64,000 nucleotides of DNA, from assembly GCA_025057115.1 (NCBI GenBank), contig JANWWZ010000003.1, positions 241,025-305,024 of the forward strand, written 5' to 3'. The stretch is from Bernardetiaceae bacterium (GTDB lineage: Bacteria > Bacteroidota > Bacteroidia > Cytophagales > Thermoflexibacteraceae). This document shows, piece by piece, positions 1 to 64,000 of this stretch. Within the stretch, counting starts at the first letter, position 1; every line of letters starts with the position of its first letter. The notes under the pieces were generated by a model, which was not told where the DNA came from, ran no database searches, and worked only from the letters and a program-made list of their open reading frames with translations. Both the position numbers and the translations under genes were made by a program.

Positions 1-1
1 A

Positions 2-526
2 TTACTACTAGGTTATTACCCAAACTTCCCTGCCGTTGTTCGTGTCTTTGCGAATACCTATTACAGTACTAATAACCACTGTAGATTAAAAACACAAAAA
101 GTAAGGATAAGCCAAAAAAACGCGATTTACTTTGCATCTTCCAAATAAAATGCTTGTTGTCCTGTTAAGGGTTGTTCTTCAAGACATGAACAAATGCGAC
201 GCAATGACTCTATAGGCTATGGCATACCGCATTTTGAACGCATGCAACGTTTGCTTACTTCTTTGCCCAAAGAGCTACTTTCTAAAACAGAATGGTTAGC
301 GTATCCCAATCTCGCCAGTGGCGATTGCAAGGTTATCTTTCCATCAAGCTGGCAAGGATAAACTGCCACCCTCATCCTAACAGACGTACTTGGGCGAAAT
401 GTTTTGCAAACTGTTGTAAAAGTAACTGCTGAGCCTCTGCTGCTGCCAAACCTCTCCTTATCTGGAACTTATTGGCTGCAAGTAGGCAAGCAGTCGAGTT
501 ATGCAATGCCTATTGTTTTCCATTGA
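2..526 (+). pseudogene. 3' remnant of a secreted T9SS cargo gene (possibly peptidase-like), with its C-terminal sorting domain interrupted by in-frame stops
   Basis: Frame 2 reads ...GYGIPHFERMQ...AYPNLASGDCKVIFPSSWQG*TATLILTDVLGRNVLQTVVKV...LSLSGTYWLQVGKQSSYAMPIVFH*. This is a typical T9SS C-terminal domain (YPNxxxG, DxxGRxV, LxxGxYxxxV). It carries in-frame TAA at 146-148 and 359-361, and the terminal TGA is at 524-526. The 5' end lies outside the window. Confidence 0.45.
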
Positions 527-698
527 GTTGAAAATATTTATTCATTTTTAATTTTTTTTTACGTTTCAGTAAACTAACTGCCGCATGTCGCAAAATTAAA
601 CAGCCAAAATCTGTTAAATTGACTTGTAAAAAGCTTGAGCAAAGTTAAAAGTGCATTTTTACCTCTGCCAGCCACTTGCTTAAGGTGTTAATATCTCT

Positions 699-706
699 TA
701 AATTTG
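699..706 (+). promoter_or_regulatory. Candidate Bacteroidota -7 promoter box (TAAATTTG)
   Basis: Matches TAnnTTTG, 26 nt upstream of the ATG at 733. A TTG lies about 20 nt further upstream. It falls inside the TTG-started ORF-track model, which argues for the ATG-733 start. Confidence 0.35.
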
Positions 707-732
707 ATAGGCAGAGCAAAAAAAATTTGACC

Positions 733-1308
733 ATGCATACGATAGAGCCTTTTTATCGGTGGGAAAATCTCTATACTGCCGATAGCGACGAGCGTTCGCC
801 ATTTTATGGAAGGCGGTATGACATGAGCGTTTGCCGCAATGATGTTTATGGGTATTATATCCATCCAGCTTGGGACGAATTCGGCTCAGAAACGCTTTAC
901 TTGAAAATTATTTACATGGACTACAAATACCGCTTTGCCGTGATTGAATTCATCGGGGAGTGGAACGATGCCGTCAACAACGATGTAAGCTATCTAAAGC
1001 GCAACTTGATAGACTACATCACTCGACAAGGAATTATTTACTTCATCCTGATTGGCGAAAATATTCTCAATTTTCATGGTTCAGACGATTGCTACTACCA
1101 AGAGTGGTACGAAGACATTGAAGATGAAGGAGGCTGGATTTGCGCTATCGGCTTTCGCGACCATGTGATTGAGGAATGGAAAAAATTTAATGTGGACAGT
1201 TACATCAATTATGGGGGTTGTCTTGAAATTACGAATTGGCGCACTATGCATCCAGTGCAATTGTTTAAAGTTATCCAAGCCGGCATAAGGCGCCGACTCG
1301 GATGTTAG
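733..1308 (+). CDS. Conserved hypothetical cytoplasmic protein (no recognisable catalytic motif)
   Basis: Long ORF with no signal peptide. ATG 733 (MHTIEPFYRWENLY...) is preferred over the TTG at 676. Confidence 0.6.
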   Translation: MHTIEPFYRWENLYTADSDERSPFYGRRYDMSVCRNDVYGYYIHPAWDEFGSETLYLKIIYMDYKYRFAVIEFIGEWNDAVNNDVSYLKRNLIDYITRQGIIYFILIGENILNFHGSDDCYYQEWYEDIEDEGGWICAIGFRDHVIEEWKKFNVDSYINYGGCLEITNWRTMHPVQLFKVIQAGIRRRLGC

Positions 1309-2771
1309 TTTCGCACAATAAATCGGTACGTGACGACTACTTCTGGATTGCGTGTATCCTTTGCACGCAGTTGAAGAATGTAAACAAGTAAAGTACTTCC
1401 CGGAAATGGAATGGGTGACAATCTTGGAACTATAAACCGATTTACCGAACGCGGATCCGCTAAATCAAACGGCAAGGGTGTAAGCTGGCTAGCAGAAAGG
1501 TTTACTACGCGCTCAAGAGCATTCTCTGTTCCCCAGAAAATTTGCAAATATTCTAAAGCGCGATCTTCTATCACTTTGCCGAAAATTTCTAAAGTATCGC
1601 CCCTTGAAATAAAGTTTTGAGGTGAAATGCTGATGGGATTTTTGTTAATTTGCATTTGAGCAATAATAATTTGCGGTGGCTCATCTTTCACTACGTTAAT
1701 TACAATGCGGAAAGGTGAGGCTTGGTTGCCTGCTTGGTCGGTAGCAAATATTACGAGCTCGTAAACTGCTCCAGGTACTGCAGGGGGGGTAAATCGCTGA
1801 TTAGCAAGGATACTGCCTAATTGCACTGAGGTGCCAGCTAAGTTGAGGCGGAAAACAGTGTCGCGCCTTGCTCCTACAGGATTAAAAGTAATAGCCATGC
1901 GCGCCAAACCGCGGTTATCGGTGATAGTGGCGGCGAGAATTCGGAAGTGATCCCCTTCTATTATACTGGCTTCTTGGCGCTCATTAATTTGAGGAGAAGT
2001 TGTTTGTACGCGGATTTGTGGCGGTTGATCGTCGCAATCCATTTGCAAGGCAAAGCTGCGGCTAGTGCTATTGTTATTGTGGTCAATCACGGTTATGGTC
2101 AATAATAAGCGTACATTGTCGGGGATATTGGCAGGAATTCTCAAATCGCGACCGAATAGATTGTCAAAACGCACAGAGTCAGCATTTACCAAGCGCGTTA
2201 CGGTAAGCAAAGTAGGTATTTCAGCGCGTACCTCTCGAATGCGTATATTGTCCGTAGCAAGCCCTGTAAGGTTAATAACCGTTTGGCGGCAAACTATGAA
2301 ATCCCCTTGTTGATTGCGCGGAAGTCCTACAATATCTAATTGGCGAATGATGGGAGGTCGTTGGTCTCCTATGACGTTAAAGCGAAAACTCTCTACTGCT
2401 TGATTTTTGCTAAAATCAAACAAACGAATGGTCATTTCATAAGTACCTAGCTGAGCTGTTGGGGGAATAACAATCCGCACTGTGTCATCGATGCGCCTTC
2501 CTCTTAGTTTTCGAACAATAGTAGGGTTCCATATCTGCCCTGAGACACTTGCTTCACCTACTCTACGAATACTAATGATAGCCGAATCTACGCGGTCATT
2601 ATCGCCAAAGCTCAAAATAAGCCGAATAGTATCTTGAACAGAATAACTTTGTTGCAGTGGTGTAACGAGCTCTATCTCAGGAGCGAATCTATCTATAATG
2701 GGAATGCAGCCCACCCCAAAGCCCAGTAAGCACAACGGTAGTAGCCACCTATTCAATACATTCCTTCGCAT
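1305..2771 (-). CDS. Lipoprotein with four tandem Ig-like/beta-sandwich repeats
   Basis: Signal peptide with a lipobox-like Cys (LLGFGVGC). There are four repeats of about 110 aa. Each opens with PExxI/PPxI (APEIELV, RPPIIRQ, QPPQIRV, EPPQIII) and contains a DNxx[LVI]xxxxI element (GDNDRVDSAIISI, TDNIRIREVRAEI, TDNRGLARMAITF, IEDRALEYLQIFW). Confidence 0.7.
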   Translation of the reverse strand: MRRNVLNRWLLPLCLLGFGVGCIPIIDRFAPEIELVTPLQQSYSVQDTIRLILSFGDNDRVDSAIISIRRVGEASVSGQIWNPTIVRKLRGRRIDDTVRIVIPPTAQLGTYEMTIRLFDFSKNQAVESFRFNVIGDQRPPIIRQLDIVGLPRNQQGDFIVCRQTVINLTGLATDNIRIREVRAEIPTLLTVTRLVNADSVRFDNLFGRDLRIPANIPDNVRLLLTITVIDHNNNSTSRSFALQMDCDDQPPQIRVQTTSPQINERQEASIIEGDHFRILAATITDNRGLARMAITFNPVGARRDTVFRLNLAGTSVQLGSILANQRFTPPAVPGAVYELVIFATDQAGNQASPFRIVINVVKDEPPQIIIAQMQINKNPISISPQNFISRGDTLEIFGKVIEDRALEYLQIFWGTENALERVVNLSASQLTPLPFDLADPRSVNRFIVPRLSPIPFPGSTLLVYILQLRAKDTRNPEVVVTYRFIVRN

Positions 2772-2956
2772 CGGTTAATAAACTTATTTATACCCAATTT
2801 AACGACATTTTGGCAGATAGGTTTACTTTTTAGAAGGTTAGTTATCCTTGCACGTTGTGAAAACAGTGGAAAAAATTGCAAGTTTCACTGCAGTATAGCA
2901 AAGCACAACAGCAGGTTATCTCACGGTTGCGCTTGTGAAAAATGCAACCAGGTCTA

Positions 2957-5900
2957 CTACTGCACTACTATTGTACCGCCTCCGTAGTAAGAGTGATACG
3001 CTCCATTATACATTGCATCTGCACTAACAGGTCCCATCAAAAACGTGCCTTTAGTAACTGCTCGGACAAGGTAGTAAAACTCAGAGGGTTCTACTTTTGC
3101 TGTAGTGAATAGATGAATGCGGTCATCTCGTATGTCGGTATGTTCTGGCGGGGTAGGGTGCTGAATCCATTTCATTTCTGGCAAGGCATTGATGCGAGGA
3201 TTTTCAATCTCAAAACCTGCAGGGAGTACATCTGAAACTACTACATTAGGCACTTCGATGCCGCTGGTGCTTTGCAGAGTAATTTTGACTACTATCAAGT
3301 CTCCTTGAGTAAAGGTATTTCCATTTAGCAAGTTGCCATTGCGGTCATAAAACTGGCGGCGGACTTTTAAATAACTATCTTCCTGAGGATAAATCCCATC
3401 CTGACTAAGTCCTTCCATTTCCCAGAAATAGTACAGGCTGCCTCCTTGTGGTTGAATTTGTACGGACTTGCCAGCAATCTCCTTTTTGCTCAGCACTAAA
3501 GGCGGTCCAGTAAGTTCAGCGATTTTTTTGCCATCTGCTAGAATTGTTGCCGTAGCGGTTGATTCACTGGCTTTGCGGGCTAGTTTGCCCAAGCCAAGCA
3601 GGGAAAAAGCAGCCTCTTGGGTATTGAGGTAGGGGGCTTGCTTAAGGGCTCTGACTAACTGTTGTGCCAGTGCAGGAATTTGACCGTTTTGCGGGTCTGT
3701 TTCCACTAAGGCATTGAGAGCAATAGCCTGGTCGCGAATGTAAGAATAAAAGCTACCTCCTAAGGCAGTAGTTGCGCGCTCACCCGTAAATTGCCCTGGC
3801 AATAATTTGCGATAGGAAACTATGTCTCCTGCGTGCATATAAGCAGCCGCAAGTAAATAACGGCTGTCTAACGAAAGCATTTCTGGATGATTTTTATAGT
3901 AGTTCATAGTAGGAAGCTCTGGTTTGCCCATGGCAGCCAGTACGTAGAGCGAATATGGAATTTCACGCGGGGCTATTTTTACGCGCTTGCGGTTGCCAGC
4001 AGCATCAAAATAGATATACTCCACTGTGCTTTTTTTCTTTACTCGATTGCTTACGTGATTGACTAAGTTGTTGAACATTTTCGCATCGACTTCATACCCC
4101 GCCTTTTGCGCTTCTGAAAGGAAGTGCAGCGCATAGATACTTGCCCACCAGTTTTCTTCTGTACTACCTTCCCAGTAAGCAATTCCTCCTGAATAAAGTT
4201 GCATAGTTTGCAGCCGACGGATGGCTTGCTGGACATTCAACACACTTTGATGACTCGCGTTAGTTTTTGAAGTAGGTAGTAATCCCAAAAGATAAATTTG
4301 AGGGAAAGCAATAGAAATAATCTGCTCTGCACAACCATAAGGATATTGCAGCAAGTAATTGAGTTCTTTGCCCAGTTCTACCACTGGTGAGCGACTCACT
4401 ACTAAACGGGCATCTATTGAACTTACAAGGAAGTTCCTTTTAAAGTCGATGGTGGTCGTTTTGCCATTGTCAGCCCGTCCTGAACCGCTGGTTTTTAACA
4501 AAGAAACCGCAGGGCGAACTCCTATGTCAATTGTTTGGGTGAATTTTTCACCCAAGGCATTTACCTCTACTTTTACCTGACTTTCTCCTATCTGTGGAGT
4601 TGCCTTCAAGTAAAAGCTTAGGCGGCTCTCGCTGTTAGCCTGTATCATTGCAGTTTGCTCGGCTTGGCTGATGATTTCTATTGCTCCTGTAGTTGAAATG
4701 CGCACCTGAGCTTGGGCATTGTTGGCAGTAGTGTTAGTCAGGGTTACGGGAAATTCTATCTCATCGCTCGGACTAAGAAAACGCGGCAGAGCAGGACTGA
4801 TGACGATAGGGTCGGCAACAATCATGGAAGCACTTGCCGCGCCAAAGGTATTGTCTTTTACAGCCACTGCCATAATTCGCAGTTCTCCACTATACTGCTC
4901 GGGAATAGTTATTGCATAACGTGCCTCACCATTACTATTGGTGCGCAGAGTACCGCTCCAGAAGGATACTGGTTTTACGCGCTTATTAGCCAAAGGATTA
5001 AGCCGTTTGCCTAAGTTGTAGTAATCAGCTCCAAAACTGCGCTGCAAAACTCTAATTTCGGGAAAGAGTCTAGGATAGAGGTTATAGCTGTTTACCTGCA
5101 AAGCTCGTTTTTGGAAGAAAAATTGGTATGGGTCGGGGGACTGGTAATTTTTCAGTAGCAAAATGCCTTCGTCCACCACTGCTAAAGTTACCTCTACGTC
5201 TGACTGGGGTTGATTGGTTCGCACTACAATTTCTTGCCGCGTACCAGAGCGCGACTTTTGAGCTGCCACTACTTTGACCTCCAACCGATTCTTCTGGCTT
5301 TCTATGGAAAGGTTGCAATACCCATGTGCAACGGTGAAAGGGATAGAGGTGTCATCTGCTGGTTTTACTAAAGTAGCTGAAACATACACATTAGGCAGGT
5401 ATTCAGGTTTGATGGGCAAAGCAAGGGAAGCAGCGCGACCATCTGTAGTTACGAAAAACTGTTCTAATACCTTTTGACGCTCTACAGTAATCCACATGCG
5501 TCCTTTGAAGGGAGCTTTAAACAACAATTTGGCTTGCTCTCCTATTTTATAAGTGGGCTTATCGGTTTGAATTTCTACCAGTCCTTCGCGGTTAATGCTA
5601 AAAGAAGTAGCAGTGGCAGTTCCCAAAGAGTAGGCATAAAATGCTTGGGCTGCATATACTGCCATGTTGCTATCTGCAGGAGCTACGCGAATTTCATACT
5701 CTCCTGCTGTCGTAGGCACAAAAACATAATTGGTAGCCCTTTCTGTAATGGAAATGGTTTCATCTTTTTCTACTACTTCTTTTTTGCGGGAAACGTAGCG
5801 ATAATATTGGGAGTATTCATCGCGCTCCAGGAGATTTTGCCATTCGTAGCGCACTATTTGCACGCGTACTTTGGCACTAGACTGCACCTCTCCTTTGTGA

Positions 5901-8368
5901 TTGACTGCCACTAAAGGAATGTGAATTGGCTGGCGTAGATCTACGTAGCGCGAAAAATTTTTAATCCCAATCATAATGGGTTGAGTGAGCACCTCAAAAC
6001 TCACTTGGCGATTAACTGCTCTGCCTGTTTCGTCAAACACGGTGCTAAAGATTCTTCCTTCCAGCAAGCCTATGTTGTTATAGGAAGGAAGTTGGAAGGT
6101 AGCGTATATCTTTCCCTCGCTGTCGGTGTAACCTTCTTTCAGGTCGTGCTCAAAATAAATGTCAGTTTGTCCGCTGAGGGTAAAGTCATAACCAGGTAGG
6201 TGGGGAACGGAAAAATTTTTTCGCTTTAAAGTCATTTCCACTTCATAGCGTCGATTGCTGGCTGGGGGACCGAACAAGTTCAAAGCCTGCGCTGTAAAGT
6301 TGATATCTTCACCCGACTTGGCAATATTTTTGTCTACGCTGGTATTTACCTTAATGCGGTCAGGAACAAACTCTTCTACGTTAATTGTACGGGACTGCAG
6401 CAATACCTCGTTTCCACTGAGCAGTTCTATGGTATAAGCTCCTGTAACTGTCCCTACAGGCAATTGAATAGCGGTTTCGTAGGTTCCTTGGGCATTTAGC
6501 ATGCCTTTCATGTTAGCTAATTCTCTTCCATTGGGCAGCAGAACGCGCAATTTAATAGGCATGTTGCGAGCTGGGTTCCACTTTTCATCGCGCACAATAG
6601 CTTTCAAGTACATGGTTTCATCGGGGCGATAAAGGTCGCGGTCGCCGTAGAGGAACGCTTGCAGCCCTGTTGGATTTTCGCGCATACCGCCGACGTCGTA
6701 GCGTGCTGTAGCAACTTGTGTTTGTTTAAAATGCAAATAGTTGAAATCTTCGCCCAAAGAAGCAAAAATCATTGACACATTAAAATTAGGCGCCTTGGTT
6801 TGCAAGTCGGTAAAATGAGCAATGCCGTTGGCATCGGTTTTCATGGTAGCAATTTCCTGGTTATTGGAGCTAATTAAGGTGATATCGGCTCCAGCGATGG
6901 GTTGGGCACTCATAATTGAGTTAGCCAGCACTACCACTTCATCATGGGTAGCTTTAGCCACCAAACCGATATCGGAAAGAGCTACCATTTTAGTGGCTCT
7001 TAGCCATTGGTCTTGCGTCGATTGCACTTCTACTACATACACGCCCTTGAAAGGCTTCTGGTCGTGAAAATCCAAAGAAAGAAGGTAGTCGATGCCATTG
7101 CGCGGCAGTTGGTGCACCCAATAAGTTTGCTCAAATATCAAATCGCCGTAATTTTCGAAATCGCCGTAGAAGTATTCTCCATTCTCAGGGTACTCGTCAT
7201 AGTCATAGGTATGGAAAGCGCCAGACTCGCGCAGGTAGGAAAGTAAATTGTTTTTGTAAATCTTGAAAATTTTTACAATGATTCGGTCTATGGAAGCAAT
7301 GCGCAATCCTATATGTTTATTGCCTTTGTTGGTAAGATAGGTAGCATTACTGGAAGAAAATCGGATAGAGGGTTGCAACTTTCCAAATGCGATGCTTTGC
7401 TCTAGATTAGTTTTAAGCGTACCGCCAAAAATACCTTTGAGTGCTTTGCTAATAGTAAGGGTATAGGATGGGTTAGAAAAATTGCCAGTGAGCAAAAAGC
7501 CATAGTCGAGCAGTTCTACTGAGTAAGTAACGGGCGGATTGATAGCAATGGCACGTTTAATGTCGTCTTTGCTCATGCCTATTGCCTGATTGGTGTACAC
7601 ATATACGTAAGATTGTTCTCCGTCGTAGTCTGTTTCCACTTGCAAGACGCGGAAATCGCTGCGGTCGGGAACGATGTTAGTCAAGGTAATAGAAGGGGCT
7701 TTGTACTGACTGCCTTGAGGGGTTAGGCCGGCTTCTAGCTCAACAGTAATAGGCTTGTTATCAGGTTGATGAGCATCGGTAATCGCTAGCGTTACCGTAG
7801 CATTTACCGCTTCAGGAGTATAAACCTTGAGACTGGCTTGAGCACCGTCTATACTCACTTTCGCGCTTTGAGCTACTTGCTGCACGTTAAGCGGATAGTT
7901 AAAATGAAGGCGCAATTGCAGTTCAGGTTGCTGCTGAGCATTCATTGCCCAGAAGACATCCCAGTGGCGCAATTTCAAATAAGGCGTGTGAAACTTGAAA
8001 ACGTGCTCGTCAGTCAGTTTAAATTTTTCTGTGGTGTGAAGAAAAATTTTATCTGTAATTTCAGCAGTGTAGTCGGTGGCAGGTTGGAAGCCTATCACAG
8101 GGGAGAAAACTAGTTCATTAGGGGCGTTCCATTTGAATTTCCCTTTTACTTCAGGAGATATTTTTAGATAAGGCGTTTCTAGCCACTTACCTACTAGTGA
8201 ATCAGGGACGATATTTTCAGCAAATCGGATGATTAAATTTTGTTGAATAGAAATTTCTTCGCCAAAATTTTTATCCAATACAGTAAGGACAGGGAGCTTG
8301 CTACAAGCTACTAACCCCGTTACCAGCAAGCTCAAACTGACAACGCGGATTGCAAAAAGCGTTTTCAT
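2957..8368 (-). CDS. Alpha-2-macroglobulin family lipoprotein with thioester motif
   Basis: About 1800 aa. The start is moved to MKTLFAIRVVSLSLLVTGLVAC (ATG at 8368, lipobox Cys). The thioester signature YPYGCAEQ is encoded at 4322-4345, with CAEQ at 4322-4333. Length and layout are typical of bacterial A2M. Confidence 0.9.
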   Translation of the reverse strand: MKTLFAIRVVSLSLLVTGLVACSKLPVLTVLDKNFGEEISIQQNLIIRFAENIVPDSLVGKWLETPYLKISPEVKGKFKWNAPNELVFSPVIGFQPATDYTAEITDKIFLHTTEKFKLTDEHVFKFHTPYLKLRHWDVFWAMNAQQQPELQLRLHFNYPLNVQQVAQSAKVSIDGAQASLKVYTPEAVNATVTLAITDAHQPDNKPITVELEAGLTPQGSQYKAPSITLTNIVPDRSDFRVLQVETDYDGEQSYVYVYTNQAIGMSKDDIKRAIAINPPVTYSVELLDYGFLLTGNFSNPSYTLTISKALKGIFGGTLKTNLEQSIAFGKLQPSIRFSSSNATYLTNKGNKHIGLRIASIDRIIVKIFKIYKNNLLSYLRESGAFHTYDYDEYPENGEYFYGDFENYGDLIFEQTYWVHQLPRNGIDYLLSLDFHDQKPFKGVYVVEVQSTQDQWLRATKMVALSDIGLVAKATHDEVVVLANSIMSAQPIAGADITLISSNNQEIATMKTDANGIAHFTDLQTKAPNFNVSMIFASLGEDFNYLHFKQTQVATARYDVGGMRENPTGLQAFLYGDRDLYRPDETMYLKAIVRDEKWNPARNMPIKLRVLLPNGRELANMKGMLNAQGTYETAIQLPVGTVTGAYTIELLSGNEVLLQSRTINVEEFVPDRIKVNTSVDKNIAKSGEDINFTAQALNLFGPPASNRRYEVEMTLKRKNFSVPHLPGYDFTLSGQTDIYFEHDLKEGYTDSEGKIYATFQLPSYNNIGLLEGRIFSTVFDETGRAVNRQVSFEVLTQPIMIGIKNFSRYVDLRQPIHIPLVAVNHKGEVQSSAKVRVQIVRYEWQNLLERDEYSQYYRYVSRKKEVVEKDETISITERATNYVFVPTTAGEYEIRVAPADSNMAVYAAQAFYAYSLGTATATSFSINREGLVEIQTDKPTYKIGEQAKLLFKAPFKGRMWITVERQKVLEQFFVTTDGRAASLALPIKPEYLPNVYVSATLVKPADDTSIPFTVAHGYCNLSIESQKNRLEVKVVAAQKSRSGTRQEIVVRTNQPQSDVEVTLAVVDEGILLLKNYQSPDPYQFFFQKRALQVNSYNLYPRLFPEIRVLQRSFGADYYNLGKRLNPLANKRVKPVSFWSGTLRTNSNGEARYAITIPEQYSGELRIMAVAVKDNTFGAASASMIVADPIVISPALPRFLSPSDEIEFPVTLTNTTANNAQAQVRISTTGAIEIISQAEQTAMIQANSESRLSFYLKATPQIGESQVKVEVNALGEKFTQTIDIGVRPAVSLLKTSGSGRADNGKTTTIDFKRNFLVSSIDARLVVSRSPVVELGKELNYLLQYPYGCAEQIISIAFPQIYLLGLLPTSKTNASHQSVLNVQQAIRRLQTMQLYSGGIAYWEGSTEENWWASIYALHFLSEAQKAGYEVDAKMFNNLVNHVSNRVKKKSTVEYIYFDAAGNRKRVKIAPREIPYSLYVLAAMGKPELPTMNYYKNHPEMLSLDSRYLLAAAYMHAGDIVSYRKLLPGQFTGERATTALGGSFYSYIRDQAIALNALVETDPQNGQIPALAQQLVRALKQAPYLNTQEAAFSLLGLGKLARKASESTATATILADGKKIAELTGPPLVLSKKEIAGKSVQIQPQGGSLYYFWEMEGLSQDGIYPQEDSYLKVRRQFYDRNGNLLNGNTFTQGDLIVVKITLQSTSGIEVPNVVVSDVLPAGFEIENPRINALPEMKWIQHPTPPEHTDIRDDRIHLFTTAKVEPSEFYYLVRAVTKGTFLMGPVSADAMYNGAYHSYYGGGTIVVQ

Positions 8369-8423
8369 AAGGAGAGAGCTCTGATGATTGCTCAAGTAAT
8401 AAAAAAAGTTATTAAAAAACAAT

Positions 8424-10643
8424 TTAGCTTTCGGCAGGAAGGGGGAATTGAATATGAAAAATGCTACCTCCTGCTGGGTTAGGTGTTGCCCAGATACGTC
8501 CGCCGTGCTTTGCCATAAATTCACTGCAAATGTGAAGGGCAATGCCTGCTCCGCGCTCGCCTTTGGTGCCTATTTTGGAAACAGTGAGCCGAAAAATTTT
8601 TTCCGCTTCTTCCTCAGAAAGTCCCATGCCTTGATCTATGCAGCGCACACAAGTATAGGAATCTTGTCGTTCATACTCTATGATAATTTTTTTGTCTGGG
8701 AAGGTGAATTTCACAGCATTGGAGATTACATTTCTCAAAATAAATTCTAACATATTTTTATCGGCGAATAGCACAGCCTCCTTAGGAACGCGATTGAGTA
8801 CTTCTATGTGTTTAGCGGCGATTTGCGGTTCAAATAAATCTACAGTTTTTTTCACTATGGGGAATAAATCTACATAAGTAGGCTCAAAATTAAAGCTACC
8901 AGTTTGCAGCCGTGCCCAGTCCAACAGATTGCTAAGCAACTGATGCACATTAGTCAATGACTTGCCGATTTGTTGCAAAGCCGCTTGTACCTCTTCTTCG
9001 CCTAATTTTACTTGCTGGCTGCGAAGCAGTTCGAGCATGGCAGAAAGCCCTGCCAAAGGAGTGCGAATATCATGAGCTACAATAGAAAAAAGTTTGTCTT
9101 TAGTGGCAATTAATTCTTCAAGATCTCGCTTTTGTTTATGTAGCTGTTCATTTTGTTGCAAAATAATTTTGTTGCGGTCTTTGAGAAGTTGTTGGTATTT
9201 TATTCGTGCACTAAGCAAGTAACCAAAGGCAATCACTGCCACAATGGCAATTAAAGAAATGACAAAGAAAAAATTGCGCTGCATTTCCGTTTTTTCTTGC
9301 TCTCTTTTGACTTGTTCTTGTCTGTTATTTGCTTCCATTTGCTGAATTGCTTTTTGCTGTTCATTGAGCGCTTCTTGGGTAAGCAAAAATTCCAACGACC
9401 TGAGCTCTCGTTCTATGGAATCTTTTCCATTGTGATAAATTTTGTAGTACTTGACAAAATTATTAGCATCTTCCATTAGCAAGTAAGTCTGTGCCATGGC
9501 CTCGTAGGCTTGAACAATCAAAGGCGGTTGCTGAATTTCAAGAGCAATTTGAATAGCTTTTTGATGGGCTTGTAACGCTTGTTTAAACTGCTTTTGAGAG
9601 GCAAAGTGCTTGGCTATTTCAGTATAGGCGTAGCTAAGGTTTTGCTTATCACCTGCTTCTTCAAAAGCCACAAGTGCCTCGTGAAGGTAAAAATACGTTT
9701 TATCAGGTTGTCCTTGTGCCAAATACACTTTTCCAATTAGCAGTTGAGTAAGGGCCACATCGCGTGGCGAGGCTTTAGTGCCTTTTTTCATCTCTAATGC
9801 AATGAGCAGGTTATTAAGTGCCTTGCGATAGTTGCCCTCTTGCAAATACACGTTACTAATGTGTGTCAGTACGATAGCAATGCCTCGCCTATTGCCATTT
9901 TTTTGGTTAATCTGGAGAGCCAAATTGAAATATTCCATCGCCTTGCGCAAATTTCCTTGCAAAATGTAAAACTCTCCTAATGTGGAAAAAGACCGCGCAA
10001 TCATTTCTCCGGAAACATCGATGCGTCGGCGAACTTCAAGGGCTTGTTTGGCATACTGAATTGCTTGAGTATATTTCCCTTGATAGTTAAAAATATAGCT
10101 CAGCGCGTTGAGAAAATTAGCATAATGAAAATCATTTTCTTTTCCACTTGACTTTAGCAACGTAAGAGCATCTCGGAGGTAGACTGTAGCAATGTCATAT
10201 CTAAAATCTAAAAAAAGTGCTACGCCCATTTTGCCTTTGGAAATACCTATGTAAAGAGTATCCCTTAAATTATCGGCAATGATGTAAGCTCGGTGGAAAA
10301 TCGAGTAGGCTTCTTTAGGCTTGCGCTGAGAGAGAGAGCATTCACCTAAATTAAAAAGGGCTTGAAGCATTTGCTGTTTATCACTGTACCTTTCAGCAGC
10401 ATCCCGAGCGCGCACTGCATATTGATAAGCACTATCAGGGTTATGCTGAAAATACAGCGCTGAAAGTTGGTTGTAGATCTTAGCATGTCCAGAAGCAGAT
10501 ACGCTAGGCAACTTCTTTTTAAGGCTATCTATGCGGTGTTCTATGGGATTGCTACCCACAACTTGATAAGGCAAGAATATCCACACGCAACAAAGTGCTG
10601 CCAGCCATGAGTTTCCTAACCGTATGAGTTGCCTATTGCGCAT
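8424..10643 (-). CDS. TPR-repeat sensor histidine kinase (no receiver domain)
   Basis: N-terminal signal/TM, a long TPR region, one TM (FFFVISLIAIVAVIAFGYLL) and a coiled coil. The H-box is FSIVAHDIRTPL, followed by an HATPase_c region (G-boxes DQGMGL, GERGAGIAL). Confidence 0.85.
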   Translation of the reverse strand: MRNRQLIRLGNSWLAALCCVWIFLPYQVVGSNPIEHRIDSLKKKLPSVSASGHAKIYNQLSALYFQHNPDSAYQYAVRARDAAERYSDKQQMLQALFNLGECSLSQRKPKEAYSIFHRAYIIADNLRDTLYIGISKGKMGVALFLDFRYDIATVYLRDALTLLKSSGKENDFHYANFLNALSYIFNYQGKYTQAIQYAKQALEVRRRIDVSGEMIARSFSTLGEFYILQGNLRKAMEYFNLALQINQKNGNRRGIAIVLTHISNVYLQEGNYRKALNNLLIALEMKKGTKASPRDVALTQLLIGKVYLAQGQPDKTYFYLHEALVAFEEAGDKQNLSYAYTEIAKHFASQKQFKQALQAHQKAIQIALEIQQPPLIVQAYEAMAQTYLLMEDANNFVKYYKIYHNGKDSIERELRSLEFLLTQEALNEQQKAIQQMEANNRQEQVKREQEKTEMQRNFFFVISLIAIVAVIAFGYLLSARIKYQQLLKDRNKIILQQNEQLHKQKRDLEELIATKDKLFSIVAHDIRTPLAGLSAMLELLRSQQVKLGEEEVQAALQQIGKSLTNVHQLLSNLLDWARLQTGSFNFEPTYVDLFPIVKKTVDLFEPQIAAKHIEVLNRVPKEAVLFADKNMLEFILRNVISNAVKFTFPDKKIIIEYERQDSYTCVRCIDQGMGLSEEEAEKIFRLTVSKIGTKGERGAGIALHICSEFMAKHGGRIWATPNPAGGSIFHIQFPLPAES

Positions 10644-11078
10644 TGGAGTGGTATAGCGTAATAACCTTTACCCATCAGTCGAGAAGATTTTTCAAGGGAA
10701 AATCTACACAAGCTAAGTAAGTTTTCACATTTACTGACGCTTGTAAAGATTAATTCTTAATACTGCCAAAATATAGTTGAATCGCTGCGTTTAAGCAAAA
10801 ATATTTGTGCTTAGCACTAACTCGTACAAATTCTTTCCATTACTTTGAGTAGAGCATTTACCCAAGACCTCAAAAATTAATCTCAGAAGAAAAACAACTT
10901 ACCAGTATAGCAAAAGTACGAAAAAGTCCTCAGTGGAAAGCGTCGGTTGAGTTCCGTTGTAATGGTTACAATAGCGCTCAACTATTTGCCAATTGCCTTT
11001 AGTATTATTCTTTTATTGGGTTGTTTTGCTGTGTTTCATGGCATCGGGCTTTGTGCAATTTTGTAAAATAATTTATCC

Positions 11079-11666
11079 ATGCTGAAAAAACTCTGCAAGC
11101 TTATTTTTCAAATAATCGGATGGAAAGCCGTAGATTATTCTCAAAGACTTAGTGGATATAACCCTCCTGTCAGAAAATTTGTCATGATAGTGGCGCCGCA
11201 TACCAGCAATTGGGATTTTGTCATCGCTCTTATTGCGCGATACATACTGGGATACGGTTCTAACACAAAATTTTTAGCAAAAAATACTCTTTTTCGCTTT
11301 CCCTTGAAGTATTTATTGGATGCACTAGGAGGCATACCAGTAGATAGAAGCCAAAAAAATCGATTAACTGAGCAAATTGCTAGCCAGTTCAGCCAAGCAG
11401 GCAACGAGCTCGGAATTGTAATTGCTCCCGAAGGCACGCGAAAATACACCCCCAATTGGAAAAGGGGTTTTTATTACATCGCCTTAAAAGCCAACGTGCC
11501 CATTTTACCTGTTGCGATGGATTATCAGAACAAACTTATCAGCGTACATCCTCCTTTTTTTCCTACAGGGAATGTAGAAAGCGATATTGCTCAATTAAAG
11601 CGCTTCTTTCGCAAGGAAATGGCGCGTTATCCAGATCAATATGCTGAATCACCTACCTCTAACTAA
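11079..11666 (+). CDS. Lysophospholipid/glycerol-3-phosphate acyltransferase family protein (PlsC-like)
   Basis: HX4D motif (APHTSNWDF) and an APEGTR block, both characteristic of PlsC-type acyltransferases. Confidence 0.75.
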   Translation: MLKKLCKLIFQIIGWKAVDYSQRLSGYNPPVRKFVMIVAPHTSNWDFVIALIARYILGYGSNTKFLAKNTLFRFPLKYLLDALGGIPVDRSQKNRLTEQIASQFSQAGNELGIVIAPEGTRKYTPNWKRGFYYIALKANVPILPVAMDYQNKLISVHPPFFPTGNVESDIAQLKRFFRKEMARYPDQYAESPTSN

Positions 11667-11676
11667 GTAGTATCCG

Positions 11677-11684
11677 TATCTTTG
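11677..11684 (+). promoter_or_regulatory. Candidate -7 promoter box (TATCTTTG)
   Basis: TAnnTTTG match 70 nt upstream of the decarboxylase ATG at 11755. Confidence 0.3.
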
Positions 11685-11754
11685 CTGCTGAAAAGATAAA
11701 AAGGTATAGTTAAACATATTTTGTTGCGTTTGCACTTCCTCACTGGCTTTTTCC

Positions 11755-13173
11755 ATGACCATAGAAGAGTTTCGCAAGTATGCCCATGAGCTAGTAGATT
11801 GGATGGCAGATTATCTAAATAACATTGAGCAATATCCTGTCAAGGCATTTGTAGCTCCAGGGGAGGTACTCCATCGAATTCCAAACATGCCACCTGAGAC
11901 GGGGGAGCCTTTCGAAAATATTTTTGCCGATTTTATTAAAATCATTTTACCTGGCATGACGCATTGGCAACATCCTGGATTTATGGGTTATTTTCCAGCC
12001 AATAGCAGCCCGCCTTCCGTGCTAGCGGAAATGCTCACAGCTACTCTTGCTGCCCAGTGTATGCTATGGCAAACCTCTCCAGCTGCCACAGAATTGGAAG
12101 AACGCATGATGCAATGGCTTGCACACCTGTGCGGATTGCCCACTCACTGGCATGGCGTTATCCAAGATACTGCTTCTTCCGCTACCCTTTGTGCTTTGCT
12201 CACAGCGCGAGAAAAATACTCCGCCCAGCGACAAATGGCAATTAATCAGTATGGATTTGAAGGGCAGCCCATTTTTCGCATTTACGCTTCCGCTGAAAGT
12301 CACAGTTCTGTAGAAAAAGCTGTCCGCATTGCTGGTTTTGGTAGCAATAACTTGGTAAAAGTACCAACGGACGACAATTTTTCTCTCAAAGTAGAACTAC
12401 TTGAGCAACAAATCAAAGAAGATCTACAAAAAGGTTATCAACCTTTGTGTGTGGTAGCTACCTTAGGCACTACTAGCTCCACTGGCATAGATCCTATTGG
12501 ACCAATTGGCAGGCTCTGCCAAGAAAATCACATGTGGCTACATGTAGATGCCGCCTACGCTGGAACAGCGCTCATGCTGCCAGAGTATCGCTATCTTGCT
12601 CAAGAACTTTCCTATGCGGATAGCTACGTATTCAATCCTCATAAATGGATGCTTACCAACTTTGATTGCAGTGCTTATTACGTAAAAGACAAAGAAGCCC
12701 TTTTACGCACTTTTGAAATCATGCCCGAGTATCTCAAAACGCCTTTGGATAGAGTGGTAAACAACTACCGCGATTGGGGCATTCCCTTAGGACGTCGGTT
12801 CCGCGCATTAAAATTGTGGTTCGTACTACGCACTTACGGCGCTGAAAACCTTCGCGCCCTCTTGCGCCATCACATCAACCTTGCCAAGCAGTTTGCCAGT
12901 TGGCTAAAGGCAGATGATCGCTTCGAATTAATGGCACCTGTTCATTTCAACTTGGTTTGTTTCCGACTCAAACCCAAGCAAGGAGAGGATGAATCATTTA
13001 CCGAGCAGCGAAATGAACAGCTTCTCAACGCTATCAATCAGACGGGACATTTCTTTTTAACCCATACGCGGCTGAATGGAAAATACACCTTGCGAGCAGT
13101 GTTCGGGCAAACGTATGTAAAGGAAAAGCATGTTAGGGCGTTGTGGCACTTGATTAGCCAGTTAGCATTGTAG
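11755..13173 (+). CDS. Pyridoxal-dependent (group II, aromatic-L-amino-acid/tyrosine decarboxylase-like) decarboxylase
   Basis: 472 aa. PLP-lysine motif FNPHKW. The N-terminal region (FRKYAHELVDWMADYL...HWQHPGFMGYFP) is typical of DDC-family enzymes. Confidence 0.85.
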   Translation: MTIEEFRKYAHELVDWMADYLNNIEQYPVKAFVAPGEVLHRIPNMPPETGEPFENIFADFIKIILPGMTHWQHPGFMGYFPANSSPPSVLAEMLTATLAAQCMLWQTSPAATELEERMMQWLAHLCGLPTHWHGVIQDTASSATLCALLTAREKYSAQRQMAINQYGFEGQPIFRIYASAESHSSVEKAVRIAGFGSNNLVKVPTDDNFSLKVELLEQQIKEDLQKGYQPLCVVATLGTTSSTGIDPIGPIGRLCQENHMWLHVDAAYAGTALMLPEYRYLAQELSYADSYVFNPHKWMLTNFDCSAYYVKDKEALLRTFEIMPEYLKTPLDRVVNNYRDWGIPLGRRFRALKLWFVLRTYGAENLRALLRHHINLAKQFASWLKADDRFELMAPVHFNLVCFRLKPKQGEDESFTEQRNEQLLNAINQTGHFFLTHTRLNGKYTLRAVFGQTYVKEKHVRALWHLISQLAL

Positions 13174-13184
13174 GCATTGTTACA

Positions 13185-13192
13185 TATCTTTG
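13185..13192 (+). promoter_or_regulatory. Candidate -7 promoter box (TATCTTTG)
   Basis: TAnnTTTG match 20 nt upstream of the ATG at 13213. Confidence 0.35.
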
Positions 13193-13212
13193 CATAGAAA
13201 GCCTTTCTTCCG

Positions 13213-13647
13213 ATGCCCACCGAGCTGCTACAAATAAGAAAACTGCTACAGCAAAAAGGCGTGCGCAAAACTCGCATCAGGGAAGCAATGCTAGCCCTTT
13301 TTCTAGAGAAAGGGTATGCCCTTTCTCATGCTGACATAGAAGGACTGCTGCCCCAAAACTTTGACCGCGTAACTATTTACAGAACTCTCAAATCATTTGA
13401 AGAACAAGGACTTATCCACAAAGTGCCCGACGAAAAAGGAATTATGCGCTATGCACTTTGTCCCGAAGGATGCTCTCAGGCTGAGCATATAGATAGTCAT
13501 TTGCACTTTTTTTGTCGGCAATGCCAACGGACTTATTGCTTACACATTCCTCTTCCGCCCTTACCACTAATGCCTACAGGTTTTCGTGCAGAAGGTTTTG
13601 AGTGGAACGCACACGGCATTTGCAAAAATTGTAGTCAGGTATTGTAA
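13213..13647 (+). CDS. Fur-family metalloregulator (Fur/Zur/PerR type not resolvable)
   Basis: Winged-helix N-terminus (RKTRIREAMLALF...VTIYRTLKSFEEQGLI). C-terminal CxxC pairs (CRQC, CKNC). Confidence 0.8.
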   Translation: MPTELLQIRKLLQQKGVRKTRIREAMLALFLEKGYALSHADIEGLLPQNFDRVTIYRTLKSFEEQGLIHKVPDEKGIMRYALCPEGCSQAEHIDSHLHFFCRQCQRTYCLHIPLPPLPLMPTGFRAEGFEWNAHGICKNCSQVL

Positions 13648-13677
13648 GTTTTTTTACTTCTTACCTCAAAACCGTTG

Positions 13678-16600
13678 CTATCCTACTATTAATTCTTCTT
13701 TTTGCTGGGCTTGCAAGTTAGTTTGCGGCAAAGGCATCAGGGCAATTTCTTTAGAGAAGAATGCGTAAATAGCTGGAATGATATAAAGAGTAAGCCCTGT
13801 GGAAATGACCATGCCACCGATTACAGCAATTCCCATGGAAACGCGGCTTTCTGCGCCTGCTCCTAAAGCTAAGGCAATAGGTAGCGTGCCTAAAATAGTT
13901 GAAAGAGCTGTCATCAGAATAGGGCGAAAACGCTGTACGGCAGCTTGCTTGACTGCTTCTAACTTTCTAATGCCTTGTTCTTTTTTCTGATTGGCAAACT
14001 CTACAATTAAAATGGCATTCTTGGTTACCAGACCGATGAGCATAATCATACCTATTTGGCTGAAAATGTTGAGAGTTTGTTTGAAAAACCAAAGAGAAAA
14101 CAAGGCGCCCGCTACAGCCAGTGGCACTGTAAACATAATAATGAGAGGGTCGCGGAAACTTTCAAACTGACCTGCCAGCACTAGATAAATGAGCGTGAGG
14201 GCAAGTACAAAGGCGAATAACAAACTTGAAGAACTTTCCTTGAACTCTTTGGACTGTCCCGCCAATGCTGTGGTAAAAGATTCATCTAGTACTCGGTCAG
14301 CGATTTCATACATGGCATTTAATCCATCGCCAATAGTTTTGCCTGGAGCAGGAGTTGCCAAAATAGTAGCGGAAACAAATCGATTGTATCGCAGCAAAGC
14401 AGGCGGACTGCTCTCTTCCCGCAGAGTTACTAAGTTATCTAACTGAATCAAATTGCCATATCGATTGCGCACATACAAAGAGCGAAGGTCCAAAGGTTCG
14501 TTGCGGTCAGAGCGGCTCATTTCGCCAATGACTTGATACTGCTTGCCGTTCATAATAAAGTACCCAAAGCGCATTCCACTAAAACCTAGCTGGAGCGTTT
14601 GAGCAATATCCAGTATATTAACCCCCAGTGCATTGGCTTTTTCCCTGTCTATGCTCAAGCTAATTTCTGGTTTGGTAAACTTGAGATTGACATCCACTGT
14701 AGTTAATGCTGGATGTGCTTGAGCTTCTGCAACAAACTGGGGAAGTACTTGGCGAAGTTTTTCCAGCGTAGGGGCTTGGATGACAAACTGCACAGGTTGA
14801 CCAGAACGGCGATTGCCTATAGTAGGAGCTTGGGTAGCAATGGCTCGCGCTTCGCTCAAGTTGCGCAATTTCGCATTGAGCATATCGGCAATTTGCTGCT
14901 GAGTGCGCTGGCGTTGATGCGGTTCCACTAGCTCTAATCGCGCCAGTCCTGTGTTAGCAGCTCCTGACATAAAAGGCGGCGAAGTAATGCCAATCACGGC
15001 TTTGGCTTCTGGAACTAACGCTTTGAGGGTATCCAATAGCTTGACCATATAGGCATCCATGTATTCAAAAGAAGCGCCTTCAGGTCCAGTTACTAAGATG
15101 CGAATACTGGAGCGGTCTTCTAGTGGGGCAAGCTCTTGTGGCAGTTGTTGATATGTTACCACTATCACCGCAAGAGCAGTAGCAATGATGGGAAAAGATA
15201 TCCAACGGCGGCGCATGAAAGCAGTTAGAGAGTTTTCATATTGCTGGTTGAGCCAAGTAAAGAAACTTTCTGTGCGAGTATAAAACCAGTTGTGTTTTAG
15301 GCGGCGTTTTAACAGGCGCGCTGACATCATAGTAGTGAGAGTAAGAGCAACAAAGGAAGAAATAACTACCGAGCCAGCAATTACTACTCCAAACTCCTTA
15401 AACAACTTGCCCGTAATGCCCTGCAAAAAAATCACTGGCATGAATACAGCCACTAAAGCAACAGTGGTCGATACAACGGCGAAGAAAATCTCTTGCGCTC
15501 CTTTAAAACCTGCTTCCATAGGTACCATTCCGTTTTCAATTTTTGCGTAGATGTTTTCCAGCACTACGATGGCATCGTCCACCACCAGACCGATAGCCAG
15601 CACAATGCCTAACATGGTGAGCACGTTGATAGTAAAGCCAGCAAGGTACATAATGAAAAATGCACCAATTAAGGAAACAGGAATAGCCAGCAGGGGAATA
15701 AGAGTAGTTCGCCAGTCGCGCAGGAAGAGGAAGATAATTAGGGCTACTAAAACGAAAGCTACGTAAACGCTTTCTTGCACCTCTGCAATAGAAGCGCGGA
15801 TATATTTGGTATCATCAAAGCCTACGTAAATGTCTATATCCTCGGGCAAGTCGCGGCGGATTTGTTCAAGTCGTTTGTAAAACTCGTTGCTAATAGCTAT
15901 TTGGTCAGCGCCAGGTTGGGGTTCTATTGCATACCCTACCATATACCGACCATCGCGGCGGAAAAGCGTGCGTTGGTTTTCTGCTGTAAGTTTAGCCGTT
16001 CCTATATCGCCGAAGGTAACCACCCTCTCACCAATTTGTTTAATGACAAGTCTGTTGAAATCTTCTTCTGTAACTAGGCGCCCAAAGGTTTTTACCGTTA
16101 GTTCGGTAGTATTTCCTTCTATGCGTCCAGAGGGCAGCTCTACATTTTCGCGCAGGAGAGCTTGGCGTACATCTAAAGGAGTGAGTTGATAGGCAGCTAG
16201 CTTATCCACATCGATGAGCAATCGCATGGCATATTTTTTCTCACCCCAAACGCGCACTCCCGCTACTCCAGGAATGGTTTGCAGTCTTTCCTTAATCAAC
16301 TTTTCGCCGATGGCAGTGATTTCTAACGTACTGCGGGTGTTGCTTTGAGCATAAAGGCTAATGATAAATACACCATTGGCATCGGCTTTTGCTACTACAG
16401 GCGGATCGCATTCAGCAGGTAGACGCCCTAGTGCCCCTGATACTTTGTCTCGTACATCATTGGCTGCCTCATCTATATCCGTTTCCAAAGTAAACTCTAT
16501 GTTAATGACGCTGCGCCCATCGCTGCTGGTAGAGGTGATGGAAGCTATGCCTGGAATGCCGTTGATGGCTTCTTCCAATGGCTCAGTAATTTGGGACTCT

Positions 16601-16776
16601 ATAATTTCAGCACTTGCCCCAGCAAACGTAGTAAATACCGATACTACAGGCGTTTCTACATTAGGATATTCTCTTACGCCTAAATATCGAAAACCAATCA
16701 AACCAAAAATGACAATGGCTAAGTTGAGTACAATGGTGAGAACTGGTCTTCTAATGCTAATGGTGGAAAGGCTCAT
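13678..16776 (-). CDS. RND efflux transporter permease (AcrB/HAE family)
   Basis: 1032 aa with 12-TM RND topology. The conserved N-terminus is SISIRRPVLTIVLNLAIVIFG...REYPNVETPVVSV. Confidence 0.9.
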   Translation of the reverse strand: MSLSTISIRRPVLTIVLNLAIVIFGLIGFRYLGVREYPNVETPVVSVFTTFAGASAEIIESQITEPLEEAINGIPGIASITSTSSDGRSVINIEFTLETDIDEAANDVRDKVSGALGRLPAECDPPVVAKADANGVFIISLYAQSNTRSTLEITAIGEKLIKERLQTIPGVAGVRVWGEKKYAMRLLIDVDKLAAYQLTPLDVRQALLRENVELPSGRIEGNTTELTVKTFGRLVTEEDFNRLVIKQIGERVVTFGDIGTAKLTAENQRTLFRRDGRYMVGYAIEPQPGADQIAISNEFYKRLEQIRRDLPEDIDIYVGFDDTKYIRASIAEVQESVYVAFVLVALIIFLFLRDWRTTLIPLLAIPVSLIGAFFIMYLAGFTINVLTMLGIVLAIGLVVDDAIVVLENIYAKIENGMVPMEAGFKGAQEIFFAVVSTTVALVAVFMPVIFLQGITGKLFKEFGVVIAGSVVISSFVALTLTTMMSARLLKRRLKHNWFYTRTESFFTWLNQQYENSLTAFMRRRWISFPIIATALAVIVVTYQQLPQELAPLEDRSSIRILVTGPEGASFEYMDAYMVKLLDTLKALVPEAKAVIGITSPPFMSGAANTGLARLELVEPHQRQRTQQQIADMLNAKLRNLSEARAIATQAPTIGNRRSGQPVQFVIQAPTLEKLRQVLPQFVAEAQAHPALTTVDVNLKFTKPEISLSIDREKANALGVNILDIAQTLQLGFSGMRFGYFIMNGKQYQVIGEMSRSDRNEPLDLRSLYVRNRYGNLIQLDNLVTLREESSPPALLRYNRFVSATILATPAPGKTIGDGLNAMYEIADRVLDESFTTALAGQSKEFKESSSSLLFAFVLALTLIYLVLAGQFESFRDPLIIMFTVPLAVAGALFSLWFFKQTLNIFSQIGMIMLIGLVTKNAILIVEFANQKKEQGIRKLEAVKQAAVQRFRPILMTALSTILGTLPIALALGAGAESRVSMGIAVIGGMVISTGLTLYIIPAIYAFFSKEIALMPLPQTNLQAQQKEELIVG

Positions 16777-16924
16777 ACTAAATCCATTTTCGGAATAAAC
16801 TCAAAGCCAATCAGTGGTGTTGATATGCTTGCTGCAGGAGTAAATGTATGGAAAATGGGCGGTTAAATTGTGGTTGTGCTGAATATTTTTAATAGCAATA
16901 CAACCAGCAACGGTCGGAAATTGT

Positions 16925-17515
16925 TTACAAAACGCGTTCTAGTACAGTGAGTAATTCAGAGAGCATGCGCGCAGTAGCTCCCCAGATTTCTTTTCCGTTA
17001 GCTTGAAAAGTGGTGTAGGGCACTTTCCTACCGTCGGGCAAGGTAACTTCCTTACTTCCCCTAATGTCTCTGCGGCGAAGGTAGGAAACAGAAAGCCAAA
17101 ATATCTCGGCTACTTCTTTGGGATTAGGTACAAAATGCGGCGCATGGGCAAGCACCGCCACCACTGGTACTACTAATGAATTGCTGGGCGGTATGTATAC
17201 TTCATGTAGTTGCCCCACCACTTGGCTGCGGTTTACTAGCAATCCTGTTTCTTCATAAGTTTCTCTAATGGCAGTATCGATGGCATCGGCATCCTGAAGG
17301 TCGCACTTGCCCCCAGGAAAAGCCACCTGACCGCTATGAACTCCTTGATAATGATTGCGCACAATAAAAGGCAAATACCAACTGCCATTTTGGGGAAAAA
17401 GTGCCAACATTACCGCAGCCTTGCAAGGAGGAGTAAGATAGTTGCCTTGCCATTGGAGGGAAGTATGAGAACGCAAATAGTTATCTAATGCCCGCGCTAC
17501 TGCTTCCGCTATCAT
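16925..17515 (-). CDS. NUDIX hydrolase, CoA pyrophosphatase-like
   Basis: Nudix box GGKCDLQDADAIDTAIRETYEETGL. ATG 17515 is preferred over TTG 17530 because a -7 box lies at 17538-17545. Confidence 0.75.
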   Translation of the reverse strand: MIAEAVARALDNYLRSHTSLQWQGNYLTPPCKAAVMLALFPQNGSWYLPFIVRNHYQGVHSGQVAFPGGKCDLQDADAIDTAIRETYEETGLLVNRSQVVGQLHEVYIPPSNSLVVPVVAVLAHAPHFVPNPKEVAEIFWLSVSYLRRRDIRGSKEVTLPDGRKVPYTTFQANGKEIWGATARMLSELLTVLERVL

Positions 17516-17537
17516 AAGAAGTGTTTCCAATTTACCT

Positions 17538-17545
17538 CAAAGCTA
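17538..17545 (-). promoter_or_regulatory. Candidate -7 promoter box (TAGCTTTG on minus strand)
   Basis: Plus-strand CAAAGCTA, 22 nt upstream of the ATG at 17515. Confidence 0.3.
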
Positions 17546-17822
17546 AGTATTCAGCGAAAGTGTTGTGTCTAAAAAATAATTGTAGCCTGCTAACTCACTA
17601 ACTTGTCAGCAAATATTTTAGTGCTGCTTTAAGAGATGATGCAAGTTAGCAAGAGAACTTTGCGAAAAACTTTGCAATATAATAATTATTTTGAGCTGGT
17701 GCTTTTCTAAAATCGTTTGCAATTGGTTTTTGTTTCAATAGAGTAGCATCACTGCGAGCAATATGTTGATTTAGCCTGCAATTCACTACTGCCGATGCCA
17801 AATTGATTTAAAAGCATCCAAA

Positions 17823-18623
17823 TTAAAGCGATGCTTCTATTAGTTCGGCAAGGTCTTGGACTTTTACTTGTCCTTCGCAGTTTTTGTTCTTCACTCCATC
17901 GCTTAACATGGTCATGCAGAAGGGACAAGCAGAGGCTATAATTTCAGCTCCTGTGTTGAGAGCTTCTTCGGTTCTTTCTATGTTGATTTCCTTTTTGCCT
18001 TTTTCTGCTTCTTTAAACATTTGAGCTCCTCCTGCACCGCAGCATAGTCCTTTATTTCGACAGCGACGCATTTCTACCAACTCAGCGTCAAGGGCTTCGA
18101 GTACTTTGCGAGGAGCTTCGTAAATATCATTAGCCCGACCTAAGTAACAAGAATCGTGATAAGTGATTTTTTTTCCTTTGAAGGAGCCGCCTTCTTTCAA
18201 GCGGATTTTGCCTTCATCGATGAGTTGCTGCAGTAACTCAGAGTGATGCATTACTTGGTAATGCCCCCCTAAGGAAGGATATTCATTTTTCAAGGTATTA
18301 AAGCAGTGGGGGCAAGCAGTTACAATTTTTTTGATACCATAGCCGTTGAGTAACTGGATATTGCTCAATGCTTGCATCTGGAAGAGAAACTCATTTCCAG
18401 CGCGCTTGGCGGGGTCTCCCGTGCAAGTTTCTTCATTGCCTAGCACAGCAAAACTAATATTGACTTTATGGAGTATTTTGACCATCGCCCAAGTAACGCG
18501 CTTGTAGCGTTCGTCAAATGAGCCTGCACAACCTACCCAGAATAGAATTTCTGGCATTTTTCCTTGAGCAGCCAGCTCTGACATTACTGGTACTTGTAGT
18601 TTGTTACTTTCCATGTCAATCAA
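17823..18623 (-). CDS. (Fe-S)-binding protein with two cysteine-rich CCG domains (HdrD/GlpC-like)
   Basis: Motifs VGCAGSF...CTGDP...ACPHC and DSCYLGR...CCGAGG...ACPFC. The start is ambiguous (M1 at 18623 or M4 at 18614). It overlaps or abuts the folA stop. Confidence 0.75.
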   Translation of the reverse strand: MIDMESNKLQVPVMSELAAQGKMPEILFWVGCAGSFDERYKRVTWAMVKILHKVNISFAVLGNEETCTGDPAKRAGNEFLFQMQALSNIQLLNGYGIKKIVTACPHCFNTLKNEYPSLGGHYQVMHHSELLQQLIDEGKIRLKEGGSFKGKKITYHDSCYLGRANDIYEAPRKVLEALDAELVEMRRCRNKGLCCGAGGAQMFKEAEKGKKEINIERTEEALNTGAEIIASACPFCMTMLSDGVKNKNCEGQVKVQDLAELIEASL

Positions 18624-19110
18624 ATTGGCGCACTAAGGTAACAAAGGTATAAGGGTAGATGTTTTTTTCATCGGCGGGTCGCTCTTCTCGTTGAAGTTCT
18701 GTCCAATCTTCTCCCCAAGAAGGCATATAAACATCTCCCGGCGGAGAGGCATGGACTTGAGTCAAGTAGATGCGGTGAAGGTAGGGAAGAGCAAGGCGAA
18801 ATACTTCAGCCCCTCCGATGACAAAAAGCTCATTTTCCCCATTCCGCTGAGCTTCCATAATAGCATCTTCTATACCAGTAAACACTTTTGCTTTGGGCAA
18901 AACAAGAGTGCCATCTCGAGAAAGTACCAAGGAAATCCTTCCTGGCAGCGGCCTGCCGATGGAATGATAAGTTTTTCGCCCCATAAGTATATGATGCCCC
19001 ATCGTGAGCCTTTTAAAATGCTCCATATCAGCGGGCAAGTGCCAAGGCAATTTTCCTTGATTTCCTATTACGCCGTTATCTGCTACGGCAACAATTGCAG
19101 CAATGCGCAT
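18616..19110 (-). CDS. folA: Dihydrofolate reductase
   Basis: 164 aa. IAAIVAVADNGVIGNQGKLPWHLPADMEHFKRLTMGHHILMGRKTYHSIG is a classic DHFR N-terminus. Confidence 0.92.
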   Translation of the reverse strand: MRIAAIVAVADNGVIGNQGKLPWHLPADMEHFKRLTMGHHILMGRKTYHSIGRPLPGRISLVLSRDGTLVLPKAKVFTGIEDAIMEAQRNGENELFVIGGAEVFRLALPYLHRIYLTQVHASPPGDVYMPSWGEDWTELQREERPADEKNIYPYTFVTLVRQFD

Positions 19111-19196
19111 GTTTTATATTCAAATGGCACAAATTTACTTTGCCATGGAAATAACCCACGTCAAATTACTGGAACTTTGCCCCAAATAATAGCCAT

Positions 19197-19937
19197 ATGC
19201 AGCCTTCTGTATCACGCCAATGGTTTACTGATTGGTTTGACTCTCCCTACTATCACATTCTTTACAAGAACCGTGATGAGCAAGAAGCTAAATTCTTCAT
19301 TGACAAACTGATCCATTTTCTTCCAATCCTTCCAGAGGATAAAATTTTAGACCTTGCTTGCGGCAAAGGAAGACACTCCATTTACTTAAACCGACGCGGG
19401 TTTGATGTAATTGGCGTGGATTTATCAGAAAAAAACATCCGCTATGCGCAGCAGTTTGCCAATGACCGACTTAGTTTCTTTAGGCATGATAAGAGGCAAG
19501 TGTTTCGGCACAATTATTTTACAGTGCTATTAAATTTATTTACCAGCTTTGGCTATTTTGAAACTGAAAACGAAAATATCCAAACTTTGAAGGCGACAGC
19601 AGCCAACTTGAAAAGCCAAGGGCGCATGGTGCTTGATTTCATGAACACGCCTCGAGTAATTGAACAACTCCAACCTTTGGAATACAAAGAAGTAGAGGGT
19701 ATTTGCTTCGAAATTCGAAGGCAACTAAAAGGCAAGTTTCTCATCAAAGACATTAGGTTTACTGACAATCACAAACAATTTCATTTTCAAGAGCGCCTAA
19801 TGGTCATTAACCAAGCTGATTTTATGCGCTACTTTAGAGCTGCCAAGTTGCAACTGGTGCATTTGCTGGGCGACTATTCCCTCAATGCCTATACTCCAAC
19901 CAGTGAACGAATGATTTTTATCCTCAAAAAGCTCTAG
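19197..19937 (+). CDS. Class I SAM-dependent methyltransferase
   Basis: SAM-binding motif I, ILDLACGKGRHSIYL. Confidence 0.75.
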   Translation: MQPSVSRQWFTDWFDSPYYHILYKNRDEQEAKFFIDKLIHFLPILPEDKILDLACGKGRHSIYLNRRGFDVIGVDLSEKNIRYAQQFANDRLSFFRHDKRQVFRHNYFTVLLNLFTSFGYFETENENIQTLKATAANLKSQGRMVLDFMNTPRVIEQLQPLEYKEVEGICFEIRRQLKGKFLIKDIRFTDNHKQFHFQERLMVINQADFMRYFRAAKLQLVHLLGDYSLNAYTPTSERMIFILKKL

Positions 19938-20030
19938 TTGCCATGTAAACCCAGTTCAATGCTCAAAAACAGAGGTAAGCACAAAGAGACAATTTTTTTG
20001 CTCTTTGACTTACCTCTTTTTCTGTATGGC

Positions 20031-22568
20031 TCAAGGCACTACTATTGGCTTGGTAAGACAATGACCCTCTATTTCAAGAGTAACTAAATAAATACCTGCG
20101 GAAAGGTGCTTTATATCCACTTCGTGCAGGAGCTGGAGCGCGTTCATGGAAAGGGTTTCAGTGGTAATTTCTCTGCCCAGCAAATCAGTAATAATAATGC
20201 GCACTTTATCGGCTCGTTTAAGCAGTTTGCCGCGAATCATTATTTTTCCATCAACTGCTGGATTGGGATATAGGCGAACATCTTCACGGCTTGCTAAGTA
20301 GCCTTCTATTCCCAATGCATCGGATTGAATTTGAAGATTATCTATTGCCCAGCCCCAGCCGTGCACGGACTCATCAGCAAACAATCGGAAGCGGAATACT
20401 ACTTCGTCGCCAGGTTGGAAGGTATTCAACAGGTTAATAGTGCGGGGGCGGAACAAAGAAGGCGTTCCCACTGTGGTTGAATTGGGATTATTGGCGGAAA
20501 TGCCCCTATTAAAGGCATTGAGCCAAGCTGGATGTTCGCGGGAGTCATATCCGTCCAAAAGCCGCTGCCATGTTTTTCCACCATCTTTAGAGCCTTCTAC
20601 TATAACGTAGTCCCAAAAAGTGATCTGTCCAAATACCGAGCCAGGCTCGCCAGGTTCTACCAGTACAATTTCATCAAATCGCATGGTAGCATTTTGCTGG
20701 CGTATGCGAATAGGAAAGCGCATTTGGTAGATATAGTCGCTTTCGTTATTAATTCCTGTGCCATCTTTATAGGGATGGTCAGAGTGAATGGCTCCGTTTT
20801 CAAAGCCGCTGGGAGTTTCTATTCTAAAATCCGTTCCAATAAAATCCTCTCCTCCTCCTGTGTTAAAATTATTGGCATAGCTATCGCGCACTGGTTGAAG
20901 TCCTTCGGCGCGTACTTGATAAAATCCATTTGCAGGACTCTGTGACTGATTGCGCCGACTGCTTACATCGCGGGCAATAATGCGGTAACTCAACACAGTA
21001 CCTTCTGTAATGCGTCCTGGTGAAAAGCGCAACAAGGCAGCAAAGTTATTAGGTTGGACTTGTATCATTCCCGCACTAGCAAGGGGTTCATTGTTTAGCC
21101 TATACTCTAGGTATGCCGTATCAATCCCTAACCGATCTGTGATGTTAGCAGCAATGATGAGCTCGGTAGTATTAACCTGTAAAAAAGCAGGAGGGGTATG
21201 AGTAATTACAGGAGGCTCGTTATCTGCAGCTACGATGAAGGAATAGGTAATGCGCGGTGCTACTCCCGCAGGCCACAAAATGCGCACATTTTGGCGAATA
21301 TGTTCAGCTACTAAGTAATAGTTAATGGTGGCTTCCCTGTTAGGAGGTGGAATTTGCCCTTCATAGAGATTGCCAGACAGGCGGCGCATTTCTACGCTTT
21401 GTTGTGTAGCAAAGCGGTCTAGGGAATAAATGATGTAAAGGCGATAATCATTATAGTCGATAGTAGTATCGCTGACTAAATTTGCTCGCAGGGTATAAGG
21501 TCGGTCAGTAACATCCGTATTAGGATGAGGGGTATGTAACAAACGCGTATTGCGCCAGCCCAGTTGGTCAAAAATGGCTAAAGCAACAGGACCTGGATTG
21601 TGAATTGCTTCACCATTGCCGATAGCTGAAATCATCAGTTGGTTAGAGGTGCCGTCATAAGTGCGGTCGTCTAGATGGGAAATGCTAGAGCCTGGCTGCC
21701 ATGGAGAAGGAGCGTAAAGAGGAGCTGGCACTCCTAAGTTAGCGCGGCGCACTTGCGGACCTTGAAATACCACATCGCCACTGGTAAGCTCTCTACCCAA
21801 TGCAGTAGAATTATTGCGGAAAATGGTCGTATCAATAAGCGATTCGCCGCGAGAATTCTCTACAAATGTGTCATAGATAAATGGAAAGCCACTATCACCC
21901 CAACGACCAAGATTGCGCCCCGATTCAAATTGAAAGCTGGAAACAAACCCTAATCCATGAGCAATTTCGTGCAGTACTACGCTGGTTAAATCCCATTTGT
22001 CGCGCGGAGGATTGGCATCGGTGCCAAAATACCAATTATTGTTATTGCTGTTGAAATTGGCAACAATGTCGGGTTCTTGTCCGTTGAGGTCCACTCCTAA
22101 CAGTTTTTCAGCAAGCGCTACGGGGTACCAAACTGGAAAGCGCGGCAACAAGGGCGAGCGGAAAAAGCCATTGCTGGTAGCACTGCCCAGTACATTAGGA
22201 CGAGAATTAGGCGCCCATACCGCCCTAATGCGGATCGGAATGGGAGAAGTAAGCAAAGAAGACCATATGTCTATCGCCTTTTGAAAGGCTGCTTGCGCTT
22301 CAGGAGTAAATCCCTCGTATTGAACGATGAAACGCGCTGTTTCTGTTTCTTCGGTCCTGCCTTTGCGGCGTGCCTCCGCCCATTTCAGATATGCTTCTGG
22401 AGGAGGAATGTTTTTGCGAATATGGTTAGTAGTTGCCGGACATACTATCGGCATAAAGCCTTTTCGATACTCTATTTGCAACTGACGCCATAGAGAAGGT
22501 TGCTGCGCCTGTACAACTCCTATTAACCCAATAGCCGAGCAACTGGCTACAAAATATCTTCCTAGCAT
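20031..22568 (-). CDS. Secreted HExxH zinc metalloprotease-like protein with T9SS C-terminal sorting domain
   Basis: Start moved to MLGRYFVASCSAIGLIGVVQAQ (signal peptide). Zinc motif VLHEIAHGLGF. The C-terminus VRLYPNPAVDGKIMI...ITDLLGREI...LSAGIYLVTLE is a T9SS CTD. Confidence 0.8.
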   Translation of the reverse strand: MLGRYFVASCSAIGLIGVVQAQQPSLWRQLQIEYRKGFMPIVCPATTNHIRKNIPPPEAYLKWAEARRKGRTEETETARFIVQYEGFTPEAQAAFQKAIDIWSSLLTSPIPIRIRAVWAPNSRPNVLGSATSNGFFRSPLLPRFPVWYPVALAEKLLGVDLNGQEPDIVANFNSNNNNWYFGTDANPPRDKWDLTSVVLHEIAHGLGFVSSFQFESGRNLGRWGDSGFPFIYDTFVENSRGESLIDTTIFRNNSTALGRELTSGDVVFQGPQVRRANLGVPAPLYAPSPWQPGSSISHLDDRTYDGTSNQLMISAIGNGEAIHNPGPVALAIFDQLGWRNTRLLHTPHPNTDVTDRPYTLRANLVSDTTIDYNDYRLYIIYSLDRFATQQSVEMRRLSGNLYEGQIPPPNREATINYYLVAEHIRQNVRILWPAGVAPRITYSFIVAADNEPPVITHTPPAFLQVNTTELIIAANITDRLGIDTAYLEYRLNNEPLASAGMIQVQPNNFAALLRFSPGRITEGTVLSYRIIARDVSSRRNQSQSPANGFYQVRAEGLQPVRDSYANNFNTGGGEDFIGTDFRIETPSGFENGAIHSDHPYKDGTGINNESDYIYQMRFPIRIRQQNATMRFDEIVLVEPGEPGSVFGQITFWDYVIVEGSKDGGKTWQRLLDGYDSREHPAWLNAFNRGISANNPNSTTVGTPSLFRPRTINLLNTFQPGDEVVFRFRLFADESVHGWGWAIDNLQIQSDALGIEGYLASREDVRLYPNPAVDGKIMIRGKLLKRADKVRIIITDLLGREITTETLSMNALQLLHEVDIKHLSAGIYLVTLEIEGHCLTKPIVVP

Positions 22569-22692
22569 GGGTGGTACTAAATTAATCCAGGTGTAATATA
22601 CCAAATTTTTAGGCAATGCAATTGAGCAAAAGCCCTTGCTAGTAACAAACATTCACTTAAATTGTCAGTTGTACACGGTGAGGATAAAGTGC

Positions 22693-23550
22693 ATGGAAAG
22701 AATCAGCATAGTAACTGGTGCAAACTCGGGTATTGGCAAGGTAACTGCGCGCCAACTTGCTGGCCGCGGAGATCGAGTAATTCTCATGTGCCGCAACATG
22801 GCAAAAGCTCAAGCAGCAAAGCAAGAAATCATCCAACGTTCTGGGAATGAAAAAGTAGAAATTATCCAAGTGGATTTTGCTTCTCAAAGACAAATCCGAG
22901 CTGCCGCAGCCCAGTTCTTACAGCAGTACGACCGCCTAGATGTATTGGTAAACAATGCAGGCTTGCTTGCCTCTGACAAGCGACAAGTTACCGAGGATGG
23001 TATTGAACTTACTTTTGCAGTCAATCACTTAGGTTACTTCATGCTCACGGGGTTACTGATGCCAGCAATAGAAAAAGCGGCTGCTCAAACAGGAGATGCA
23101 AGAATAGTATGCGTTGCCTCAGAAGCCCATCGTTATGCTCCCTTTAGCCTGGATAATTTACAAATGGAGCGCGGTTACAGTGGCATTAAGGCTTACTGCA
23201 TTTCTAAGTTGTGCAACATTATTTTCACTGCAGAGCTTGCCCGACGCACGAGGGGAAAAAATATCTTTGCCAACTCTCTTCATCCAGGAGCTGTTAATAC
23301 AGGATTTGCTGGCAATACTCCAGGTTGGTTTGCTTGGTTATTTAGGCTTTCCAAGCCCTTTCTTTTAAGTGAGGAAGAAGGTGCCGAAACGTCAATTTAT
23401 TTAGCTACCTCGCCTGAAGTGCGCGGCATTAGTGGGGGGTATTTTTACAAAAAGCGAATGCGTCGCCACTTAATTCCTACTGCCACCGATCCAGAAATTG
23501 CCCGCCGATTGTGGGAAATAAGTCAATCCTTGACTGGGGTGTATTACTGA
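22693..23550 (+). CDS. Short-chain dehydrogenase/reductase (SDR)
   Basis: Start at MERISIVTGANSGIGK (TGxxxGIG cofactor motif). NNAG motif and catalytic YxxxK (YCISK). Confidence 0.85.
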   Translation: MERISIVTGANSGIGKVTARQLAGRGDRVILMCRNMAKAQAAKQEIIQRSGNEKVEIIQVDFASQRQIRAAAAQFLQQYDRLDVLVNNAGLLASDKRQVTEDGIELTFAVNHLGYFMLTGLLMPAIEKAAAQTGDARIVCVASEAHRYAPFSLDNLQMERGYSGIKAYCISKLCNIIFTAELARRTRGKNIFANSLHPGAVNTGFAGNTPGWFAWLFRLSKPFLLSEEEGAETSIYLATSPEVRGISGGYFYKKRMRRHLIPTATDPEIARRLWEISQSLTGVYY

Positions 23551-23873
23551 TGCAGTTTTTCATTTTGTTGGTGGCGTGCAGCATCGCGATGGGTTTTCTT
23601 TTCCATGCGTTTTTGAAATGCCTCCGTTAGGTTGACACCCGTTTGATTGGCAAGGCAAACCAAGACAAATAACACGTCAGCGAGTTCTTCTCCCAAGTCA
23701 GCATTTTTATCCGATTCCTTAAAAGATTGCTCACCGTAGCGCCGTGCCATAATACGCGCTACTTCGCCTACTTCCTCCATTAAAATAGCAGTATTAGTCA
23801 GTTCGCTAAAGTAGCGCACTCCTACGCTCCGAATCCACTGATCCACTATTTCTTGCACTGCTTGTAAGGTCAT
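23544..23873 (-). CDS. MazG-like nucleotide pyrophosphohydrolase
   Basis: 109 aa. EEVGEVARIM...ELADVLFVLVCLAN is a typical MazG/YpjD helix pair. Confidence 0.75.
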   Translation of the reverse strand: MTLQAVQEIVDQWIRSVGVRYFSELTNTAILMEEVGEVARIMARRYGEQSFKESDKNADLGEELADVLFVLVCLANQTGVNLTEAFQKRMEKKTHRDAARHQQNEKLHQ

Positions 23874-23876
23874 GGG

Positions 23877-24329
23877 TTATTTTTTGTTTTTTGTGTCGAT
23901 GATAATAGTAACGGGTCCGTCGTTGAGCAAACGGACTTTCATATCAGCGCCGAAAATGCCCGTTTGGATAGGCTTGCCCAGCAATTGCTCTAAGCGGGTT
24001 GCCATTGCTTGATAAAGCGGAATGGCTACCGCCGGCGGTGCGGCTTCTGTAAACGAGGGACGGTTGCCTTTTTTTGTGCTAGCATGCAAAGTAAATTGAC
24101 TTATCAGCAGTATATTTCCATTCACATCAGCTAAGGAGCGATTCATTTTGCCTTCTTGGTCATTAAAAATGCGCAAGTTGGCAATTTTTCCAGCCAGCCA
24201 TTCTACATCTTCCATTCCGTCTTGGTGAGTAATACCCAGCAACACCACAAATCCCGTCTCAATTTGCCCATGCACATGTCCTTGAATTGTTACTGAGGCT
24301 TCTGTAACGCGTTGGATAACGGCAATCAT
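23877..24329 (-). CDS. dtd: D-aminoacyl-tRNA deacylase
   Basis: 150 aa. MIAVIQRV...SQFTL...G.RPSF motif set. Confidence 0.9.
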   Translation of the reverse strand: MIAVIQRVTEASVTIQGHVHGQIETGFVVLLGITHQDGMEDVEWLAGKIANLRIFNDQEGKMNRSLADVNGNILLISQFTLHASTKKGNRPSFTEAAPPAVAIPLYQAMATRLEQLLGKPIQTGIFGADMKVRLLNDGPVTIIIDTKNKK

Positions 24330-24338
24330 AATAGAGAG

Positions 24339-25178
24339 CTAAAAATTATCGTAGTGCTCTTTGATAATGCGCGGAGCGGTCTCGCGCAAAATTTCCCACT
24401 CGTAATTGAGAGTGGCAATAGCGTGATGGTCTGTAAGATCAAACAAACAGGGCACAACGGATACGTAATTATTTGCAATAGCCCATTCATCAGTATCTTC
24501 CCCTTTGTCAGAATTTTCAAAGCTACCTGCTAGCCAAAGGTATTTTCTTCCGTAGGGATCGGTGCGTTCGTCGAATTCTTCTTTCCAGCGAGCTCTTGCT
24601 TGCCGACAAATTTTAATACCTTTGATGGGCTCTTGCTGTCGGCGAGGAAAGTTGACGTTCAGAGCAGTTCCCTTGGGTAAGCCTGTTTTTAGTACTTGTT
24701 GTGCAATAGCAGAGACATAAGGAATGATGTGGCTAAAATCGGCATCTTTTTCATAGTCGCATAAGGAAAACCCAATAGCAGGCATGCCTTCTATAGCTCC
24801 TTCAATAGCAGCCGACATGGTGCCTGAATACAAAACACTAATAGAAGTATTGCTGCCGTGATTAATGCCGCTGGCTACCAAATCAGGGACGCGGTTTTTA
24901 AGTACATAGTACTTGGCTAATTTGATGCAGTCGGCGGGTGTACCAGAACTTTCATAGGCTTCTACCCCTAAGTCGTTAAATATAGAAGAACGATGAATTT
25001 TCAAGGGCGAGTGGATAGTAATAGCATGCCCCATACCCGATTGAGGAGTATTAGGAGCAACCACCAACACTTCCCCTAGTGAACACATGGTTTCTACCAG
25101 TACGCGCAGTCCCTTTGCCGTAATGCCATCGTCGTTAGAAATCAGTATCAGTGGTTTTTTGGTATTGTTGTTATTCAT
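24339..25178 (-). CDS. surE: 5'/3'-nucleotidase SurE
   Basis: Start moved to MNNNNTKKPLILISNDDGI (SurE N-terminal DDG motif). GINHGSN motif present. Confidence 0.9.
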   Translation of the reverse strand: MNNNNTKKPLILISNDDGITAKGLRVLVETMCSLGEVLVVAPNTPQSGMGHAITIHSPLKIHRSSIFNDLGVEAYESSGTPADCIKLAKYYVLKNRVPDLVASGINHGSNTSISVLYSGTMSAAIEGAIEGMPAIGFSLCDYEKDADFSHIIPYVSAIAQQVLKTGLPKGTALNVNFPRRQQEPIKGIKICRQARARWKEEFDERTDPYGRKYLWLAGSFENSDKGEDTDEWAIANNYVSVVPCLFDLTDHHAIATLNYEWEILRETAPRIIKEHYDNF

Positions 25179-26425
25179 GCAGTTGAGGTTGGAATAAATG
25201 AACTTTTGCGCAAATCGCCAACAAATAGCACGCTTAAAATCAAAACTAAGCAAAGTGGAAGGATAGTTCCACCCAATAGAATAGCTGGCGTAAATTGGTC
25301 AGTAACAAAATGGAAAATAAAATTGCTTGCCATGCTGCCTCCTAATACTCCAAAAGTTGCTAGCCCTATCAAAAAATTCCTTTTTTCGTTGTGGGTGTGG
25401 AAAATAGCCAATCCAGTGAGAATAGGGCTAATGCTGCTACTGACAAATATCATCAGTAAGGCAAGCAAAATAAACACTGGCAGCTCTGCCATGGTGTCAA
25501 TAGACTGTTGCGGCTGATAATCAAAAGCAGCACTAGTGAGGAATAACACAGCGATGATATTAAGTAGCAATCCTCCTATTAACAGATAGCGAATCCTCAC
25601 ATAATGCACCAGAGCAGCATTGATCATCAAGCCAATGATGGAACATATGAATTGGGTAAGATTGAACTCCCACCTCAGTTGATCGCTTAGCTGCAAAAAT
25701 TTGCTGGTGTAATCAACAGTCCAAGCATACATCCAACCTATGATGGCACCTATTAAAAAGACGCAACTGAAAAGCAGTATAATCATAGAATGCCTCAATA
25801 TGCCAATTGTTTTGAGGGGGGAGAGCAATATTTGTCCTAAACTTGCTGGGGTTCCATTGCAATAAGCGAATTGAAAGGCATTTTTTCGAAGTTGAGTTAA
25901 CAAGCCCAGAATCAAAAAAATAGTACTTATCATCCAGTACATGTGCTTGAGTTCCAAAAAGGGCGCGGTAATGGCAATACTAGAGAGTACAGTAATAACA
26001 GCTACTCCTGCCAAGTAAGCGGCTTCAAGGTGGCAAGTGTCGGTAATGGTGCTTCTTTCATAGTCATTCTGTAACACTAGTTCGTTGAGAAAACCAACGC
26101 GCATTAAGCCGAGAGCAATAGCGCTGCAAAGGTAAAATATCCACAAAGTCAATTCATTGAGCACTATGCCAGTAACTAATGAAAGGGCACTTAGTATGAA
26201 CAAACTTCCTAAAAGCAATCGCCGCATAGGCATCAACAACGCAACTACTGAAGCAAATAAGTTGCTTAACAAGACAACTAAGTAGGCAATCAAGGGAAGG
26301 ACTCGTATTTTTTCAGAATTCAGATCGTATTGGTAAGCAGCTAGTGCTACAAAATTGACCGAAAAAACCGCCATGGCGGTGCTACCATAGCCGAAATAGA
26401 GGATATTCTTACTTCTCTCTTCCAT
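25175..26425 (-). CDS. Multi-pass membrane transporter (MFS-like, about 12 TM)
   Basis: Hydrophobic throughout with about 12 predicted helices. ATG 26425 (MEERSKN...) is preferred over TTG 26434. Its stop overlaps the surE start by 4 nt. Confidence 0.6.
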   Translation of the reverse strand: MEERSKNILYFGYGSTAMAVFSVNFVALAAYQYDLNSEKIRVLPLIAYLVVLLSNLFASVVALLMPMRRLLLGSLFILSALSLVTGIVLNELTLWIFYLCSAIALGLMRVGFLNELVLQNDYERSTITDTCHLEAAYLAGVAVITVLSSIAITAPFLELKHMYWMISTIFLILGLLTQLRKNAFQFAYCNGTPASLGQILLSPLKTIGILRHSMIILLFSCVFLIGAIIGWMYAWTVDYTSKFLQLSDQLRWEFNLTQFICSIIGLMINAALVHYVRIRYLLIGGLLLNIIAVLFLTSAAFDYQPQQSIDTMAELPVFILLALLMIFVSSSISPILTGLAIFHTHNEKRNFLIGLATFGVLGGSMASNFIFHFVTDQFTPAILLGGTILPLCLVLILSVLFVGDLRKSSFIPTSTA

Positions 26426-26498
26426 AATGTCCAAGCAAAGGTATGACTTTCTTGAGAAACTCTTGCTTATTTTGGCAAGTCAAATCGGCGTATTGCGT

Positions 26499-27023
26499 AT
26501 GCTTCCCTCGAGAATTTACTTAATAGGCATGCCAGGGGCAGGTAAAACCACCTTAGGCAGATCATTAGCTCTAAAAATTAACTATCATTTTGTGGATTTA
26601 GACCAACTCATTCAAGCGCGGGAAAACATGACTATTGCTGATATGTTTGCCTGTAAAGGAGAGGCATTTTTTCGGCAAAAAGAACGGGAGGCATTGCATG
26701 AAACTTTTAAGTTATCTAAATGTGTAGTAGCCACAGGAGGAGGTACGCCGTGCTTTTTTGACAACATGGAGCAAATTAACTCCTATGGAGTGTCGGTATT
26801 CATTCAAGTTCCGCTATCTGTTATTGCCAGCAGAGTTGAACAAGAAAAACAACAACGCCCTTTGCTAGCTACTCAAAGCGCAGAGGCAACCTTAGAAAAA
26901 CTTCAACAGCTTTACAGTCAGCGGCTCTCCTGCTACAACCAAGCCAAAATAACCGTTAGCGGAGATCACTTGACTGCCGATTTGCTCTATAACCATCTTT
27001 GGAAAGCATTTCAGCTACCATGA
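26499..27023 (+). CDS. aroK: Shikimate kinase
   Basis: Start moved to MLPSRIYLIGMPGAGKTTLGRSLA (Walker A). About 175 aa, as expected for AroK. Confidence 0.88.
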   Translation: MLPSRIYLIGMPGAGKTTLGRSLALKINYHFVDLDQLIQARENMTIADMFACKGEAFFRQKEREALHETFKLSKCVVATGGGTPCFFDNMEQINSYGVSVFIQVPLSVIASRVEQEKQQRPLLATQSAEATLEKLQQLYSQRLSCYNQAKITVSGDHLTADLLYNHLWKAFQLP

Positions 27024-27112
27024 GTTATTTGTCAAAAAAAAGTGATGGCTTATTTGGAATTTTCAGAAGTTATCTCTTTCTTTGCATACACAGTCAATTG
27101 CAAGGGCAATTG

Positions 27113-27212
27113 ATTTATAAAGAAAGGGGGAGAGAACAGGCTCTGTGAACCCTTAGCAACCTGAAGGCAATTTCAAGGTGCTAATTCCTGACCCGAAAAG
27201 GGAAATATAAAT
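27113..27212 (+). promoter_or_regulatory. SAM-I (S-box) riboswitch aptamer
   Basis: P1 arms AUUUAUA (27113-27119) and UAUAAAU (27206-27212). Core ...GGGGGAGAGAACAGGCUCUGUGAACCCUUAGCAACC...GGUGCUAAUUCCUGACC... matches the SAM-I conserved blocks (GAGGGA/GGCCC/UGAA/GCAACC/GGUGCUAAUUCC). It lies upstream of metY-metX. Confidence 0.8.
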
Positions 27213-27223
27213 TAATTGCTGTT

Positions 27224-27352
27224 ATGAACACGTACTTATCATTCTCACCTAAGTCCTCAAACGCATCTCTTACTTGGACTCATCTCCGGAAACTAGCCTC
27301 TTTGCTTCATACCAACAGCAAAGTCATGTGTTGTTGTTGCTGTGGTTGTTAA
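27224..27352 (+). other. Candidate leader mini-ORF ending in a cysteine-codon run (…KVMCCCCCGC*)
   Basis: ATG 27224, TAA 27350-27352, 42 codons. An internal ATG at 27326 gives MCCCCCGC. It starts 12 nt after the riboswitch P1 and ends 134 nt before the metY ATG. Translation is unproven. Confidence 0.3.
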
Positions 27353-27471
27353 GCCCTCTGGTGGCTTGAGAAATCCAACCTTTTCTTGTTTTGCCCTCGG
27401 GAAGAGGTGCCGCAAGCACGTATATAATCACATAGCTATTTAACCATCCAGTAAAACTACAATTACCTTAA

Positions 27472-28812
<1,341 letters not shown>

Positions 28813-28872
28813 AATTGAGAACTGGGCGCGGGTATCTCTCTCGATACTGCGCCCTTTATTACAAATGCGTGT

Positions 28873-29919
28873 ATGGAACATCAACTTTGCACTCAAATTT
28901 TTACCAGCCATCAGCCTTTCGAGTTAGAACAGGGCGATGTGTTGCCTTTGCTGCAAATTACTTACACTACTCTGGGAAAAATTAATGAAACGCGAGACAA
29001 CGTAGTATGGATATGCCACGCCCTTACAGGTAACTCCAACCCAGTAGATTGGTGGCCAGGAATGGTAGGAGAAGGGCGCTTTTATGACCCAGAAGAGTAT
29101 TTTATCATATGTGCTAATATTATTGGCTCTTGCTACGGCAGTACAGGACCGCTTTCTATCAATCCATTGACAGGGCAGCATTACTACGCCGATTTTCCAG
29201 AGGTAACCATTCGCGATATGGTGCGGGCGCACGAGCTTTTGCGCAAGCATTTGAAAATCAACCGCATTCATACCTGCATTGGAGGTTCTCTAGGCGGACA
29301 GCAAGCCCTTGAATGGGCTATTATGCAACCTGATTTAATTCAGCATTTGGTCATATTAGCTTCCAATGCGCGGCACTCTCCGTGGGGCATTGCCTTTAAC
29401 GAAGCTCAACGCATGGCTATCTTCGCTGACCCTACCTGGAATCAGCCCCGTCCCGATGCAGGGCAAAGCGGACTCAAGGCAGCCCGTGCTATTGCTATGC
29501 TCTCCTACCGCCACTACGAGGCTTATCAAGTGCGGCAAAGTGAAACGACCAACAACAAACTAAGTGATTTCAAAGCAGCAAGCTACATGCGCTATCAAGG
29601 CGAGAAACTCGTTAAACGCTTCAATGTGATTTCTTACCTACGCCTTGCCTCTGCAATGGATAGCCATAATGTAGGACGCGGGCGAAAAGGCATTGTTGAA
29701 GCTCTGGCAAACGTGAAAGCCTCTACTTTGGTAATTGGCATTTCTTCTGACATTTTATTCCCCGTCTCAGAACAACAGTTTATCGCTCAGCACATACCGA
29801 ATGCAACTTACAGTGAAATAGATTCCATCTATGGGCATGACGGCTTTTTGGTAGAATACGACCAACTCACAAGATTGCTTCATTCTTTTTACAAAAATCT
29901 GCATAGATCGGCGGCGTAG
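28873..29919 (+). CDS. metX: Homoserine O-acetyltransferase
   Basis: 348 aa alpha/beta hydrolase with GGSLGG nucleophile motif and an HDGFL C-terminal motif. Adjacent to metY. Confidence 0.9.
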   Translation: MEHQLCTQIFTSHQPFELEQGDVLPLLQITYTTLGKINETRDNVVWICHALTGNSNPVDWWPGMVGEGRFYDPEEYFIICANIIGSCYGSTGPLSINPLTGQHYYADFPEVTIRDMVRAHELLRKHLKINRIHTCIGGSLGGQQALEWAIMQPDLIQHLVILASNARHSPWGIAFNEAQRMAIFADPTWNQPRPDAGQSGLKAARAIAMLSYRHYEAYQVRQSETTNNKLSDFKAASYMRYQGEKLVKRFNVISYLRLASAMDSHNVGRGRKGIVEALANVKASTLVIGISSDILFPVSEQQFIAQHIPNATYSEIDSIYGHDGFLVEYDQLTRLLHSFYKNLHRSAA

Positions 29920-29958
29920 GCTTATCTGTTGTAATTTTGAGAAGACAATTTCCCATGA

Positions 29959-30396
29959 ATGAAGCAATTGCCTTTGCTTTTCCTTATCGCAATGGTGTAC
30001 GGGCAGGAAGTCGCCTTTGCCCAAACGACTCCTTCTGCGTCAGGAGTTTATGAAGGTATTTTCATAATTGGTTACGTCAATCGCGGGGCTTTTCTAAACT
30101 TTACAGGACCCAACATTAATTTTACAAAAGGCAATTCGAAGTACATCTTGGGCATGTTGCCTTCTTTGCGCGTGAGACAAGAAGACCAAACACCGCGAAA
30201 TGCTCTTGTTATCCCTTCGTTAGGAGCGGGGTTCACTTATACTTACAAAGCCTTTGCTTTACAAGTGGCATTGTATTACAATGCAAGAACTGCTACAACC
30301 AATGGCAGTTGGCATGTAGGTATGGGTATAGGTCTGAGACTCAACTATTTTAATAAACCGAAAAAAAGTGAGGTTGCCCCTGCCAAGCCAAACTAA
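29959..30396 (+). CDS. Small secreted protein of unknown function
   Basis: Signal peptide MKQLPLLFLIAMVYGQEVAFAQ, with alternating beta-like sequence. Confidence 0.5.
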   Translation: MKQLPLLFLIAMVYGQEVAFAQTTPSASGVYEGIFIIGYVNRGAFLNFTGPNINFTKGNSKYILGMLPSLRVRQEDQTPRNALVIPSLGAGFTYTYKAFALQVALYYNARTATTNGSWHVGMGIGLRLNYFNKPKKSEVAPAKPN

Positions 30397-30513
30397 TCTC
30401 GTCTGACAGCAGAGGCATTATCACAAGACAAGACTCAAGAGCCGACAGCTGAAAGTGTGAGCAAAATGAAAGAAGTATAGAGTGAAAAGCTCACCTTTGT
30501 GGGTGAAGGCAGG

Positions 30514-30558
30514 AGAAAAAAAGCCGTTAGCGCTTGTGGGCATAACGGCTCCTATTTT
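30514..30558. terminator. Bidirectional hairpin terminator between convergent genes
   Basis: Perfect 8-bp stem AGCCGTTA/TAACGGCT (30522-30529 / 30543-30550). An A-run lies upstream and T-rich sequence downstream. Confidence 0.6.
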
Positions 30559-31433
30559 GGAGAGGCAGGTTTCACGGAAACTAATTCCACTTCAAAGCGC
30601 AAGATGCTATTGGCGGGGATGTCCGGCGAAGGCGACTGAGCGCCATACCCTAGTTTAGAAGGCAAATAAAAAGTAGCTTTTCCGCCTTGCTTCATGAGCA
30701 TGACTCCTTCATCAAATCCAGCGATCATTTGTCCTGCCCCGCAGGTAAACTTAAGTGGCTGACCTCGGTCTAAAGAGGAGTCAAACTTTTTTTCAGAAGG
30801 TATTAAAGTACCTGTGTAGTGGGTTTCTACTTCGTCGCCTTTTTTGGGTTGAGGTCCTTTGCCTTCTTTGTCAATGGTGTAGTATAAACCTGAGCTAGTG
30901 CGCTTGGCATTGGTAATGCCCTTATCAGCCAGAAATTGCTTGATCACTTCTTCTTCTTTACTGAGTTGCTCTTCTTGCTCCTTTTTCGAGATTTCTTTTA
31001 GCTTGGCTTCGTCCATGATATCCAAAATCTTCATATCGAAGCGTATTTCGCTGCCCTTTTTAAGGAACGGAGGCACCATCATCCCATAAATCGAGTCCAC
31101 TGACTCGTAAAAAGAAACGCTATCGCCTTTGACCATTTCTGCAAGACCCTTACCAATCCTTCCTAGTGAAGGCTCATCGGGTCTAATGTAAAACGCTTTA
31201 ACTACTTTGCGAGTATCTTGCAATAAAGTGTCCTTGCCTTCTGAAGTAACTCCCCACATTTGAAAATGCAAAGACATATAATCGCCTGGTTTGGCTTTTT
31301 CTCCTTGCAGATTGGTGTGCTTAGCGTAGCGCAACCCATTGGGCAATACTTTGATGTTGCTATTTTGCCCGCAGCTTCCCAGCAAAATAGTGGCGCTGAG
31401 GAAGTATGAAGCGATGCGAATACTTTTGTACAT
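30552..31433 (-). CDS. FKBP-type peptidyl-prolyl cis-trans isomerase lipoprotein
   Basis: Lipobox LLGSCGQ. C-terminal FKBP domain (HYTGTL...FDSS...PLKFTCGAGQMIAGFDEGV...LGYG). Confidence 0.85.
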   Translation of the reverse strand: MYKSIRIASYFLSATILLGSCGQNSNIKVLPNGLRYAKHTNLQGEKAKPGDYMSLHFQMWGVTSEGKDTLLQDTRKVVKAFYIRPDEPSLGRIGKGLAEMVKGDSVSFYESVDSIYGMMVPPFLKKGSEIRFDMKILDIMDEAKLKEISKKEQEEQLSKEEEVIKQFLADKGITNAKRTSSGLYYTIDKEGKGPQPKKGDEVETHYTGTLIPSEKKFDSSLDRGQPLKFTCGAGQMIAGFDEGVMLMKQGGKATFYLPSKLGYGAQSPSPDIPANSILRFEVELVSVKPASPK

Positions 31434-31473
31434 GGAAGTGATAATATATTTGAGTTGAGTGCAAAAGTAATCT

Positions 31474-32490
31474 TCAAGAAGTTGCTAACCTATCAGCATA
31501 GTGAGTAATTACGTGTAAGAATGTTTTTTCTGCTTCTTCAATGGACATTTCTAACCTGCCACCTGCTGCGTTGATGTGTCCGCCGCCATTGAAATGGTTT
31601 CGCGCCAGGTCATTGACAGAGAAGTCACCCACTGAGCGAAGGGACATTTTTACAAATCCGTCATCTTCCTTGAGGATGACTGCCAGTTTAATACCTTTGA
31701 TAGAAAGACCATAGTTTACCAGTCCTTCTGTATCGCCGATTTGGTGATTAAATCGGTTTAGGTCTTGTTTTGTCAGGACGAAGTAGGCAGTGCTGAGCTC
31801 GGGAATTACTTTTAGTCTTTCGCTGAGGGCAAATCCTTTGAGCCTCAATCTGTCCAAAGTGCTATTGTCGTAAATGTTGCGGTGAATAACGGTGTGATTA
31901 ATTCCTTTTTCTAGCAAGTTAGCTACGATGCGGTGGATGTGAGGAGTTACGCTAGCATATTTAAAACTACCTGTATCGGTCATAATGCCAGCGTAAATGC
32001 AAGTGGCAATATCACAGTCTATGTCTTGGTCGCTGCCGATGAGGTGAATAAATTCATAGACCAGCTCAGCGGTAGCAGCTGCTGTGACACGGCAATATTC
32101 AAGATCGGCAAAATCTTTTTTGTCTTGGTGGTGATCGATGAGTACTTTGAGGGCTTTGGGGTTTTCATTGACAAAGACATCTAAAGGGGCGCAACGTTTG
32201 AGGTCGTTGAAGTCCAAACAAAAAATAAGATCTGCCTGAGCAATGAAGTAGCGACATGATTCTTCTGTTTGTTCTGAGTAAACTACTACTTGCGGATTGC
32301 CAGGCAGCCAAGACAAGAAGTCTGCATAAGCCGTTGGAGAAATTACCACTGCTTGATACCCTTTCTTGTTAAAAAACCCCCACAAAGCCAAGCTAGAGCC
32401 TAGCGCATCGGCATCGGGTTTTTGGTGAGGTATAATTACAATGCGCTGCCACGATGAAAGCTGCTCCTTGAACGACTCGATATTTAACAT
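31474..32490 (-). CDS. DHH-family phosphoesterase (NrnA-like oligoribonuclease/pAp phosphatase)
   Basis: Motifs HQKPDADALGS, DHHQ and a GGGH-type DHHA1 motif (GGGHINAAGG). Confidence 0.8.
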   Translation of the reverse strand: MLNIESFKEQLSSWQRIVIIPHQKPDADALGSSLALWGFFNKKGYQAVVISPTAYADFLSWLPGNPQVVVYSEQTEESCRYFIAQADLIFCLDFNDLKRCAPLDVFVNENPKALKVLIDHHQDKKDFADLEYCRVTAAATAELVYEFIHLIGSDQDIDCDIATCIYAGIMTDTGSFKYASVTPHIHRIVANLLEKGINHTVIHRNIYDNSTLDRLRLKGFALSERLKVIPELSTAYFVLTKQDLNRFNHQIGDTEGLVNYGLSIKGIKLAVILKEDDGFVKMSLRSVGDFSVNDLARNHFNGGGHINAAGGRLEMSIEEAEKTFLHVITHYADRLATS

Positions 32491-32608
32491 GGGCAGGTTT
32501 TTCTCCCTATTTTAGCCTTTAGTTGTGTTTCTTAAATGCTAAGTATGCAAAGTTGACAATATTAGCGCTTAATTACAAGCTAATGCCAAAACAGTCAAGA
32601 GAAAAAGC

Positions 32609-32616
32609 TAACTTTG
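32609..32616 (+). promoter_or_regulatory. Candidate -7 promoter box (TAACTTTG), which implies a near-leaderless udk mRNA
   Basis: TAnnTTTG match ending 7 nt before the ATG at 32624. Confidence 0.3.
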
Positions 32617-32623
32617 CAAGGGT

Positions 32624-33241
32624 ATGACTCAACCTTTTTTGATTGGCGTTTCTGGCGGTAGTGGTGCTGGCAAAACTTACTTTCTCAATAAACTCATGTA
32701 TGCCCTTGGGGAGGAGTCTATTTGCTTAATTTCTCAAGACCATTACTACCGCGATAAGGAGCAGCAGCCAACAGATGAGAATGGTGTAAAGAATTTTGAT
32801 ACGCCCGAGTCCATAGATAGCCAACAACTTTTGCACGATTTAAAACAACTTTACAGCGGATCTGAAGTACGCCGAAAAGAATACACTTTTAACAATCCAG
32901 CCATCACTCCCCGCACGCTGATTTTTCGCCCGCGTCCAGTGATTATCTTAGAAGGACTTTTTGTATTTTACTACCCTGAAATTGCTCAACTGATAGACTT
33001 GAAAATATTCATCGAAGCCAAAGACCACATTAAAATTAAAAGGCGAATTTTGCGCGACAATCTAGAGCGCGGCTGCGATATAAATGATGTCCTTTATCGC
33101 TACGAACACCACGTAATGCCAGCATACGAAAAATACATCAGTCCACTGAAAAACCAAGTGGATATTATTATACCCAATAACCAAAATCCAGATAAAGCGC
33201 TAGAGGTGATTGTAGGTTTTCTTAGATATAAACTCTCATGA
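32624..33241 (+). CDS. udk: Uridine kinase
   Basis: P-loop IGVSGGSGAGKT, 205 aa. Confidence 0.88.
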   Translation: MTQPFLIGVSGGSGAGKTYFLNKLMYALGEESICLISQDHYYRDKEQQPTDENGVKNFDTPESIDSQQLLHDLKQLYSGSEVRRKEYTFNNPAITPRTLIFRPRPVIILEGLFVFYYPEIAQLIDLKIFIEAKDHIKIKRRILRDNLERGCDINDVLYRYEHHVMPAYEKYISPLKNQVDIIIPNNQNPDKALEVIVGFLRYKLS

Positions 33242-33936
33242 GCAGCGGACATCGCTTTGCAGTGATTGGCTTAGGTCAATTTGGGTTTTCAGTTGCCCGC
33301 AATTTAGCAGCTCGCGGAGCAGAAGTCCTTGCTATTGATAAAGATATCGACCTAGTAGAAGAAATACGCGACGAAGTAGCCTATGCAGTAGCTTTAGATG
33401 CGACTGATTTTAAAGCCTTGAGCTCGCAGAGCATTGCCGATATGGATGCCGTATTGGTGGCTATCGGCGAAAATACAGAAGGGCTCTTGCTCACTGTCGT
33501 CCAATTGCTTGAGTTGAAAGCGAAGCGGATTATTGCTCGTGCAATGAGTCAGCAGCAAAAGCTCATTTTGCAGAAGTTGGGCATTACTGAAATTATCTCG
33601 CCAGAGGAAGAAATCGGCATGATGGTGGCAGAAATGCTGCTCAACCCTAATATGAAGGCTATTATGCCCTTGCCAGACAATTACGAAATTGTAGAAATAC
33701 AAGTGCCTCGAAAAGCCTACAAGCGTTCTCTTAAAGATATTGGGCTAGCGGATAATTATCGCCTAGAGCTCATTGCCATCAAACGAAAATACGAGGAGTA
33801 CTTCGATGCGCGCAAGCGCTCTATGGAGCACCTGATCATCCGCCCCTCAGAAGACACCGAACTGGAATACTCTGACGTAATTATTGTGCTAGGAAAATCG
33901 CAAGACGTAGTTAAGTTTATCGAATTTAACAAATAA
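33238..33936 (+). CDS. TrkA/KtrA-type potassium transport regulatory protein (RCK N+C domains)
   Basis: Rossmann motif FAVIGLGQFGFSVARNLAARGAEVLAIDKD. Overlaps the udk stop by 4 nt. Confidence 0.8.
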   Translation: MSSGHRFAVIGLGQFGFSVARNLAARGAEVLAIDKDIDLVEEIRDEVAYAVALDATDFKALSSQSIADMDAVLVAIGENTEGLLLTVVQLLELKAKRIIARAMSQQQKLILQKLGITEIISPEEEIGMMVAEMLLNPNMKAIMPLPDNYEIVEIQVPRKAYKRSLKDIGLADNYRLELIAIKRKYEEYFDARKRSMEHLIIRPSEDTELEYSDVIIVLGKSQDVVKFIEFNK

Positions 33937-33947
33937 ATAACTGTGCC

Positions 33948-35276
33948 ATGTTTGAAAATTTAACACAAAGACTCAACCAAGCGCTTAAGACCCTCAAAGG
34001 AAAAGGCACTATTACAGAAATCAACATCGCTACCACTGTCAAGGAAATACGCAAAGCGCTGGTAGAAGCCGATGTAAACTACAAAATAGCCAAACAAATT
34101 ACCGACCAAATAAAAGAAGAGGCTATTGGCAGAAAAGTACTGATTGCTGTCAATCCTAATGAGCTTTTTGTTAAAATTGTTTACGATAAACTGGTAGAGT
34201 TGATGGGCAGCCAGCGCCACGACCTCAATCTCAAAGGCGACCCTGCCATTATTATGATTGCGGGTCTCAACGGTGCTGGAAAAACTACTTTTGCCGCCAA
34301 GTTAGCTAAACTGCTCAAAAGCCAAGGAAGGCAAGTGATGTTAGCCGCTTGCGATGTCTACCGACCAGCTGCTGTTGAACAACTCAAAGTATTGGGCGAG
34401 CAAATTGGCGTAGAAGTATATGCTGAACCAGAAAATACAAATCCTATTGCCATTGCTACCAATGCAGCCCAACGCGCTAAAGCCGTGGGCAAGAAAATTC
34501 TCATTCTGGATACGGCAGGACGCCTTACGCTAGACCAAGTGCTCATGCAAGAAATTGCAGACTTGAAAAAAGCACTCCAGCCTTCCGAAACCCTCCTTGT
34601 AGTGGATGCCATGACAGGACAAGACGCTGTTAATGCCGCAGTGGCTTTTAACCAGCGGATTGACTACGACGGCGTCGTCCTGACTAAATTAGATGGTGAT
34701 GCGCGCGGCGGTGCAGCTCTTTCTATTCGGGCAGAGGTAAATAAGCCCATTAAGTTTATTAGCACAGGTGAAAAAATGGAAGCCCTTGACTACTTCTATC
34801 CCGATCGCATGGCGCAGCGCATCTTAGGCATGGGCGATGTACTCTCGCTAGTGGAAAGAGCCCAACGCGCCTTTGACGAGGAAGAAGCCAGGCGCCTCAA
34901 TCAAAAAATTCGCAAAAACCAACTGGATTTTAATGATTTTCTCTCCCAATTGCGGCAAATTAAGCGCATGGGAAACCTTAAGGAACTCATTAGCATGATT
35001 CCAGGCATGAGCACCTTCGCCAAAAATTTGAATATTGACGATGATGCTTTCAAACCCATAGAAGCTATTATACTTTCTATGACCCCTCAAGAACGCAGCA
35101 AACCCGAGTTGCTTCAAAATCCCAGCCGAAAAAAGCGCATTGCCGCTGGTAGCGGTACTTCTGTTACTGAAGTAAACAATCTGCTAAAAAATTTCGAATC
35201 CATGCGCAACATGATGAAAAAAATGAATCAACTTACTCCTGCCCAGCTGCAGAAAATGAATAAAAAACGTCGGTGA
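33948..35276 (+). CDS. ffh: Signal recognition particle protein Ffh
   Basis: NG domain (GLNGAGKTTFAAKLA, DTAGR, TKLDGDARGG) followed by a Met-rich M domain. Confidence 0.95.
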   Translation: MFENLTQRLNQALKTLKGKGTITEINIATTVKEIRKALVEADVNYKIAKQITDQIKEEAIGRKVLIAVNPNELFVKIVYDKLVELMGSQRHDLNLKGDPAIIMIAGLNGAGKTTFAAKLAKLLKSQGRQVMLAACDVYRPAAVEQLKVLGEQIGVEVYAEPENTNPIAIATNAAQRAKAVGKKILILDTAGRLTLDQVLMQEIADLKKALQPSETLLVVDAMTGQDAVNAAVAFNQRIDYDGVVLTKLDGDARGGAALSIRAEVNKPIKFISTGEKMEALDYFYPDRMAQRILGMGDVLSLVERAQRAFDEEEARRLNQKIRKNQLDFNDFLSQLRQIKRMGNLKELISMIPGMSTFAKNLNIDDDAFKPIEAIILSMTPQERSKPELLQNPSRKKRIAAGSGTSVTEVNNLLKNFESMRNMMKKMNQLTPAQLQKMNKKRR

Positions 35277-35456
35277 GAAGTAAGGCAAGGCTGAAGCTTT
35301 CATTGGTGAGTTAAAAAATGCTTTGCTTTTTTGCCAAGTAAATTTGCTTGATTCTCTCTTGCTGACGAGTTTGCAGTGAAATGACAGTAACATTTACCAG
35401 ATGCATCAAAACTGTTTTCTTTTTGTACATAAGTAGCAAACGCTGCTTTTTTGTCT

Positions 35457-35464
35457 TATATTTG
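35457..35464 (+). promoter_or_regulatory. Candidate -7 promoter box (TATATTTG)
   Basis: TAnnTTTG match inside the ORF-track 5' extension, 43 nt upstream of the TTG at 35508. Confidence 0.3.
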
Positions 35465-35507
35465 TCGGAGATACTTCTTTAGGTTTAGTGTAACACAAGG
35501 TAAGGAA

Positions 35508-37658
35508 TTGAAGCGTTTTGCCGAGTTTTTTTGTATTGCCGCATTTTTTGGACTATCAGCTAGAGCAACATTAGTAGCACAAATCAAGCCTGTTCTAGAT
35601 AGTCTTCAAAATGCATTGTCTAGGGCAAGTACTGATGAGGAGCAAATAAAAATTTGCCTGAATTTATCCACTATAGCTTGGCAAAACGCTTACAATGAAG
35701 AAGCGTTGCAGTATGCTAAAAAAGCTCTCGAAATTGCCAAAAAAATTAACAATGAAAAATTCCAAGCGGACGCCCATCGGTTACTTGGCATTGCATACTT
35801 TAACCGATTGGAGTACGAGAAAGCTCTTCTTCACTACCAACTTGCTCAAGGCATTTATGCAAGTTTGCCTCTAATCGATACGCTCAACTTAGCCAGAACA
35901 CTCAACAACATCGGTTTGCTCTATAGTTATCAAGGCTACATTTACATTAGTCAGCAGTATTTCCATCGCGCTCTTTACCTGCGCAAACTGATTAGAGATA
36001 GCATCGGCATTTCTAATTCACTTACCAACATAGGACGGCTCAAATCCAGTAGTAGGCAATACGATAGTGCGCGTTACTACTTCTGGCAAGCATATGCCCT
36101 GAGAAAAGGCGATACATATTTAGTCATCTCCTCTATGATGGATATTGCAGAGTCCTTTCGCAAAGAAGGTCAAATGGACTCGGCACTAGTTTACTACCAA
36201 CGCGCTTATGAGCTCGGTCTTGCCAATAATACAAAATACAATGCTTCTTTTGCCCTTTCTTCCATGAGTAATATTTACTACCGTCTTGGAGCATATGCTA
36301 AAGCATTGCAATACGCTATCATGTCCGACACCTTGTCGAAAGATGGGAGCTATTGGCAACGCGTTCGCTCTTTAAATGCAGTGGCACAGGCATACGTAGG
36401 CATGCGAAAATTTTCTCTAGCGAAAAAAGTATTGCAACAGGCTCTGGAGATAGGAATTCGTACTCAATCTCGCACCGAGCTAGTCAACACTTATCAAATA
36501 CAATACAAATTGGATTCCCTTACAGGAAACTATCGAAAAGCCCTTTACTGGCTTAATCAATACCATGCCCTAAAGGATAGCATTGCTTCGGCTACTTACC
36601 TTAACCAAGCCCTTGAAATGCAATACATTAAAGAAATTAGCCATAAGCAAGAAGTGGTTTTACAACTGCAAAATGAAAGGAAGTTAAAAGCCGTTCAAGA
36701 AAAAAACTATCGTTTTATCACAAGAGCAATAGGGGTTATTATTGTATTATTGCTAGCTGCAATAGCTTTTTTTGCTTACACGTGGCAACGCATTAAAACC
36801 CAAAGCAAAGAACTAGCTCAACGGCAAAAAATCATAGAAAATACCAATGAAGCGCTTACTAAAATAAACGAGGCTTACCAACAAAAAGCCACTGAACTAA
36901 CACAAACTGTCTGTTTGCTCAACCAAACCAACCAAGCTCTTTTTGCTGCCAATTGCGAAAAAGATAATTTAATGGAAATCATTGCCCAAGACCTCAAGCT
37001 ATCTGTAGAGAAAATTAGCAGCCTTGCGCAAATCGTTAAATCATCCAATGGCTTGAGCGAGCAACAACTGGAGCTTGTGCAACTAATAAACCTCTCTGCT
37101 CAAAAGAGCATTAACTTGATTTCCAATATTTTGCTGCTAAATGCCTTAGAGAGTGGACATAACCCCATCAAAGCTGAGCTCACTAACTTGCATTATTTAC
37201 TTACTGTACATGTGCAACCTTATGTACATCAATCCCAAGAAAAGCAAATTTTGTTTGAATGGCACAATGAAGTGGTAAACGAAATCCTAATCGATCCTAA
37301 ATTCTTGTTGCGTATCATTGACAACTTGCTTTCCAACGCCATTAAATTTACTCGAGCAGGTGGAAGAGTAGTCTTGCACACAACAGTAGAACAAGCCCAG
37401 CTAGTTATCCGAGTAATAGACGAAGGGCAAGGCATTTCTATCGATGAACAAAAACTGCTCTTTACTAAATTTAAGCGCCTCAGTGCCATTCCCATCGGTG
37501 CAGAATTCGGCGCGGGAATGGGGCTTGCGATCGTCAAGTATATTGTAGAGAAAATGCAAGGAAAAATAGAAGTAGAAAGCGTTAAGGGAAAAGGGAGCAC
37601 TTTTACTGTATATTTGCCTTTGCAAACCCTTCGTTATGGCGCTTATTCTTGCATATGA
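35508..37658 (+). CDS. TPR-repeat sensor histidine kinase (paralogous architecture to 8424-10643)
   Basis: A TTG start at 35508 gives MKRFAEFFCIAAFFGLSARATLVAQ, a good signal peptide. The ORF-track start at 35451 is also TTG and overlaps the -7 box. Layout is TPR region, one TM, coiled coil, HisKA-like and HATPase_c (NAIKFT, DEGQGIS, GAGMGLAIV). The start is uncertain. Confidence 0.8.
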   Translation: MKRFAEFFCIAAFFGLSARATLVAQIKPVLDSLQNALSRASTDEEQIKICLNLSTIAWQNAYNEEALQYAKKALEIAKKINNEKFQADAHRLLGIAYFNRLEYEKALLHYQLAQGIYASLPLIDTLNLARTLNNIGLLYSYQGYIYISQQYFHRALYLRKLIRDSIGISNSLTNIGRLKSSSRQYDSARYYFWQAYALRKGDTYLVISSMMDIAESFRKEGQMDSALVYYQRAYELGLANNTKYNASFALSSMSNIYYRLGAYAKALQYAIMSDTLSKDGSYWQRVRSLNAVAQAYVGMRKFSLAKKVLQQALEIGIRTQSRTELVNTYQIQYKLDSLTGNYRKALYWLNQYHALKDSIASATYLNQALEMQYIKEISHKQEVVLQLQNERKLKAVQEKNYRFITRAIGVIIVLLLAAIAFFAYTWQRIKTQSKELAQRQKIIENTNEALTKINEAYQQKATELTQTVCLLNQTNQALFAANCEKDNLMEIIAQDLKLSVEKISSLAQIVKSSNGLSEQQLELVQLINLSAQKSINLISNILLLNALESGHNPIKAELTNLHYLLTVHVQPYVHQSQEKQILFEWHNEVVNEILIDPKFLLRIIDNLLSNAIKFTRAGGRVVLHTTVEQAQLVIRVIDEGQGISIDEQKLLFTKFKRLSAIPIGAEFGAGMGLAIVKYIVEKMQGKIEVESVKGKGSTFTVYLPLQTLRYGAYSCI

Positions 37659-38389
37659 AAATAGGCTTGTTTATTCCTTGCTACATAGACCAATTTTATC
37701 CACAAGTAGCCATTGCCACGCTGGAAATTCTAGAAAAGCTCGGACTAGACGTTACCTATCCCTTAGACCAAACTTGTTGCGGACAGCCTATGGCAAACAG
37801 CGGCATGGAAACGGCAGCCTTGCCCGCCATGCAACTGATGATAAAAAATTTTAGCAATTTTGACTACATAGTTACCCCTTCGGGCTCTTGCGCCTACCAT
37901 GTTCGCAAACACTACGATATTCTGCCACAAACTCAAGAGGTTTACCATGTTCGCAAACACACTTACGAACTGTGTGAATTCTTGACCGACATCCTTAATA
38001 TCACTGACTTGGGCGCTCACTTTCCCTTCAAAACGGGATTGCACCAGAGTTGCCATGGGCTTCGTGGGTTGCGCCTGGCACAATCTTCTGAAATTGTTGG
38101 AAAGAATTTCTCCAAAGTACGCACTTTGCTGGAGAACGTAAAAGGTATTACCTTGGTAGAACTGCAGCGCCCTGATGAATGCTGCGGCTTCGGAGGAACC
38201 TTTGCAGTATCAGAAGAAGCCGTCTCGGTGAGCATGGGGCTAGACCGCATTGCTGATCACATAACAGCAGGGGCAGAAGTTATTACAGGCACAGATGTAT
38301 CTTGCTTGATGCATTTAGAAGGTTTGCTCAAGCGACAGAAAAGCCCTGTGCGAGTCATGCATATTGCCCAAATACTCAACAGTCGTTAA
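37655..38389 (+). CDS. LutA/YkgE-like (Fe-S) oxidoreductase subunit with CCG domains
   Basis: MKIGLFIPCYIDQFYP...CCGQPM...CCGFGG. The ATG 37655-37657 overlaps the kinase TGA 37656-37658 (ATGA). Confidence 0.8.
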   Translation: MKIGLFIPCYIDQFYPQVAIATLEILEKLGLDVTYPLDQTCCGQPMANSGMETAALPAMQLMIKNFSNFDYIVTPSGSCAYHVRKHYDILPQTQEVYHVRKHTYELCEFLTDILNITDLGAHFPFKTGLHQSCHGLRGLRLAQSSEIVGKNFSKVRTLLENVKGITLVELQRPDECCGFGGTFAVSEEAVSVSMGLDRIADHITAGAEVITGTDVSCLMHLEGLLKRQKSPVRVMHIAQILNSR

Positions 38390-38391
38390 GT

Positions 38392-39444
38392 TTATTTAAT
38401 TTGGCATTTGCCCGCCTTCCACTGCGTAATGCCATGGCGGAGGGCTTCAACGGGGTTTCTATAAGTCATGCCATCGCAGCCGCACACGGGGGTCGCTGGA
38501 GTGCTTACATAACTCAAACTTCTCACATCACCAGGATTTTTGACGCACTCCATGTTAGAAAGGATTTCTAAATCATACGCTGCACGTCCAATGAGTTGGC
38601 TGCGAGTGCAAAGGTTGGTTGTATAAGTATAATCGTTATTAGCAGTGGCATAAATGAGATACTCTTCTCCTTTGAAAAATAACCAATCGCAAGAACTAAA
38701 GCCCACTTCCACATAAATATTTCGCTCTTGGAGTACTACTCCTTTCCATAGTTGAATGACATCAAAAATGGCGTATTTTTTTACACCCATGTCAATAAAG
38801 TTAGTAATCTTTCCATGAAAAACGGCATCAGAGCGTTGAAATGCTGTTTGCACAGTTAAGATGGAATCGGTGCATTTGCAAGGGATGTAGTTATCATTGG
38901 CAAAATCGCCTTGCTCGATTCGACCATCGGGGTAAATCATCACTCCTCTACCGTGGCGTTTACCCATTTTCCAATCCCCCATATACTTTGCCCCACTTGC
39001 CCATATGCGAACGCCATAGCCATTAGGTTCATCATTTGTCCAAGTGCCTTCGTGAGAGCCGCCGTCTTTTATGGTAAGTTTTCCTGTTCCGTGTCGTTTA
39101 TCGTTGAGAAATTCGCCGACGTAACGGTCGCCGTTGGGCCAAGTATACACTCCGTAACCATGTCGTTTGCCATTGAGCCACTGTCCTTCATAAGTGGTAC
39201 CATCAGCGCCAGTATAAACGCCGTACCCTTCCATAAGGTCATTGCGCCACATGCCAGTATATTGGCTTCCATCTGCCCAAATGAAGGTTCCTTTTCCATG
39301 TCGCTTGCCTAGGCGGTAATTACCTGCGTATTTCCCTGTGGGCAAAGAATCGGCAGTGTTTTTTTGAGCTATTGCTTGAGGAAAGGTTTGCCCATATAGC
39401 AAGGCTAATACTATAGCAGCATAAGAGAGTTGAGTGATGTTCAT
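38392..39444 (-). CDS. Secreted MORN-repeat protein with C-terminal TIMP/NTR-like CxC domain and Kazal-like motif
   Basis: Signal peptide, then about 6-7 MORN repeats (YxGxWxxGKRHGxG). From aa 189: CKCTDSILTVQTAFQRSDAVFHGKI...FSSCDW...EEYLIYA...TNLCTRS. The C-terminus is PVCGCDGMTYRNP...GKC. Confidence 0.75.
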   Translation of the reverse strand: MNITQLSYAAIVLALLYGQTFPQAIAQKNTADSLPTGKYAGNYRLGKRHGKGTFIWADGSQYTGMWRNDLMEGYGVYTGADGTTYEGQWLNGKRHGYGVYTWPNGDRYVGEFLNDKRHGTGKLTIKDGGSHEGTWTNDEPNGYGVRIWASGAKYMGDWKMGKRHGRGVMIYPDGRIEQGDFANDNYIPCKCTDSILTVQTAFQRSDAVFHGKITNFIDMGVKKYAIFDVIQLWKGVVLQERNIYVEVGFSSCDWLFFKGEEYLIYATANNDYTYTTNLCTRSQLIGRAAYDLEILSNMECVKNPGDVRSLSYVSTPATPVCGCDGMTYRNPVEALRHGITQWKAGKCQIK

Positions 39445-39542
39445 TGTAGTATTCTAATTTAGTTGCGGAGAAACGAATTTAAGGCAACCAAAAGTTTTTT
39501 GCCGCCAAGTTTGCATAACTTTTCCAGCTATAAGGTGATGTT

Positions 39543-40433
39543 ATGGAGGCTGATTTTATCGCCGCATTTGTTTTTCCCGCTATTTTAGCTCTCCTAATGC
39601 TAGGCATGGGGATGACCCTAAGCCCTGCTGATTTTAAAAGAGTGGCTGTATTTCCCAAAGCAGCCCTAACGGGTTTGCTGTGCCAATTGTTGCTATTGCC
39701 TTTGCTGGGCTGGGGTGTTGCCCAAGTTTTGCAACTATCTCCTGTAATTGCAGTGGGCATCATGGTGATTGCTTCTTGTCCTGGAGGGGCTACGTCTAAC
39801 CTAATCACCTATTTTGCTCGCGGTGATGTAGCTCTTTCCATTACTCTTACAGCTCTTTCCAGTGCTATTACAGTATTTACCATTCCTTTAGTCGTTAACT
39901 TTGCCTTGTGGTATTTTACTGGAAAAGGGCAGCAAATCCAGCTACCAATATTAAAAACCATGATGCAAATTATTTTACTCACTGCTTTACCAGTGAGCAT
40001 AGGCATGGCAGTGAATAGCTTTTTCCCGCGCTTTGCACGATGGTTTGAAAGACCTATGAGCTGGATTTCAGCCTTATTTATTCTTTTGGCAATTGTGCTA
40101 ATAGTGGTAGTAATTCAGCAGCGCGGTAGTGTAACGACGTTTTTTGTGCAGGCAGGAACTCCAGTATTGCTTTTAAATCTGCTTTCTCTTTTAGCAGGTT
40201 TTGGAGTGGCAAAATTGGCAAAATTGCCTATCGAGCAAGTCGTTACCATTTCCATAGAAACAGGTATTCAAAATGGCACTTTGGGCATTACTATCGCCTC
40301 GAGTCCTTTTTTGCTCAACCGCCCTGAAATGGCTGTTCCAGCTGCTGTTTATGGCATTACTATGTGCATTACTGGCGTGGCTAGCATTGGCATATTTCGG
40401 CGGGTATTAAGCAAGGAGCAAGGTAATTTTTAG
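39543..40433 (+). CDS. Bile acid:sodium symporter (BASS) family transporter
   Basis: Multi-TM protein with the signature ASCPGGATSNLITYFARGDVALSITLT. Confidence 0.85.
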   Translation: MEADFIAAFVFPAILALLMLGMGMTLSPADFKRVAVFPKAALTGLLCQLLLLPLLGWGVAQVLQLSPVIAVGIMVIASCPGGATSNLITYFARGDVALSITLTALSSAITVFTIPLVVNFALWYFTGKGQQIQLPILKTMMQIILLTALPVSIGMAVNSFFPRFARWFERPMSWISALFILLAIVLIVVVIQQRGSVTTFFVQAGTPVLLLNLLSLLAGFGVAKLAKLPIEQVVTISIETGIQNGTLGITIASSPFLLNRPEMAVPAAVYGITMCITGVASIGIFRRVLSKEQGNF

Positions 40434-41335
40434 TAGATAAAATTATCCACCTTGCGGTAGGCTTCTATCAAAGCGCGCTCTCCTTCCTTGCCAGGCTTGG
40501 AATTGCCGTGTTCCATGCCTAAAATGCCCTTGTAGCCTTTGTTGTAGATGTATCGGAAAACATTTTGGTAGTTAATCTCGCCAGTGGTAGGCTCTTTGCG
40601 CCCAGGATTGTCGCCAATTTGCAAATAAGCAATCTCATCCCAGCAGAGATCCATATTAGCAATGAGTTGTCCTTCATTGCGTTGCATGTGGTAAATATCG
40701 TAGAGGATTTTGCAAGAAGGGCTATTCACTGCTTTGCAAATCATATAGGCTTGGTCTGAAGTGCGCAAAAATAGGTCGGGAGTGTCGCTTAGAGGTTCAA
40801 TAACCATTACTAAACCATGAGGCTCTAAGATGTCTACAGCGCGGCGCAAGGCATCTATCACATTAGCTGTTTGGATTCCCAGCGGCAAACGCCGTTCATA
40901 GTAGCCAGGTATTACGGTCATCCACTTGGCGTTAACGCGCTTTGCTGCAGCTACCGCAGCTTGGCAAGTTTTTAGAAAATTGTCTCTAAATTCTACCTTG
41001 CCAGTAGTAAGAGAAGGCTTCCAGTTATCCCCTCCATCAATGACAAAAACACCCATTTGCATGCCTAGCTTTGCAAGGGTCTCGCCGATTTTAGTCTGGT
41101 CAGAGGCAGGGCGTTGCATGAGTTCATTATCTTCTAACGCTGTAAAACCTTCATCGTACATGAACTTAAGCTGATCTATCAAATTCTTACCCGCATGATG
41201 CTCAAACATGCCAAAATGAGGTGCATAGTTGAGATTAAATCTTTGCCTGCGTTGTTCGCCCAATGCTACTTTAGCCAAGGTGGACAAACCCGAACTAGCT
41301 ACGGCGGTTTTTATTACAAAGTCGCGCCTTTTCAT
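40430..41335 (-). CDS. Tat-exported xylose-isomerase-like TIM-barrel protein (hydroxypyruvate isomerase family)
   Basis: Twin-arginine signal MKRRDFVIKTAVASSGLS. TIM-barrel sugar phosphate isomerase/epimerase-like body. Confidence 0.7.
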   Translation of the reverse strand: MKRRDFVIKTAVASSGLSTLAKVALGEQRRQRFNLNYAPHFGMFEHHAGKNLIDQLKFMYDEGFTALEDNELMQRPASDQTKIGETLAKLGMQMGVFVIDGGDNWKPSLTTGKVEFRDNFLKTCQAAVAAAKRVNAKWMTVIPGYYERRLPLGIQTANVIDALRRAVDILEPHGLVMVIEPLSDTPDLFLRTSDQAYMICKAVNSPSCKILYDIYHMQRNEGQLIANMDLCWDEIAYLQIGDNPGRKEPTTGEINYQNVFRYIYNKGYKGILGMEHGNSKPGKEGERALIEAYRKVDNFIY

Positions 41336-41582
41336 AAGAACAATTTTAATAGCAAAAATACTCTATCGCATCAAGTAATGCCTTCTCATGCTGCAAGATG
41401 AACCATTAAAAGGCAACTCAGCTTAAAAAATTGCCTCAACAGAAATTGTTTGACTTAATTGCTTTGCTTCAAGCTAAATATTGTCCTTGTAGGGAAAAGC
41501 ATGCTTTTACCAGTTAATCAATAGCAGCCCAACTTTTTAGTCAATAGGGCTGTTTGAAAGGATAGCTATTGCTTCTTGCTTT

Positions 41583-42701
41583 ATGCTTTTACTTGCTGAC
41601 TTGCCTGAACAACCTGTATGGACAGCAACACATCTTCTTCATGCAGAGCCTGCTGAGTGGGAAAATTATCCCGAAGCTCATCAAATGGCTTTGCAGTTTA
41701 GTCAAGCGTGGTTAAGGGGTACTAATGCTTTTTGCATCCCTACTTCTGGCTCTACAGGTATTCCCAAGTCAATCAACTTAAGTCGGCAGCAAATAATAGC
41801 TAGCATAAAAGCCAGCACTACGGCATTATGCCTTCAGCAAGGACAAAGCGCACTTGTATGCCTTCACCCGCGTTACATTGCTGGTATAATGATGCTAGCA
41901 CGAGGATGGGAATTAGGTTGGCAAATGTACTTCGTTGCTCCTTCTGCCAATCCACTGGGTTTGTTTGTTCGACAGAGTTGGGCGAAAGGATTTGATTTTT
42001 TAGCTTTAGTGCCACTGCAGTTGCAAAATACTTTGGAAAACGAACCCGAAAAGCAGCTACTTGACCGATGCGGAATAGTTCTTGTGGGAGGGGCAGCATT
42101 AAGTGCAGTGCTAGAGCGCGCTACTAGACAAGTAAAGCCAGCTATATACGCTACCTTTGGCATGACTGAAACTGCTTCTCATATCGCTTTAAGGCGCCTC
42201 AACGGTCCACACCCTGAAGCAGATTACTATTTATTGCCTGGTATAGAAGCCCACGCTGACCAGCGCAGTTGCCTTGTAGTTCGCGGGGAAGTTACACAAC
42301 ACCAGTGGATTGTTACCAACGACGTAGTTCAATTCACTGGCAATAATCGATTTAAATTTTTGGGTCGGGCTGATTGGGTGATTAATTCAGGTGGCGTCAA
42401 AATTTTTCCCGAGCAGATAGAACAGCACATTCACTCTCTTCAACTTTCTTTCCTTAAAGAAAAGCGATTTATTATCGCCTCTTTGCCCGATGAGCGGCTT
42501 GGCAGTTGTGCAGTACTTGCTATTGAAACAGAATCAGTCCCAGATAAAAAAAACTTGCTAGCAGTTTTGCGAAATAAACTGCCGCGCTACCACGCCCCAC
42601 GAGATATTTTTTGTCTGCCGCAGTTTCCCACTACCCCTACCGGAAAAATCTCCAGGAAGGACATACAGCAAATGCTCATTCGACTTAGCCAAAGTAGTTG
42701 A
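41583..42701 (+). CDS. AMP-dependent synthetase/ligase, short form (o-succinylbenzoate-CoA ligase-like)
   Basis: AMP-binding motif TSGSTGIPKS, plus GMTE and a GKI.R.. C-terminal lysine motif. About 370 aa, as in Bacteroidota MenE-like ligases. Substrate not established. Confidence 0.65.
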   Translation: MLLLADLPEQPVWTATHLLHAEPAEWENYPEAHQMALQFSQAWLRGTNAFCIPTSGSTGIPKSINLSRQQIIASIKASTTALCLQQGQSALVCLHPRYIAGIMMLARGWELGWQMYFVAPSANPLGLFVRQSWAKGFDFLALVPLQLQNTLENEPEKQLLDRCGIVLVGGAALSAVLERATRQVKPAIYATFGMTETASHIALRRLNGPHPEADYYLLPGIEAHADQRSCLVVRGEVTQHQWIVTNDVVQFTGNNRFKFLGRADWVINSGGVKIFPEQIEQHIHSLQLSFLKEKRFIIASLPDERLGSCAVLAIETESVPDKKNLLAVLRNKLPRYHAPRDIFCLPQFPTTPTGKISRKDIQQMLIRLSQSS

Positions 42702-42710
42702 GATATCTTT

Positions 42711-42747
42711 AAATAAAACAGCCCGCAACGCTATAGCATGGCGGGCT
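42711..42747 (-). terminator. Hairpin terminator downstream of nqrF
   Basis: 7-bp GC-rich stem AGCCCGC/GCGGGCT (42720-42726 / 42741-42747). On the minus strand it is followed by GUUUUAUUU. Confidence 0.55.
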
Positions 42748-42772
42748 AGGGTGAATTACTATCTAAGTAAAA

Positions 42773-44074
42773 TCATCCTCCAAAGTCGTCAAAGGCTACA
42801 TTTTCGGGAGGAATGCCGAAATCATCGCACATTTTGAGTACTGCTGCATTCATGGCTGGAGGTCCGCAGAAGTAAATTTCGAGCTCTTCGGGTTCGGGAT
42901 GTTTAGAGAGATAATTATCTATAAAAACTTTGTGAATAAAGCCTACAAAGCCATCACCTTCGCCATCGATTCCGTTTTTTACTTTCCAGTTATCCTCTGG
43001 CAAGGGTTCTGAAAGAGCTACGTAATAGCGGAAGTTGGGAAACTCTTTTTCTATTTTGCGAAAATCTTCAGTGTAAAACAGTTCGCGCCTTGAACGTCCT
43101 CCATACCAGTAAGATACTTTGCGTTTGGTCTTCAACGTATGGAACAGATGGAAGATGTGAGAGCGCAAGGGAGCCATGCCTGCACCGCCACCAATGTAGA
43201 CCATTTCGCGATCAGTGTGTTTGATGAAGAACTCTCCGTAGGGACCCGAGATGGTTACTTTGTCACCTGGTTTGCGACTAAAAATGTAAGAAGAACAAAT
43301 ACCTGGATTGACATCCATCCACTTGTTATTGACCTTGTCCCAGGGAGGAGTAGCGATGCGCACATTGAGCATGATGATGTTGCCTTCCGCTGGGTGGTTT
43401 GCCATAGAGTAGGCTCGGAAAATGGGCTCTGTATTTTTCATTTTTAGATCCCACATCTTGTACTTATCCCACTCTGGGCGAAACTTATCTGGACCTGCAG
43501 GGTCGCTAGGATGGGGGCTTATATCTATGTCTTTGAAATCTACTTCAATAGGAGGCACGTCTATTTGGATATATCCTCCAGGCTGGAAGTGCAACGTTTC
43601 TCCTTCGGGAAGTTTTACTACAAACTCCTTGATAAAGGAAGCTACGTTGTAATTAGATACCACTTCGCACTCCCACTTTTTAATGCCGAAGATTTCCTCT
43701 GGAATGCGAATGTGCATGTCTTGCTTTACTTTTACTTGGCAAGCGAGGCGCACTTTTTTCTTTTGTTCAGTGCGGCTTAAGTGCCCTAGCTCAGTAGGTA
43801 ATACATCTCCGCCGCCTTCCTCTACAATGCATTTGCACATAGCACAAGTGCCTCCACCGCCGCAAGCGGAAGGCAAGAAAATTTTTTGGTTAGATAGCGT
43901 AGCCAGCAAAGAAGAGCCTGCTGGTACTACGAGCGGATTGGACTCATTGCCATTGATGACAATTTTTACATTGCCCGACTGTACTAGCTTCTTTTGTGCA
44001 AATAGCAATAACAATACTAATAGGACAATTACTACCGCAAAAGCAAGGATAGAGGCAATAACGATTGTTGTCAT
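42773..44074 (-). CDS. nqrF: Na+-translocating NADH:quinone oxidoreductase subunit F
   Basis: N-terminal TM, 2Fe-2S ferredoxin motif [26 protein letters not shown] block, and FAD/NADH-binding domain. Confidence 0.92.
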
Positions 44075-44174
44075 TGATACAGTTCAAGATTAAACCTTTA
44101 CAAAGATAGATTGTATGACGAATTTTTAACTGCTTATGCAAGAGCAAAGTTTAAAAGAAAGCACAAATTCCTAT

Positions 44175-44849
44175 CTAATTTTGCGCTAATTCAGCAATGA
44201 CAGTTTTTCCTGCAGTGGTTTTTTGATGCAGTTGGACGGTAATTTTAGCATTTAGAGGTAAAAATACATCCACTCGCGAGCCGAATTTAATAAAACCGAA
44301 TTCCGTGCCTTGCACTACGCGTTGACCTTCTTTGACGTAGCAGCATATTCGGCGTGCAAGCACACCTGCAATTTGGCGCACTAGTATTTCTTTTCCATCT
44401 CTTTGGCGGATAACCACCGTATTGCGCTCATTTTCAGTGCTTGATTTGGGATGCCACGCCACTAAGTAACTCCCTGAATGATAGCGAACATACTTGACCA
44501 CACCAGAGACGGGAACCCGATTTACATGCACATTCAGAGGCGACATAAAAATAGAAATCTGTTTGCGCTTATCTTTAAAATATTCTGATTCTGTAGTTTC
44601 TTCTATTACTACCACTTTGCCGTCAGCGGGAGCTAATACCTTGCCCTCTTGAAGTTGTATCTTTAAGGGCGGATTGCGAAAAAATTGCAACAAGAACAGA
44701 AAAATAATGATACTTGCTACTAGTACAGCATTTTGCAGGACTATCTTTTGAGGTGCTAAATAATATAGCAACATGTTAAGGGTGGTTAATATCAGCAAGG
44801 CGATTAACAAAATGGAGTACCCTTCGCGGTGAATAGTCATAGCGCTCAA
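44175..44849 (-). CDS. psd: Phosphatidylserine decarboxylase (short, membrane-anchored type)
   Basis: N-terminal TM helices and a C-terminal FGSRVD self-cleavage (G-S) motif. Confidence 0.85.
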   Translation of the reverse strand: MSAMTIHREGYSILLIALLILTTLNMLLYYLAPQKIVLQNAVLVASIIIFLFLLQFFRNPPLKIQLQEGKVLAPADGKVVVIEETTESEYFKDKRKQISIFMSPLNVHVNRVPVSGVVKYVRYHSGSYLVAWHPKSSTENERNTVVIRQRDGKEILVRQIAGVLARRICCYVKEGQRVVQGTEFGFIKFGSRVDVFLPLNAKITVQLHQKTTAGKTVIAELAQN

Positions 44850-44862
44850 TGTTTGTGGAAAA

Positions 44863-45855
44863 TTAGTTATTAATTGCCTGCCAGAGCATATCCTTGAGTT
44901 GATTTAATCCTTCTCCCGTAATAGAAGAAATAAACACTGCTGGAACCCCTTGAGGGAGTTCATGACGCATGGCTTCTTTGAGTTCCTCATCTACTAGGTC
45001 GCATTTGGTAATTGCTAACAGGCGTTTTTTGTGCAATAATTCTGGATTGTATTTTTGCAATTCGTTGAGCAGAATTTCGTATTCCCGACTAATATTAAGG
45101 CTATCTACTGGTATCATAAAAAGCAATACAGAGTTACGCTCAATATGCCTTAGAAACCGCAAGCCAAGGCCTTTGCCTTCTGCTGCTCCTTCTATGATAC
45201 CAGGAATATCAGCCACTACAAAGGAACGATCGTCGCGGTAGCGCACCACGCCTAGATTAGGAGTAAGAGTAGTGAAAGGATAGTCAGCAATTTCAGGCTT
45301 AGCTGCTGAGATAACAGAAAGAAGAGTGGACTTACCTGCGTTGGGGAAGCCTACTAGTCCCACATCAGCCAATACTTTAAGCTCAAGTATAATCCACGCT
45401 TCCTGACCAGGCTCACCTGGCTGGGCATAGTGAGGAGCTTGATTAGTAGAGGTGGCAAAGTGCTGGTTTCCCAATCCACCACGTCCCCCTTTGAGCAAAA
45501 TCACCTCTTGACCGTCATAGAGTATTTCGGCTAATTGTTCACCTGTGTCGGCATGGCGCGCTACCGTTCCTATAGGCACTTGGACAATTAAATCCTCCCC
45601 TTGCTTTCCCGTGCAGTTTTTTCCTGCTCCAGGAGCGCCGTTTTCAGCTTTGAGGTGTTTGGTGTATTTTAAATGCAACAAGGTCCACAGTTGGGCGTTG
45701 CCGCGCAAGATGATATGTCCGCCGCGTCCGCCATCGCCGCCATCGGGTCCTCCTTTAGGTACGTACTTTTCACGGCGAAAATGAATAGCACCTGCCCCTC
45801 CAGACCCAGAGCGGCAATATATTTTGACATAGTCTATAAAATTGGGCGAGGACAT
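44863..45855 (-). CDS. obg: GTPase Obg/CgtA
   Basis: Start at [30 protein letters not shown] (Obg fold glycine-rich region). G1 motif GFPNAGKST and G3 motif DIPG. Confidence 0.92.
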
Positions 45856-45950
45856 TCTTTTTGCCAAAACGGGGCGCAAGTTACGCATTTATGCCTAATT
45901 TCGCGGCGCAAAACTCTTCTCTACAGATAGGACTATTTTTTAAAATTGTC

Positions 45951-46931
45951 ATGACAACTAAGGGACCTGTTTCTCAATTTATTGAAAAACACTACCGCCA
46001 CTTTAATGCGGCGGCACTCCTGGATGCAGCCAAAGGATATGAGGCACATCTAGAAAAAGGCGGTTTAATGATGATAACTCTTGCTGGAGCAATGTCCACT
46101 GCAGAGTTGGGCATTTCTCTGGCAGAAATGATTAGGAGCGGAAAAGTACATGCCATTAGCTGCACGGGAGCTAATTTGGAAGAAGACGTATTTAACCTAG
46201 TAGCGCATAATTTTTACAAGCGTATTCCTCGCTACCGCGACCTTACTCCAGAACAAGAATGGGAGTTAATGGAAAACGGCTTTAACCGCGTCACTGATAC
46301 GTGCATTCCAGAAGGAGAAGCTATTCGCCGGATTGAAAAACACATCTTCCAGCTTTGGAAAGCCGCCAGCGACAAGGGAGAAAGCTATTTACCGCATGAA
46401 TTTTTTTATCAGTTGCTCAAAAGTGGAGTTTTAGAGCAGTATTACCAAATTCCACCGCGGGATTCATGGCTTTTAGCAGCTTGCGAGCGCAATTTGCCTT
46501 TGTTTGTCCCTGGATGGGAAGACTCTACTTTGGGTAATATTTTTGCTTCTTATTGCATTACTGGCGAGCTGAAGCCCACTACTATCAAAAATGGTATAGA
46601 ATACATGACTGCCCTTGCGAAATGGTATATGGATAATCATCAGAAGGGCAGTGGAATTGGATTTTTTCAAATTGGGGGAGGAATTGCTGGCGATTTTCCC
46701 ATTTGTGTAGTGCCTATGCTGCGCCAAGACTTGCAGCGCGAAGACATCAATTTCTGGGCTTACTTCTGCCAGATTTCAGACTCTACTACTAGTTATGGTT
46801 CTTACAGTGGCGCGGTGCCGAATGAAAAAATCTCGTGGGGAAAGTTGCATGTCCATTCGCCTTCTTATGTAATTGAATCAGATGCTACTATTGTGGCGCC
46901 TTTGATCTTCGCCTATGTGTTAGGATTGTAG
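45951..46931 (+). CDS. Deoxyhypusine synthase-like family protein
   Basis: Start at MTTKGPVSQFIEKHYRHFNAAALLDAAKGY... Overall DHS-like sequence with the GGGIAGDF block. Confidence 0.75.
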   Translation: MTTKGPVSQFIEKHYRHFNAAALLDAAKGYEAHLEKGGLMMITLAGAMSTAELGISLAEMIRSGKVHAISCTGANLEEDVFNLVAHNFYKRIPRYRDLTPEQEWELMENGFNRVTDTCIPEGEAIRRIEKHIFQLWKAASDKGESYLPHEFFYQLLKSGVLEQYYQIPPRDSWLLAACERNLPLFVPGWEDSTLGNIFASYCITGELKPTTIKNGIEYMTALAKWYMDNHQKGSGIGFFQIGGGIAGDFPICVVPMLRQDLQREDINFWAYFCQISDSTTSYGSYSGAVPNEKISWGKLHVHSPSYVIESDATIVAPLIFAYVLGL

Positions 46932-46940
46932 CCTTAGGAG

Positions 46941-46981
46941 AGGCAAACATCTTGTTTGAGAGAAAAACGAGGTGTTTGCCT
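46941..46981 (+). terminator. Long stem-loop downstream of the DHS-like gene
   Basis: AGGCAAACAUCUUG / CGAGGUGUUUGCCU, a 14-bp stem including 2 G-U pairs with a 13-nt loop. It starts 10 nt after the stop codon. The T-tract is weak. Confidence 0.45.
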
Positions 46982-47082
46982 ACATGTTGTTGTTAGAATT
47001 GTAAACCAGCATCTTGTTCGACTGATAAAGCAAAACTCTCCCGCCTGAAGAAAGCCAGATAATCTACTGTGAGCTTTACACG

Positions 47083-47165
47083 TGCCTGGGAGAGGATTCG
47101 AACCTCCACGCCAGCGCGGCGCCGCCACCTGAAGACGGTGCGTCTACCAATTTCGCCACCCAGGC
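47083..47165 (-). tRNA. tRNA-Leu (anticodon CAG), type II with long variable arm
   Basis: Reverse complement GCCTGGGTGGCGAAATTGGTAGACGCACCGTCTTCAGGTGGCGGCGCCGCGCTGGCGTGGAGGTTCGAATCCTCTCCCAGGCA. It folds with a 7-bp acceptor stem, a D arm, an anticodon stem CCGTC/GGCGG with loop TTCAGGT, a variable arm and a T arm GGAGG-TTCGAAT-CCTCT. CCA is not encoded. Confidence 0.92.
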
Positions 47166-47174
47166 ATATTGCTT

Positions 47175-47182
47175 CAAAATTA
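47175..47182 (-). promoter_or_regulatory. Candidate -7 promoter box (TAATTTTG) for tRNA-Leu
   Basis: Plus-strand CAAAATTA, with 9 nt between the box and the mature tRNA 5' end. Confidence 0.35.
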
Positions 47183-47271
47183 CATCATCTTAGTTAAATT
47201 CCAATTGCCTTCCCCTGAAAAATTAAACTTCAGCTGTCCTACGGTAATAACTAAATATTTTCAAAATCCAA

Positions 47272-47279
47272 TAGCTTTG
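47272..47279 (+). promoter_or_regulatory. Candidate -7 promoter box (TAGCTTTG)
   Basis: TAnnTTTG match 28 nt upstream of the ATG at 47308. Confidence 0.35.
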
Positions 47280-47307
47280 CCAAAAAAGAACATCTACCGC
47301 ACCTTTT

Positions 47308-48252
47308 ATGAGAGTATTACTCACTTGCCCACCTATGATTGGGCAAATACGGGAGTTTCAACACTTGTTTGCAAAAGCTGGTGTAGAGGTTTTTATCCCC
47401 GAGTTTATACAAACTTTGCCAGAAGAAAAACTACTTGAACTAGTACCAAAATTCGATGGATGGATTATTGGCGATGACCCTGTAACAGAGCGAGTTCTTG
47501 TGGCAGGAAAGGCAGGTAAGCTCAAAGCTTGCGTAAAATGGGGCATCGGAATGGATAATGTGGACCTTGCGGCTTGTAAAAAATTAGGCATTCCCATTTC
47601 TAATACACCTTACATGTTTGGAAATGAAGTAGCAGATCTTGCTATTTCTTACCTATTAGCTTTGGCACGGCATACTTTTATTATTCACAAGGGAGTTTTA
47701 GAAGGCAAGTGGCCCAAGCCAGCTGGCATCAGTTTGCAGGGGAAAACAGTGGCTATTCTAGGCTATGGCGATATAGGTATGCATGTGGCTAAGCGGCTCG
47801 TTGCTTTTGATGTACAAGTTGTGGCCTATGACCCTTATACCCGTTTTCGGGATAAAATACAAGGCGTTGAATTCCAAAGTTTTCCTAATGGGCTTTCCTA
47901 TGCTGATTTTTTAGTTATCACTTGTGCTCTCACTCCAGAAACTTATCACTTGATTAATGCCAATATTTTGTCATTGGTTAAACACGGCATTCGAATTGTC
48001 AATGTATCGCGTGGGGCAGTGATTGACGAGCAAGCTTTAGTGGAAGCTCTGGAGAGCGGAAAAGTAGCCGCTGCGGCTTTAGAGGTATTTGAGCGAGAAC
48101 CTTTGCCATTGGACTCCCCCCTTCGCAGATTTGAACAGTGCATTTTTGGTACGCATAATGGTTCTAATACAGTGGAAGCAGTTCATCGGGCAAGTATAAA
48201 AGCCATAGAGTTGCTGTTTGGGTTTTTGGAAGTCAAAGAAGTAACTTTATGA
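47308..48252 (+). CDS. D-isomer-specific 2-hydroxyacid dehydrogenase (phosphoglycerate dehydrogenase-like)
   Basis: NAD motif GKTVAILGYGDIGMHVAKRL, plus catalytic-domain blocks (VNVSRG, HNGS). Confidence 0.85.
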   Translation: MRVLLTCPPMIGQIREFQHLFAKAGVEVFIPEFIQTLPEEKLLELVPKFDGWIIGDDPVTERVLVAGKAGKLKACVKWGIGMDNVDLAACKKLGIPISNTPYMFGNEVADLAISYLLALARHTFIIHKGVLEGKWPKPAGISLQGKTVAILGYGDIGMHVAKRLVAFDVQVVAYDPYTRFRDKIQGVEFQSFPNGLSYADFLVITCALTPETYHLINANILSLVKHGIRIVNVSRGAVIDEQALVEALESGKVAAAALEVFEREPLPLDSPLRRFEQCIFGTHNGSNTVEAVHRASIKAIELLFGFLEVKEVTL

Positions 48253-49070
48253 GTATCAAGTTTTTACTTTATAAGGTTCTGGGAAGGCGCAACACCAAAA
48301 AAATTTACTATCGGTTGCGTACTTCTAAAAAGCCGCATTTTTCAGAGGCGGAACTAATCGCCGATTTCTTTTTTGATTTTCTCAAACCTGTTTATAGGTG
48401 CGTAATGATAGATGTGGGGGTACATCATGGGGAATCTTGTGCGGAGTATGCAGCGGCAGGCTGGCAAGTCATTGGCTTTGAGCCCGACCCAAACAATCGG
48501 GACAAAATTCCTTTTATGAAAAATCTTCAATTATTTCCCTTAGCTGTCAGCGACCAAGACAACCAAATAGCCAATCTCTACACTAGTCGAATTTCCTCTG
48601 GTATTTCTTCCTTAACTGCTTTTCATGCTTCACATATGCCTGCTACTCAAGTGAAAACCGTTACCTTGCGCACTATTTTGCGGCAAGAAAAAGTATCGCG
48701 AGTAGATTTCTTAAAAATAGATGTGGAAGGGCATGATCTTTTTGTTCTGAAGGGATTTCCTTTTGAGCGCTATACTCCTTTCATAATTCTTTGCGAGTTT
48801 GAGGACTATAAAACCGTTCCCAACGGATATACCTACACTACTTTAGGCGATTTTTTAGTGGATAAAGGGTATAAAGTTTATCTTTCGGAATGGAAGCCAA
48901 TTATAGAGTATGGTATACCACATGAGTGGGATAACATCCGCCCTTATCCTTGTCGGCTTAACAATGCAAAAGGCTGGGGCAATTTCATTGCCGTTTTACC
49001 CCATTGGGAACAACCTTTTGAACAGGCTTTAAATCGCTATTTGCGTTTTTTGAATGATTATAACAACTAA
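48249..49070 (+). CDS. FkbM-family methyltransferase
   Basis: MIDVGVHHGES...GFEPDPNN...FLKIDVEGHD motifs. 4-nt overlap with the upstream gene. Confidence 0.75.
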   Translation: MSIKFLLYKVLGRRNTKKIYYRLRTSKKPHFSEAELIADFFFDFLKPVYRCVMIDVGVHHGESCAEYAAAGWQVIGFEPDPNNRDKIPFMKNLQLFPLAVSDQDNQIANLYTSRISSGISSLTAFHASHMPATQVKTVTLRTILRQEKVSRVDFLKIDVEGHDLFVLKGFPFERYTPFIILCEFEDYKTVPNGYTYTTLGDFLVDKGYKVYLSEWKPIIEYGIPHEWDNIRPYPCRLNNAKGWGNFIAVLPHWEQPFEQALNRYLRFLNDYNN

Positions 49071-49078
49071 GTTGCGCT

Positions 49079-50149
49079 ATGGACAACAAAAGCAAAGATT
49101 TTCTTTATCGCTACCTCAACAATGCTTCTCCAACTGGTTTTGAGTCTTCTGGTCAAGAAATATGGCTAGATTACCTTAAGCCATATATTCACAGTTATTT
49201 TACTGACACCTATGGCACCGCGGTAGCTGTTATTAACCCAGATCAGCCTTACAAAGTAGTCATAGAAGCTCATGCCGATGAAATTTCTTGGTTTGTCAAT
49301 TACATTTCTCCAGAGGGTTATATATACGTTATTCGCAATGGCGGTTCGGACTATGCCATTGCTCCTTCAATGCGGGTTAATATCCACACTGAAAAGGGAA
49401 TTGTAAAAGGAGTTTTTGGCTGGCCTGCGGTTCATGTACGCGAGGAAAAAGACGATCCCAAGCCATCGCAAAAAAATATCGTCATCGACTGTGGATGTGA
49501 ATCCAAGGAAGAAGTAGAGTCTTTAGGAGTGCATGTGGGCTGCGTAGTAACTTATGAGGACCAGCTCACCGAGCTCAATGGGAAATATCTAGTAGGTCGG
49601 GCGCTGGACAACCGCATCGGTGGTTTTATCATTGCTGAAGTTGCTCGAAGGATACATGAAAACAACATCTCATTGCCCTATACACTCTACATAGTCAATT
49701 CAGTGCAGGAAGAAATTGGTTTGCGCGGTGCAGAGATGATAGCGCGCCGCCTACAAGCGGATGTAGCCCTCTGTACTGATGTATGCCATGACACTAAATC
49801 TCCGCTATACGACAAAATTAAAAGTGGAGAGCAAGCATGTGGCAAAGGTCCTGTGCTGACATACGGACCAGCCGTGCAAAACAACCTGTTGAAGAAAATT
49901 ATACAAGTAGCTGAAAAAGAGAATATTCCATTTCAACGAGCAGCCGTTTCCCGCACTACAGGTACTGATACGGATGCCTTTGCTTATGCGGGTATTGGTA
50001 CTGCTTCTGCTTTGATTTCCTTACCACTTAAATACATGCATACTACTGTTGAAATGGCTCACAAAGAAGATATAGAAAACATCATTCGCCTTATGTATCA
50101 TTTTTTGGTACAGCTGCCAGCTGGCACAGATTTTAGGTACATCAAGTAG
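49079..50149 (+). CDS. M42-family metallo-aminopeptidase (FrvX/YsdC-like)
   Basis: SPTGFE, IEAHADEI, GRALDNRIG and QEEIGLRGA blocks, typical of M42 peptidases. Confidence 0.85.
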   Translation: MDNKSKDFLYRYLNNASPTGFESSGQEIWLDYLKPYIHSYFTDTYGTAVAVINPDQPYKVVIEAHADEISWFVNYISPEGYIYVIRNGGSDYAIAPSMRVNIHTEKGIVKGVFGWPAVHVREEKDDPKPSQKNIVIDCGCESKEEVESLGVHVGCVVTYEDQLTELNGKYLVGRALDNRIGGFIIAEVARRIHENNISLPYTLYIVNSVQEEIGLRGAEMIARRLQADVALCTDVCHDTKSPLYDKIKSGEQACGKGPVLTYGPAVQNNLLKKIIQVAEKENIPFQRAAVSRTTGTDTDAFAYAGIGTASALISLPLKYMHTTVEMAHKEDIENIIRLMYHFLVQLPAGTDFRYIK

Positions 50150-50230
50150 CTTACATGGCTATTGTGAAAGCAAAGCGACGGCTTACTTTTTGGCTTGAAA
50201 AATTGACGCATTAGAAAACTGAGAAGAAAT

Positions 50231-50266
50231 AAAAAAGCCCTAGTAGTACTAGGGCTAAGTTTTTTG
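50231..50266. terminator. Strong bidirectional rho-independent terminator
   Basis: AAAAAA-AGCCCTAG-TAGTA-CTAGGGCT-AAGTTTTTT. Perfect 8-bp stem (50236-50243 / 50249-50256) flanked by A- and T-runs, between convergent genes. Confidence 0.8.
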
Positions 50267-50275
50267 CTCAAAGCG

Positions 50276-50707
50276 TTACCGCTTAAAACCTAGAACTGCT
50301 GCTCCACAGTAGCTTTCTGAGTCTTTAAACGAAAACAAGATGTAGTAAATACCTGTTGAGCGGCAGCGATAGGTCCAACCAGGGTAAGATTTGCCGTTTA
50401 AGTTGTTTGTAGTAAGCTCCTGCCGCTGGTTATCCAGCAGTGTAGCCACAATGCCTTTCGCACCACCATCTTTGCCTTCAATTCTAAGCATGTAGTTGGT
50501 GTCTTTACTGAATACGCAAGTGTATTCAATGTTTTTTCGCGCACCGTTTTTGCCGTCTATCTTATAGCTTTTGACAAAAGTGTAACCTTGTTGTAGTGCC
50601 TTTAGCGCTTTTTGGCTATATACTTCGGCATCACATTGAGCGACAGCCTTAGTAGAGAAAAGCGCCAAAGATAACAGCACTACTAGTGGGGTCAGTACAG
50701 CTCGCAT
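50276..50707 (-). CDS. Small secreted protein of unknown function (4 Cys)
   Basis: Signal peptide MRAVLTPLVVLLSLALFSTKAVAQ. Last gene of the co-oriented cluster, 19 nt after the upstream gene. Confidence 0.55.
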   Translation of the reverse strand: MRAVLTPLVVLLSLALFSTKAVAQCDAEVYSQKALKALQQGYTFVKSYKIDGKNGARKNIEYTCVFSKDTNYMLRIEGKDGGAKGIVATLLDNQRQELTTNNLNGKSYPGWTYRCRSTGIYYILFSFKDSESYCGAAVLGFKR

Positions 50708-50726
50708 ATTTGCAAAGTTAGTTAGG

Positions 50727-51653
50727 TTAAACCTTTACAATTTTGTTTCGAATAGACTTTATCAGGCTGGCAATTGTCTGCACGTCAGTGTCATCGATAA
50801 TGACAGTACTTATTGTGTTATCTTCGGTGATAATTTCTCCATTAACTACCTTTTGCGTAGGCTTGCCAACAGTAGTTTTGATTTGTACTTTGCTATATAC
50901 TTTGCTCAATTCCTTCAAATCAGCAATGAGAGTGGCAAAGTTAGGCTTTGTTTTGTAAATATCTAAGATAGTCAAAATTTGGTCTAAAGCAATTTTTTGC
51001 TCACCGATGCGCTCTTTTAGCTCTTGGTTGTTGGTTTTTTGGTACACTAAAGTAGTCAAATAGAGCGCTTCCACCCAACCACCTGTTAGAATGAGGATAG
51101 TGAGGTTTTCCCTTTTCTGTTCATTGAGATGGTTGTGAATTTTTTCCAAATTTTGCTGAGTAAGTTGGAGTAGTTGCTCTACATTGCCACTGGTAGAAGC
51201 GAGTTCTTTGATGGTTTTGTAATCAAAGTACTGACCAATTCCTAAGTTGTCGGCTAGTTTTTTAACTGCGTTGAGATAATTAAGCACATCTTGATTTTTG
51301 TCGTACAAATTGGCAAATCCCAAATCCGTACTATAAACGCCTAAGTTAAGTGCTTGGCTGTAGTTAGTGCTATAACTTGCCGCTAGGTTGGGATCGTTTA
51401 GGTTAGATACGTTATAAGGTGCCCCTATCGCTTTGATCAGATAGGAAGTTTCGATAGGAGAGGGGATAGATTGCATGATGTTAGCCACTAAATCATCAGA
51501 AATTTGTGGCAATTGGTTATCCTCTGAAACCTCTTTGCTTCCTTTTGGACTTAATGATGAATCGACCTTATTATTACCTTGTTCATTTTCAGGTGAATTG
51601 GCACTGCATGCGAGCACAAGAATAAGGGCAAATGATACATATAGCCTTTTCAT
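50727..51653 (-). CDS. Lipoprotein of unknown function (predominantly helical)
   Basis: Start moved to MKRLYVSFALILVLACSANS (lipobox). No recognisable domain. Confidence 0.6.
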   Translation of the reverse strand: MKRLYVSFALILVLACSANSPENEQGNNKVDSSLSPKGSKEVSEDNQLPQISDDLVANIMQSIPSPIETSYLIKAIGAPYNVSNLNDPNLAASYSTNYSQALNLGVYSTDLGFANLYDKNQDVLNYLNAVKKLADNLGIGQYFDYKTIKELASTSGNVEQLLQLTQQNLEKIHNHLNEQKRENLTILILTGGWVEALYLTTLVYQKTNNQELKERIGEQKIALDQILTILDIYKTKPNFATLIADLKELSKVYSKVQIKTTVGKPTQKVVNGEIITEDNTISTVIIDDTDVQTIASLIKSIRNKIVKV

Positions 51654-51754
51654 AATCCAAATAAGCCTGTTATTTGTTACAATTCTTTCCACTGTTATCT
51701 GCATTTTAGTTTAATCAAAAAGAAAGCCAAAGTTTGAAGTATGATCCCGAAAGG

Positions 51755-54700
51755 TCATTTGCGCGCTAACTCTAGCTTGCTAAATAGCTTGACAAACTTT
51801 CTTAGCCATTCAAAGTAGAGTGCAACATATAGCACTACAGTCATCAGCCAAATAACCAGCAGGTTGAAATAATAAGTACTCATAAAGTGCCCTGCAAAAT
51901 GTTTGACAGGAGCGAAAAAGTGAGTACGATAATCCCACCACCCTTCTGGTTCTGGCAGATGGAAAACAGGGTCAGTGTTTTGAATAATGCGGTTGCCCTC
52001 TATGAAAGTTTTGTCTAGAACATTTTCATTTTTAACGAATTCTGCTAGCTGTTCGTTGTGGTAAAGGTCTTTGAGGCGATTAATAGTTAGAGCGATATTA
52101 TTTTTCTTGGCACTTTCCTCAAAGGCTATGATAACGGAGTCGCGTTTATCAGCCATTTGAGCTTGAATTTGCCCATAAAATACATTTAATTGCCGATTAT
52201 AAGCTCTAACTTGCTCGGCAGCCTGCTCATCAAAAGTTGCAGGATTGAGCAAAGCAATAGTTTGTTCTTTGCCAGGCAGGTTTACTTTATCTCTTTTCAG
52301 TTCGTTGGCTATAGTGGCAAGATAGGTTCTCTTTTGCTGCTGTTCGGAGGGAATTTTACTGTTGCCAATTTCCGCTGCCAATGTTAGTAATTCGTCTATT
52401 TTAGGCAACCAAAAAGAAGTTTTGTAATTGGCAGCGCTCTCCTGCTGGTCTATTTGGAAAAACATCCTTTCATAAGGATTGGTTTTAAATTGCTCTACGC
52501 AAATAGCTTCGTAAGCCCAGCGAGAAGCCCATATGTCGGTAATAAGTGGAGTTTTACCTTTGGCTGCAATGGCATTGTTGAGTTTATCAAAGCTAAAGAT
52601 GCCGCCGCTGAGTATCATTTGCGGTATCAGCAACAAGGGAATGAGCACATATACCGTTACGGCATTATCAAAGGCAGAGGAAATATTCAGTCCTAATACA
52701 TTGGCAAAACAGGAAACGGTAAACAACATAAGCCAGTAAGTAATATACTGTTCCTGTACGCCTAAAATGAGGTTGCCTATGACCACAAAAGAAAGAGTTT
52801 GGATGGCAGAAAGGCTAAACAAAATAATGAGTTTAGAGAACAAGTAGCTAGTGCGGCTTAAATTGAGAAAAGATTCTCTTTTTAAAATTTTGCGGTCGCT
52901 GATGATTTCCTCTGCACTTACAGTAAGCCCCATGAAAAGGGCGATGATAATGCAAATGAGAATGTATGCAGGAATGTTGTCGTTATATCGGAATACGTAC
53001 TGCCCTTTGCCAAGACTGTCTTTATAGCGAATCACCAGCGACATAAGCAGGGCAAGGGCTGGTGCTTCAATTAAATTAACTGTGAGGTATTGTTTATTGC
53101 TAATTTTAGCTAAAGCGTCTCGCGTAGCAAATATGAGCGTTTGCTTGATGCGCGAAGGGATATTGAGGTTTTTCGGGGGTTTTTCGCGTACTTCTTCTAC
53201 TCTGTCTAACTTGAAGTTGGCTTGAAACATTTCATGCCATTCCTCTGGGGTAATTTTTCGTTTATTGGTAAACTCCCCGTACTCATCCACTACGCGAGCT
53301 TCGATGATGTTAAAAATTTGTTCTGGATTGACATTGCCACAGGTCATGCATTGACCGCGCTCACTGCCCACTTGCCGAGTAGCCCTCTTAAAGTAAGTAA
53401 TAGCTTCGATGGGGTTGCCGTAAAAGACAGGGTAGCCTCCTGTGTCAAGGATATACATTTTGTCGAACATTTTGTAAATGTCCGAGGAGGGCTGGTGAAT
53501 GACGGCAAAGATGAGTTTTCCTTTTAGAGAAAGCTCCTTGAGCAGGTCTATGACATTTTCTGAGTCGCGGGAGGAGAGCCCTGAAGTAGGTTCGTCCAAA
53601 AACAGTATTGCTGGTTCGCGAATTAATTCCAAAGCTATGTTGAGGCGTTTGCGCTGTCCACCGCTAATTTTTTTGTTGAGCACGTTGCCCACTTTCAAGT
53701 GCATGATGCGGTCCAGCCCTAAGCTCTCCAACACTGATACTACTTTTGCTGTAATTTCCTCTTCAGAAAGGTCGCGAAAACAGAGTTTAGCGTTGTAGTA
53801 AAGGTTTTGAAAAACGGTCAGGTCTTCGATGAGCAAATCATCTTGGGAAACGTAGCCAATGACACCTTCTATGTTTTTTTTCTCTATAGGGTCATGAATA
53901 TTATATCCGTTGATGGTAACTTTTCCTTGAGAAGGCTTTTCAAGCCCTGCCATAACGTTGAGCAAAGTGGTTTTTCCAGCTCCACTTGCTCCCATGATGC
54001 CTATGAGCTTGCCAGGACCTTCTGAAATGTTAATATTCCGCAGTCCGATAGTGCCGTTGGGAAAGGTAAACCAGACAGAATCTACATTAAATGAAATGTT
54101 GCGTTTGACTTTGTCAGCCGTGTACTTGCTAACTAAATCGCTGTAGTAGAGCGGCGCTCCTTTAGGGGTTTTGATGATGCTGCCATTGGAAAAAAGTACG
54201 ATACTGTTGCGCTTTACTAACTGACCATTGAGATAAATTTCATCGTGTCCTGTGTATTTGATAAAATATAGGTCCACACTTTTGACGCGGATAAAAATAA
54301 TCTCTCCGTCTAGTTTACCGCTATCTATGTATCGCTTTTTGCTTCCTGGAGGGGGTGGTTCGTCGTCAAAGATTAAGATATCTTCCGAGTCCAGTGCAGA
54401 CGAATGCTCCTGCATGGCAAAGGACTCCATCAATTTGTATTCTTCTTTGGGAATATTGAAAACGGAGGCAACTGTTTGAATAATTTCCATGCGTTGTGCT
54501 GTAAAGCTGCGGTTCGCGCTAAGCATTTCCAGCAACTTAAACAACACAATCACTTTTTGTTTTTGAGTAAGGGTTTTATTAATGCGGCGACAAATGGAAA
54601 GCACCCGCACTGCTTCATTAACGCGGGTTACTCTTCTTTTGCGTTCCACTTTGGTGTCGCCTTCTTCGCTGTCTTCATCAATACCGTACTCTGAGTATTT

Positions 54701-54856
54701 ATCGTAAAGAGCAAGGTACTCTGCCATCGTTTCCGAGTCTAGGTCTTGCTGGTAGAAGCTGATGATAAAATTGCGTTCTGCTTCACTTACCCCCGTATCC
54801 TGCTTGGAAATGATGGCAAACAGTTGCGTTAGGGCTTTGAGTATCTCCTCACTCAT
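51755..54856 (-). CDS. Fused ABC transporter (ABCG/ABC-2 type ATPase + permease) with N-terminal regulatory region and long C-terminal extension
   Basis: Walker A GIMGASGAGKTT, signature ISGGQRKR, Walker B ILFLDEPTSGLS. Six TM helices follow the NBD. About 290 aa precede the NBD (a helical TerB/DjlA-N-like segment plus a beta-rich FHA-like segment, ...YLNGQLV...). About 250 aa of helical tail end in a seventh TM (YYFNLLVIWLMTVVLYVALYF). Confidence 0.85.
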   Translation of the reverse strand: MSEEILKALTQLFAIISKQDTGVSEAERNFIISFYQQDLDSETMAEYLALYDKYSEYGIDEDSEEGDTKVERKRRVTRVNEAVRVLSICRRINKTLTQKQKVIVLFKLLEMLSANRSFTAQRMEIIQTVASVFNIPKEEYKLMESFAMQEHSSALDSEDILIFDDEPPPPGSKKRYIDSGKLDGEIIFIRVKSVDLYFIKYTGHDEIYLNGQLVKRNSIVLFSNGSIIKTPKGAPLYYSDLVSKYTADKVKRNISFNVDSVWFTFPNGTIGLRNINISEGPGKLIGIMGASGAGKTTLLNVMAGLEKPSQGKVTINGYNIHDPIEKKNIEGVIGYVSQDDLLIEDLTVFQNLYYNAKLCFRDLSEEEITAKVVSVLESLGLDRIMHLKVGNVLNKKISGGQRKRLNIALELIREPAILFLDEPTSGLSSRDSENVIDLLKELSLKGKLIFAVIHQPSSDIYKMFDKMYILDTGGYPVFYGNPIEAITYFKRATRQVGSERGQCMTCGNVNPEQIFNIIEARVVDEYGEFTNKRKITPEEWHEMFQANFKLDRVEEVREKPPKNLNIPSRIKQTLIFATRDALAKISNKQYLTVNLIEAPALALLMSLVIRYKDSLGKGQYVFRYNDNIPAYILICIIIALFMGLTVSAEEIISDRKILKRESFLNLSRTSYLFSKLIILFSLSAIQTLSFVVIGNLILGVQEQYITYWLMLFTVSCFANVLGLNISSAFDNAVTVYVLIPLLLIPQMILSGGIFSFDKLNNAIAAKGKTPLITDIWASRWAYEAICVEQFKTNPYERMFFQIDQQESAANYKTSFWLPKIDELLTLAAEIGNSKIPSEQQQKRTYLATIANELKRDKVNLPGKEQTIALLNPATFDEQAAEQVRAYNRQLNVFYGQIQAQMADKRDSVIIAFEESAKKNNIALTINRLKDLYHNEQLAEFVKNENVLDKTFIEGNRIIQNTDPVFHLPEPEGWWDYRTHFFAPVKHFAGHFMSTYYFNLLVIWLMTVVLYVALYFEWLRKFVKLFSKLELARK

Positions 54857-54885
54857 AGGTGCTGGTAGTCAGCTTTTGGACACAA

Positions 54886-54935
54886 GTAAAGAAAAACTGC
54901 AAAGCCTTGTTATGTTTGTTTTACAGACCTTGCAG
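54886..54935 (-). terminator. Hairpin plus U-tract between the siaC-like gene and the ABC transporter gene (terminator or attenuator)
   Basis: On the minus-strand RNA, CUGCAAGGUC...GGCUUUGCAG forms a 10-bp stem with 2 G-U pairs (54926-54935 / 54897-54906). It is followed by UUUUUCUUU. Confidence 0.45.
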
Positions 54936-54944
54936 TAAATAAAG

Positions 54945-55319
54945 TTAGTAAGATTTAAATTCAAAGGGCACGGTTTCAACCAGTTCGGAAAATTCTTCTC
55001 CTGCTTCCTCCATGTCCTCGTCATCTTCGTGGTAATACCACACTACGCGCGAGCCCGGAATATTGTCTAACTTGGAAAGAATATCCAGTATCAACTTTGA
55101 AGAAGCAGTATTAAAATACTCCAGTTTAAAGCGGAAGATAGTTTCTGGATTAGGCGCAGCCTGATAGCGGTCGAGCCATTCCAAAATAGGCGCATAAAAT
55201 TCCGCTGCATCTTCGGGTAGGGAGCGCCCCGAGATTTCAAAAATTCCCCTTTCTTTATCTAAGATAATCTTAGGGGTATCTTCAGTTCCTTCTAAGTTGA
55301 TTACTTCCATTGTAGCCAT
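54945..55319 (-). CDS. DUF1987 / SiaC-like regulatory phosphoprotein
   Basis: 124 aa. GTEDTPKIILDKERGIFEISGRSLPEDAAEFYAPILEWL...FKLEYFNTASSKLILDIL is the DUF1987 signature. The candidate phospho-acceptor Thr71 is encoded at 55107-55109. Confidence 0.8.
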   Translation of the reverse strand: MATMEVINLEGTEDTPKIILDKERGIFEISGRSLPEDAAEFYAPILEWLDRYQAAPNPETIFRFKLEYFNTASSKLILDILSKLDNIPGSRVVWYYHEDDEDMEEAGEEFSELVETVPFEFKSY

Positions 55320-55867
55320 CAGCTCTGTGTTCTTGAAATGGTTGCTCTAAGTGAAAAAAAAGATAGTTTATCATTAATGGGCTCAAAATCATAACGCAAT
55401 TTATGACCTGATTTGCGCGCCATGTCAATAAACCCTAAGCCTGCTCCTCCTTTAGCAGAAAGTTCGCCGTGCTTGATTACTTCCTTATAGAGTTCTTTTA
55501 AACCCTCTTTGTCCAAACTGTTGATGTGTTCCAAGCGTCTGGTAATTTCTTCTACCTTTTCTTTGGGAACAGCATTGCCCGAAGTAATCACATATTCATT
55601 GTTATGCTTGCCTATCATAAAAATAGCACTGTTTTTTCCGTAGTTTTCCGTATCATAGGCTTCTGCATGCTTGCAGATGTTTTGCAAGCACTCTACCATG
55701 ACATTGAACACCTTGCGTTTGACGGCGGCTTCCTCGCCAAAGGCATCCATGTTTCGCTCAGCCATGGCCAGCACTGACTTGGTAATTTCCTGCGTAAACT
55801 CGCCCTCATACACCAAAATCAGGTTTTGCCTGAGCATAATCCTATGTAGGTCATATATGTATTTCAT
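55319..55867 (-). CDS. SiaB-like (RsbW/HATPase-type) serine/threonine protein kinase
   Basis: 182 aa. ...MVECLQNICKHAE...GGAGLGFIDMARKSG.... Its stop TGA overlaps the siaC-like ATG (ATGA at 55317-55321). Confidence 0.75.
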   Translation of the reverse strand: MKYIYDLHRIMLRQNLILVYEGEFTQEITKSVLAMAERNMDAFGEEAAVKRKVFNVMVECLQNICKHAEAYDTENYGKNSAIFMIGKHNNEYVITSGNAVPKEKVEEITRRLEHINSLDKEGLKELYKEVIKHGELSAKGGAGLGFIDMARKSGHKLRYDFEPINDKLSFFSLRATISRTQS

Positions 55868-55975
55868 TTGGTAAGCAAGCCATTGTTGTCCTTAAAACGA
55901 TAAAAGAACTAAAAAAGTATATTTCATCTGCAGGGGCTAATTTAGCACTTTTTAGCAATTTCATAGTAGCTGTTT

Positions 55976-58900
55976 TCAAAATTTAATGCCGATGAGCAAT
56001 ATATCGTCGGTTTGTGCATAGCCGTTGCGCCATTGTTCGAATGCGCGGTCAAAGATAGTCCGTATTTCGGTCATGGGCTTATGGTAGTGATTGGCAATAA
56101 GTTCTCGGATTTGCCGAGGGGAAAATTTTTTGTTGTCAGGTCCGCCAAACTGATCAGCAAGTCCATCGGAGGAAAGGTAAATAGAATCCCCTCTAGCAAG
56201 GCATAATTCATGGGTAGTAAAACCTTTGCGATTGCGAATTTGCCCTCCTCCGATGGGAAACTTATCTCCCTTGATCACCTTCAACTCTCCTCTAAGGACG
56301 CAATAAAGAGGACGATGCGCTCCCGCATATTGTACTTTTCCTGTATTGAGATTGATCTTACACAAGGCAATATCCATTCCATCACGGGTAGTGGCATTGA
56401 TGTCTTGTCTTAATGTGCGCGTTACTCCTTCATTGAGCAGGTCTAAAATTTGCCCCACTTCTGATACATTGCGGCTATTGACCACGTCATTAAGAATAAA
56501 GTAACCTATTAGCGAAATAAGAGCTCCTGGAACCCCGTGCCCTGTGCAATCTACCGCTGCTACATACACCTCGTTGCCTTTTTGTAAAAACCATGGAAAA
56601 TCCCCACTTACTACATCGCGTGGACGATAGTATATGAATGAATCAGGGAAAACTTTTTGGATAGTAGTAGTGTCAGGCAGGATAGCGCTTTGAATCCTTT
56701 TGGCATAGTTGATACTTTCGGTAATCTTGCGGTTGATGGAAAGAATTTCCATTTCCGCTTCTTTGTTCTCGGTAATGTCATGAGATACAATAAGCACCGA
56801 TTCAATTTCTCTATTTTCGTTCTGCTCTGGAATGGCATTGACTTGCATGATGCGCTTTCCTAAGAGAGAGGGGAAAGGCATTTCAGTTTTAATAATTTTA
56901 TTAGCCACAATGGCATCGCGGAGCAAGTGAGCCCATTGGCGAACAATTTCTTCCTCAATGCCAGTTTCTTGGATGCGTTTACCTAGCAGTTCGGCGGGTG
57001 TTTTTCCCGTGTAAGTAGTAATGACAGGATTGATGTAAAAGATGATTCCTTCAGGATTAATACGGGTGATCAAGTCGGGAGAGTTTTCCGAAAGAGATTG
57101 CATTTGTCCGCGCATGCGCGCTTCGCGTTCTGCTAAGCGGCGTTCGGTAATATCTCGGTAGTTTACTACAATTCCTTGAATAGCGGGGTCGGAAAGTAAG
57201 TTATTGCCTGTAGCTTCCAGCCAAATTGCCTCACCATTTTTGCGCAGGTATTCAAACTGTACCATTACTTTTTCTTCAGGTTCTTCTAGCAAGTCGCGGA
57301 ACATCTGGCGGGCAATGTGTACGCTATTGGGATGGACATAAATAATATCATTAATCCCTATCATTTCATCGGGCGTATAGCCCAAAATGGATTCTACCGA
57401 AGGACTGATATATCGTATCCGCCCATCTGCTTCATAAATGGTAATGACTTCGGAAGCGTTTTCTAGCAACAACTGCATGCGTTTTTGGGAGCGGTTCACC
57501 TCTTGGATTTGGTCTTCTAGTTGAGCATTGATGCGCCGCAACTCCTCCTGAGTAGCTTCCATAATAATAGCGTTCTCCCGCAAGATTTTTTCGCGTGCTT
57601 GAAGCTCTCGACTCATTTGTTGGGCTTCCGTCAGCAAGCGTAAGGTGCGCTCATTAACTCGTATGTTAAAAATAGTGCGGGCAATAATAGTGCTCACTTC
57701 TTCCACAAAATGGATATACAGGGGAGTAAATCGGTCAAAGCCTGCTAGTTCCACTACCCCGTAAACGGTTTCATTAGCAATGAGCGGCACCAGTAGAAGG
57801 CAGTCGGGTTTGCGGTCTCCTAAAATGCCAGAGGAAATGGTAACATAATGGAAAGGTATTTCAGTGCGCAAAATAGTATCTTTTTCAATGGCTGCTTGCC
57901 CTACCAGTCCTTCTCCTAGGCGGAAGGAATTTTTGATATATTTTCTTCTGCCGTAAGCGTAAGCAGCTAGTAGTTCAAGCAGAATAGAACCATCGGCTTG
58001 TTCGTTAGCCACGTAAATGGCTCCTTGAACGGCTTGGATTCTATAGGTGAGGTAAGCAATTACTTCATAGCTGACTTCTTGCAAATCATTAGAGGAACGC
58101 AAAATTTGTCCTATTTCTGCTACCCCTGAAACGATCCAGTTGCGTTCTTCGTCGCGTTGTTCAGCCCGTCGGATGTTATCGCGCATGGTGAGGAGTGCAT
58201 TGCCTAGCACGTCGTTGGCGCTAGCGGGCTCAAATTCCACATCGTATTTTCCTTCTCCTATTAGGCGAGCAAAGTGGACATTTTTGCGTTGTGTTTCTAC
58301 TAGTTCTTGCACGGCAAGAGCCATTTCCCCAATTTCATCATTGCTTTTGATAGTAATTTTTTCAGGCAATACACCTTGGGCTACCAAACTGAGGCTTGTT
58401 TTGAGAAACTGCAAGGGAGCTACCAAGTAATGGGAGAATATCAAAGAAACTGCAAACGCTACCAGTAAGATAAAAACAGCGGCAAAAAGAAATGACAACA
58501 GCAGCCTATCGAGTTCACTATTAAGCTCATCGAGATCTATTTTTACTACCAGTCCCCATTCTACGCGCGGCAAATATCGCCAAATGGCATATGTTTTTTT
58601 GTCGCGGTAGTCTTGCATGATGCCGAAGCCTGCTTCTCCTATGGCTGCTAGGTAGGTGGGGTCAGGGTTGATTTCATCTACAATAGTGGATTGAGTAAGC
58701 AAAGGAAAAGAAGAAAGGCGGGGTTGGTTGATGTAATCTAGTTTATTGCCAACAAGCTTGGTAAGGATGATTTCGCCAGTTTTGCCCAATCCTATAGTGT
58801 CATTGGTGAAATGGTAAACCTTGGCCATGTCGAACTCTGCTACTAGATGACCTATCAGTTGTTCGTCTAAGCCGAAGACGGGAATGGCTACATTGAGCAA

Positions 58901-59410
58901 GGCGCGCTTTTCCGACACTTTATTAATGGAACCGTAATAAATTTTTTTACTGGCGTAGAGTTTTATTTGGTCGTAGTCAGGAAAATTTTCACCTACTAGT
59001 AAATTATCAAGGTTTTTGTTGGTCTTGTAAACAATTAAACCGTTTTTGTTGACTAGCAAAATGTTGTTATAGCCGTAAATTTCTTGGATAGGCACCAAGT
59101 AGTCGTTGAGGCGGCGTTCTATGTTGAAATATGCACTGTCCACATTGCTGACCATATTTGCTAAGGAGAGGCTTTGTAAAACTCTGCTAGAGTTTTGTAT
59201 CATGTGCAGGTTGTGCTCCAGCTGTTCAAACATATCATTGAGCTGAGAGCTGACCACTGAGCTTTTTAAGTTGAGGGTTCGCAAGAAACTCTCTTCAAAG
59301 GCATCTTTGCCAAAGCGATAAGAAAGAAAGGTAACTGAAAAAATAACAATAGTAACTACTCCTAACAGCAATATTGATATTTTGCTTCCTATCCTAACTT
59401 CGCTGAACAT
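55976..59410 (-). CDS. Membrane sensor PP2C (SpoIIE-type) phosphatase: TM-Cache-like-TM-HAMP-GAF-coiled coil-PAS-PAS-PP2C (SiaA-like)
   Basis: 1144 aa. Two TM helices flank a periplasmic domain of about 270 aa. The HAMP region is APLQFLKTSLSLVAQG...NDEIGEMALAVQEL and the GAF region is GEGLVGQAAIE...VVELAGF. There are two PAS domains (ITIYEADGRIRYISPSVESILGY; ITRINPEGIIFYINP). The PP2C motifs are SGDFPWF, AAVDCTGHGVPGAL, SDGLADQ and TDDILLIGIKF. Confidence 0.85.
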   Translation of the reverse strand: MFSEVRIGSKISILLLGVVTIVIFSVTFLSYRFGKDAFEESFLRTLNLKSSVVSSQLNDMFEQLEHNLHMIQNSSRVLQSLSLANMVSNVDSAYFNIERRLNDYLVPIQEIYGYNNILLVNKNGLIVYKTNKNLDNLLVGENFPDYDQIKLYASKKIYYGSINKVSEKRALLNVAIPVFGLDEQLIGHLVAEFDMAKVYHFTNDTIGLGKTGEIILTKLVGNKLDYINQPRLSSFPLLTQSTIVDEINPDPTYLAAIGEAGFGIMQDYRDKKTYAIWRYLPRVEWGLVVKIDLDELNSELDRLLLSFLFAAVFILLVAFAVSLIFSHYLVAPLQFLKTSLSLVAQGVLPEKITIKSNDEIGEMALAVQELVETQRKNVHFARLIGEGKYDVEFEPASANDVLGNALLTMRDNIRRAEQRDEERNWIVSGVAEIGQILRSSNDLQEVSYEVIAYLTYRIQAVQGAIYVANEQADGSILLELLAAYAYGRRKYIKNSFRLGEGLVGQAAIEKDTILRTEIPFHYVTISSGILGDRKPDCLLLVPLIANETVYGVVELAGFDRFTPLYIHFVEEVSTIIARTIFNIRVNERTLRLLTEAQQMSRELQAREKILRENAIIMEATQEELRRINAQLEDQIQEVNRSQKRMQLLLENASEVITIYEADGRIRYISPSVESILGYTPDEMIGINDIIYVHPNSVHIARQMFRDLLEEPEEKVMVQFEYLRKNGEAIWLEATGNNLLSDPAIQGIVVNYRDITERRLAEREARMRGQMQSLSENSPDLITRINPEGIIFYINPVITTYTGKTPAELLGKRIQETGIEEEIVRQWAHLLRDAIVANKIIKTEMPFPSLLGKRIMQVNAIPEQNENREIESVLIVSHDITENKEAEMEILSINRKITESINYAKRIQSAILPDTTTIQKVFPDSFIYYRPRDVVSGDFPWFLQKGNEVYVAAVDCTGHGVPGALISLIGYFILNDVVNSRNVSEVGQILDLLNEGVTRTLRQDINATTRDGMDIALCKINLNTGKVQYAGAHRPLYCVLRGELKVIKGDKFPIGGGQIRNRKGFTTHELCLARGDSIYLSSDGLADQFGGPDNKKFSPRQIRELIANHYHKPMTEIRTIFDRAFEQWRNGYAQTDDILLIGIKF

Positions 59411-59429
59411 ATTGGGCTGAGTGCATGTT

Positions 59430-60266
59430 TTAGATGTGGGCAGTGCCTTTCAACTGCATTGCACTTGTTTTAAACAAAGGAACAGACAAATCTATAGTTT
59501 TCTGAAGGTTTTCTAAAAAATTATTGCTCACTTGTCGGAAAAAACCAAGCTCAAGGATACCTATTACTTGCTGATTTTCCACTACTGGCATACAAACAAG
59601 TCTAGCAGGAGAAGCATTTCCCAAGCCACTTTTTACAGGCAAATACTCTTTGGGCACTGTATGAACACACAAAAGCTTACCACTTTTGGCTACTTGTCCT
59701 ACAAAGCCTTCCCCATAAGCAAAAGGCTCAATAGCAAGAGGTTCACTAAGGGCATAGCCTGCTACAGCCTGAACAGTTTCCGATGCCTGGTTGCATAGGT
59801 AGCAAACCCCTACTACTGCTTCCGTTGCATTGCACACCTGCCGCAAAAAAGTTTCTAAGAGTGCATGGATATCATGAGTGGATGTAGAATTTTTTACCAG
59901 TGCAGTAATATTATCCGACAGTTGTTTGATGATATGTTCATCAGAATGAAAGGAAGTTTGGTGTTGTTCTGGGAGGTTGTTTTCCTTTTTTTGTACCTGC
60001 TCCACGTAAATGACATTCGTTGCCCTCAGGCGACTCATGTAAATTGCCATAACAATAACTAAAAAAAGAGCAAGGAAGAATTCGGCAGCTACATAAGTAA
60101 AAATTTTTTGCACAATGGCACTGATCTCTGCCAATTGCTGAGAGGGGCTATGTTGGGACAACAGTACATCATCGATCTGTTGAGGTACTAAATAACCAAT
60201 GTAGTATAGCAAGTAGAGCAAACCAGCTGCAAAACTTAAAACACTAATAGTTAAAAAAGCTCTCAT
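59430..60266 (-). CDS. Two-TM membrane protein with cytoplasmic GAF domain only
   Basis: TM helices at aa 4-26 and 56-78. GAF core GEGFVGQVAKSGK...CMPVVENQQVIGILELGFF. No output domain. Confidence 0.7.
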   Translation of the reverse strand: MRAFLTISVLSFAAGLLYLLYYIGYLVPQQIDDVLLSQHSPSQQLAEISAIVQKIFTYVAAEFFLALFLVIVMAIYMSRLRATNVIYVEQVQKKENNLPEQHQTSFHSDEHIIKQLSDNITALVKNSTSTHDIHALLETFLRQVCNATEAVVGVCYLCNQASETVQAVAGYALSEPLAIEPFAYGEGFVGQVAKSGKLLCVHTVPKEYLPVKSGLGNASPARLVCMPVVENQQVIGILELGFFRQVSNNFLENLQKTIDLSVPLFKTSAMQLKGTAHI

Positions 60267-60281
60267 AGGAATTGGGTAGTT

Positions 60282-60893
60282 TTAGGGCAATGCCATTTTG
60301 CAAGCACGGTCAAGTTCGGATAAAAATTCTATAATTCCATCTACTTTCAAAACCAGATCTACCTCTGTTTGAGCCAAAGCCGCACTAGGCATAGTGCTGA
60401 TGGTGCTTTCTTCAGGGTCTTGAACTATTGTCAGGCCGCCTTTTTGTTTGATGCGCATCATGCCATATGCTCCGTCTTTGTTAGCTCCAGAAAGCAAGAT
60501 TCCCACTAACTTATCGCGATACACGTAAGCAGCCGTTTCAAAGGTGTAGTCTATGCAAGGTCGTGAATTATTTTCCATCTCTTCGGTGGAAAGTGCAATG
60601 CTATTGCCTAATTCTATAGACATGTGGTAATTGGCAGGGGCAAGGTATATATACCCTCGCTTAATGGGTTCTTTGTCGCAAGGCTCTACTACGGGTTTGG
60701 AGCTTTTTACCGAAAGTGCCTCTACAAATCCATGCCGTACATGTTTAAGCCGATGCAAGCACAAAAACATAGGTAATGGGAAATCTTTAGGTAACTCTGA
60801 AAGAATTCGAGTAATCACTTGAAAACTTCCTGCAGAACCTCCCACTACTACTGCTTTGTATTTCCCGCTTACTTTGTACTTGTTAAATATCAT
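60282..60893 (-). CDS. CheB-like protein-glutamate methylesterase, catalytic domain only (no receiver domain)
   Basis: 203 aa. The catalytic-triad context is conserved (VVGGSAGS, HRLKH, LSGANKDG), and the protein starts directly at the catalytic domain. Confidence 0.8.
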   Translation of the reverse strand: MIFNKYKVSGKYKAVVVGGSAGSFQVITRILSELPKDFPLPMFLCLHRLKHVRHGFVEALSVKSSKPVVEPCDKEPIKRGYIYLAPANYHMSIELGNSIALSTEEMENNSRPCIDYTFETAAYVYRDKLVGILLSGANKDGAYGMMRIKQKGGLTIVQDPEESTISTMPSAALAQTEVDLVLKVDGIIEFLSELDRACKMALP

Positions 60894-60912
60894 GCTTGCA
60901 GAACGGCTGACT

Positions 60913-61761
60913 TCAATCCTTTATTTTTTTGTAAATTTTTTCTTCGTTATTGACGACAATAAATTTGTTAGCAATGTCGCACCAAATCAGGGACTCTTTA
61001 GAGCCAATAGCCAAGTAGCCGTATTTAAACAAACTTTCGTGCAACTTAGCAAGGACCGCATTTTGCAAATTTTGGTTGAAGTAAATCATTACATTGCGGC
61101 ACAGGACGAGGTCAAACTTGGAAAATACTGGACCTTGCACTAGGTCATGTTTGCGATAGGTCACGTTTTGCAATAAAGATTTATCAAATACAGCCTCTTG
61201 CCCTACATCGCGGAAATACTTTCGAAGATTAGGCGGAGGAGCTCCTTCTACTCCAAAAGCAGCTTGGTAATTTTTTTGATTTAGTTCCATATTCTTCTGC
61301 GCAATAGTTGCTGTTTTAGCCTTATTGATAATGGCAGTATCTATATCGGTAGCTGTAATTTTAGCCTTGTCCAAAAATCCCATTTCATACAAGAGAATTA
61401 CCATCGAAAGGACTTCCTCCCCTGAAGAACAGCCTGCATGCCAAATGCTTATCCGGTCATGGTTCATGATGATATTGGGAATAATCTGCTCCTTAAGCAC
61501 GCGCCAAAAAGTGGGATCGCGGAACATTTCAGTTACATTGACCGTGATTTCTGAAATGAACTCCTCAAAAAAGGAAGGCGTAGTATCCAACACCTGAATG
61601 AGTTTATCTACTGTCTTGAACTTGTATAATTCAATCACTCGTTTAATTCGCCTTCGAAAAGACGACATGGCATAATCTCTGAAATCGTAGCCATATTTGT
61701 CTTTGATTAGCTCTGTCAATCGCCGGATGTCAGCTATTTCTATATCCAGTTCGGTGGACAT
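60913..61761 (-). CDS. CheR-like protein-glutamate O-methyltransferase
   Basis: 282 aa. CheR N-terminal helical domain (LIKDKYGYDFRDY) plus the SAM-binding block IWHAGCSSGEEVLS. Confidence 0.85.
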   Translation of the reverse strand: MSTELDIEIADIRRLTELIKDKYGYDFRDYAMSSFRRRIKRVIELYKFKTVDKLIQVLDTTPSFFEEFISEITVNVTEMFRDPTFWRVLKEQIIPNIIMNHDRISIWHAGCSSGEEVLSMVILLYEMGFLDKAKITATDIDTAIINKAKTATIAQKNMELNQKNYQAAFGVEGAPPPNLRKYFRDVGQEAVFDKSLLQNVTYRKHDLVQGPVFSKFDLVLCRNVMIYFNQNLQNAVLAKLHESLFKYGYLAIGSKESLIWCDIANKFIVVNNEEKIYKKIKD

Positions 61762-61826
61762 ACAGGTGATAATTTTTTAAATAATGACCCTTTTTCTGTG
61801 GTAACGAATAGGGGCAAAGATTATTA

Positions 61827-62831
61827 TTACCTTGTTTGCTTGAATGCAGGTCTGGGTTTTAAGTTAAGGTGTTGAAATAAAGCTTTGTCGGCATCTATTT
61901 CAGGATTAGGAGTAGTGAGGAGCTTATCTCCGGCAAAAATGGAATTGGCTCCTGCCATAAAACACAAGGCTTGCTCTGGCTCGGTCATGTTGATTCTGCC
62001 AGCGGAGAGGCGTACCATGGCTCGGGGCATGAGAATGCGAGCTGTGGCTATCATGCGCACCATATCCCATACAGAAACTCTTGGTTGATTAGCCAGAGGA
62101 GTACCTTCTATAGGCACCAGTGCATTCACTGGCACGGATTCGGGATGTTCGGGCAAAGTAGCTAAGGTATGCAGCAGGCTAATGCGGTCTTCGTGGCTTT
62201 CTCCCATGCCAATAATCCCTCCTGAGCAAACTGAAATTTTTGCCTTTCTTACGTTTTCTATTGTCTGCAATCTATCCTGATAGGTGTGAGTGGTAACAAT
62301 ATGGTCGTAGTAACTTTGGCTAGTGTCTAAATTGTGATTGTAGGCATATAAGCCTGCCTGGCTAAGCCGCTCTGCTTGTTGGGCAGTAAGCATACCTAAC
62401 GTACAGCACACTTCCATGCCCATTGCCGTTATTGCTTTGACCATTTCTATGATTTTGTCAAAGTCGCGATTGTTGCGCACTTGACGCCAAGCAGCTCCCA
62501 TGCAAAACCGCGTGCTGCCATTGGCTTTTGCCTGCTGAGCATATGCCAGTACCGTGTCTATATCAAGCAATTTATGAGCTTGTACAGGGGTATGATAGCG
62601 CGCTGCCTGAGAACAATAGGCGCAGTCCTCTGGGCAACCTCCAGTTTTTACAGAGAGCAACGTACAAATTTGTATCTCTTGCGGGTCGTGGTAGAGCCGG
62701 TGCACGGTAGCAGCCATGTACACCAGTTCTAGCAAAGGCATGTGATAAATTTGGCCAACTTGTTCAACAGTCCAATCGTGGCGGATGATGCCCACTTGAC
62801 AGGGCAAGGTAGTAGTGTTGGGTATGTTCAT
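61827..62831 (-). CDS. bioB: Biotin synthase
   Basis: Radical-SAM motif [10 protein letters not shown] and a typical BioB length and sequence ([12 protein letters not shown]). Confidence 0.92.
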
Positions 62832-62853
62832 TAGATGGTAGTTTGACTGAGAG

Positions 62854-62861
62854 CAAAAATA
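62854..62861 (-). promoter_or_regulatory. Candidate -7 promoter box (TATTTTTG) for bioB
   Basis: Plus-strand CAAAAATA, 22 nt upstream of the bioB ATG at 62831. Confidence 0.35.
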
Positions 62862-62930
62862 AGGACTATTGTTGAAGATTTTGTCGCATTTTGTCCCTTA
62901 GCAGAACTCGCTTTGCAAAAAAGATATTCG

Positions 62931-62938
62931 TACTTTTG
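62931..62938 (+). promoter_or_regulatory. Candidate -7 promoter box (TACTTTTG)
   Basis: TAnnTTTG match 50 nt upstream of the ATG at 62989. Confidence 0.3.
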
Positions 62939-62988
62939 CACAAAGCGTTTTTTTAGTGCTAACTGGCTCTATTTAAGCCCATTTTCCC

Positions 62989-64000
62989 ATGCAGAAACAG
63001 TATGCCAACCGTTTTTCAGTGCGCGGCTTAACTGATTTTTCAGCCATCGTTTTTGGACTGAGTATTGTTCTTTGCTATGCTTTTACTAACAATTCGCAAA
63101 CTATTAAAGATGAAATCCTCTTTGGCTTGCTGTTGGTGATTGCATTGATTGCCTATTTAATTATCGTGTACGGGCTTATTAATCCCATGATAAAAATAGC
63201 CAACGTAATGGCAGATATCATCGATGGAGACTACCAAGCCAAGGTACCCTTTTACAATAATCGCTTATTTATCCGCTTTCACTTTTTAATTTCTCTCCTT
63301 CGGGATAACCTGCAAGCTGCTTACGCACTTGTAGAAGCAATGGCTCAAAAAGCTCAAATAGATCCCCATGCTTCGTACTTACTTTTTTTGCGGTCGCAGA
63401 GCAATCCATTGGCAGATGCTTTAAGGAGACTATACGAAAAAGATATAGAGTTTGCCGCCAGAGAAAGAGAACGCTTATGGGAAACACAAGGCGTTGCTAA
63501 GTTTGTAGAAATTCTCCGCACCAGCAACCAGAGCATAGAAGAGCTCAGCAACGCTATTATTACCAATTTAGTTAGGTATTTGCAAGCCCAGCAAGGGGCT
63601 ATTTACGTGGTGGCAACTGATGAAGCAGGAGTGGATTTTTTGCGCCTTACAGGACTTTACGCCCATGACAGAGAATTGCTCGGCACTACCTGTGCAATCG
63701 GAGAAGGACTTGTAGGACAATGTTTTGAATCACAAAAAACCATCCTTATTAATGAAATTGCAGAAACCAAATTGCTCATTCGCTCAGGGTTGGGGGAGGC
63801 TCCGCCGCGTGCTTTGCTCATTGTGCCTGCTATCATTAATAATGATGCATTTGCCGTGATTGAAATTGCTTCTTTTTCACCTTTTCAGCCTTATCAAGTA
63901 GCTTTTGTAGAACGGCTAGCAGAAAGTATCGCTGCTACTATTGCTAACTCCATTGCTGCTATGCGAAACCGCAAGCTAGTAGAAGAACTAAATACCCAAA
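62989..64000 (+). CDS. Partial (3'-truncated by window) membrane HAMP-like/GAF sensor protein
   Basis: Not in the ORF track because it runs off the window. I translated it by hand: open from ATG 62989 to 64000 (337 codons). It has two TM helices (AIVFGLSIVLCYAF; ILFGLLLVIALIAYLIIVYGLI) and the GAF core GEGLVGQCFESQK...IVPAIINNDAFAVIEIASF, paralogous to the GAF cores at 55976-60266. Confidence 0.75.
   Translation, partial: MQKQYANRFSVRGLTDFSAIVFGLSIVLCYAFTNNSQTIKDEILFGLLLVIALIAYLIIVYGLINPMIKIANVMADIIDGDYQAKVPFYNNRLFIRFHFLISLLRDNLQAAYALVEAMAQKAQIDPHASYLLFLRSQSNPLADALRRLYEKDIEFAARERERLWETQGVAKFVEILRTSNQSIEELSNAIITNLVRYLQAQQGAIYVVATDEAGVDFLRLTGLYAHDRELLGTTCAIGEGLVGQCFESQKTILINEIAETKLLIRSGLGEAPPRALLIVPAIINNDAFAVIEIASFSPFQPYQVAFVERLAESIAATIANSIAAMRNRKLVEELNTQ

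What the first reader, a model, noticed from the sequence alone, without database searches (positions are those of the whole stretch)
51755..59410. Sia-type partner-switching module (PP2C sensor, kinase, DUF1987 phosphoprotein) with no diguanylate cyclase, next to an ABC transporter
Three consecutive minus-strand genes match the SiaA/SiaB/SiaC logic described for the Pseudomonas aeruginosa SiaABCD system.
- 55976-59410 encodes a large membrane sensor ending in a SpoIIE/PP2C phosphatase.
- 55319-55867 encodes a small RsbW/HATPase-type kinase.
- 54945-55319 encodes a DUF1987 protein with a Thr in the conserved YFNTxSS block (Thr71).

The kinase and DUF1987 genes overlap by ATGA, which suggests translational coupling. 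In the Pseudomonas system the unphosphorylated DUF1987 protein activates the diguanylate cyclase SiaD. No GGDEF, EAL or HD-GYP domain is present anywhere in this cluster or window.

The next co-oriented gene is instead a 1033-aa ABC transporter with about 290 aa of extra cytoplasmic N-terminal sequence. By inference, the phospho-switch output here is something other than c-di-GMP synthesis, and the ABC transporter N-terminal region is the obvious candidate binding partner. The sensor is also far more elaborate than the HAMP-PP2C of SiaA, carrying Cache-like, HAMP, GAF and two PAS domains.
Basis: partly seen in the sequence, partly recalled or inferred. Interest (0 to 1): 0.75.

Follow-up and report, generated by a model that had tools for sequence, protein, structure and literature searches.

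The report
Phospho-switch wired to an ABC exporter
A threonine phospho-switch known from Pseudomonas, where it turns on a c-di-GMP-making enzyme, is here part of a nine-gene operon conserved across Cytophagales bacteria in which its constant partner is a membrane exporter carrying two extra regulatory domains, so the switch most likely controls export rather than c-di-GMP synthesis.

Summary
Three minus-strand genes are SiaA-type PP2C sensor, SiaB-family kinase and SiaC phosphoprotein (Pfam, NCBIfam; best PDB hits are the P. aeruginosa proteins; catalytic residues and the phospho-Thr are kept). None of the 46 ORFs of at least 150 aa has GGDEF, EAL or HD-GYP.

Small corrections:
- The siaB/siaC overlap is 1 nt (TGATG), not ATGA.
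- Thr71 is Thr68 if translation starts at Met4, as in most homologues.
- The ABC N-terminal extension is about 255 aa.

The unit is larger than reported. CheR, REC-less CheB, TM-GAF protein, SiaA, SiaB, SiaC, ABC, lipoprotein p325 and secreted p143 form a syntenic block. The ABC follows SiaC in 75 of 76 SiaC-centred genomes, and SiaC precedes the ABC in 66 of 70 ABC-centred metagenome loci. SiaC and ABC stay adjacent where SiaA/B are not nearby. No GGDEF occurs in 160 loci.

The ABC N-terminus folds as a TerB-like helical domain plus a non-canonical FHA-like domain, ahead of an ABCG-type core.

Most likely SiaC, depending on its phospho-state, docks on this cytoplasmic module and gates export. 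That step is inferred, not shown. It is a new variant of a known kind. The substrate and the CheR/CheB target are unknown.

The parts
60913..61761 (-). CheR-type protein-glutamate methyltransferase, 282 aa, first gene of the conserved block
   Evidence: Pfam CheR_N + CheR (E 5.5e-42). Syntenic in 62 of 65 assessable SiaC-centred loci, median 64% identity.
60282..60893 (-). CheB methylesterase catalytic domain only, 203 aa, no receiver domain
   Evidence: Pfam CheB_methylest 15-190 of 203 aa (E 1.7e-49). NCBIfam aligns only to the C-terminal half of CheB models. Syntenic 64 of 67.
59430..60266 (-). Membrane protein with two TM helices and a GAF domain, 278 aa (GAFtm)
   Evidence: Pfam GAF_2 130-244. 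TM helices 3-21 and 59-77. Syntenic 64 of 67 but only about 30% identical.
55976..59410 (-). SiaA-type sensor phosphatase, 1144 aa: TM, periplasmic dCache, TM, HAMP, GAF, coiled coil, two PAS, PP2C
   Evidence: The periplasmic part is very divergent (mean distance 1.82), while the cytoplasmic part from HAMP onward is highly conserved.
55982..56575 (-). PP2C/SpoIIE catalytic domain of the sensor (residues 946-1143)
   Evidence: Pfam SpoIIE. 6k4e Pa SiaA-PP2C E 6.7e-35, with the metal-binding Asp motifs conserved.
55319..55867 (-). SiaB-family Ser/Thr kinase, 182 aa
   Evidence: DUF6272 E 1e-45. NF038262 186.9 bits, above the cut-off of 85. 6kko_A E 2.4e-18. Syntenic 72 of 72.
54945..55319 (-). 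SiaC-family phosphoprotein (124 aa from Met1, 121 aa from Met4); the most conserved protein of the block
   Evidence: PF09345 E 2e-40. Pa SiaC E 2.5e-13. 71-90% identity across Cytophagales. Mean distance 0.20, the lowest of 16 segments.
55107..55109 (-). Codon of Thr71 (Thr68 from Met4), predicted phospho-acceptor in the invariant block KLEYFNTASSK
   Evidence: Aligned with Pa SiaC Thr68. Invariant in 21 of 21 homologues. Codon read.
51755..54856 (-). TerB-like / FHA-like / ABCG-type fused exporter, 1033 aa
   Evidence: Syntenic after SiaC in 75 of 76 loci.
54413..54850 (-). TerB-like helical domain (residues 3-148) with a variable charged loop at 56-78 and a basic, near-invariant helix pair at 79-114
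   Evidence: AF2 pLDDT above 90 outside the loop. Pfam TerB E 8.2e-5, 23.3 bits against a cut-off of 24.4. PF05099 is precomputed on homologues. Invariant I92 N93 L96 Q100 K101. Net charge +5.
54119..54379 (-). FHA-like beta-sandwich (residues 160-246), non-canonical
   Evidence: The top-ranked Foldseek PDB hits are FHA domains, probability about 1.0, E 5e-3 to 5e-2. The family profile hits the MEK1 FHA at E 0.017. The canonical Arg/His/Asn positions are not conserved. Pfam FHA is not hit.
53357..54088 (-). ABC nucleotide-binding domain (residues 257-500)
   Evidence: Pfam ABC_tran 272-425, E 2.9e-32. Mean distance 0.22.
52592..53143 (-). ABC-2 type membrane domain, TM1-TM5 (residues 572-755)
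   Evidence: Pfam ABC2_membrane. Aligns with ABCG2 over NBD + TMD, residues 272-754, E 1.2e-38. TM helices.
51887..52591 (-). About 235-aa predicted periplasmic insert between TM5 and TM6 (residues 756-990), followed by TM6 at 991-1009
   Evidence: Hydropathy. No Pfam family. Poorly conserved: about 33% identity, mean distance 1.06. The topology is inferred from the ABCG layout.
50727..51704 (-). p325, predicted lipoprotein (likely start Met19 at 51650; lipobox LVLAC)
   Evidence: Sequence. Homologues are about 300 aa, unnamed, with no Pfam. AF2 helical bundle plus a small beta/alpha domain, pLDDT 80. No PDB fold match. Syntenic 64 of 65.
50276..50707 (-). p143, small protein with a signal peptide, no known family
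   Evidence: Syntenic 63 of 65 and 34 of 47 in the more divergent metagenome set.
50236..50256 (.). Nine-pair GC-rich hairpin followed by a T run on both strands; likely bidirectional terminator closing the block

Best explanation
This is a nine-gene signalling-and-export operon typical of Cytophagales:

cheR, cheB (no receiver domain), TM-GAF, siaA-like, siaB, siaC, TerB/FHA-like-ABCG exporter, lipoprotein p325, secreted p143.

**Core logic.** It is the Sia partner switch. The SiaB-family kinase phosphorylates SiaC on Thr71 (Thr68 from Met4). The PP2C domain of the large Cache/HAMP/GAF/PAS sensor removes the phosphate when the sensor is stimulated.

**Output.** It is not a diguanylate cyclase. 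SiaC docks, depending on its phosphorylation state, on the cytoplasmic N-terminal regulatory module of the ABCG-type exporter and switches transport on or off. I favour two details:
- The unphosphorylated form binds, as in Pseudomonas.
- It uses its invariant alpha2/acidic alpha3 face against the basic, near-invariant helices 79-114 of the TerB-like domain.

**Other parts.** The exporter probably works with p325 and p143 in the envelope, through its large periplasmic insert. CheR/CheB probably tune the sensor side by reversible glutamate methylation.

**Shown:** family membership, conserved catalytic and acceptor residues, operon layout, near-universal synteny, domain folds.

**Inferred:** phosphotransfer, SiaC-ABC binding, its polarity and docking site, the role of CheR/CheB, the substrate.
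For: 1. **All three Sia components are present with catalytic and acceptor residues kept**.
2. **The genes look like one operon.** Gaps between the nine genes from cheR to p143 are 15-108 nt or a 1-nt overlap, all on one strand (bioB lies 65 nt upstream of cheR), and a strong hairpin terminator follows p143.
3. **Synteny is near-universal.** The ABC N-terminal module lies directly downstream of SiaC in 75 of 76 genome loci. SiaC lies directly upstream of the ABC in 66 of 70 metagenome loci.
4. **Inputs vary but the SiaC-ABC pair persists.**
   - L112 has CheA-MCP-CheY and a short PP2C.
   - L097 and L163 have no SiaA/B nearby.
   - L132 and L158 have a divergently oriented SiaB-SiaC.
5. **No GGDEF** in the window or in the 160 loci.
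6. **SiaC is the slowest-evolving protein of the block.** Its mean distance is 0.20. Alpha2 and alpha3 are invariant, and these are the helices by which Pa SiaC grips SiaD (PMC8457831).
7. **The ABC N-terminus is a confidently folded two-domain module** (pLDDT 90). It is found only at the N-terminus of proteins of about 1000 aa. Its best-conserved segment is basic (+5), while SiaC alpha3 is -10.
8. **Precedents exist.** The STAS protein MlaB binds and controls the ABC ATPase MlaF, with a Thr at the interface (PMC7367683). The FHA-bearing ABC exporter Rv1747 is controlled by Ser/Thr phosphorylation (PMC3138270).
Against: - No direct test of binding was possible.
- No SiaC-ABC gene fusion was found among the four longest of the 150 listed relatives, the only ones inspected.
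- Rate covariation between SiaC and the ABC domains was nil after removing the shared phylogenetic signal.
- Gene adjacency shows functional linkage, not which protein touches which.
- The FHA-like domain lacks the canonical pThr-binding residues. The TerB-like assignment is just under Pfam's cut-off for this protein (23.3 against 24.4 bits).
- One locus (L054) has SiaB-SiaC alone among housekeeping genes.
- The SiaC-centred survey took the 80 closest relatives, so it samples orthologues within one order.
Confidence: 0.5

Rival explanations
1. Reverse polarity. The phosphorylated form of SiaC is the active ligand: pThr71 is read by the FHA-like domain of the exporter. Kinase activity would then switch export on and the PP2C sensor would switch it off.
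For: - An FHA-like fold sits between the TerB-like domain and the NBD. FHA domains are phosphothreonine readers.
- The FHA-ABC exporter Rv1747 is positively regulated by Thr phosphorylation (PMC3138270).
- Ser193, K/R200 and K/R229 are conserved and could form a non-canonical phosphate site.
Against: - The canonical Arg after the conserved Gly, the His of SxxH, and the peptide-contacting Asn are not conserved. The invariant N210-G211 aligns with the second NG of FHA domains. Pfam FHA is not matched.
- The FHA-like domain evolves twice as fast as the TerB-like domain (0.69 against 0.33).
- In SiaC the Thr caps a helix in a folded domain, not an extended peptide. In Pa SiaC and other STAS-type switches, phosphorylation breaks binding rather than making it (PMC8457831, PMC7367683).
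Confidence: 0.15
2. The exporter is linked to the switch but is not its direct target. Two forms are possible:
- The ABC/p325/p143 machine acts as a co-sensor or makes the signal that the Cache domain of SiaA reads (a flux-sensing or autocrine loop, as with Bce-type transporters).
- The genes are simply co-expressed, and SiaC acts on an unlinked target such as a cyclase, a sigma/anti-sigma pair or a motility component.
For: - Synteny alone cannot give the direction of information flow.
- The exporter has a large, fast-evolving periplasmic insert, like the sensor's Cache domain.
- In L054, SiaB-SiaC occur away from any ABC.
- No fusion or covariation signal ties SiaC to the ABC N-terminus.
Against: - SiaC and ABC stay adjacent even where SiaA, SiaB or the whole input set are not nearby (L097, L163, L112, L132, L158). 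That pattern fits an effector pair.
- The exporter carries a dedicated cytoplasmic regulatory module, as regulated transporters do.
- No alternative effector gene is conserved in the 160 loci.
Confidence: 0.2
3. SiaC regulates the methylation enzymes. The REC-less CheB (or CheR) is the partner of SiaC, so the phospho-switch replaces the missing CheB receiver domain and closes an adaptation loop. The exporter would be controlled in some other way.
For: - CheB lacks the receiver domain that normally controls it.
- CheR and CheB are syntenic in 62 of 65 and 64 of 67 loci and are well conserved.
Against: - CheR/CheB are absent from several loci that keep SiaC-ABC (L097, L112, L132, L158).
- No methyl-accepting domain or MCP methylation motif was found in the block.
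- Nothing positive links SiaC to CheB.
Confidence: 0.05

Closest known systems
SiaABCD of Pseudomonas aeruginosa (PMC7647112, PMC8457831)
   Same: - PP2C sensor phosphatase, SiaB kinase and DUF1987/SiaC phosphoprotein in the same gene order.
- The best PDB hits of all three are the Pseudomonas proteins.
- The Thr acceptor and catalytic residues are conserved.
   Different: - No SiaD or other GGDEF. The gene after siaC is a TerB/FHA-like-ABCG exporter.
- The sensor has Cache, GAF and two PAS domains in addition to HAMP-PP2C.
- CheR, CheB and a TM-GAF protein precede it; two envelope proteins follow.
- SiaC alpha3 is far more acidic.
MlaB-MlaF of the MlaFEDB phospholipid ABC transporter (PMC7367683, PMC5016091)
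   Same: - A small STAS-type protein binds and controls an ABC transporter.
- A conserved Thr sits at the interface, and a phosphomimetic change weakens binding.
   Different: - MlaB has no known kinase or phosphatase and binds the NBD directly.
- Here a dedicated kinase and phosphatase are encoded alongside.
- Here the transporter has extra N-terminal domains.
- SiaC is DUF1987, only structurally related to STAS according to the literature (not tested here).
Rv1747-PknF of Mycobacterium tuberculosis (PMC3138270, PMC5549992)
   Same: - An exporter with N-terminal FHA-type regulatory domains, encoded next to its Ser/Thr phospho-signalling partner (Rv1747 and pknF form an operon, PMC3138270).
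- Phosphorylation modulates transporter function.
   Different: - Rv1747 has two canonical pThr-binding FHA domains, and a Hanks kinase phosphorylates its own linker.
- Here there is one degenerate FHA-like domain plus a TerB-like domain.
- Here the phosphorylated species is a separate switch protein, handled by a GHKL-type kinase and a PP2C.
Partner-switching systems with non-sigma outputs (HptB-HsbR-HsbA/HsbD, BgrSTUWV; as summarised in PMC8457831)
   Same: PP2C plus anti-sigma-type kinase plus small phosphoprotein whose free form binds an effector.
   Different: In the examples summarised in PMC8457831 (HsbD, BgrR) the effector is a diguanylate cyclase. My literature searches found no described case with an ABC exporter as the conserved effector.
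Wsp-type chemosensory pathways for non-motility outputs (from my own knowledge)
   Same: CheR and CheB homologues accompany a membrane sensor that controls a non-flagellar output.
   Different: - No MCP signalling domain, CheA or CheW in the window.
- CheB has no receiver domain.
- Signal transmission is by Thr phosphorylation.
- A single metagenomic variant (L112) does combine CheA-MCP-CheY with PP2C-SiaB-SiaC-ABC.

Membership tests
Sia partner-switch (SiaABCD) | SiaA-type PP2C phosphatase with intact metal-binding aspartates | tested here: met
   SpoIIE E 5.6e-19. NF038263 matches only the C-terminal part of the model, 197.8 bits against an equivalog cut-off of 700. 6k4e E 6.7e-35, with the RDVVSGDF, VDCTGHG, SSDGL and QTDDI motifs kept.
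Sia partner-switch (SiaABCD) | SiaB-family kinase | tested here: met
   NF038262 186.9 bits, above the cut-off of 85. The strict SiaB equivalog scores 98.2, below its cut-off of 225. DUF6272 E 1e-45. 6kko_A E 2.4e-18.
Sia partner-switch (SiaABCD) | DUF1987/SiaC protein with Thr at the N-terminus of helix alpha2 | tested here: met
   PF09345 137.6 bits, above the cut-off of 24.5. The SiaC equivalog scores 77.7, below its cut-off of 150. Thr71 aligns with Pa Thr68 and is invariant in 21 homologues.
Sia partner-switch (SiaABCD) | Co-transcribed diguanylate cyclase SiaD as output | tested here: not met
   No GGDEF in the 46 window ORFs of at least 150 aa, in the six-frame window search, or in the 160 related loci.
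Sia partner-switch (SiaABCD) | Phosphotransfer from SiaB to SiaC Thr, and dephosphorylation by SiaA | not testable with these tools
   Needs in vitro kinase and phosphatase assays or phosphoproteomics.
FHA domain | FHA beta-sandwich fold | tested here: met
   AF2 pLDDT above 90 over residues 160-240. The top-ranked Foldseek hits are FHA domains, probability 0.9-1.0, TM (target) 0.4-0.55, E 5e-3 to 5e-2. The family profile hits the MEK1 FHA at E 0.017.
FHA domain | Sequence membership (Pfam FHA) and canonical pThr-binding residues (GR, SxxH, N) | tested here: not met
   None of the 24 members matches Pfam FHA, even at E up to 10. Of the canonical positions, only the Gly (G184, 45 of 53) and the Ser (S193, 51 of 53) are kept. 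The Arg, His and first Asn positions are variable or hydrophobic.
TerB (PF05099) | Match to the TerB profile | tested here: inconclusive
   The window protein scores 23.3 bits, E 8.2e-5, just under the cut-off of 24.4. Most homologues carry a precomputed PF05099 hit. The model is all-helical. The top-ranked PDB fold matches were to the FHA-like part; none clearly to the helical domain.
ABCG-type (ABC-2) exporter | NBD before TMD on one chain, ABC2_membrane TMD, similarity to ABCG proteins over both domains | tested here: met
   ABC_tran 272-425 and ABC2_membrane 572-759. TIGR00955 E 2.5e-74. ABCG2 E 1.2e-38 over residues 272-754. Five TM helices, an insert, then a sixth.
Chemotaxis-type methylation system | CheR methyltransferase and CheB methylesterase | tested here: met
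   CheR_N + CheR E 5.5e-42. CheB_methylest E 1.7e-49.
Chemotaxis-type methylation system | Methyl-accepting (MCPsignal) substrate, CheA/CheW, receiver domain on CheB | tested here: not met
   No such domain in the cluster or in any window ORF of at least 150 aa. CheB is the catalytic domain only. No MCP methylation consensus at conserved EE/QE pairs. Only the L112 variant has MCP, CheA and CheY.

The most novel reading that the evidence does not exclude
A sensory pathway of a kind not yet described. A methylation-tuned (CheR/CheB) transmembrane sensor would set the phosphorylation state of a STAS-like switch protein, which then gates an ABCG-type envelope exporter post-translationally. This would be chemotaxis-style adaptive signalling whose output is export, perhaps of a lipid or surface material tied to gliding or aggregation. 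It would be conserved across an entire bacterial order, and it would supply the phospho-regulated STAS-ABC mechanism that was only hypothesised for MlaB.
Probability: 0.25. Interest if true: 0.8.

Novelty: new variant of a known kind. Interest (0 to 1): 0.64.

Why it matters
**What it would show**
- How ABC transporters are switched on and off after translation is poorly understood (stated in PMC7367683). Phospho-control of a STAS-type accessory protein on an ABC transporter has been proposed but not demonstrated.
- This block offers a natural system in which kinase, phosphatase, switch protein and transporter are encoded together and conserved. At least 481 matching stretches were found in a collection holding one genome per species.
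- It would show that the Sia switch is a portable module not tied to c-di-GMP. The authors of the SiaC-SiaD structure suggested that DUF1987 proteins regulate adjacent proteins; this gives that idea a concrete second effector.

**Open questions**
- What do a REC-less CheB and a stand-alone CheR do in non-flagellated Bacteroidota?
- What does the exporter move?

Tried and rejected
1. **Modelling SiaC with the ABC N-terminus.** No multimer test was possible.
2. **Mirror-tree / rate covariation.** I compared 16 protein segments in 52 taxa. Raw correlations were 0.66-0.88 for every pair. After removing the common signal, residual correlations with SiaC were about zero for all partners. Uninformative.
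3. **Rosetta-stone search.** The longest relatives of the ABC N-terminal module (1059-1163 aa) have longer charged loops, periplasmic inserts or tails, not a fused SiaC.
4. **p325 function.** The AF2 model is acceptable (pLDDT 80), but the best Foldseek PDB hit has E 1.1. Pfam and NCBIfam found nothing for p325 or p143.
5. **CheR/CheB substrate.** No MCPsignal domain is present. The conserved EE/QE pairs in SiaA (EATQEEL), SiaC (DMEEAGEEF) and the ABC N-terminus (MSEEIL) do not fit the MCP methylation consensus.
6. **REC domain on the short PP2C of L112.** Rejected. Its N-terminal part matches only the helix preceding the PP2C domain in SiaA proteins and does not resemble the neighbouring CheY.
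7. **Promoter scans.** Sigma-70-type hits are at the chance level (25 found against 26.4 expected). The Bacteroidota -7 motif TAnnTTTG is not enriched (84 found against 69 ± 8 expected). Transcription starts were left undefined.
8. **Literature.** No paper in the library mentions DUF6272, PF19788, PF09345 or 'SiaC family'. The one paper that mentions DUF1987 is the P. aeruginosa SiaC-SiaD study. Searches for this gene combination in Bacteroidota found nothing.
9. **Chance adjacency of the ABC gene.** Rejected by the two surveys.

Full report
**1. The observation**

*Sensor (55976-59410, minus strand, 1144 aa).*
- Pfam finds dCache_1, HAMP, GAF, two PAS domains and a C-terminal SpoIIE/PP2C domain.
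- Two hydrophobic helices (11-29, 303-321) bracket the Cache domain, so it is periplasmic.

*Kinase (55319-55867).* It is DUF6272 (E 1e-45) and passes NCBIfam's SiaB-family cut-off, 186.9 bits against 85.

*Phosphoprotein (54945-55319).* It is PF09345 SiaC, E 2e-40.

*Relation to Pseudomonas.* The best solved-structure matches of all three are the P. aeruginosa proteins:
- SiaA-PP2C, 6k4e, E 6.7e-35
- SiaB, 6kko_A, E 2.4e-18
- SiaC, 6k4f/6kko_C, E 2.5e-13

The PP2C aspartate motifs, the kinase N-box Glu/Asn and the acceptor Thr all align. The residue roles come from PMC7647112.

*No c-di-GMP domains.* All 46 ORFs of at least 150 aa in the window were scanned against Pfam, and none carries GGDEF, EAL or HD-GYP. 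A six-frame motif and phmmer search agrees.

*Corrections.*
- siaB and siaC overlap by one base (TGATG), not ATGA.
- Most homologues begin at the residue equivalent to Met4. The acceptor would then be Thr68, the same number as in Pseudomonas.
- The ABC extension is about 255 aa.

**2. The unit is a nine-gene block**

Upstream and co-oriented, with gaps of 15-19 nt, lie three further genes:
- a CheR methyltransferase
- a CheB methylesterase consisting of the catalytic domain only
- a two-TM GAF protein

Downstream of the ABC lie a predicted lipoprotein (p325) and a small signal-peptide protein (p143). A nine-pair hairpin then reads as a terminator on both strands.

I fetched 80 genome loci centred on SiaC relatives. 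The scan found at least 481 stretches encoding a relative, and all named records are Cytophagales-type Bacteroidota. I located each window protein in them by tblastn. Among loci long enough to judge:

| Gene or segment | Syntenic / assessable |
|---|---|
| SiaB | 72 / 72 |
| PP2C | 68 / 70 |
| ABC N-terminal module | 75 / 76 |
| ABC core | 71 / 72 |
| p325 | 64 / 65 |
| p143 | 63 / 65 |
| CheR | 62 / 65 |
| CheB | 64 / 67 |
| TM-GAF | 64 / 67 |

bioB, upstream in the window, is syntenic only in the closest relative. The same order with Pfam labels is seen in a MAG labelled Ferruginibacter sp..

These 80 are the closest SiaC relatives, so this is a survey of orthologues.

**3. The reciprocal test and the variants**

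I fetched 80 metagenome loci centred on the ABC N-terminal module. SiaC lies directly upstream in 66 of 70 assessable cases. The four exceptions:
- L132 and L158 have a more divergent SiaB-SiaC pair (44% identity) transcribed divergently, right next to the ABC.
- L143 has SiaA-B-C 5 kb upstream.
- L154 has only 1.8 kb of flank.

The input side varies:
- L112, a single contig, has CheA, a porin-like protein, a genuine MCP, CheY, a 249-aa protein and a short PP2C ahead of SiaB-SiaC-ABC.
- L097 and L163 have SiaC-ABC with no SiaA/B within 8 kb.
- L054 has SiaB-SiaC alone among housekeeping genes.

The constant pair is therefore SiaC plus the exporter, usually with p325. No GGDEF domain occurs in any of the 160 loci. 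The only regex hits are the string AGEEF inside SiaC itself and a few chance strings in unrelated ORFs, and a phmmer search with a GGDEF domain found no homologue.

**4. The exporter**

*Core.* It is ABCG-type. It aligns with ABCG2 over both NBD and TMD (residues 272-754, E 1.2e-38) and with TIGR00955.

*Membrane layout.* Hydropathy gives five TM helices, an insert of about 235 aa, then a sixth helix. In the ABCG layout the insert is periplasmic. This is an inference.

*N-terminal module.* The first 268 residues were modelled with a 53-sequence alignment (pLDDT 90, pTM 0.84).
- Residues 3-148 are a helical domain with a disordered charged loop at 56-78.
- Residues 160-246 are a beta-sandwich.

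*Helical domain.* It matches Pfam TerB at E 8.2e-5, just under the gathering score. Most homologues carry a precomputed TerB hit.

*Beta domain.*
- Its best PDB fold matches are FHA domains: Rad53 FHA1, MEK1, CEP170, DgcB and EssC. Probabilities are near 1 but E-values are modest, 5e-3 to 5e-2.
- A family profile hits the MEK1 FHA at E 0.017.
- The invariant Asn210-Gly211 aligns with the second NG of FHA domains.
- The position matching the peptide-contacting Asn, the Arg after the conserved Gly184, and the His of SxxH are not conserved.
- Pfam FHA is not matched by any of 24 members.
- I therefore call it FHA-like and non-canonical. Whether it reads phosphothreonine is open.

*Distribution.* An exhaustive search of 1.84 billion representative proteins finds 639 relatives of the module (356 at E up to 1e-10). 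In the listed matches the aligned stretch begins at or within about 130 residues of the protein's N-terminus. Complete members are about 980-1160 aa. The module belongs to this transporter architecture.

**5. Conservation pattern**

Mean pairwise distances in 52 taxa:

| Segment | Mean distance |
|---|---|
| SiaC | 0.20 |
| NBD | 0.22 |
| TMD | 0.28 |
| CheB | 0.30 |
| TerB-like | 0.33 |
| CheR, PP2C | 0.34 |
| SiaB | 0.44 |
| FHA-like | 0.69 |
| ABC periplasmic / C-terminal region | 1.06 |
| TM-GAF | 1.45 |
| Sensor periplasmic domain | 1.82 |

- SiaC is the slowest-evolving protein of the block, as expected for a hub that must fit a phosphatase, a kinase and an effector.
- Its alpha2 (from Thr71) and alpha3 (HEDDEDMEEAGEEF, net -10) are invariant. 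These are the helices by which Pa SiaC clamps the SiaD stalk, with Thr68 inserted at the interface (PMC8457831).
- The best-conserved stretch of the ABC extension is the basic helix pair 79-114 (net +5; invariant I92, N93, L96, Q100, K101).
- This charge match is suggestive only.

**6. Mechanism**

*Shown.* The three enzymes and substrates of a Sia switch are intact. They sit in one operon-like block with the exporter. The SiaC-exporter pairing is nearly universal in both directions and survives changes of input. The exporter carries a dedicated cytoplasmic two-domain module.

*Inferred.* SiaB phosphorylates Thr71 and the sensor's PP2C reverses it on stimulation. One form of SiaC docks on the exporter's cytoplasmic module and changes transport. 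I favour the unphosphorylated form, by analogy with SiaC-SiaD and with MlaB-MlaF, where a phosphomimetic Thr52Glu weakens binding (PMC7367683).

*Rivals.*
- Phospho-SiaC is read by the FHA-like domain. The precedent is Rv1747, PMC3138270.
- The exporter acts as a co-sensor or signal source rather than as the target.
- SiaC controls the REC-less CheB.

I could not discriminate among these computationally.

**7. What stays unexplained**
- *The substrate of CheR/CheB.* There is no MCP signalling domain in the window, and no MCP methylation consensus at the conserved EE/QE pairs of SiaA, SiaC or the ABC. The single L112 variant with a real MCP, CheA and CheY hints at kinship with chemosensory arrays, but it is one contig.
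- *The transported substrate.*
- *The roles of p325 and p143.* p325 has an acceptable model (pLDDT 80) but no fold match. Neither protein has any family.

**8. Comparison and novelty**

The switch is a member of the Sia family by three of its four defining components. It fails the fourth, the SiaD cyclase.

The regulated-exporter side resembles two known systems:
- MlaB-MlaF, where a STAS protein acts on an ABC ATPase. Phosphorylation there is only hypothesised.
- Rv1747-PknF, an FHA-bearing ABC exporter under Ser/Thr phosphorylation.

Full-text searches found no paper on DUF6272, PF09345 or this gene combination in Bacteroidota. The SiaC-SiaD authors only suggested in general that DUF1987 proteins regulate adjacent proteins.

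I rate it a new variant of a known kind. The parts and the logic are known. Three things are new:
- the wiring (Sia switch to ABCG exporter)
- the TerB-like/FHA-like regulatory module
- the CheR/CheB accompaniment

The finding is solid as comparative genomics and open as mechanism.

Noticed in passing
L112:21-8004 (metagenome contig Ga0079224_100009167): A single variant locus in which CheA (HATPase_c + CheW), a porin-like protein, a true MCP (4HB_MCP + MCPsignal), CheY, a 249-aa unknown protein and a short 317-aa PP2C precede SiaB-SiaC, a 153-aa ORF and the TerB/FHA-like ABC. It is the only one of the 160 loci with this layout.
   Followed up: partly
L163:7539-7898 and L097:7592-7951: SiaC lies directly upstream of the ABC with no SiaA/SiaB within about 8 kb. 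In L163, a fragmented MAG, the SiaC acceptor block reads YYNPATAR instead of YFNTASSK, so the canonical Thr is replaced by Pro. This may be a non-phosphorylatable SiaC still paired with the exporter.
   Followed up: partly
window 54623-54691 (ABC residues 56-78): A low-confidence, highly charged loop lies inside the TerB-like domain. Its length varies between homologues; it is about 80 aa longer and K/R/E-rich in P0365.
   Followed up: partly
window 54993-55013 (SiaC residues 103-109): SiaC contains the invariant string MEEAGEEF. It matches loose GGDEF-motif regexes ([GAS]G[DE]EF) by chance and could mislead motif-only scans for cyclases.
   Followed up: yes
window 61827-62831 (-): A biotin synthase (Radical_SAM + BATS) gene sits 65 nt upstream of cheR on the same strand. 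It is syntenic only in the closest relative (L001), so it is not part of the conserved block.
   Followed up: yes
window 2957-8542 (-) and 8424-10643 (-): An 1861-aa bacterial alpha-2-macroglobulin lies next to a TPR-HisKA-HATPase sensor kinase. The listed ORFs overlap by about 120 nt, probably because the TTG start of the macroglobulin ORF is over-extended. A second TPR-HATPase_c sensor-kinase-like protein (no HisKA hit at the E-value used) is at 35451-37658 (+).
   Followed up: no
window 45861-46931 (+): Deoxyhypusine-synthase-family protein (Pfam DS, E 1.5e-39) in a bacterial genome, next to an Obg GTPase gene.
   Followed up: no
window 20031-22652 (-), 38392-39444 (-), 31474-32490 (-): An 873-aa protein with a T9SS C-terminal sorting domain and no other Pfam domain, a MORN-repeat protein, and a DHH/DHHA1 phosphoesterase. 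Together with 71-95% identity of the cluster proteins to Bernardetiaceae/Rhodoflexus records, these place the window in a Cytophagales genome.
   Followed up: no
L162:4855-8227: In one assembly the TerB/FHA-like module (294 aa) and the ABC core (840 aa) are called as two genes overlapping by 35 nt. This is either a frameshift error or a natural split of the regulatory module from the transporter.
   Followed up: no

Follow-up and report, generated by a model that had tools for sequence, protein, structure and literature searches.

A cheR gene and a cheB gene devoid of a receiver domain form the head of a nine-gene operon of approximately 11.5 kb that is conserved in gliding Cytophagales, and the pair is neither left over from a chemotaxis system nor an isolated piece of a chemotaxis operon. 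The textbook mechanism of sensory adaptation is reversible glutamate methylation, which is regarded as a property of chemoreceptors coupled to CheA. Here, methylation-based adaptation probably acts on a sensor other than a chemoreceptor. From comparative sequence analysis, the reading that we favor, at a probability of roughly 0.55, is that the two enzymes constitute a dedicated methylation module, independent of methyl-accepting chemotaxis proteins (MCPs), which tunes a partner switch of the SiaABC type and has the coiled coil of the sensor as its putative methyl acceptor.

Operon Organization and Conservation

In the window, i.e., the whole 64-kb stretch of DNA that was analyzed, the open reading frames were found exactly where a sequence-only reading of the same DNA had placed them (Table 1). 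The operon runs from cheR and cheB through the small GAF protein, the SiaA-like sensor phosphatase, the SiaB kinase, SiaC, the ABC exporter and the lipoprotein to the secreted protein and ends in a strong terminator, which is present only after the last gene. The first four genes are separated by 19, 15, and 19 nt, in agreement with the short spacing described earlier. These four genes of the unit had been recognized, but the earlier reading stopped at the sensor and missed SiaB, SiaC, the ABC exporter, the lipoprotein and the secreted protein, while its proposal that the output is a Ser/Thr phospho-switch is borne out by the SiaB kinase and SiaC phosphoprotein downstream of the sensor, which define the switch. 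SiaB scores 187 bits against NF038262 (cut-off 85) and matches PDB 6KKO chain A (E=2.4e-18), and N70-T71-A72 of SiaC aligns with the N67-T68-S69 phospho-site motif of P. aeruginosa SiaC (6K4F). No SiaD or other GGDEF protein is encoded in the operon; the ABC exporter, the lipoprotein and the secreted protein come next instead, and neither Pfam nor NCBIfam has a family for the lipoprotein, the secreted protein or the N-terminal extension of the exporter.

Table 1. Features of the operon and its surroundings, in window coordinates.
Feature	Position	Strand	Basis and remarks
Second TM-GAF-coiled-coil sensor without output domain, 5' part (337/423 codons)	62989..64000	+	Divergent from bioB, cut by window end
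cheR-like protein-glutamate O-methyltransferase, 282 aa	60913..61761	-	First gene of operon; Pfam CheR_N + CheR; PDB 5FTW
cheB-like methylesterase/deamidase, catalytic domain only, 203 aa	60282..60893	-	PF01339 only; triad aligned to 3SFT
CheB Ser20	60834-60836	-	3SFT alignment
CheB His47	60753-60755	-	3SFT alignment
CheB Asp140	60474-60476	-	3SFT alignment
Membrane-anchored GAF-only protein, 278 aa; 2 TM, poorly conserved acidic linker, GAF	59430..60266	-	Pfam, hydrophobic segments
SiaA-like sensor phosphatase, 1144 aa; TM-dCache-TM-HAMP-GAF-coiled coil-PAS-PAS-PP2C	55976..59410	-	Pfam; NCBIfam SiaA; PDB 6K4E
Candidate methyl-accepting helix, post-GAF coiled coil, sensor aa 594-640, TEAQQMSRELQAREKILRENAIIMEATQEELRRINAQLEDQIQEV	57491..57631	-	Ortholog comparison
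SiaB-family Ser/Thr protein kinase (DUF6272), 182 aa, or 172 aa from start at 55837	55319..55867	-	NF038262; PDB 6KKO
SiaC-family phosphoprotein (DUF1987), 124 aa	54945..55319	-	PF09345, 137.6 bits; start overlaps siaB stop by 1 nt
Predicted SiaC phospho-site, Thr71 in FNTAS	55107-55109	-	6K4F alignment
ABCG-like ABC exporter, 1033 aa, with ~250-aa N-terminal cytoplasmic extension	51755..54856	-	ABC_tran + ABC2_membrane, weak TerB match
Predicted lipoprotein, 325 aa, family-less	50727..51704	-	Signal peptide + Cys
Predicted secreted Cys-containing protein, 143 aa	50276..50707	-	Last gene of operon; present in 42/58 relatives
Bidirectional intrinsic-terminator-like hairpin; 9 bp stem, 5 GC, T run	50236..50256	.	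20 nt past last gene

The gap between bioB and cheR measures 65 nt and holds no exact TAnnTTTG box, as had been noted, the closest sequence being TAATCTTTG. Read-through from the bioB promoter, which had been suggested for these genes, is unlikely to matter since bioB adjoins the cheR-cheB gene row in only 6 of 75 relatives, and bioB itself was ruled out as an operon member on the same count.

Synteny of the CheR/CheB pair with GAF/PP2C genes, which the sequence-only reading had put forward as a check, proved tight and widespread in approximately 80 Cytophagales species genomes: cheR lies immediately upstream of cheB in 79/79 relatives, the small GAF gene comes next after cheB in 77/78, and the SiaA-like sensor is present in 68/73, SiaB in 66/72, SiaC in 64/71, the ABC exporter in 62/66 and the lipoprotein in 52/58. 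Five Cytophagales loci, e.g., L007 of Thermoflexibacter ruber, consist of cheR-cheB-GAF only, with no coil-bearing sensor nearby. The same module was found in three distant loci whose CheB is only 46-53% identical to that of the window, namely L084 (GAF-coil-PAS sensor, CheR, CheB, GAF, GAF-coil-PAS-PP2C and two copies of SiaC), L087 (CheB, SiaB and SiaC) and L090 (CheR, CheB, GAF, PP2C sensor, SiaB, SiaC and an ABC exporter 50% identical to that of the window). What follows the pair in L089 is no GAF sensor but the lipoprotein gene, directly 3' of cheB, the secreted-protein gene and an SprB-like adhesin. L089 and L090 both have, next door, a canonical che gene set, which includes an MCP in L089 and has its own CheR and REC-CheB, which are only 27-32% identical to the receiver-less pair; the latter is therefore extra and separate.

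Eighty metagenome loci carrying still more distant stand-alone cheB genes were also surveyed. CheR adjoins CheB in 58/59 of them, a REC domain on CheB was found in 0/80, and a GAF sensor stands in the same gene row in 15 of the 17 loci having both flanks. This sensor is usually a HAMP-GAF-HisKA-HATPase-REC kinase and twice belongs to a PP2C+SiaB+SiaC+ABC set. A receiver-less CheB beside CheR and a GAF sensor is also present in Leptospira koniambonensis and Clostridium beijerinckii.

CheR Is Complete and CheB Lacks a Receiver

The sequence-only reading had described the first gene as a complete CheR and the second as the CheB catalytic domain alone, with Ser/His/Asp present and the receiver absent, and both descriptions stood when the catalytic residues were placed by proper alignment. 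CheR carries the CheR_N (PF03705, E=3.4e-10) and CheR SAM (PF01739, E=5.5e-42) domains, its closest solved relative being B. subtilis CheR (5FTW, E=2.4e-28), and it also matches the structure 1AF7 (E=1.7e-17). The motifs TVNVTEMFRDP, HAGCSSGEE, ATDID and CRNVMIYF are kept across 80 orthologs, TEMFRD, AGCSSGEE, ATDID and CRNVMIYF of the window CheR align to solved CheRs, and the positive patch SSFRRRIKR of the N-domain is retained. The functions of these residues (the Arg of FRD/E, the GxSxGEE loop, TDID and the Tyr of CRNVxIYF) we take to be those of Salmonella CheR. 

In CheB, PF01339 spans residues 15-190 (E=1.7e-49) and is the sole Pfam domain. The protein aligns to the catalytic domain of T. 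maritima CheB (3SFT, E=7.5e-29), with GGS20AGS, LH47R and GANKD140G falling on the Ser/His/Asp positions, and these three residues are invariant among 13 relatives. CheB gave no REC match, and the catalytic domain, starting from residue 15, leaves no space for one; phospho-feedback from a kinase is therefore not expected. The protein is approximately 70% identical across Cytophagales and scores 123 bits against the NCBIfam CheB models, whose cut-offs are 293-342. Lack of a receiver is, taken alone, not unusual: receiver-less CheB is a very large class, a CLHRLKH-type relative is carried by 535 species genomes, and such proteins also occur in F3 chemotaxis systems (PMC9239204).

A Conserved Acidic Coil in the Sensor

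The sensor phosphatase shows dCache_1 and HAMP domains (both slightly below the Pfam cut-offs), GAF, two PAS and SpoIIE/PP2C. Against NCBIfam SiaA NF038263 it reaches 198 bits, short of the equivalog cut-off (700), since the match is confined to the C-terminal part; residues 883-1144 match P. aeruginosa SiaA (6K4E, E=6.5e-34).

Between GAF and PAS lies a coiled coil with the ortholog consensus ..ELQeqQEvLRQNAEEM[E/Q]ATQEEL.RtN.. Among the nine operon proteins, only one site keeps the motif [EQ][EQ]xx[ASTG][ASTG] in 50% or more of the orthologs; with the classical form EExxA[ST], this site is residue 615 of the sensor coil, where the motif occurs in 91% of 66 sensor orthologs. The 10-residue consensus [ASTG][ASTG]xx[EQ][EQ]xx[ASTG][ASTG] is conserved nowhere in these proteins. 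The sequence-only reading had seen no convincing methylation consensus by eye; a motif was missed because the sensor of the window, which retains only QEEL at 621-624, has Ile-Ile at 615/616 (AIIMEAT) where 91% of orthologs have EE-x-x-A-T. The closest relatives of this sensor also lack EE at 615/616 (II/VI), while CheR and CheB remain highly conserved.

Neighboring columns of the coil switch between Glu and Gln (618, E31/Q29; 623, E64/Q2), and in a second sensor family, the 423-aa GAF-coil protein encoded beyond bioB, the second residue of the first EE pair does likewise. The coil of the latter protein, TEQMRAQEELMRQTIEQAFQTQAELEQK, lies just past the window end (the whole gene is found in L001, 5410-6681), and its relatives adjoin cheR in 15 further loci. 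Such E/Q exchange is established for the methylation sites of MCPs. A post-GAF coiled coil with heptad-spaced EE pairs is common to the GAF sensors beside stand-alone CheR/CheB: EE[LM]x4EE[LM] occurs in 35/35 and 72/88 GAF sensors vs. 5/72 other signaling ORFs and 0/420 other ORFs of at least 300 aa.

A single-sequence AF2 model of sensor residues 421-760 gave one continuous 66-residue helix at 587-652 (pLDDT 64-85), which is the sole usable element of a model with a mean pLDDT of 43.8, the GAF and PAS parts not being usable. A profile of the coil recovered from the PDB only coiled-coil matches at chance level (MCP 2CH7, E=4.2), i.e., no detectable homology to MCP methylation helices, and from a collection of 5.8 billion proteins 39 short fragments (29-88 aa) without domain context, which are uninformative on architectures. 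Several points speak against the coil as acceptor. The motif is information-poor, acidic helices of any kind often exchange Glu and Gln, and the coil may be no more than a trait of this family of GAF sensors. To these are added the loss of the EE pair in the window sensor and its closest relatives, the five loci that keep cheR-cheB-GAF only, the lack of a GAF sensor after the pair in L089, the missing similarity to MCP methylation helices and the fact that the 10-residue consensus is conserved nowhere.

Alternative Substrates

The sequence-only reading had named either the GAF-only protein or the coil of the PP2C sensor as the acceptor, and the conserved EE heptads with EExxA[ST] speak for the coil, whereas no such motif is conserved in the GAF-only protein. 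This protein has hydrophobic segments at 1-27 and 50-83 and stops directly past its GAF domain, thus having no coiled coil. It could nevertheless be the substrate or primary partner of the pair, which would either modify it or obey it, with the PP2C sensor regulated via GAF-GAF contacts. As the most faithful neighbor (77/78 loci), often overlapping the cheB stop, the small GAF gene alone remains with cheR-cheB in the five loci without the other cluster genes, and it also follows cheB in the distant PP2C-type clusters L084, L090, L151, and L155. However, its product shows the lowest conservation of all operon proteins (mean top-residue frequency 0.41, approximately 30% identity), its only conserved Glu and Gln residues (E186, Q191, and E239) belong to GAF-fold motifs common to the sensor GAF, and it is missing from histidine-kinase-type clusters, which keep CheR and CheB. 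We consider this alternative improbable, and as a canonical acceptor the protein was rejected because its cytoplasmic linker cannot be aligned and lacks any conserved Glu/Gln pair or motif; it may serve the sensor GAF as a docking or regulatory partner.

Even less probable is that the pair acts on conventional MCPs from other parts of the genome and stands in this operon for reasons of co-regulation only. Receiver-less CheB does act on MCPs in the F3-class systems of Campylobacterota (PMC9239204), chemoreceptors exist in some Bacteroidota (PMC7390727), and the scan of this genome covered the 64-kb window of a contig at least 381 kb long, so that an MCP could lie elsewhere. Within the window, tblastn with E. 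coli Tsr, CheW and CheY returned nothing below E=1, while the same queries recovered the MCP and CheW of L089 at ~1e-17; the two HATPase_c proteins are TPR-HisKA kinases and not CheA, in line with the earlier claim that MCP, CheA, CheW and CheY are all absent, and no receiver domain was found there either. Against a role for distant MCPs, no MCP or CheW was found within 10 kb of the pair in 80 Cytophagales genomes or within 8 kb of the stand-alone CheB in 80 metagenome loci, the gene order is conserved across families and phyla and always beside non-MCP sensors, canonical che clusters have, where present, their own distinct enzymes, and the pentapeptide tether (xWxxF) is absent from the C-termini of all cluster proteins.

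Finally, that a component of the switch, i.e., SiaC with its acidic C-terminal helix EDDEDMEEAGEEF, SiaB or the N-terminal extension of the ABC exporter, is the methyl acceptor is equally doubtful, given that CheR and CheB occur without SiaB, SiaC or ABC in histidine-kinase-type clusters and in the trio-only loci, and that the conserved EExxA[ST] motif is absent from all three proteins, although siaB and siaC come directly after cheB in L087, SiaC positions 104 and 108 vary between Glu and Gln (E59/Q6 and E50/Q12) in an EE-AG-EE context, and CheR methylates the non-receptor regulator PhoP at EE/ED pairs in Salmonella (PMC8546571).

Proposed Mechanism and Significance

In the favored reading, with the sensor coil as acceptor, CheR would methylate glutamates on the long acidic post-GAF coil of adjacent sensors, and CheB would demethylate them and possibly deamidate Gln. 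The SiaA-like phosphatase would be one target, and the 423-aa GAF-coil protein would probably be another in this lineage. Neutralization of charge may alter helix packing in the coil, as in chemoreceptors, and thereby reset the signal relay from the periplasmic dCache, GAF and PAS domains to PP2C. The balance between PP2C and SiaB would in turn set the phosphorylation of SiaC at Thr71, and unphosphorylated SiaC might bind and switch a partner, which, since no SiaD cyclase is present, would most plausibly be the co-transcribed ABC exporter.

The operon and its relatives place conserved adaptation enzymes beside other kinds of sensors, namely a PP2C partner-switch phosphatase and hybrid histidine kinases. 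If the helices are methylated, two-component and Ser/Thr partner-switch signaling would also be open to adaptation or memory through methylation, and the proposed mechanism would provide a first functional handle on a cyclase-less SiaABC-type switch in Bacteroidota. As a more tentative extension, sensors with the HAMP-GAF-coil module may represent methyl-accepting proteins outside the chemoreceptors, a class widespread across phyla, with a dedicated pair of CheR and receiver-less CheB acting on an EE-heptad "adaptation helix," so that adaptation would proceed without MCP, CheA or CheW and would, in gliding Cytophagales, gate an ABC exporter and a surface module linked to SprB-type adhesins. 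Were this the case, histidine-kinase sensors of Leptospira, Clostridium and many uncultured lineages as well as partner-switch phosphatases of Cytophagales would gain chemotaxis-like adaptation. The question is testable, as the sites and enzymes are predicted and cultured hosts exist in Marivirga, Flexithrix, Thermoflexibacter, Leptospira and Clostridium beijerinckii.

Comparison with Known Systems

A search of open-access PMC and bioRxiv retrieved no paper on CheR/CheB together with SiaABC, PP2C or GAF sensors, or with GAF hybrid kinases. With CheR/CheB adaptation in the chemotaxis of E. coli and Salmonella, the operon shares the two enzyme folds, the catalytic and SAM-binding motifs and the adjacent cheR-cheB block, as well as the proposed Glu/Gln pairs seven residues apart on an acidic helix, with EExxA[ST] in most orthologs. 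In contrast to chemotaxis, there is no neighboring MCP, CheA, CheW or CheY, the CheB receiver and the pentapeptide tether are absent, the output is a PP2C phosphatase, and the acceptor would be a single parallel coiled coil linking GAF to PAS rather than a four-helix-bundle hairpin.

SiaABCD is a partner-switch system of Pseudomonas aeruginosa (PMC8457831), whose structures (6K4E, 6KKO, and 6K4F) represent the same components: a membrane sensor with HAMP and C-terminal PP2C, a SiaB-family kinase and a DUF1987 phosphoprotein with an N-T-[SA] phospho-site motif, in the same gene order. Here, however, there is no SiaD diguanylate cyclase, and SiaC is followed by genes for an ABC exporter, a lipoprotein and a secreted protein. 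The sensor far exceeds SiaA in size, with dCache, GAF, a coiled coil and two PAS, and upstream of it lie CheR, CheB and the GAF-only protein, which P. aeruginosa lacks.

The Wsp system (WspA-F/WspR) and other "alternative cellular function" systems likewise apply CheR/CheB-type adaptation to a non-flagellar pathway, but they keep MCP, CheW, CheA and REC-CheB, all four of which are missing from the operon. In the F3-class systems of Campylobacterota, CheB is likewise only a catalytic domain, yet within an MCP-CheV-CheA-CheW system (PMC9239204). The stand-alone CheR/CheB loci with HAMP-GAF hybrid kinases have CheB of the same clade (40-50% identity), the cheR-cheB block and a neighboring sensor with the same HAMP-GAF-EE-heptad coiled-coil module, but differ in their HisKA-HATPase-REC output, in place of PP2C with SiaB/SiaC, and in the absence of the small GAF-only protein and the ABC module. 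Precedent for a non-MCP substrate of CheR is given by PhoP of Salmonella, where Glu/Asp pairs of a non-chemoreceptor signaling protein are modified (PMC8546571); in that case a chemotaxis CheR moonlights on a response regulator, whereas the pair described here would be dedicated and encoded together with its target.

CheR and CheB in a conserved operon

In the minus strand of the window, bioB and the nine genes after it form an unbroken row (see table), and these nine appear to be a partner-switch phosphatase pathway onto which chemotaxis-type adaptation enzymes have been grafted. The identical locus with identical gene calls is found in two independent public assemblies. Successive genes from the cheR-like to the ninth are spaced by 19, 15, 19, 108, -1, 88, 50 and 19 nt, and a hairpin follows the last one, the remaining terminator-like and promoter-like matches of the region being at chance level.

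The CheR-like protein has both Pfam domains (CheR_N, E=3.4e-10; CheR, E=5.5e-42) and aligns over its full length to solved CheRs (5FTW, 2.4e-28; 1AF7, 1.7e-17), and its motifs TEMFRD, AGCSSGEE, ATDID and CRNVMIYF as well as a basic segment of its N-domain, SSFRRRIKR, are retained across 80 orthologs. The CheB-like protein consists of the catalytic domain only (PF01339 spans residues 15-190 of 203, E=1.7e-49), with Ser20, His47 and Asp140 aligning to the catalytic triad of the T. maritima enzyme and invariant among relatives, the closest of which (84-86% identical) are Cytophagales/Bernardetiaceae MAGs and Rhodoflexus caldus. The sequence-only reading of a complete CheR and a receiver-less CheB with intact catalytic residues was correct.

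Features of the operon, its surroundings and loci of relatives (L numbers, loci retrieved around CheB homologs)
Feature	Sequence	Position	Strand	Remark
bioB	Window	62831-61827	-	
CheR-like	Window	61761-60913	-	
CheB-like	Window	60893-60282	-	
Small GAF protein (2TM-GAF), 278 aa	Window	60266-59430	-	
Sensor, 1144 aa	Window	59410-55976	-	
SiaB-family kinase, 182 aa	Window	55867-55319	-	Fifth gene
SiaC-family phosphoprotein, 124 aa	Window	55319-54945	-	Sixth gene
ABCG-like exporter, 1033 aa	Window	54856-51755	-	Seventh gene
Predicted lipoprotein, 325 aa	Window	51704-50727	-	Eighth gene
Small secreted protein, 143 aa	Window	50707-50276	-	Ninth gene
GC-rich hairpin, 9-bp stem	Window	50236-50256		T run on both strands; 20 nt past last gene
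TM-GAF-coiled-coil protein, 423 aa	Window	62989-64000	+	No output domain; divergent from bioB; window ends at codon 337 of 423
TM-GAF-coil protein, 423 aa, whole gene	L001	5410-6681	-	
TPR-repeat histidine kinase	Window	8424-10643	-	
TPR-repeat histidine kinase	Window	35451-37658	+	
T9SS C-terminal sorting domain protein, 873 aa	Window	20031-22652	-	
Bacterial alpha-2-macroglobulin, 1861 aa	Window	2957-8542	-	MG2, bMG3/5/6/10, bait region, TED domain
CheR-CheB fused into single ORF, 492 aa	L013	9110-10588		
Duplicated SiaC genes	L016	8774-9620		
Duplicated SiaC genes	L084	11705-12751		
Region of lipoprotein and secreted-protein homologs and adhesin	L089	10712-20588		Both homologs directly after cheB, before SprB-like gliding adhesin
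Tandem SiaB fusion, 383 aa	L090	10398-11549		Two DUF6272 domains
ORF with MCPsignal match, 85 aa	L173	9841-10098		Clostridium beijerinckii

In a scan of one genome per GTDB species, this CheB type, which has the signature CLHRLKH around the catalytic His, was present in 535 genomes. Synteny was counted in the best 80 of the 535 loci, using only loci with sufficient flanking sequence and requiring the gene in order and on the same strand. CheR was found in 79/79 loci, the small GAF protein in 77/78, the SiaA-like sensor in 68/73, SiaB in 66/72, SiaC in 64/71, the ABC exporter in 62/66, the lipoprotein in 52/58 and the secreted protein in 42/58. The syntenic loci cover Bernardetiaceae, Thermoflexibacteraceae, Flammeovirgaceae, Marivirga, Cyclobacteriaceae, Roseivirgaceae, Ohtaekwangia, Chryseotalea and others. 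Since bioB is adjacent in only 6 of 75 relatives, the unit runs from cheR through the secreted-protein gene and bioB is a chance neighbour in the window's lineage; read-through from the bioB promoter, the earlier idea, is unlikely to matter. Five Cytophagales loci (L007, L008, L009, L020 and L057, Thermoflexibacter ruber included) have cheR-cheB-GAF alone, with unrelated genes on either side and none of the rest of the cluster within 10 kb; this trio is the minimal block.

Absence of nearby chemotaxis partners

The sequence-only reading had seen no MCP, CheA, CheW or CheY in the window, and this was confirmed: tblastn of the 64 kb, part of a contig of at least 381 kb, gave nothing below E=1 when queried with CheW, CheY and the Tsr signalling domain from E. 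coli, both HATPase_c proteins of the window are TPR-HisKA kinases and not CheA, and no receiver domain was found in the 64 kb. As a positive control, the same queries pick up both the MCP and the CheW encoded in L089 (~1e-17), and the window test therefore works. In L089 a complete che cluster (globin-PAS-MCP, CheW, CheY, REC-CheB, CheA, CheC, CheR) adjoins divergently, and in L090 a canonical set (CheR, CheD, REC-CheB) precedes the second CheR and the receiver-less CheB. A real chemotaxis system, where present, has its own CheR and REC-CheB. In L173, the ORF with the MCPsignal match lies two genes downstream of a CheR-CheB-REC-GGDEF row and may be a gene fragment.

The phospho-switch and the downstream genes

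The gene after the sensor encodes a SiaB-family protein kinase (DUF6272 match; NF038262, 187 bits with a cut-off of 85; 6KKO chain A, 2.4e-18) and the sixth gene a DUF1987 phosphoprotein of the SiaC family (PF09345, 137.6 bits), in which N70-T71-A72 matches the aligned N67-T68-S69 of SiaC from P. aeruginosa, T68 being the phosphorylated residue there. For its PP2C domain, the sensor is nearest to P. aeruginosa SiaA (6K4E, 6.5e-34). Taken together, these three assignments indicate that the predicted Ser/Thr phospho-switch is specifically a SiaABC-type partner switch. The Ser/Thr phospho-switch proposed earlier as output stands, but the SiaB, SiaC, exporter, lipoprotein and secreted-protein genes had been overlooked. 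Unlike P. aeruginosa SiaABCD, the operon has no SiaD cyclase, and its next genes encode the ABC exporter, the lipoprotein and the secreted protein. The exporter carries an N-terminal extension of roughly 250 aa, and neither this extension nor the lipoprotein or secreted protein has a family match in Pfam or NCBIfam.

In L089, the CheR and CheB genes are followed by the lipoprotein homolog (37%), the secreted-protein homolog (28%) and a SprB-like giant adhesin, an arrangement that hints that the output concerns the cell surface or gliding. The 873-aa protein with a sorting domain is consistent with a gliding Bacteroidota host. An upstream TTG start gives the alpha-2-macroglobulin ORF an overlap of ~120 nt with the end of the next one.

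A candidate methyl acceptor

The small GAF protein, directly downstream of cheB, is the most constant neighbour of the pair, yet it is the worst-conserved operon protein, its ortholog alignment shows no acidic pair conserved beyond the motifs of the GAF fold, and it is confined to PP2C-type clusters. We infer a role as partner or regulator, either of the sensor GAF or of the enzymes, and not as acceptor.

When alignments of all nine operon proteins were scanned for [EQ][EQ]xx[ASTG][ASTG], the classical methylation motif, only one site, sensor aa 615 (EEMxAT; 91% of 66 sequences), kept it in 50% or more of the orthologs, and the extended 10-residue MCP consensus was conserved nowhere in them. 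The sensor's GAF-PAS1 linker (aa 587-652) is modelled by single-sequence AlphaFold2 as a single 66-residue helix (pLDDT 64-85), the only confidently predicted part of a model with an overall pLDDT of 43.8. Its ortholog consensus reads LL.ESQ.MS.ELQeqQEvLRQNAEEM[E/Q]ATQEEL.RtN..LEdQI.EV., with L/M/V at 7-residue intervals (603, 610, 617, 624, 631, 638) and Glu pairs just before; column 618 is split between E (31 sequences) and Q (29), whereas column 623 is E in 64 sequences and Q in two. At 615/616 the sensor of the window itself carries Ile-Ile (Ile-Ile or Val-Ile in the closest relatives), and it keeps only QEEL (621-624) and the single conserved Glu 595, 602 and 637. Because Ile-Ile replaces the pair, no methylation site was seen in the first reading, which had reported no convincing canonical consensus.

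TM-GAF-coil sensors of a second family, some with PAS and some without, all lacking an output domain, adjoin cheR in L084 and in 15 further loci, in the latter directly upstream. The helix of this family has four consecutive xEEMxxx heptads (TE[EQ]MRAQEEEMRQNMEE[LM]xATQEEM), with E and Q alternating at the second position of the first pair. The 423-aa protein beyond bioB represents this family in the window's lineage; its coil reads TEQMRAQEELMRQTIEQAFQTQAELEQK, with EQ/EE/EQ heptads, and kinase-type sensors carry 1-3 copies of LQxQQEEL[KR]xxNEELEEQ after GAF. The pattern EE[LM]x4EE[LM] occurs in 35/35 GAF sensors of the metagenome loci (see below) and 72/88 of the Cytophagales loci; across both sets it occurs in 5/72 other signalling ORFs and 0/420 other ORFs of at least 300 aa. 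Comparing the coil profile with PDB detected no similarity to MCPs, and no coil-bearing sensor lies nearby in the trio-only loci or L089. Searching a protein collection with the profile gave short fragments only; two of these metagenomic peptides (P0300, P0309), comprising little beyond the EE-heptad coil, are automatically annotated by JGI as "methyl-accepting chemotaxis protein". We regard the post-GAF coil of the sensor as a candidate methyl acceptor.

A broader CheR/CheB-GAF-sensor module

A search of 50%-identity representatives shows a very large class of stand-alone CheB proteins, 190-200 aa long, which also takes in CheR-CheB fusions, CheB-REC, CheB-REC-HK and tandem CheB proteins. In five distant loci (L084, L087, L089, L090, L091) CheB is 46-53% identical to that of the window. 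The row of L084 is TM-HAMP-GAF-coil-PAS-PAS, CheR, CheB, GAF (159 aa), GAF-coil-PAS-PAS-PP2C, SiaC, SiaC; that of L087 CheB, SiaB, SiaC; and that of L091 CheR, CheB, 4HB_MCP-HAMP-GAF-HisKA-HATPase-REC. In L090 the canonical set is followed by the second CheR, CheB (197 aa), GAF, PP2C sensor, double SiaB, SiaC and an ABC protein that shares 50% identity with the exporter of the window.

When metagenomes were scanned with aligned stand-alone CheBs from distant relatives, 80 further loci came up, with no REC domain in any of their CheB ORFs and no MCP or CheW match. CheR is directly upstream of CheB in 58 of the 59 with room, and a large GAF sensor is in the same gene row in 15 of the 17 flanked by 4.5 kb or more on each side; the gene row of L145 shows one as well. 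This sensor is mostly a 1100-1400-aa GAF-HisKA-HATPase-REC hybrid kinase, the PP2C, SiaB, SiaC and ABC set occurring twice. Cultured species have such rows too: CheR, CheB, 4HB_MCP-GAF-HK-REC in Leptospira koniambonensis and CHASE3-HAMP-GAF-HK-REC, CheR, CheB, REC-GGDEF, HD in Clostridium beijerinckii. The window operon is the phosphatase/partner-switch version of a broader module of CheR, receiver-less CheB and GAF sensor, and the grafted pathway belongs to a wider, uncharacterised class of such modules.

Proposed mechanism and relation to known systems

From the observed anatomy and conservation we infer, at every step, a mechanism in which Glu residues of the post-GAF helix of the sensor dimer(s) would be methylated by CheR and the modification reversed by CheB. 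The neutralised charge would alter helix packing and thereby the coupling of dCache, HAMP, GAF and PAS inputs to PP2C, in agreement with the control of PPM phosphatases through a linker helix that has been described for RsbU (PMC12143880). PP2C and SiaB would set the phosphorylation of SiaC Thr71, and unphosphorylated SiaC would bind a partner. In P. aeruginosa that partner is the SiaD helical stalk; here the exporter's N-terminal extension is the most plausible one. As CheB lacks a receiver, feedback would have to arise from substrate conformation or the small GAF protein, not from a kinase.

Full-text searches covering open-access papers and bioRxiv turned up no account of CheR/CheB linked to a SiaABC switch, PP2C sensors or GAF hybrid kinases. 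Every component family is already known, F3 chemotaxis systems have a receiver-less CheB (PMC9239204), and Salmonella PhoP is a precedent for a non-MCP CheR substrate (PMC8546571).
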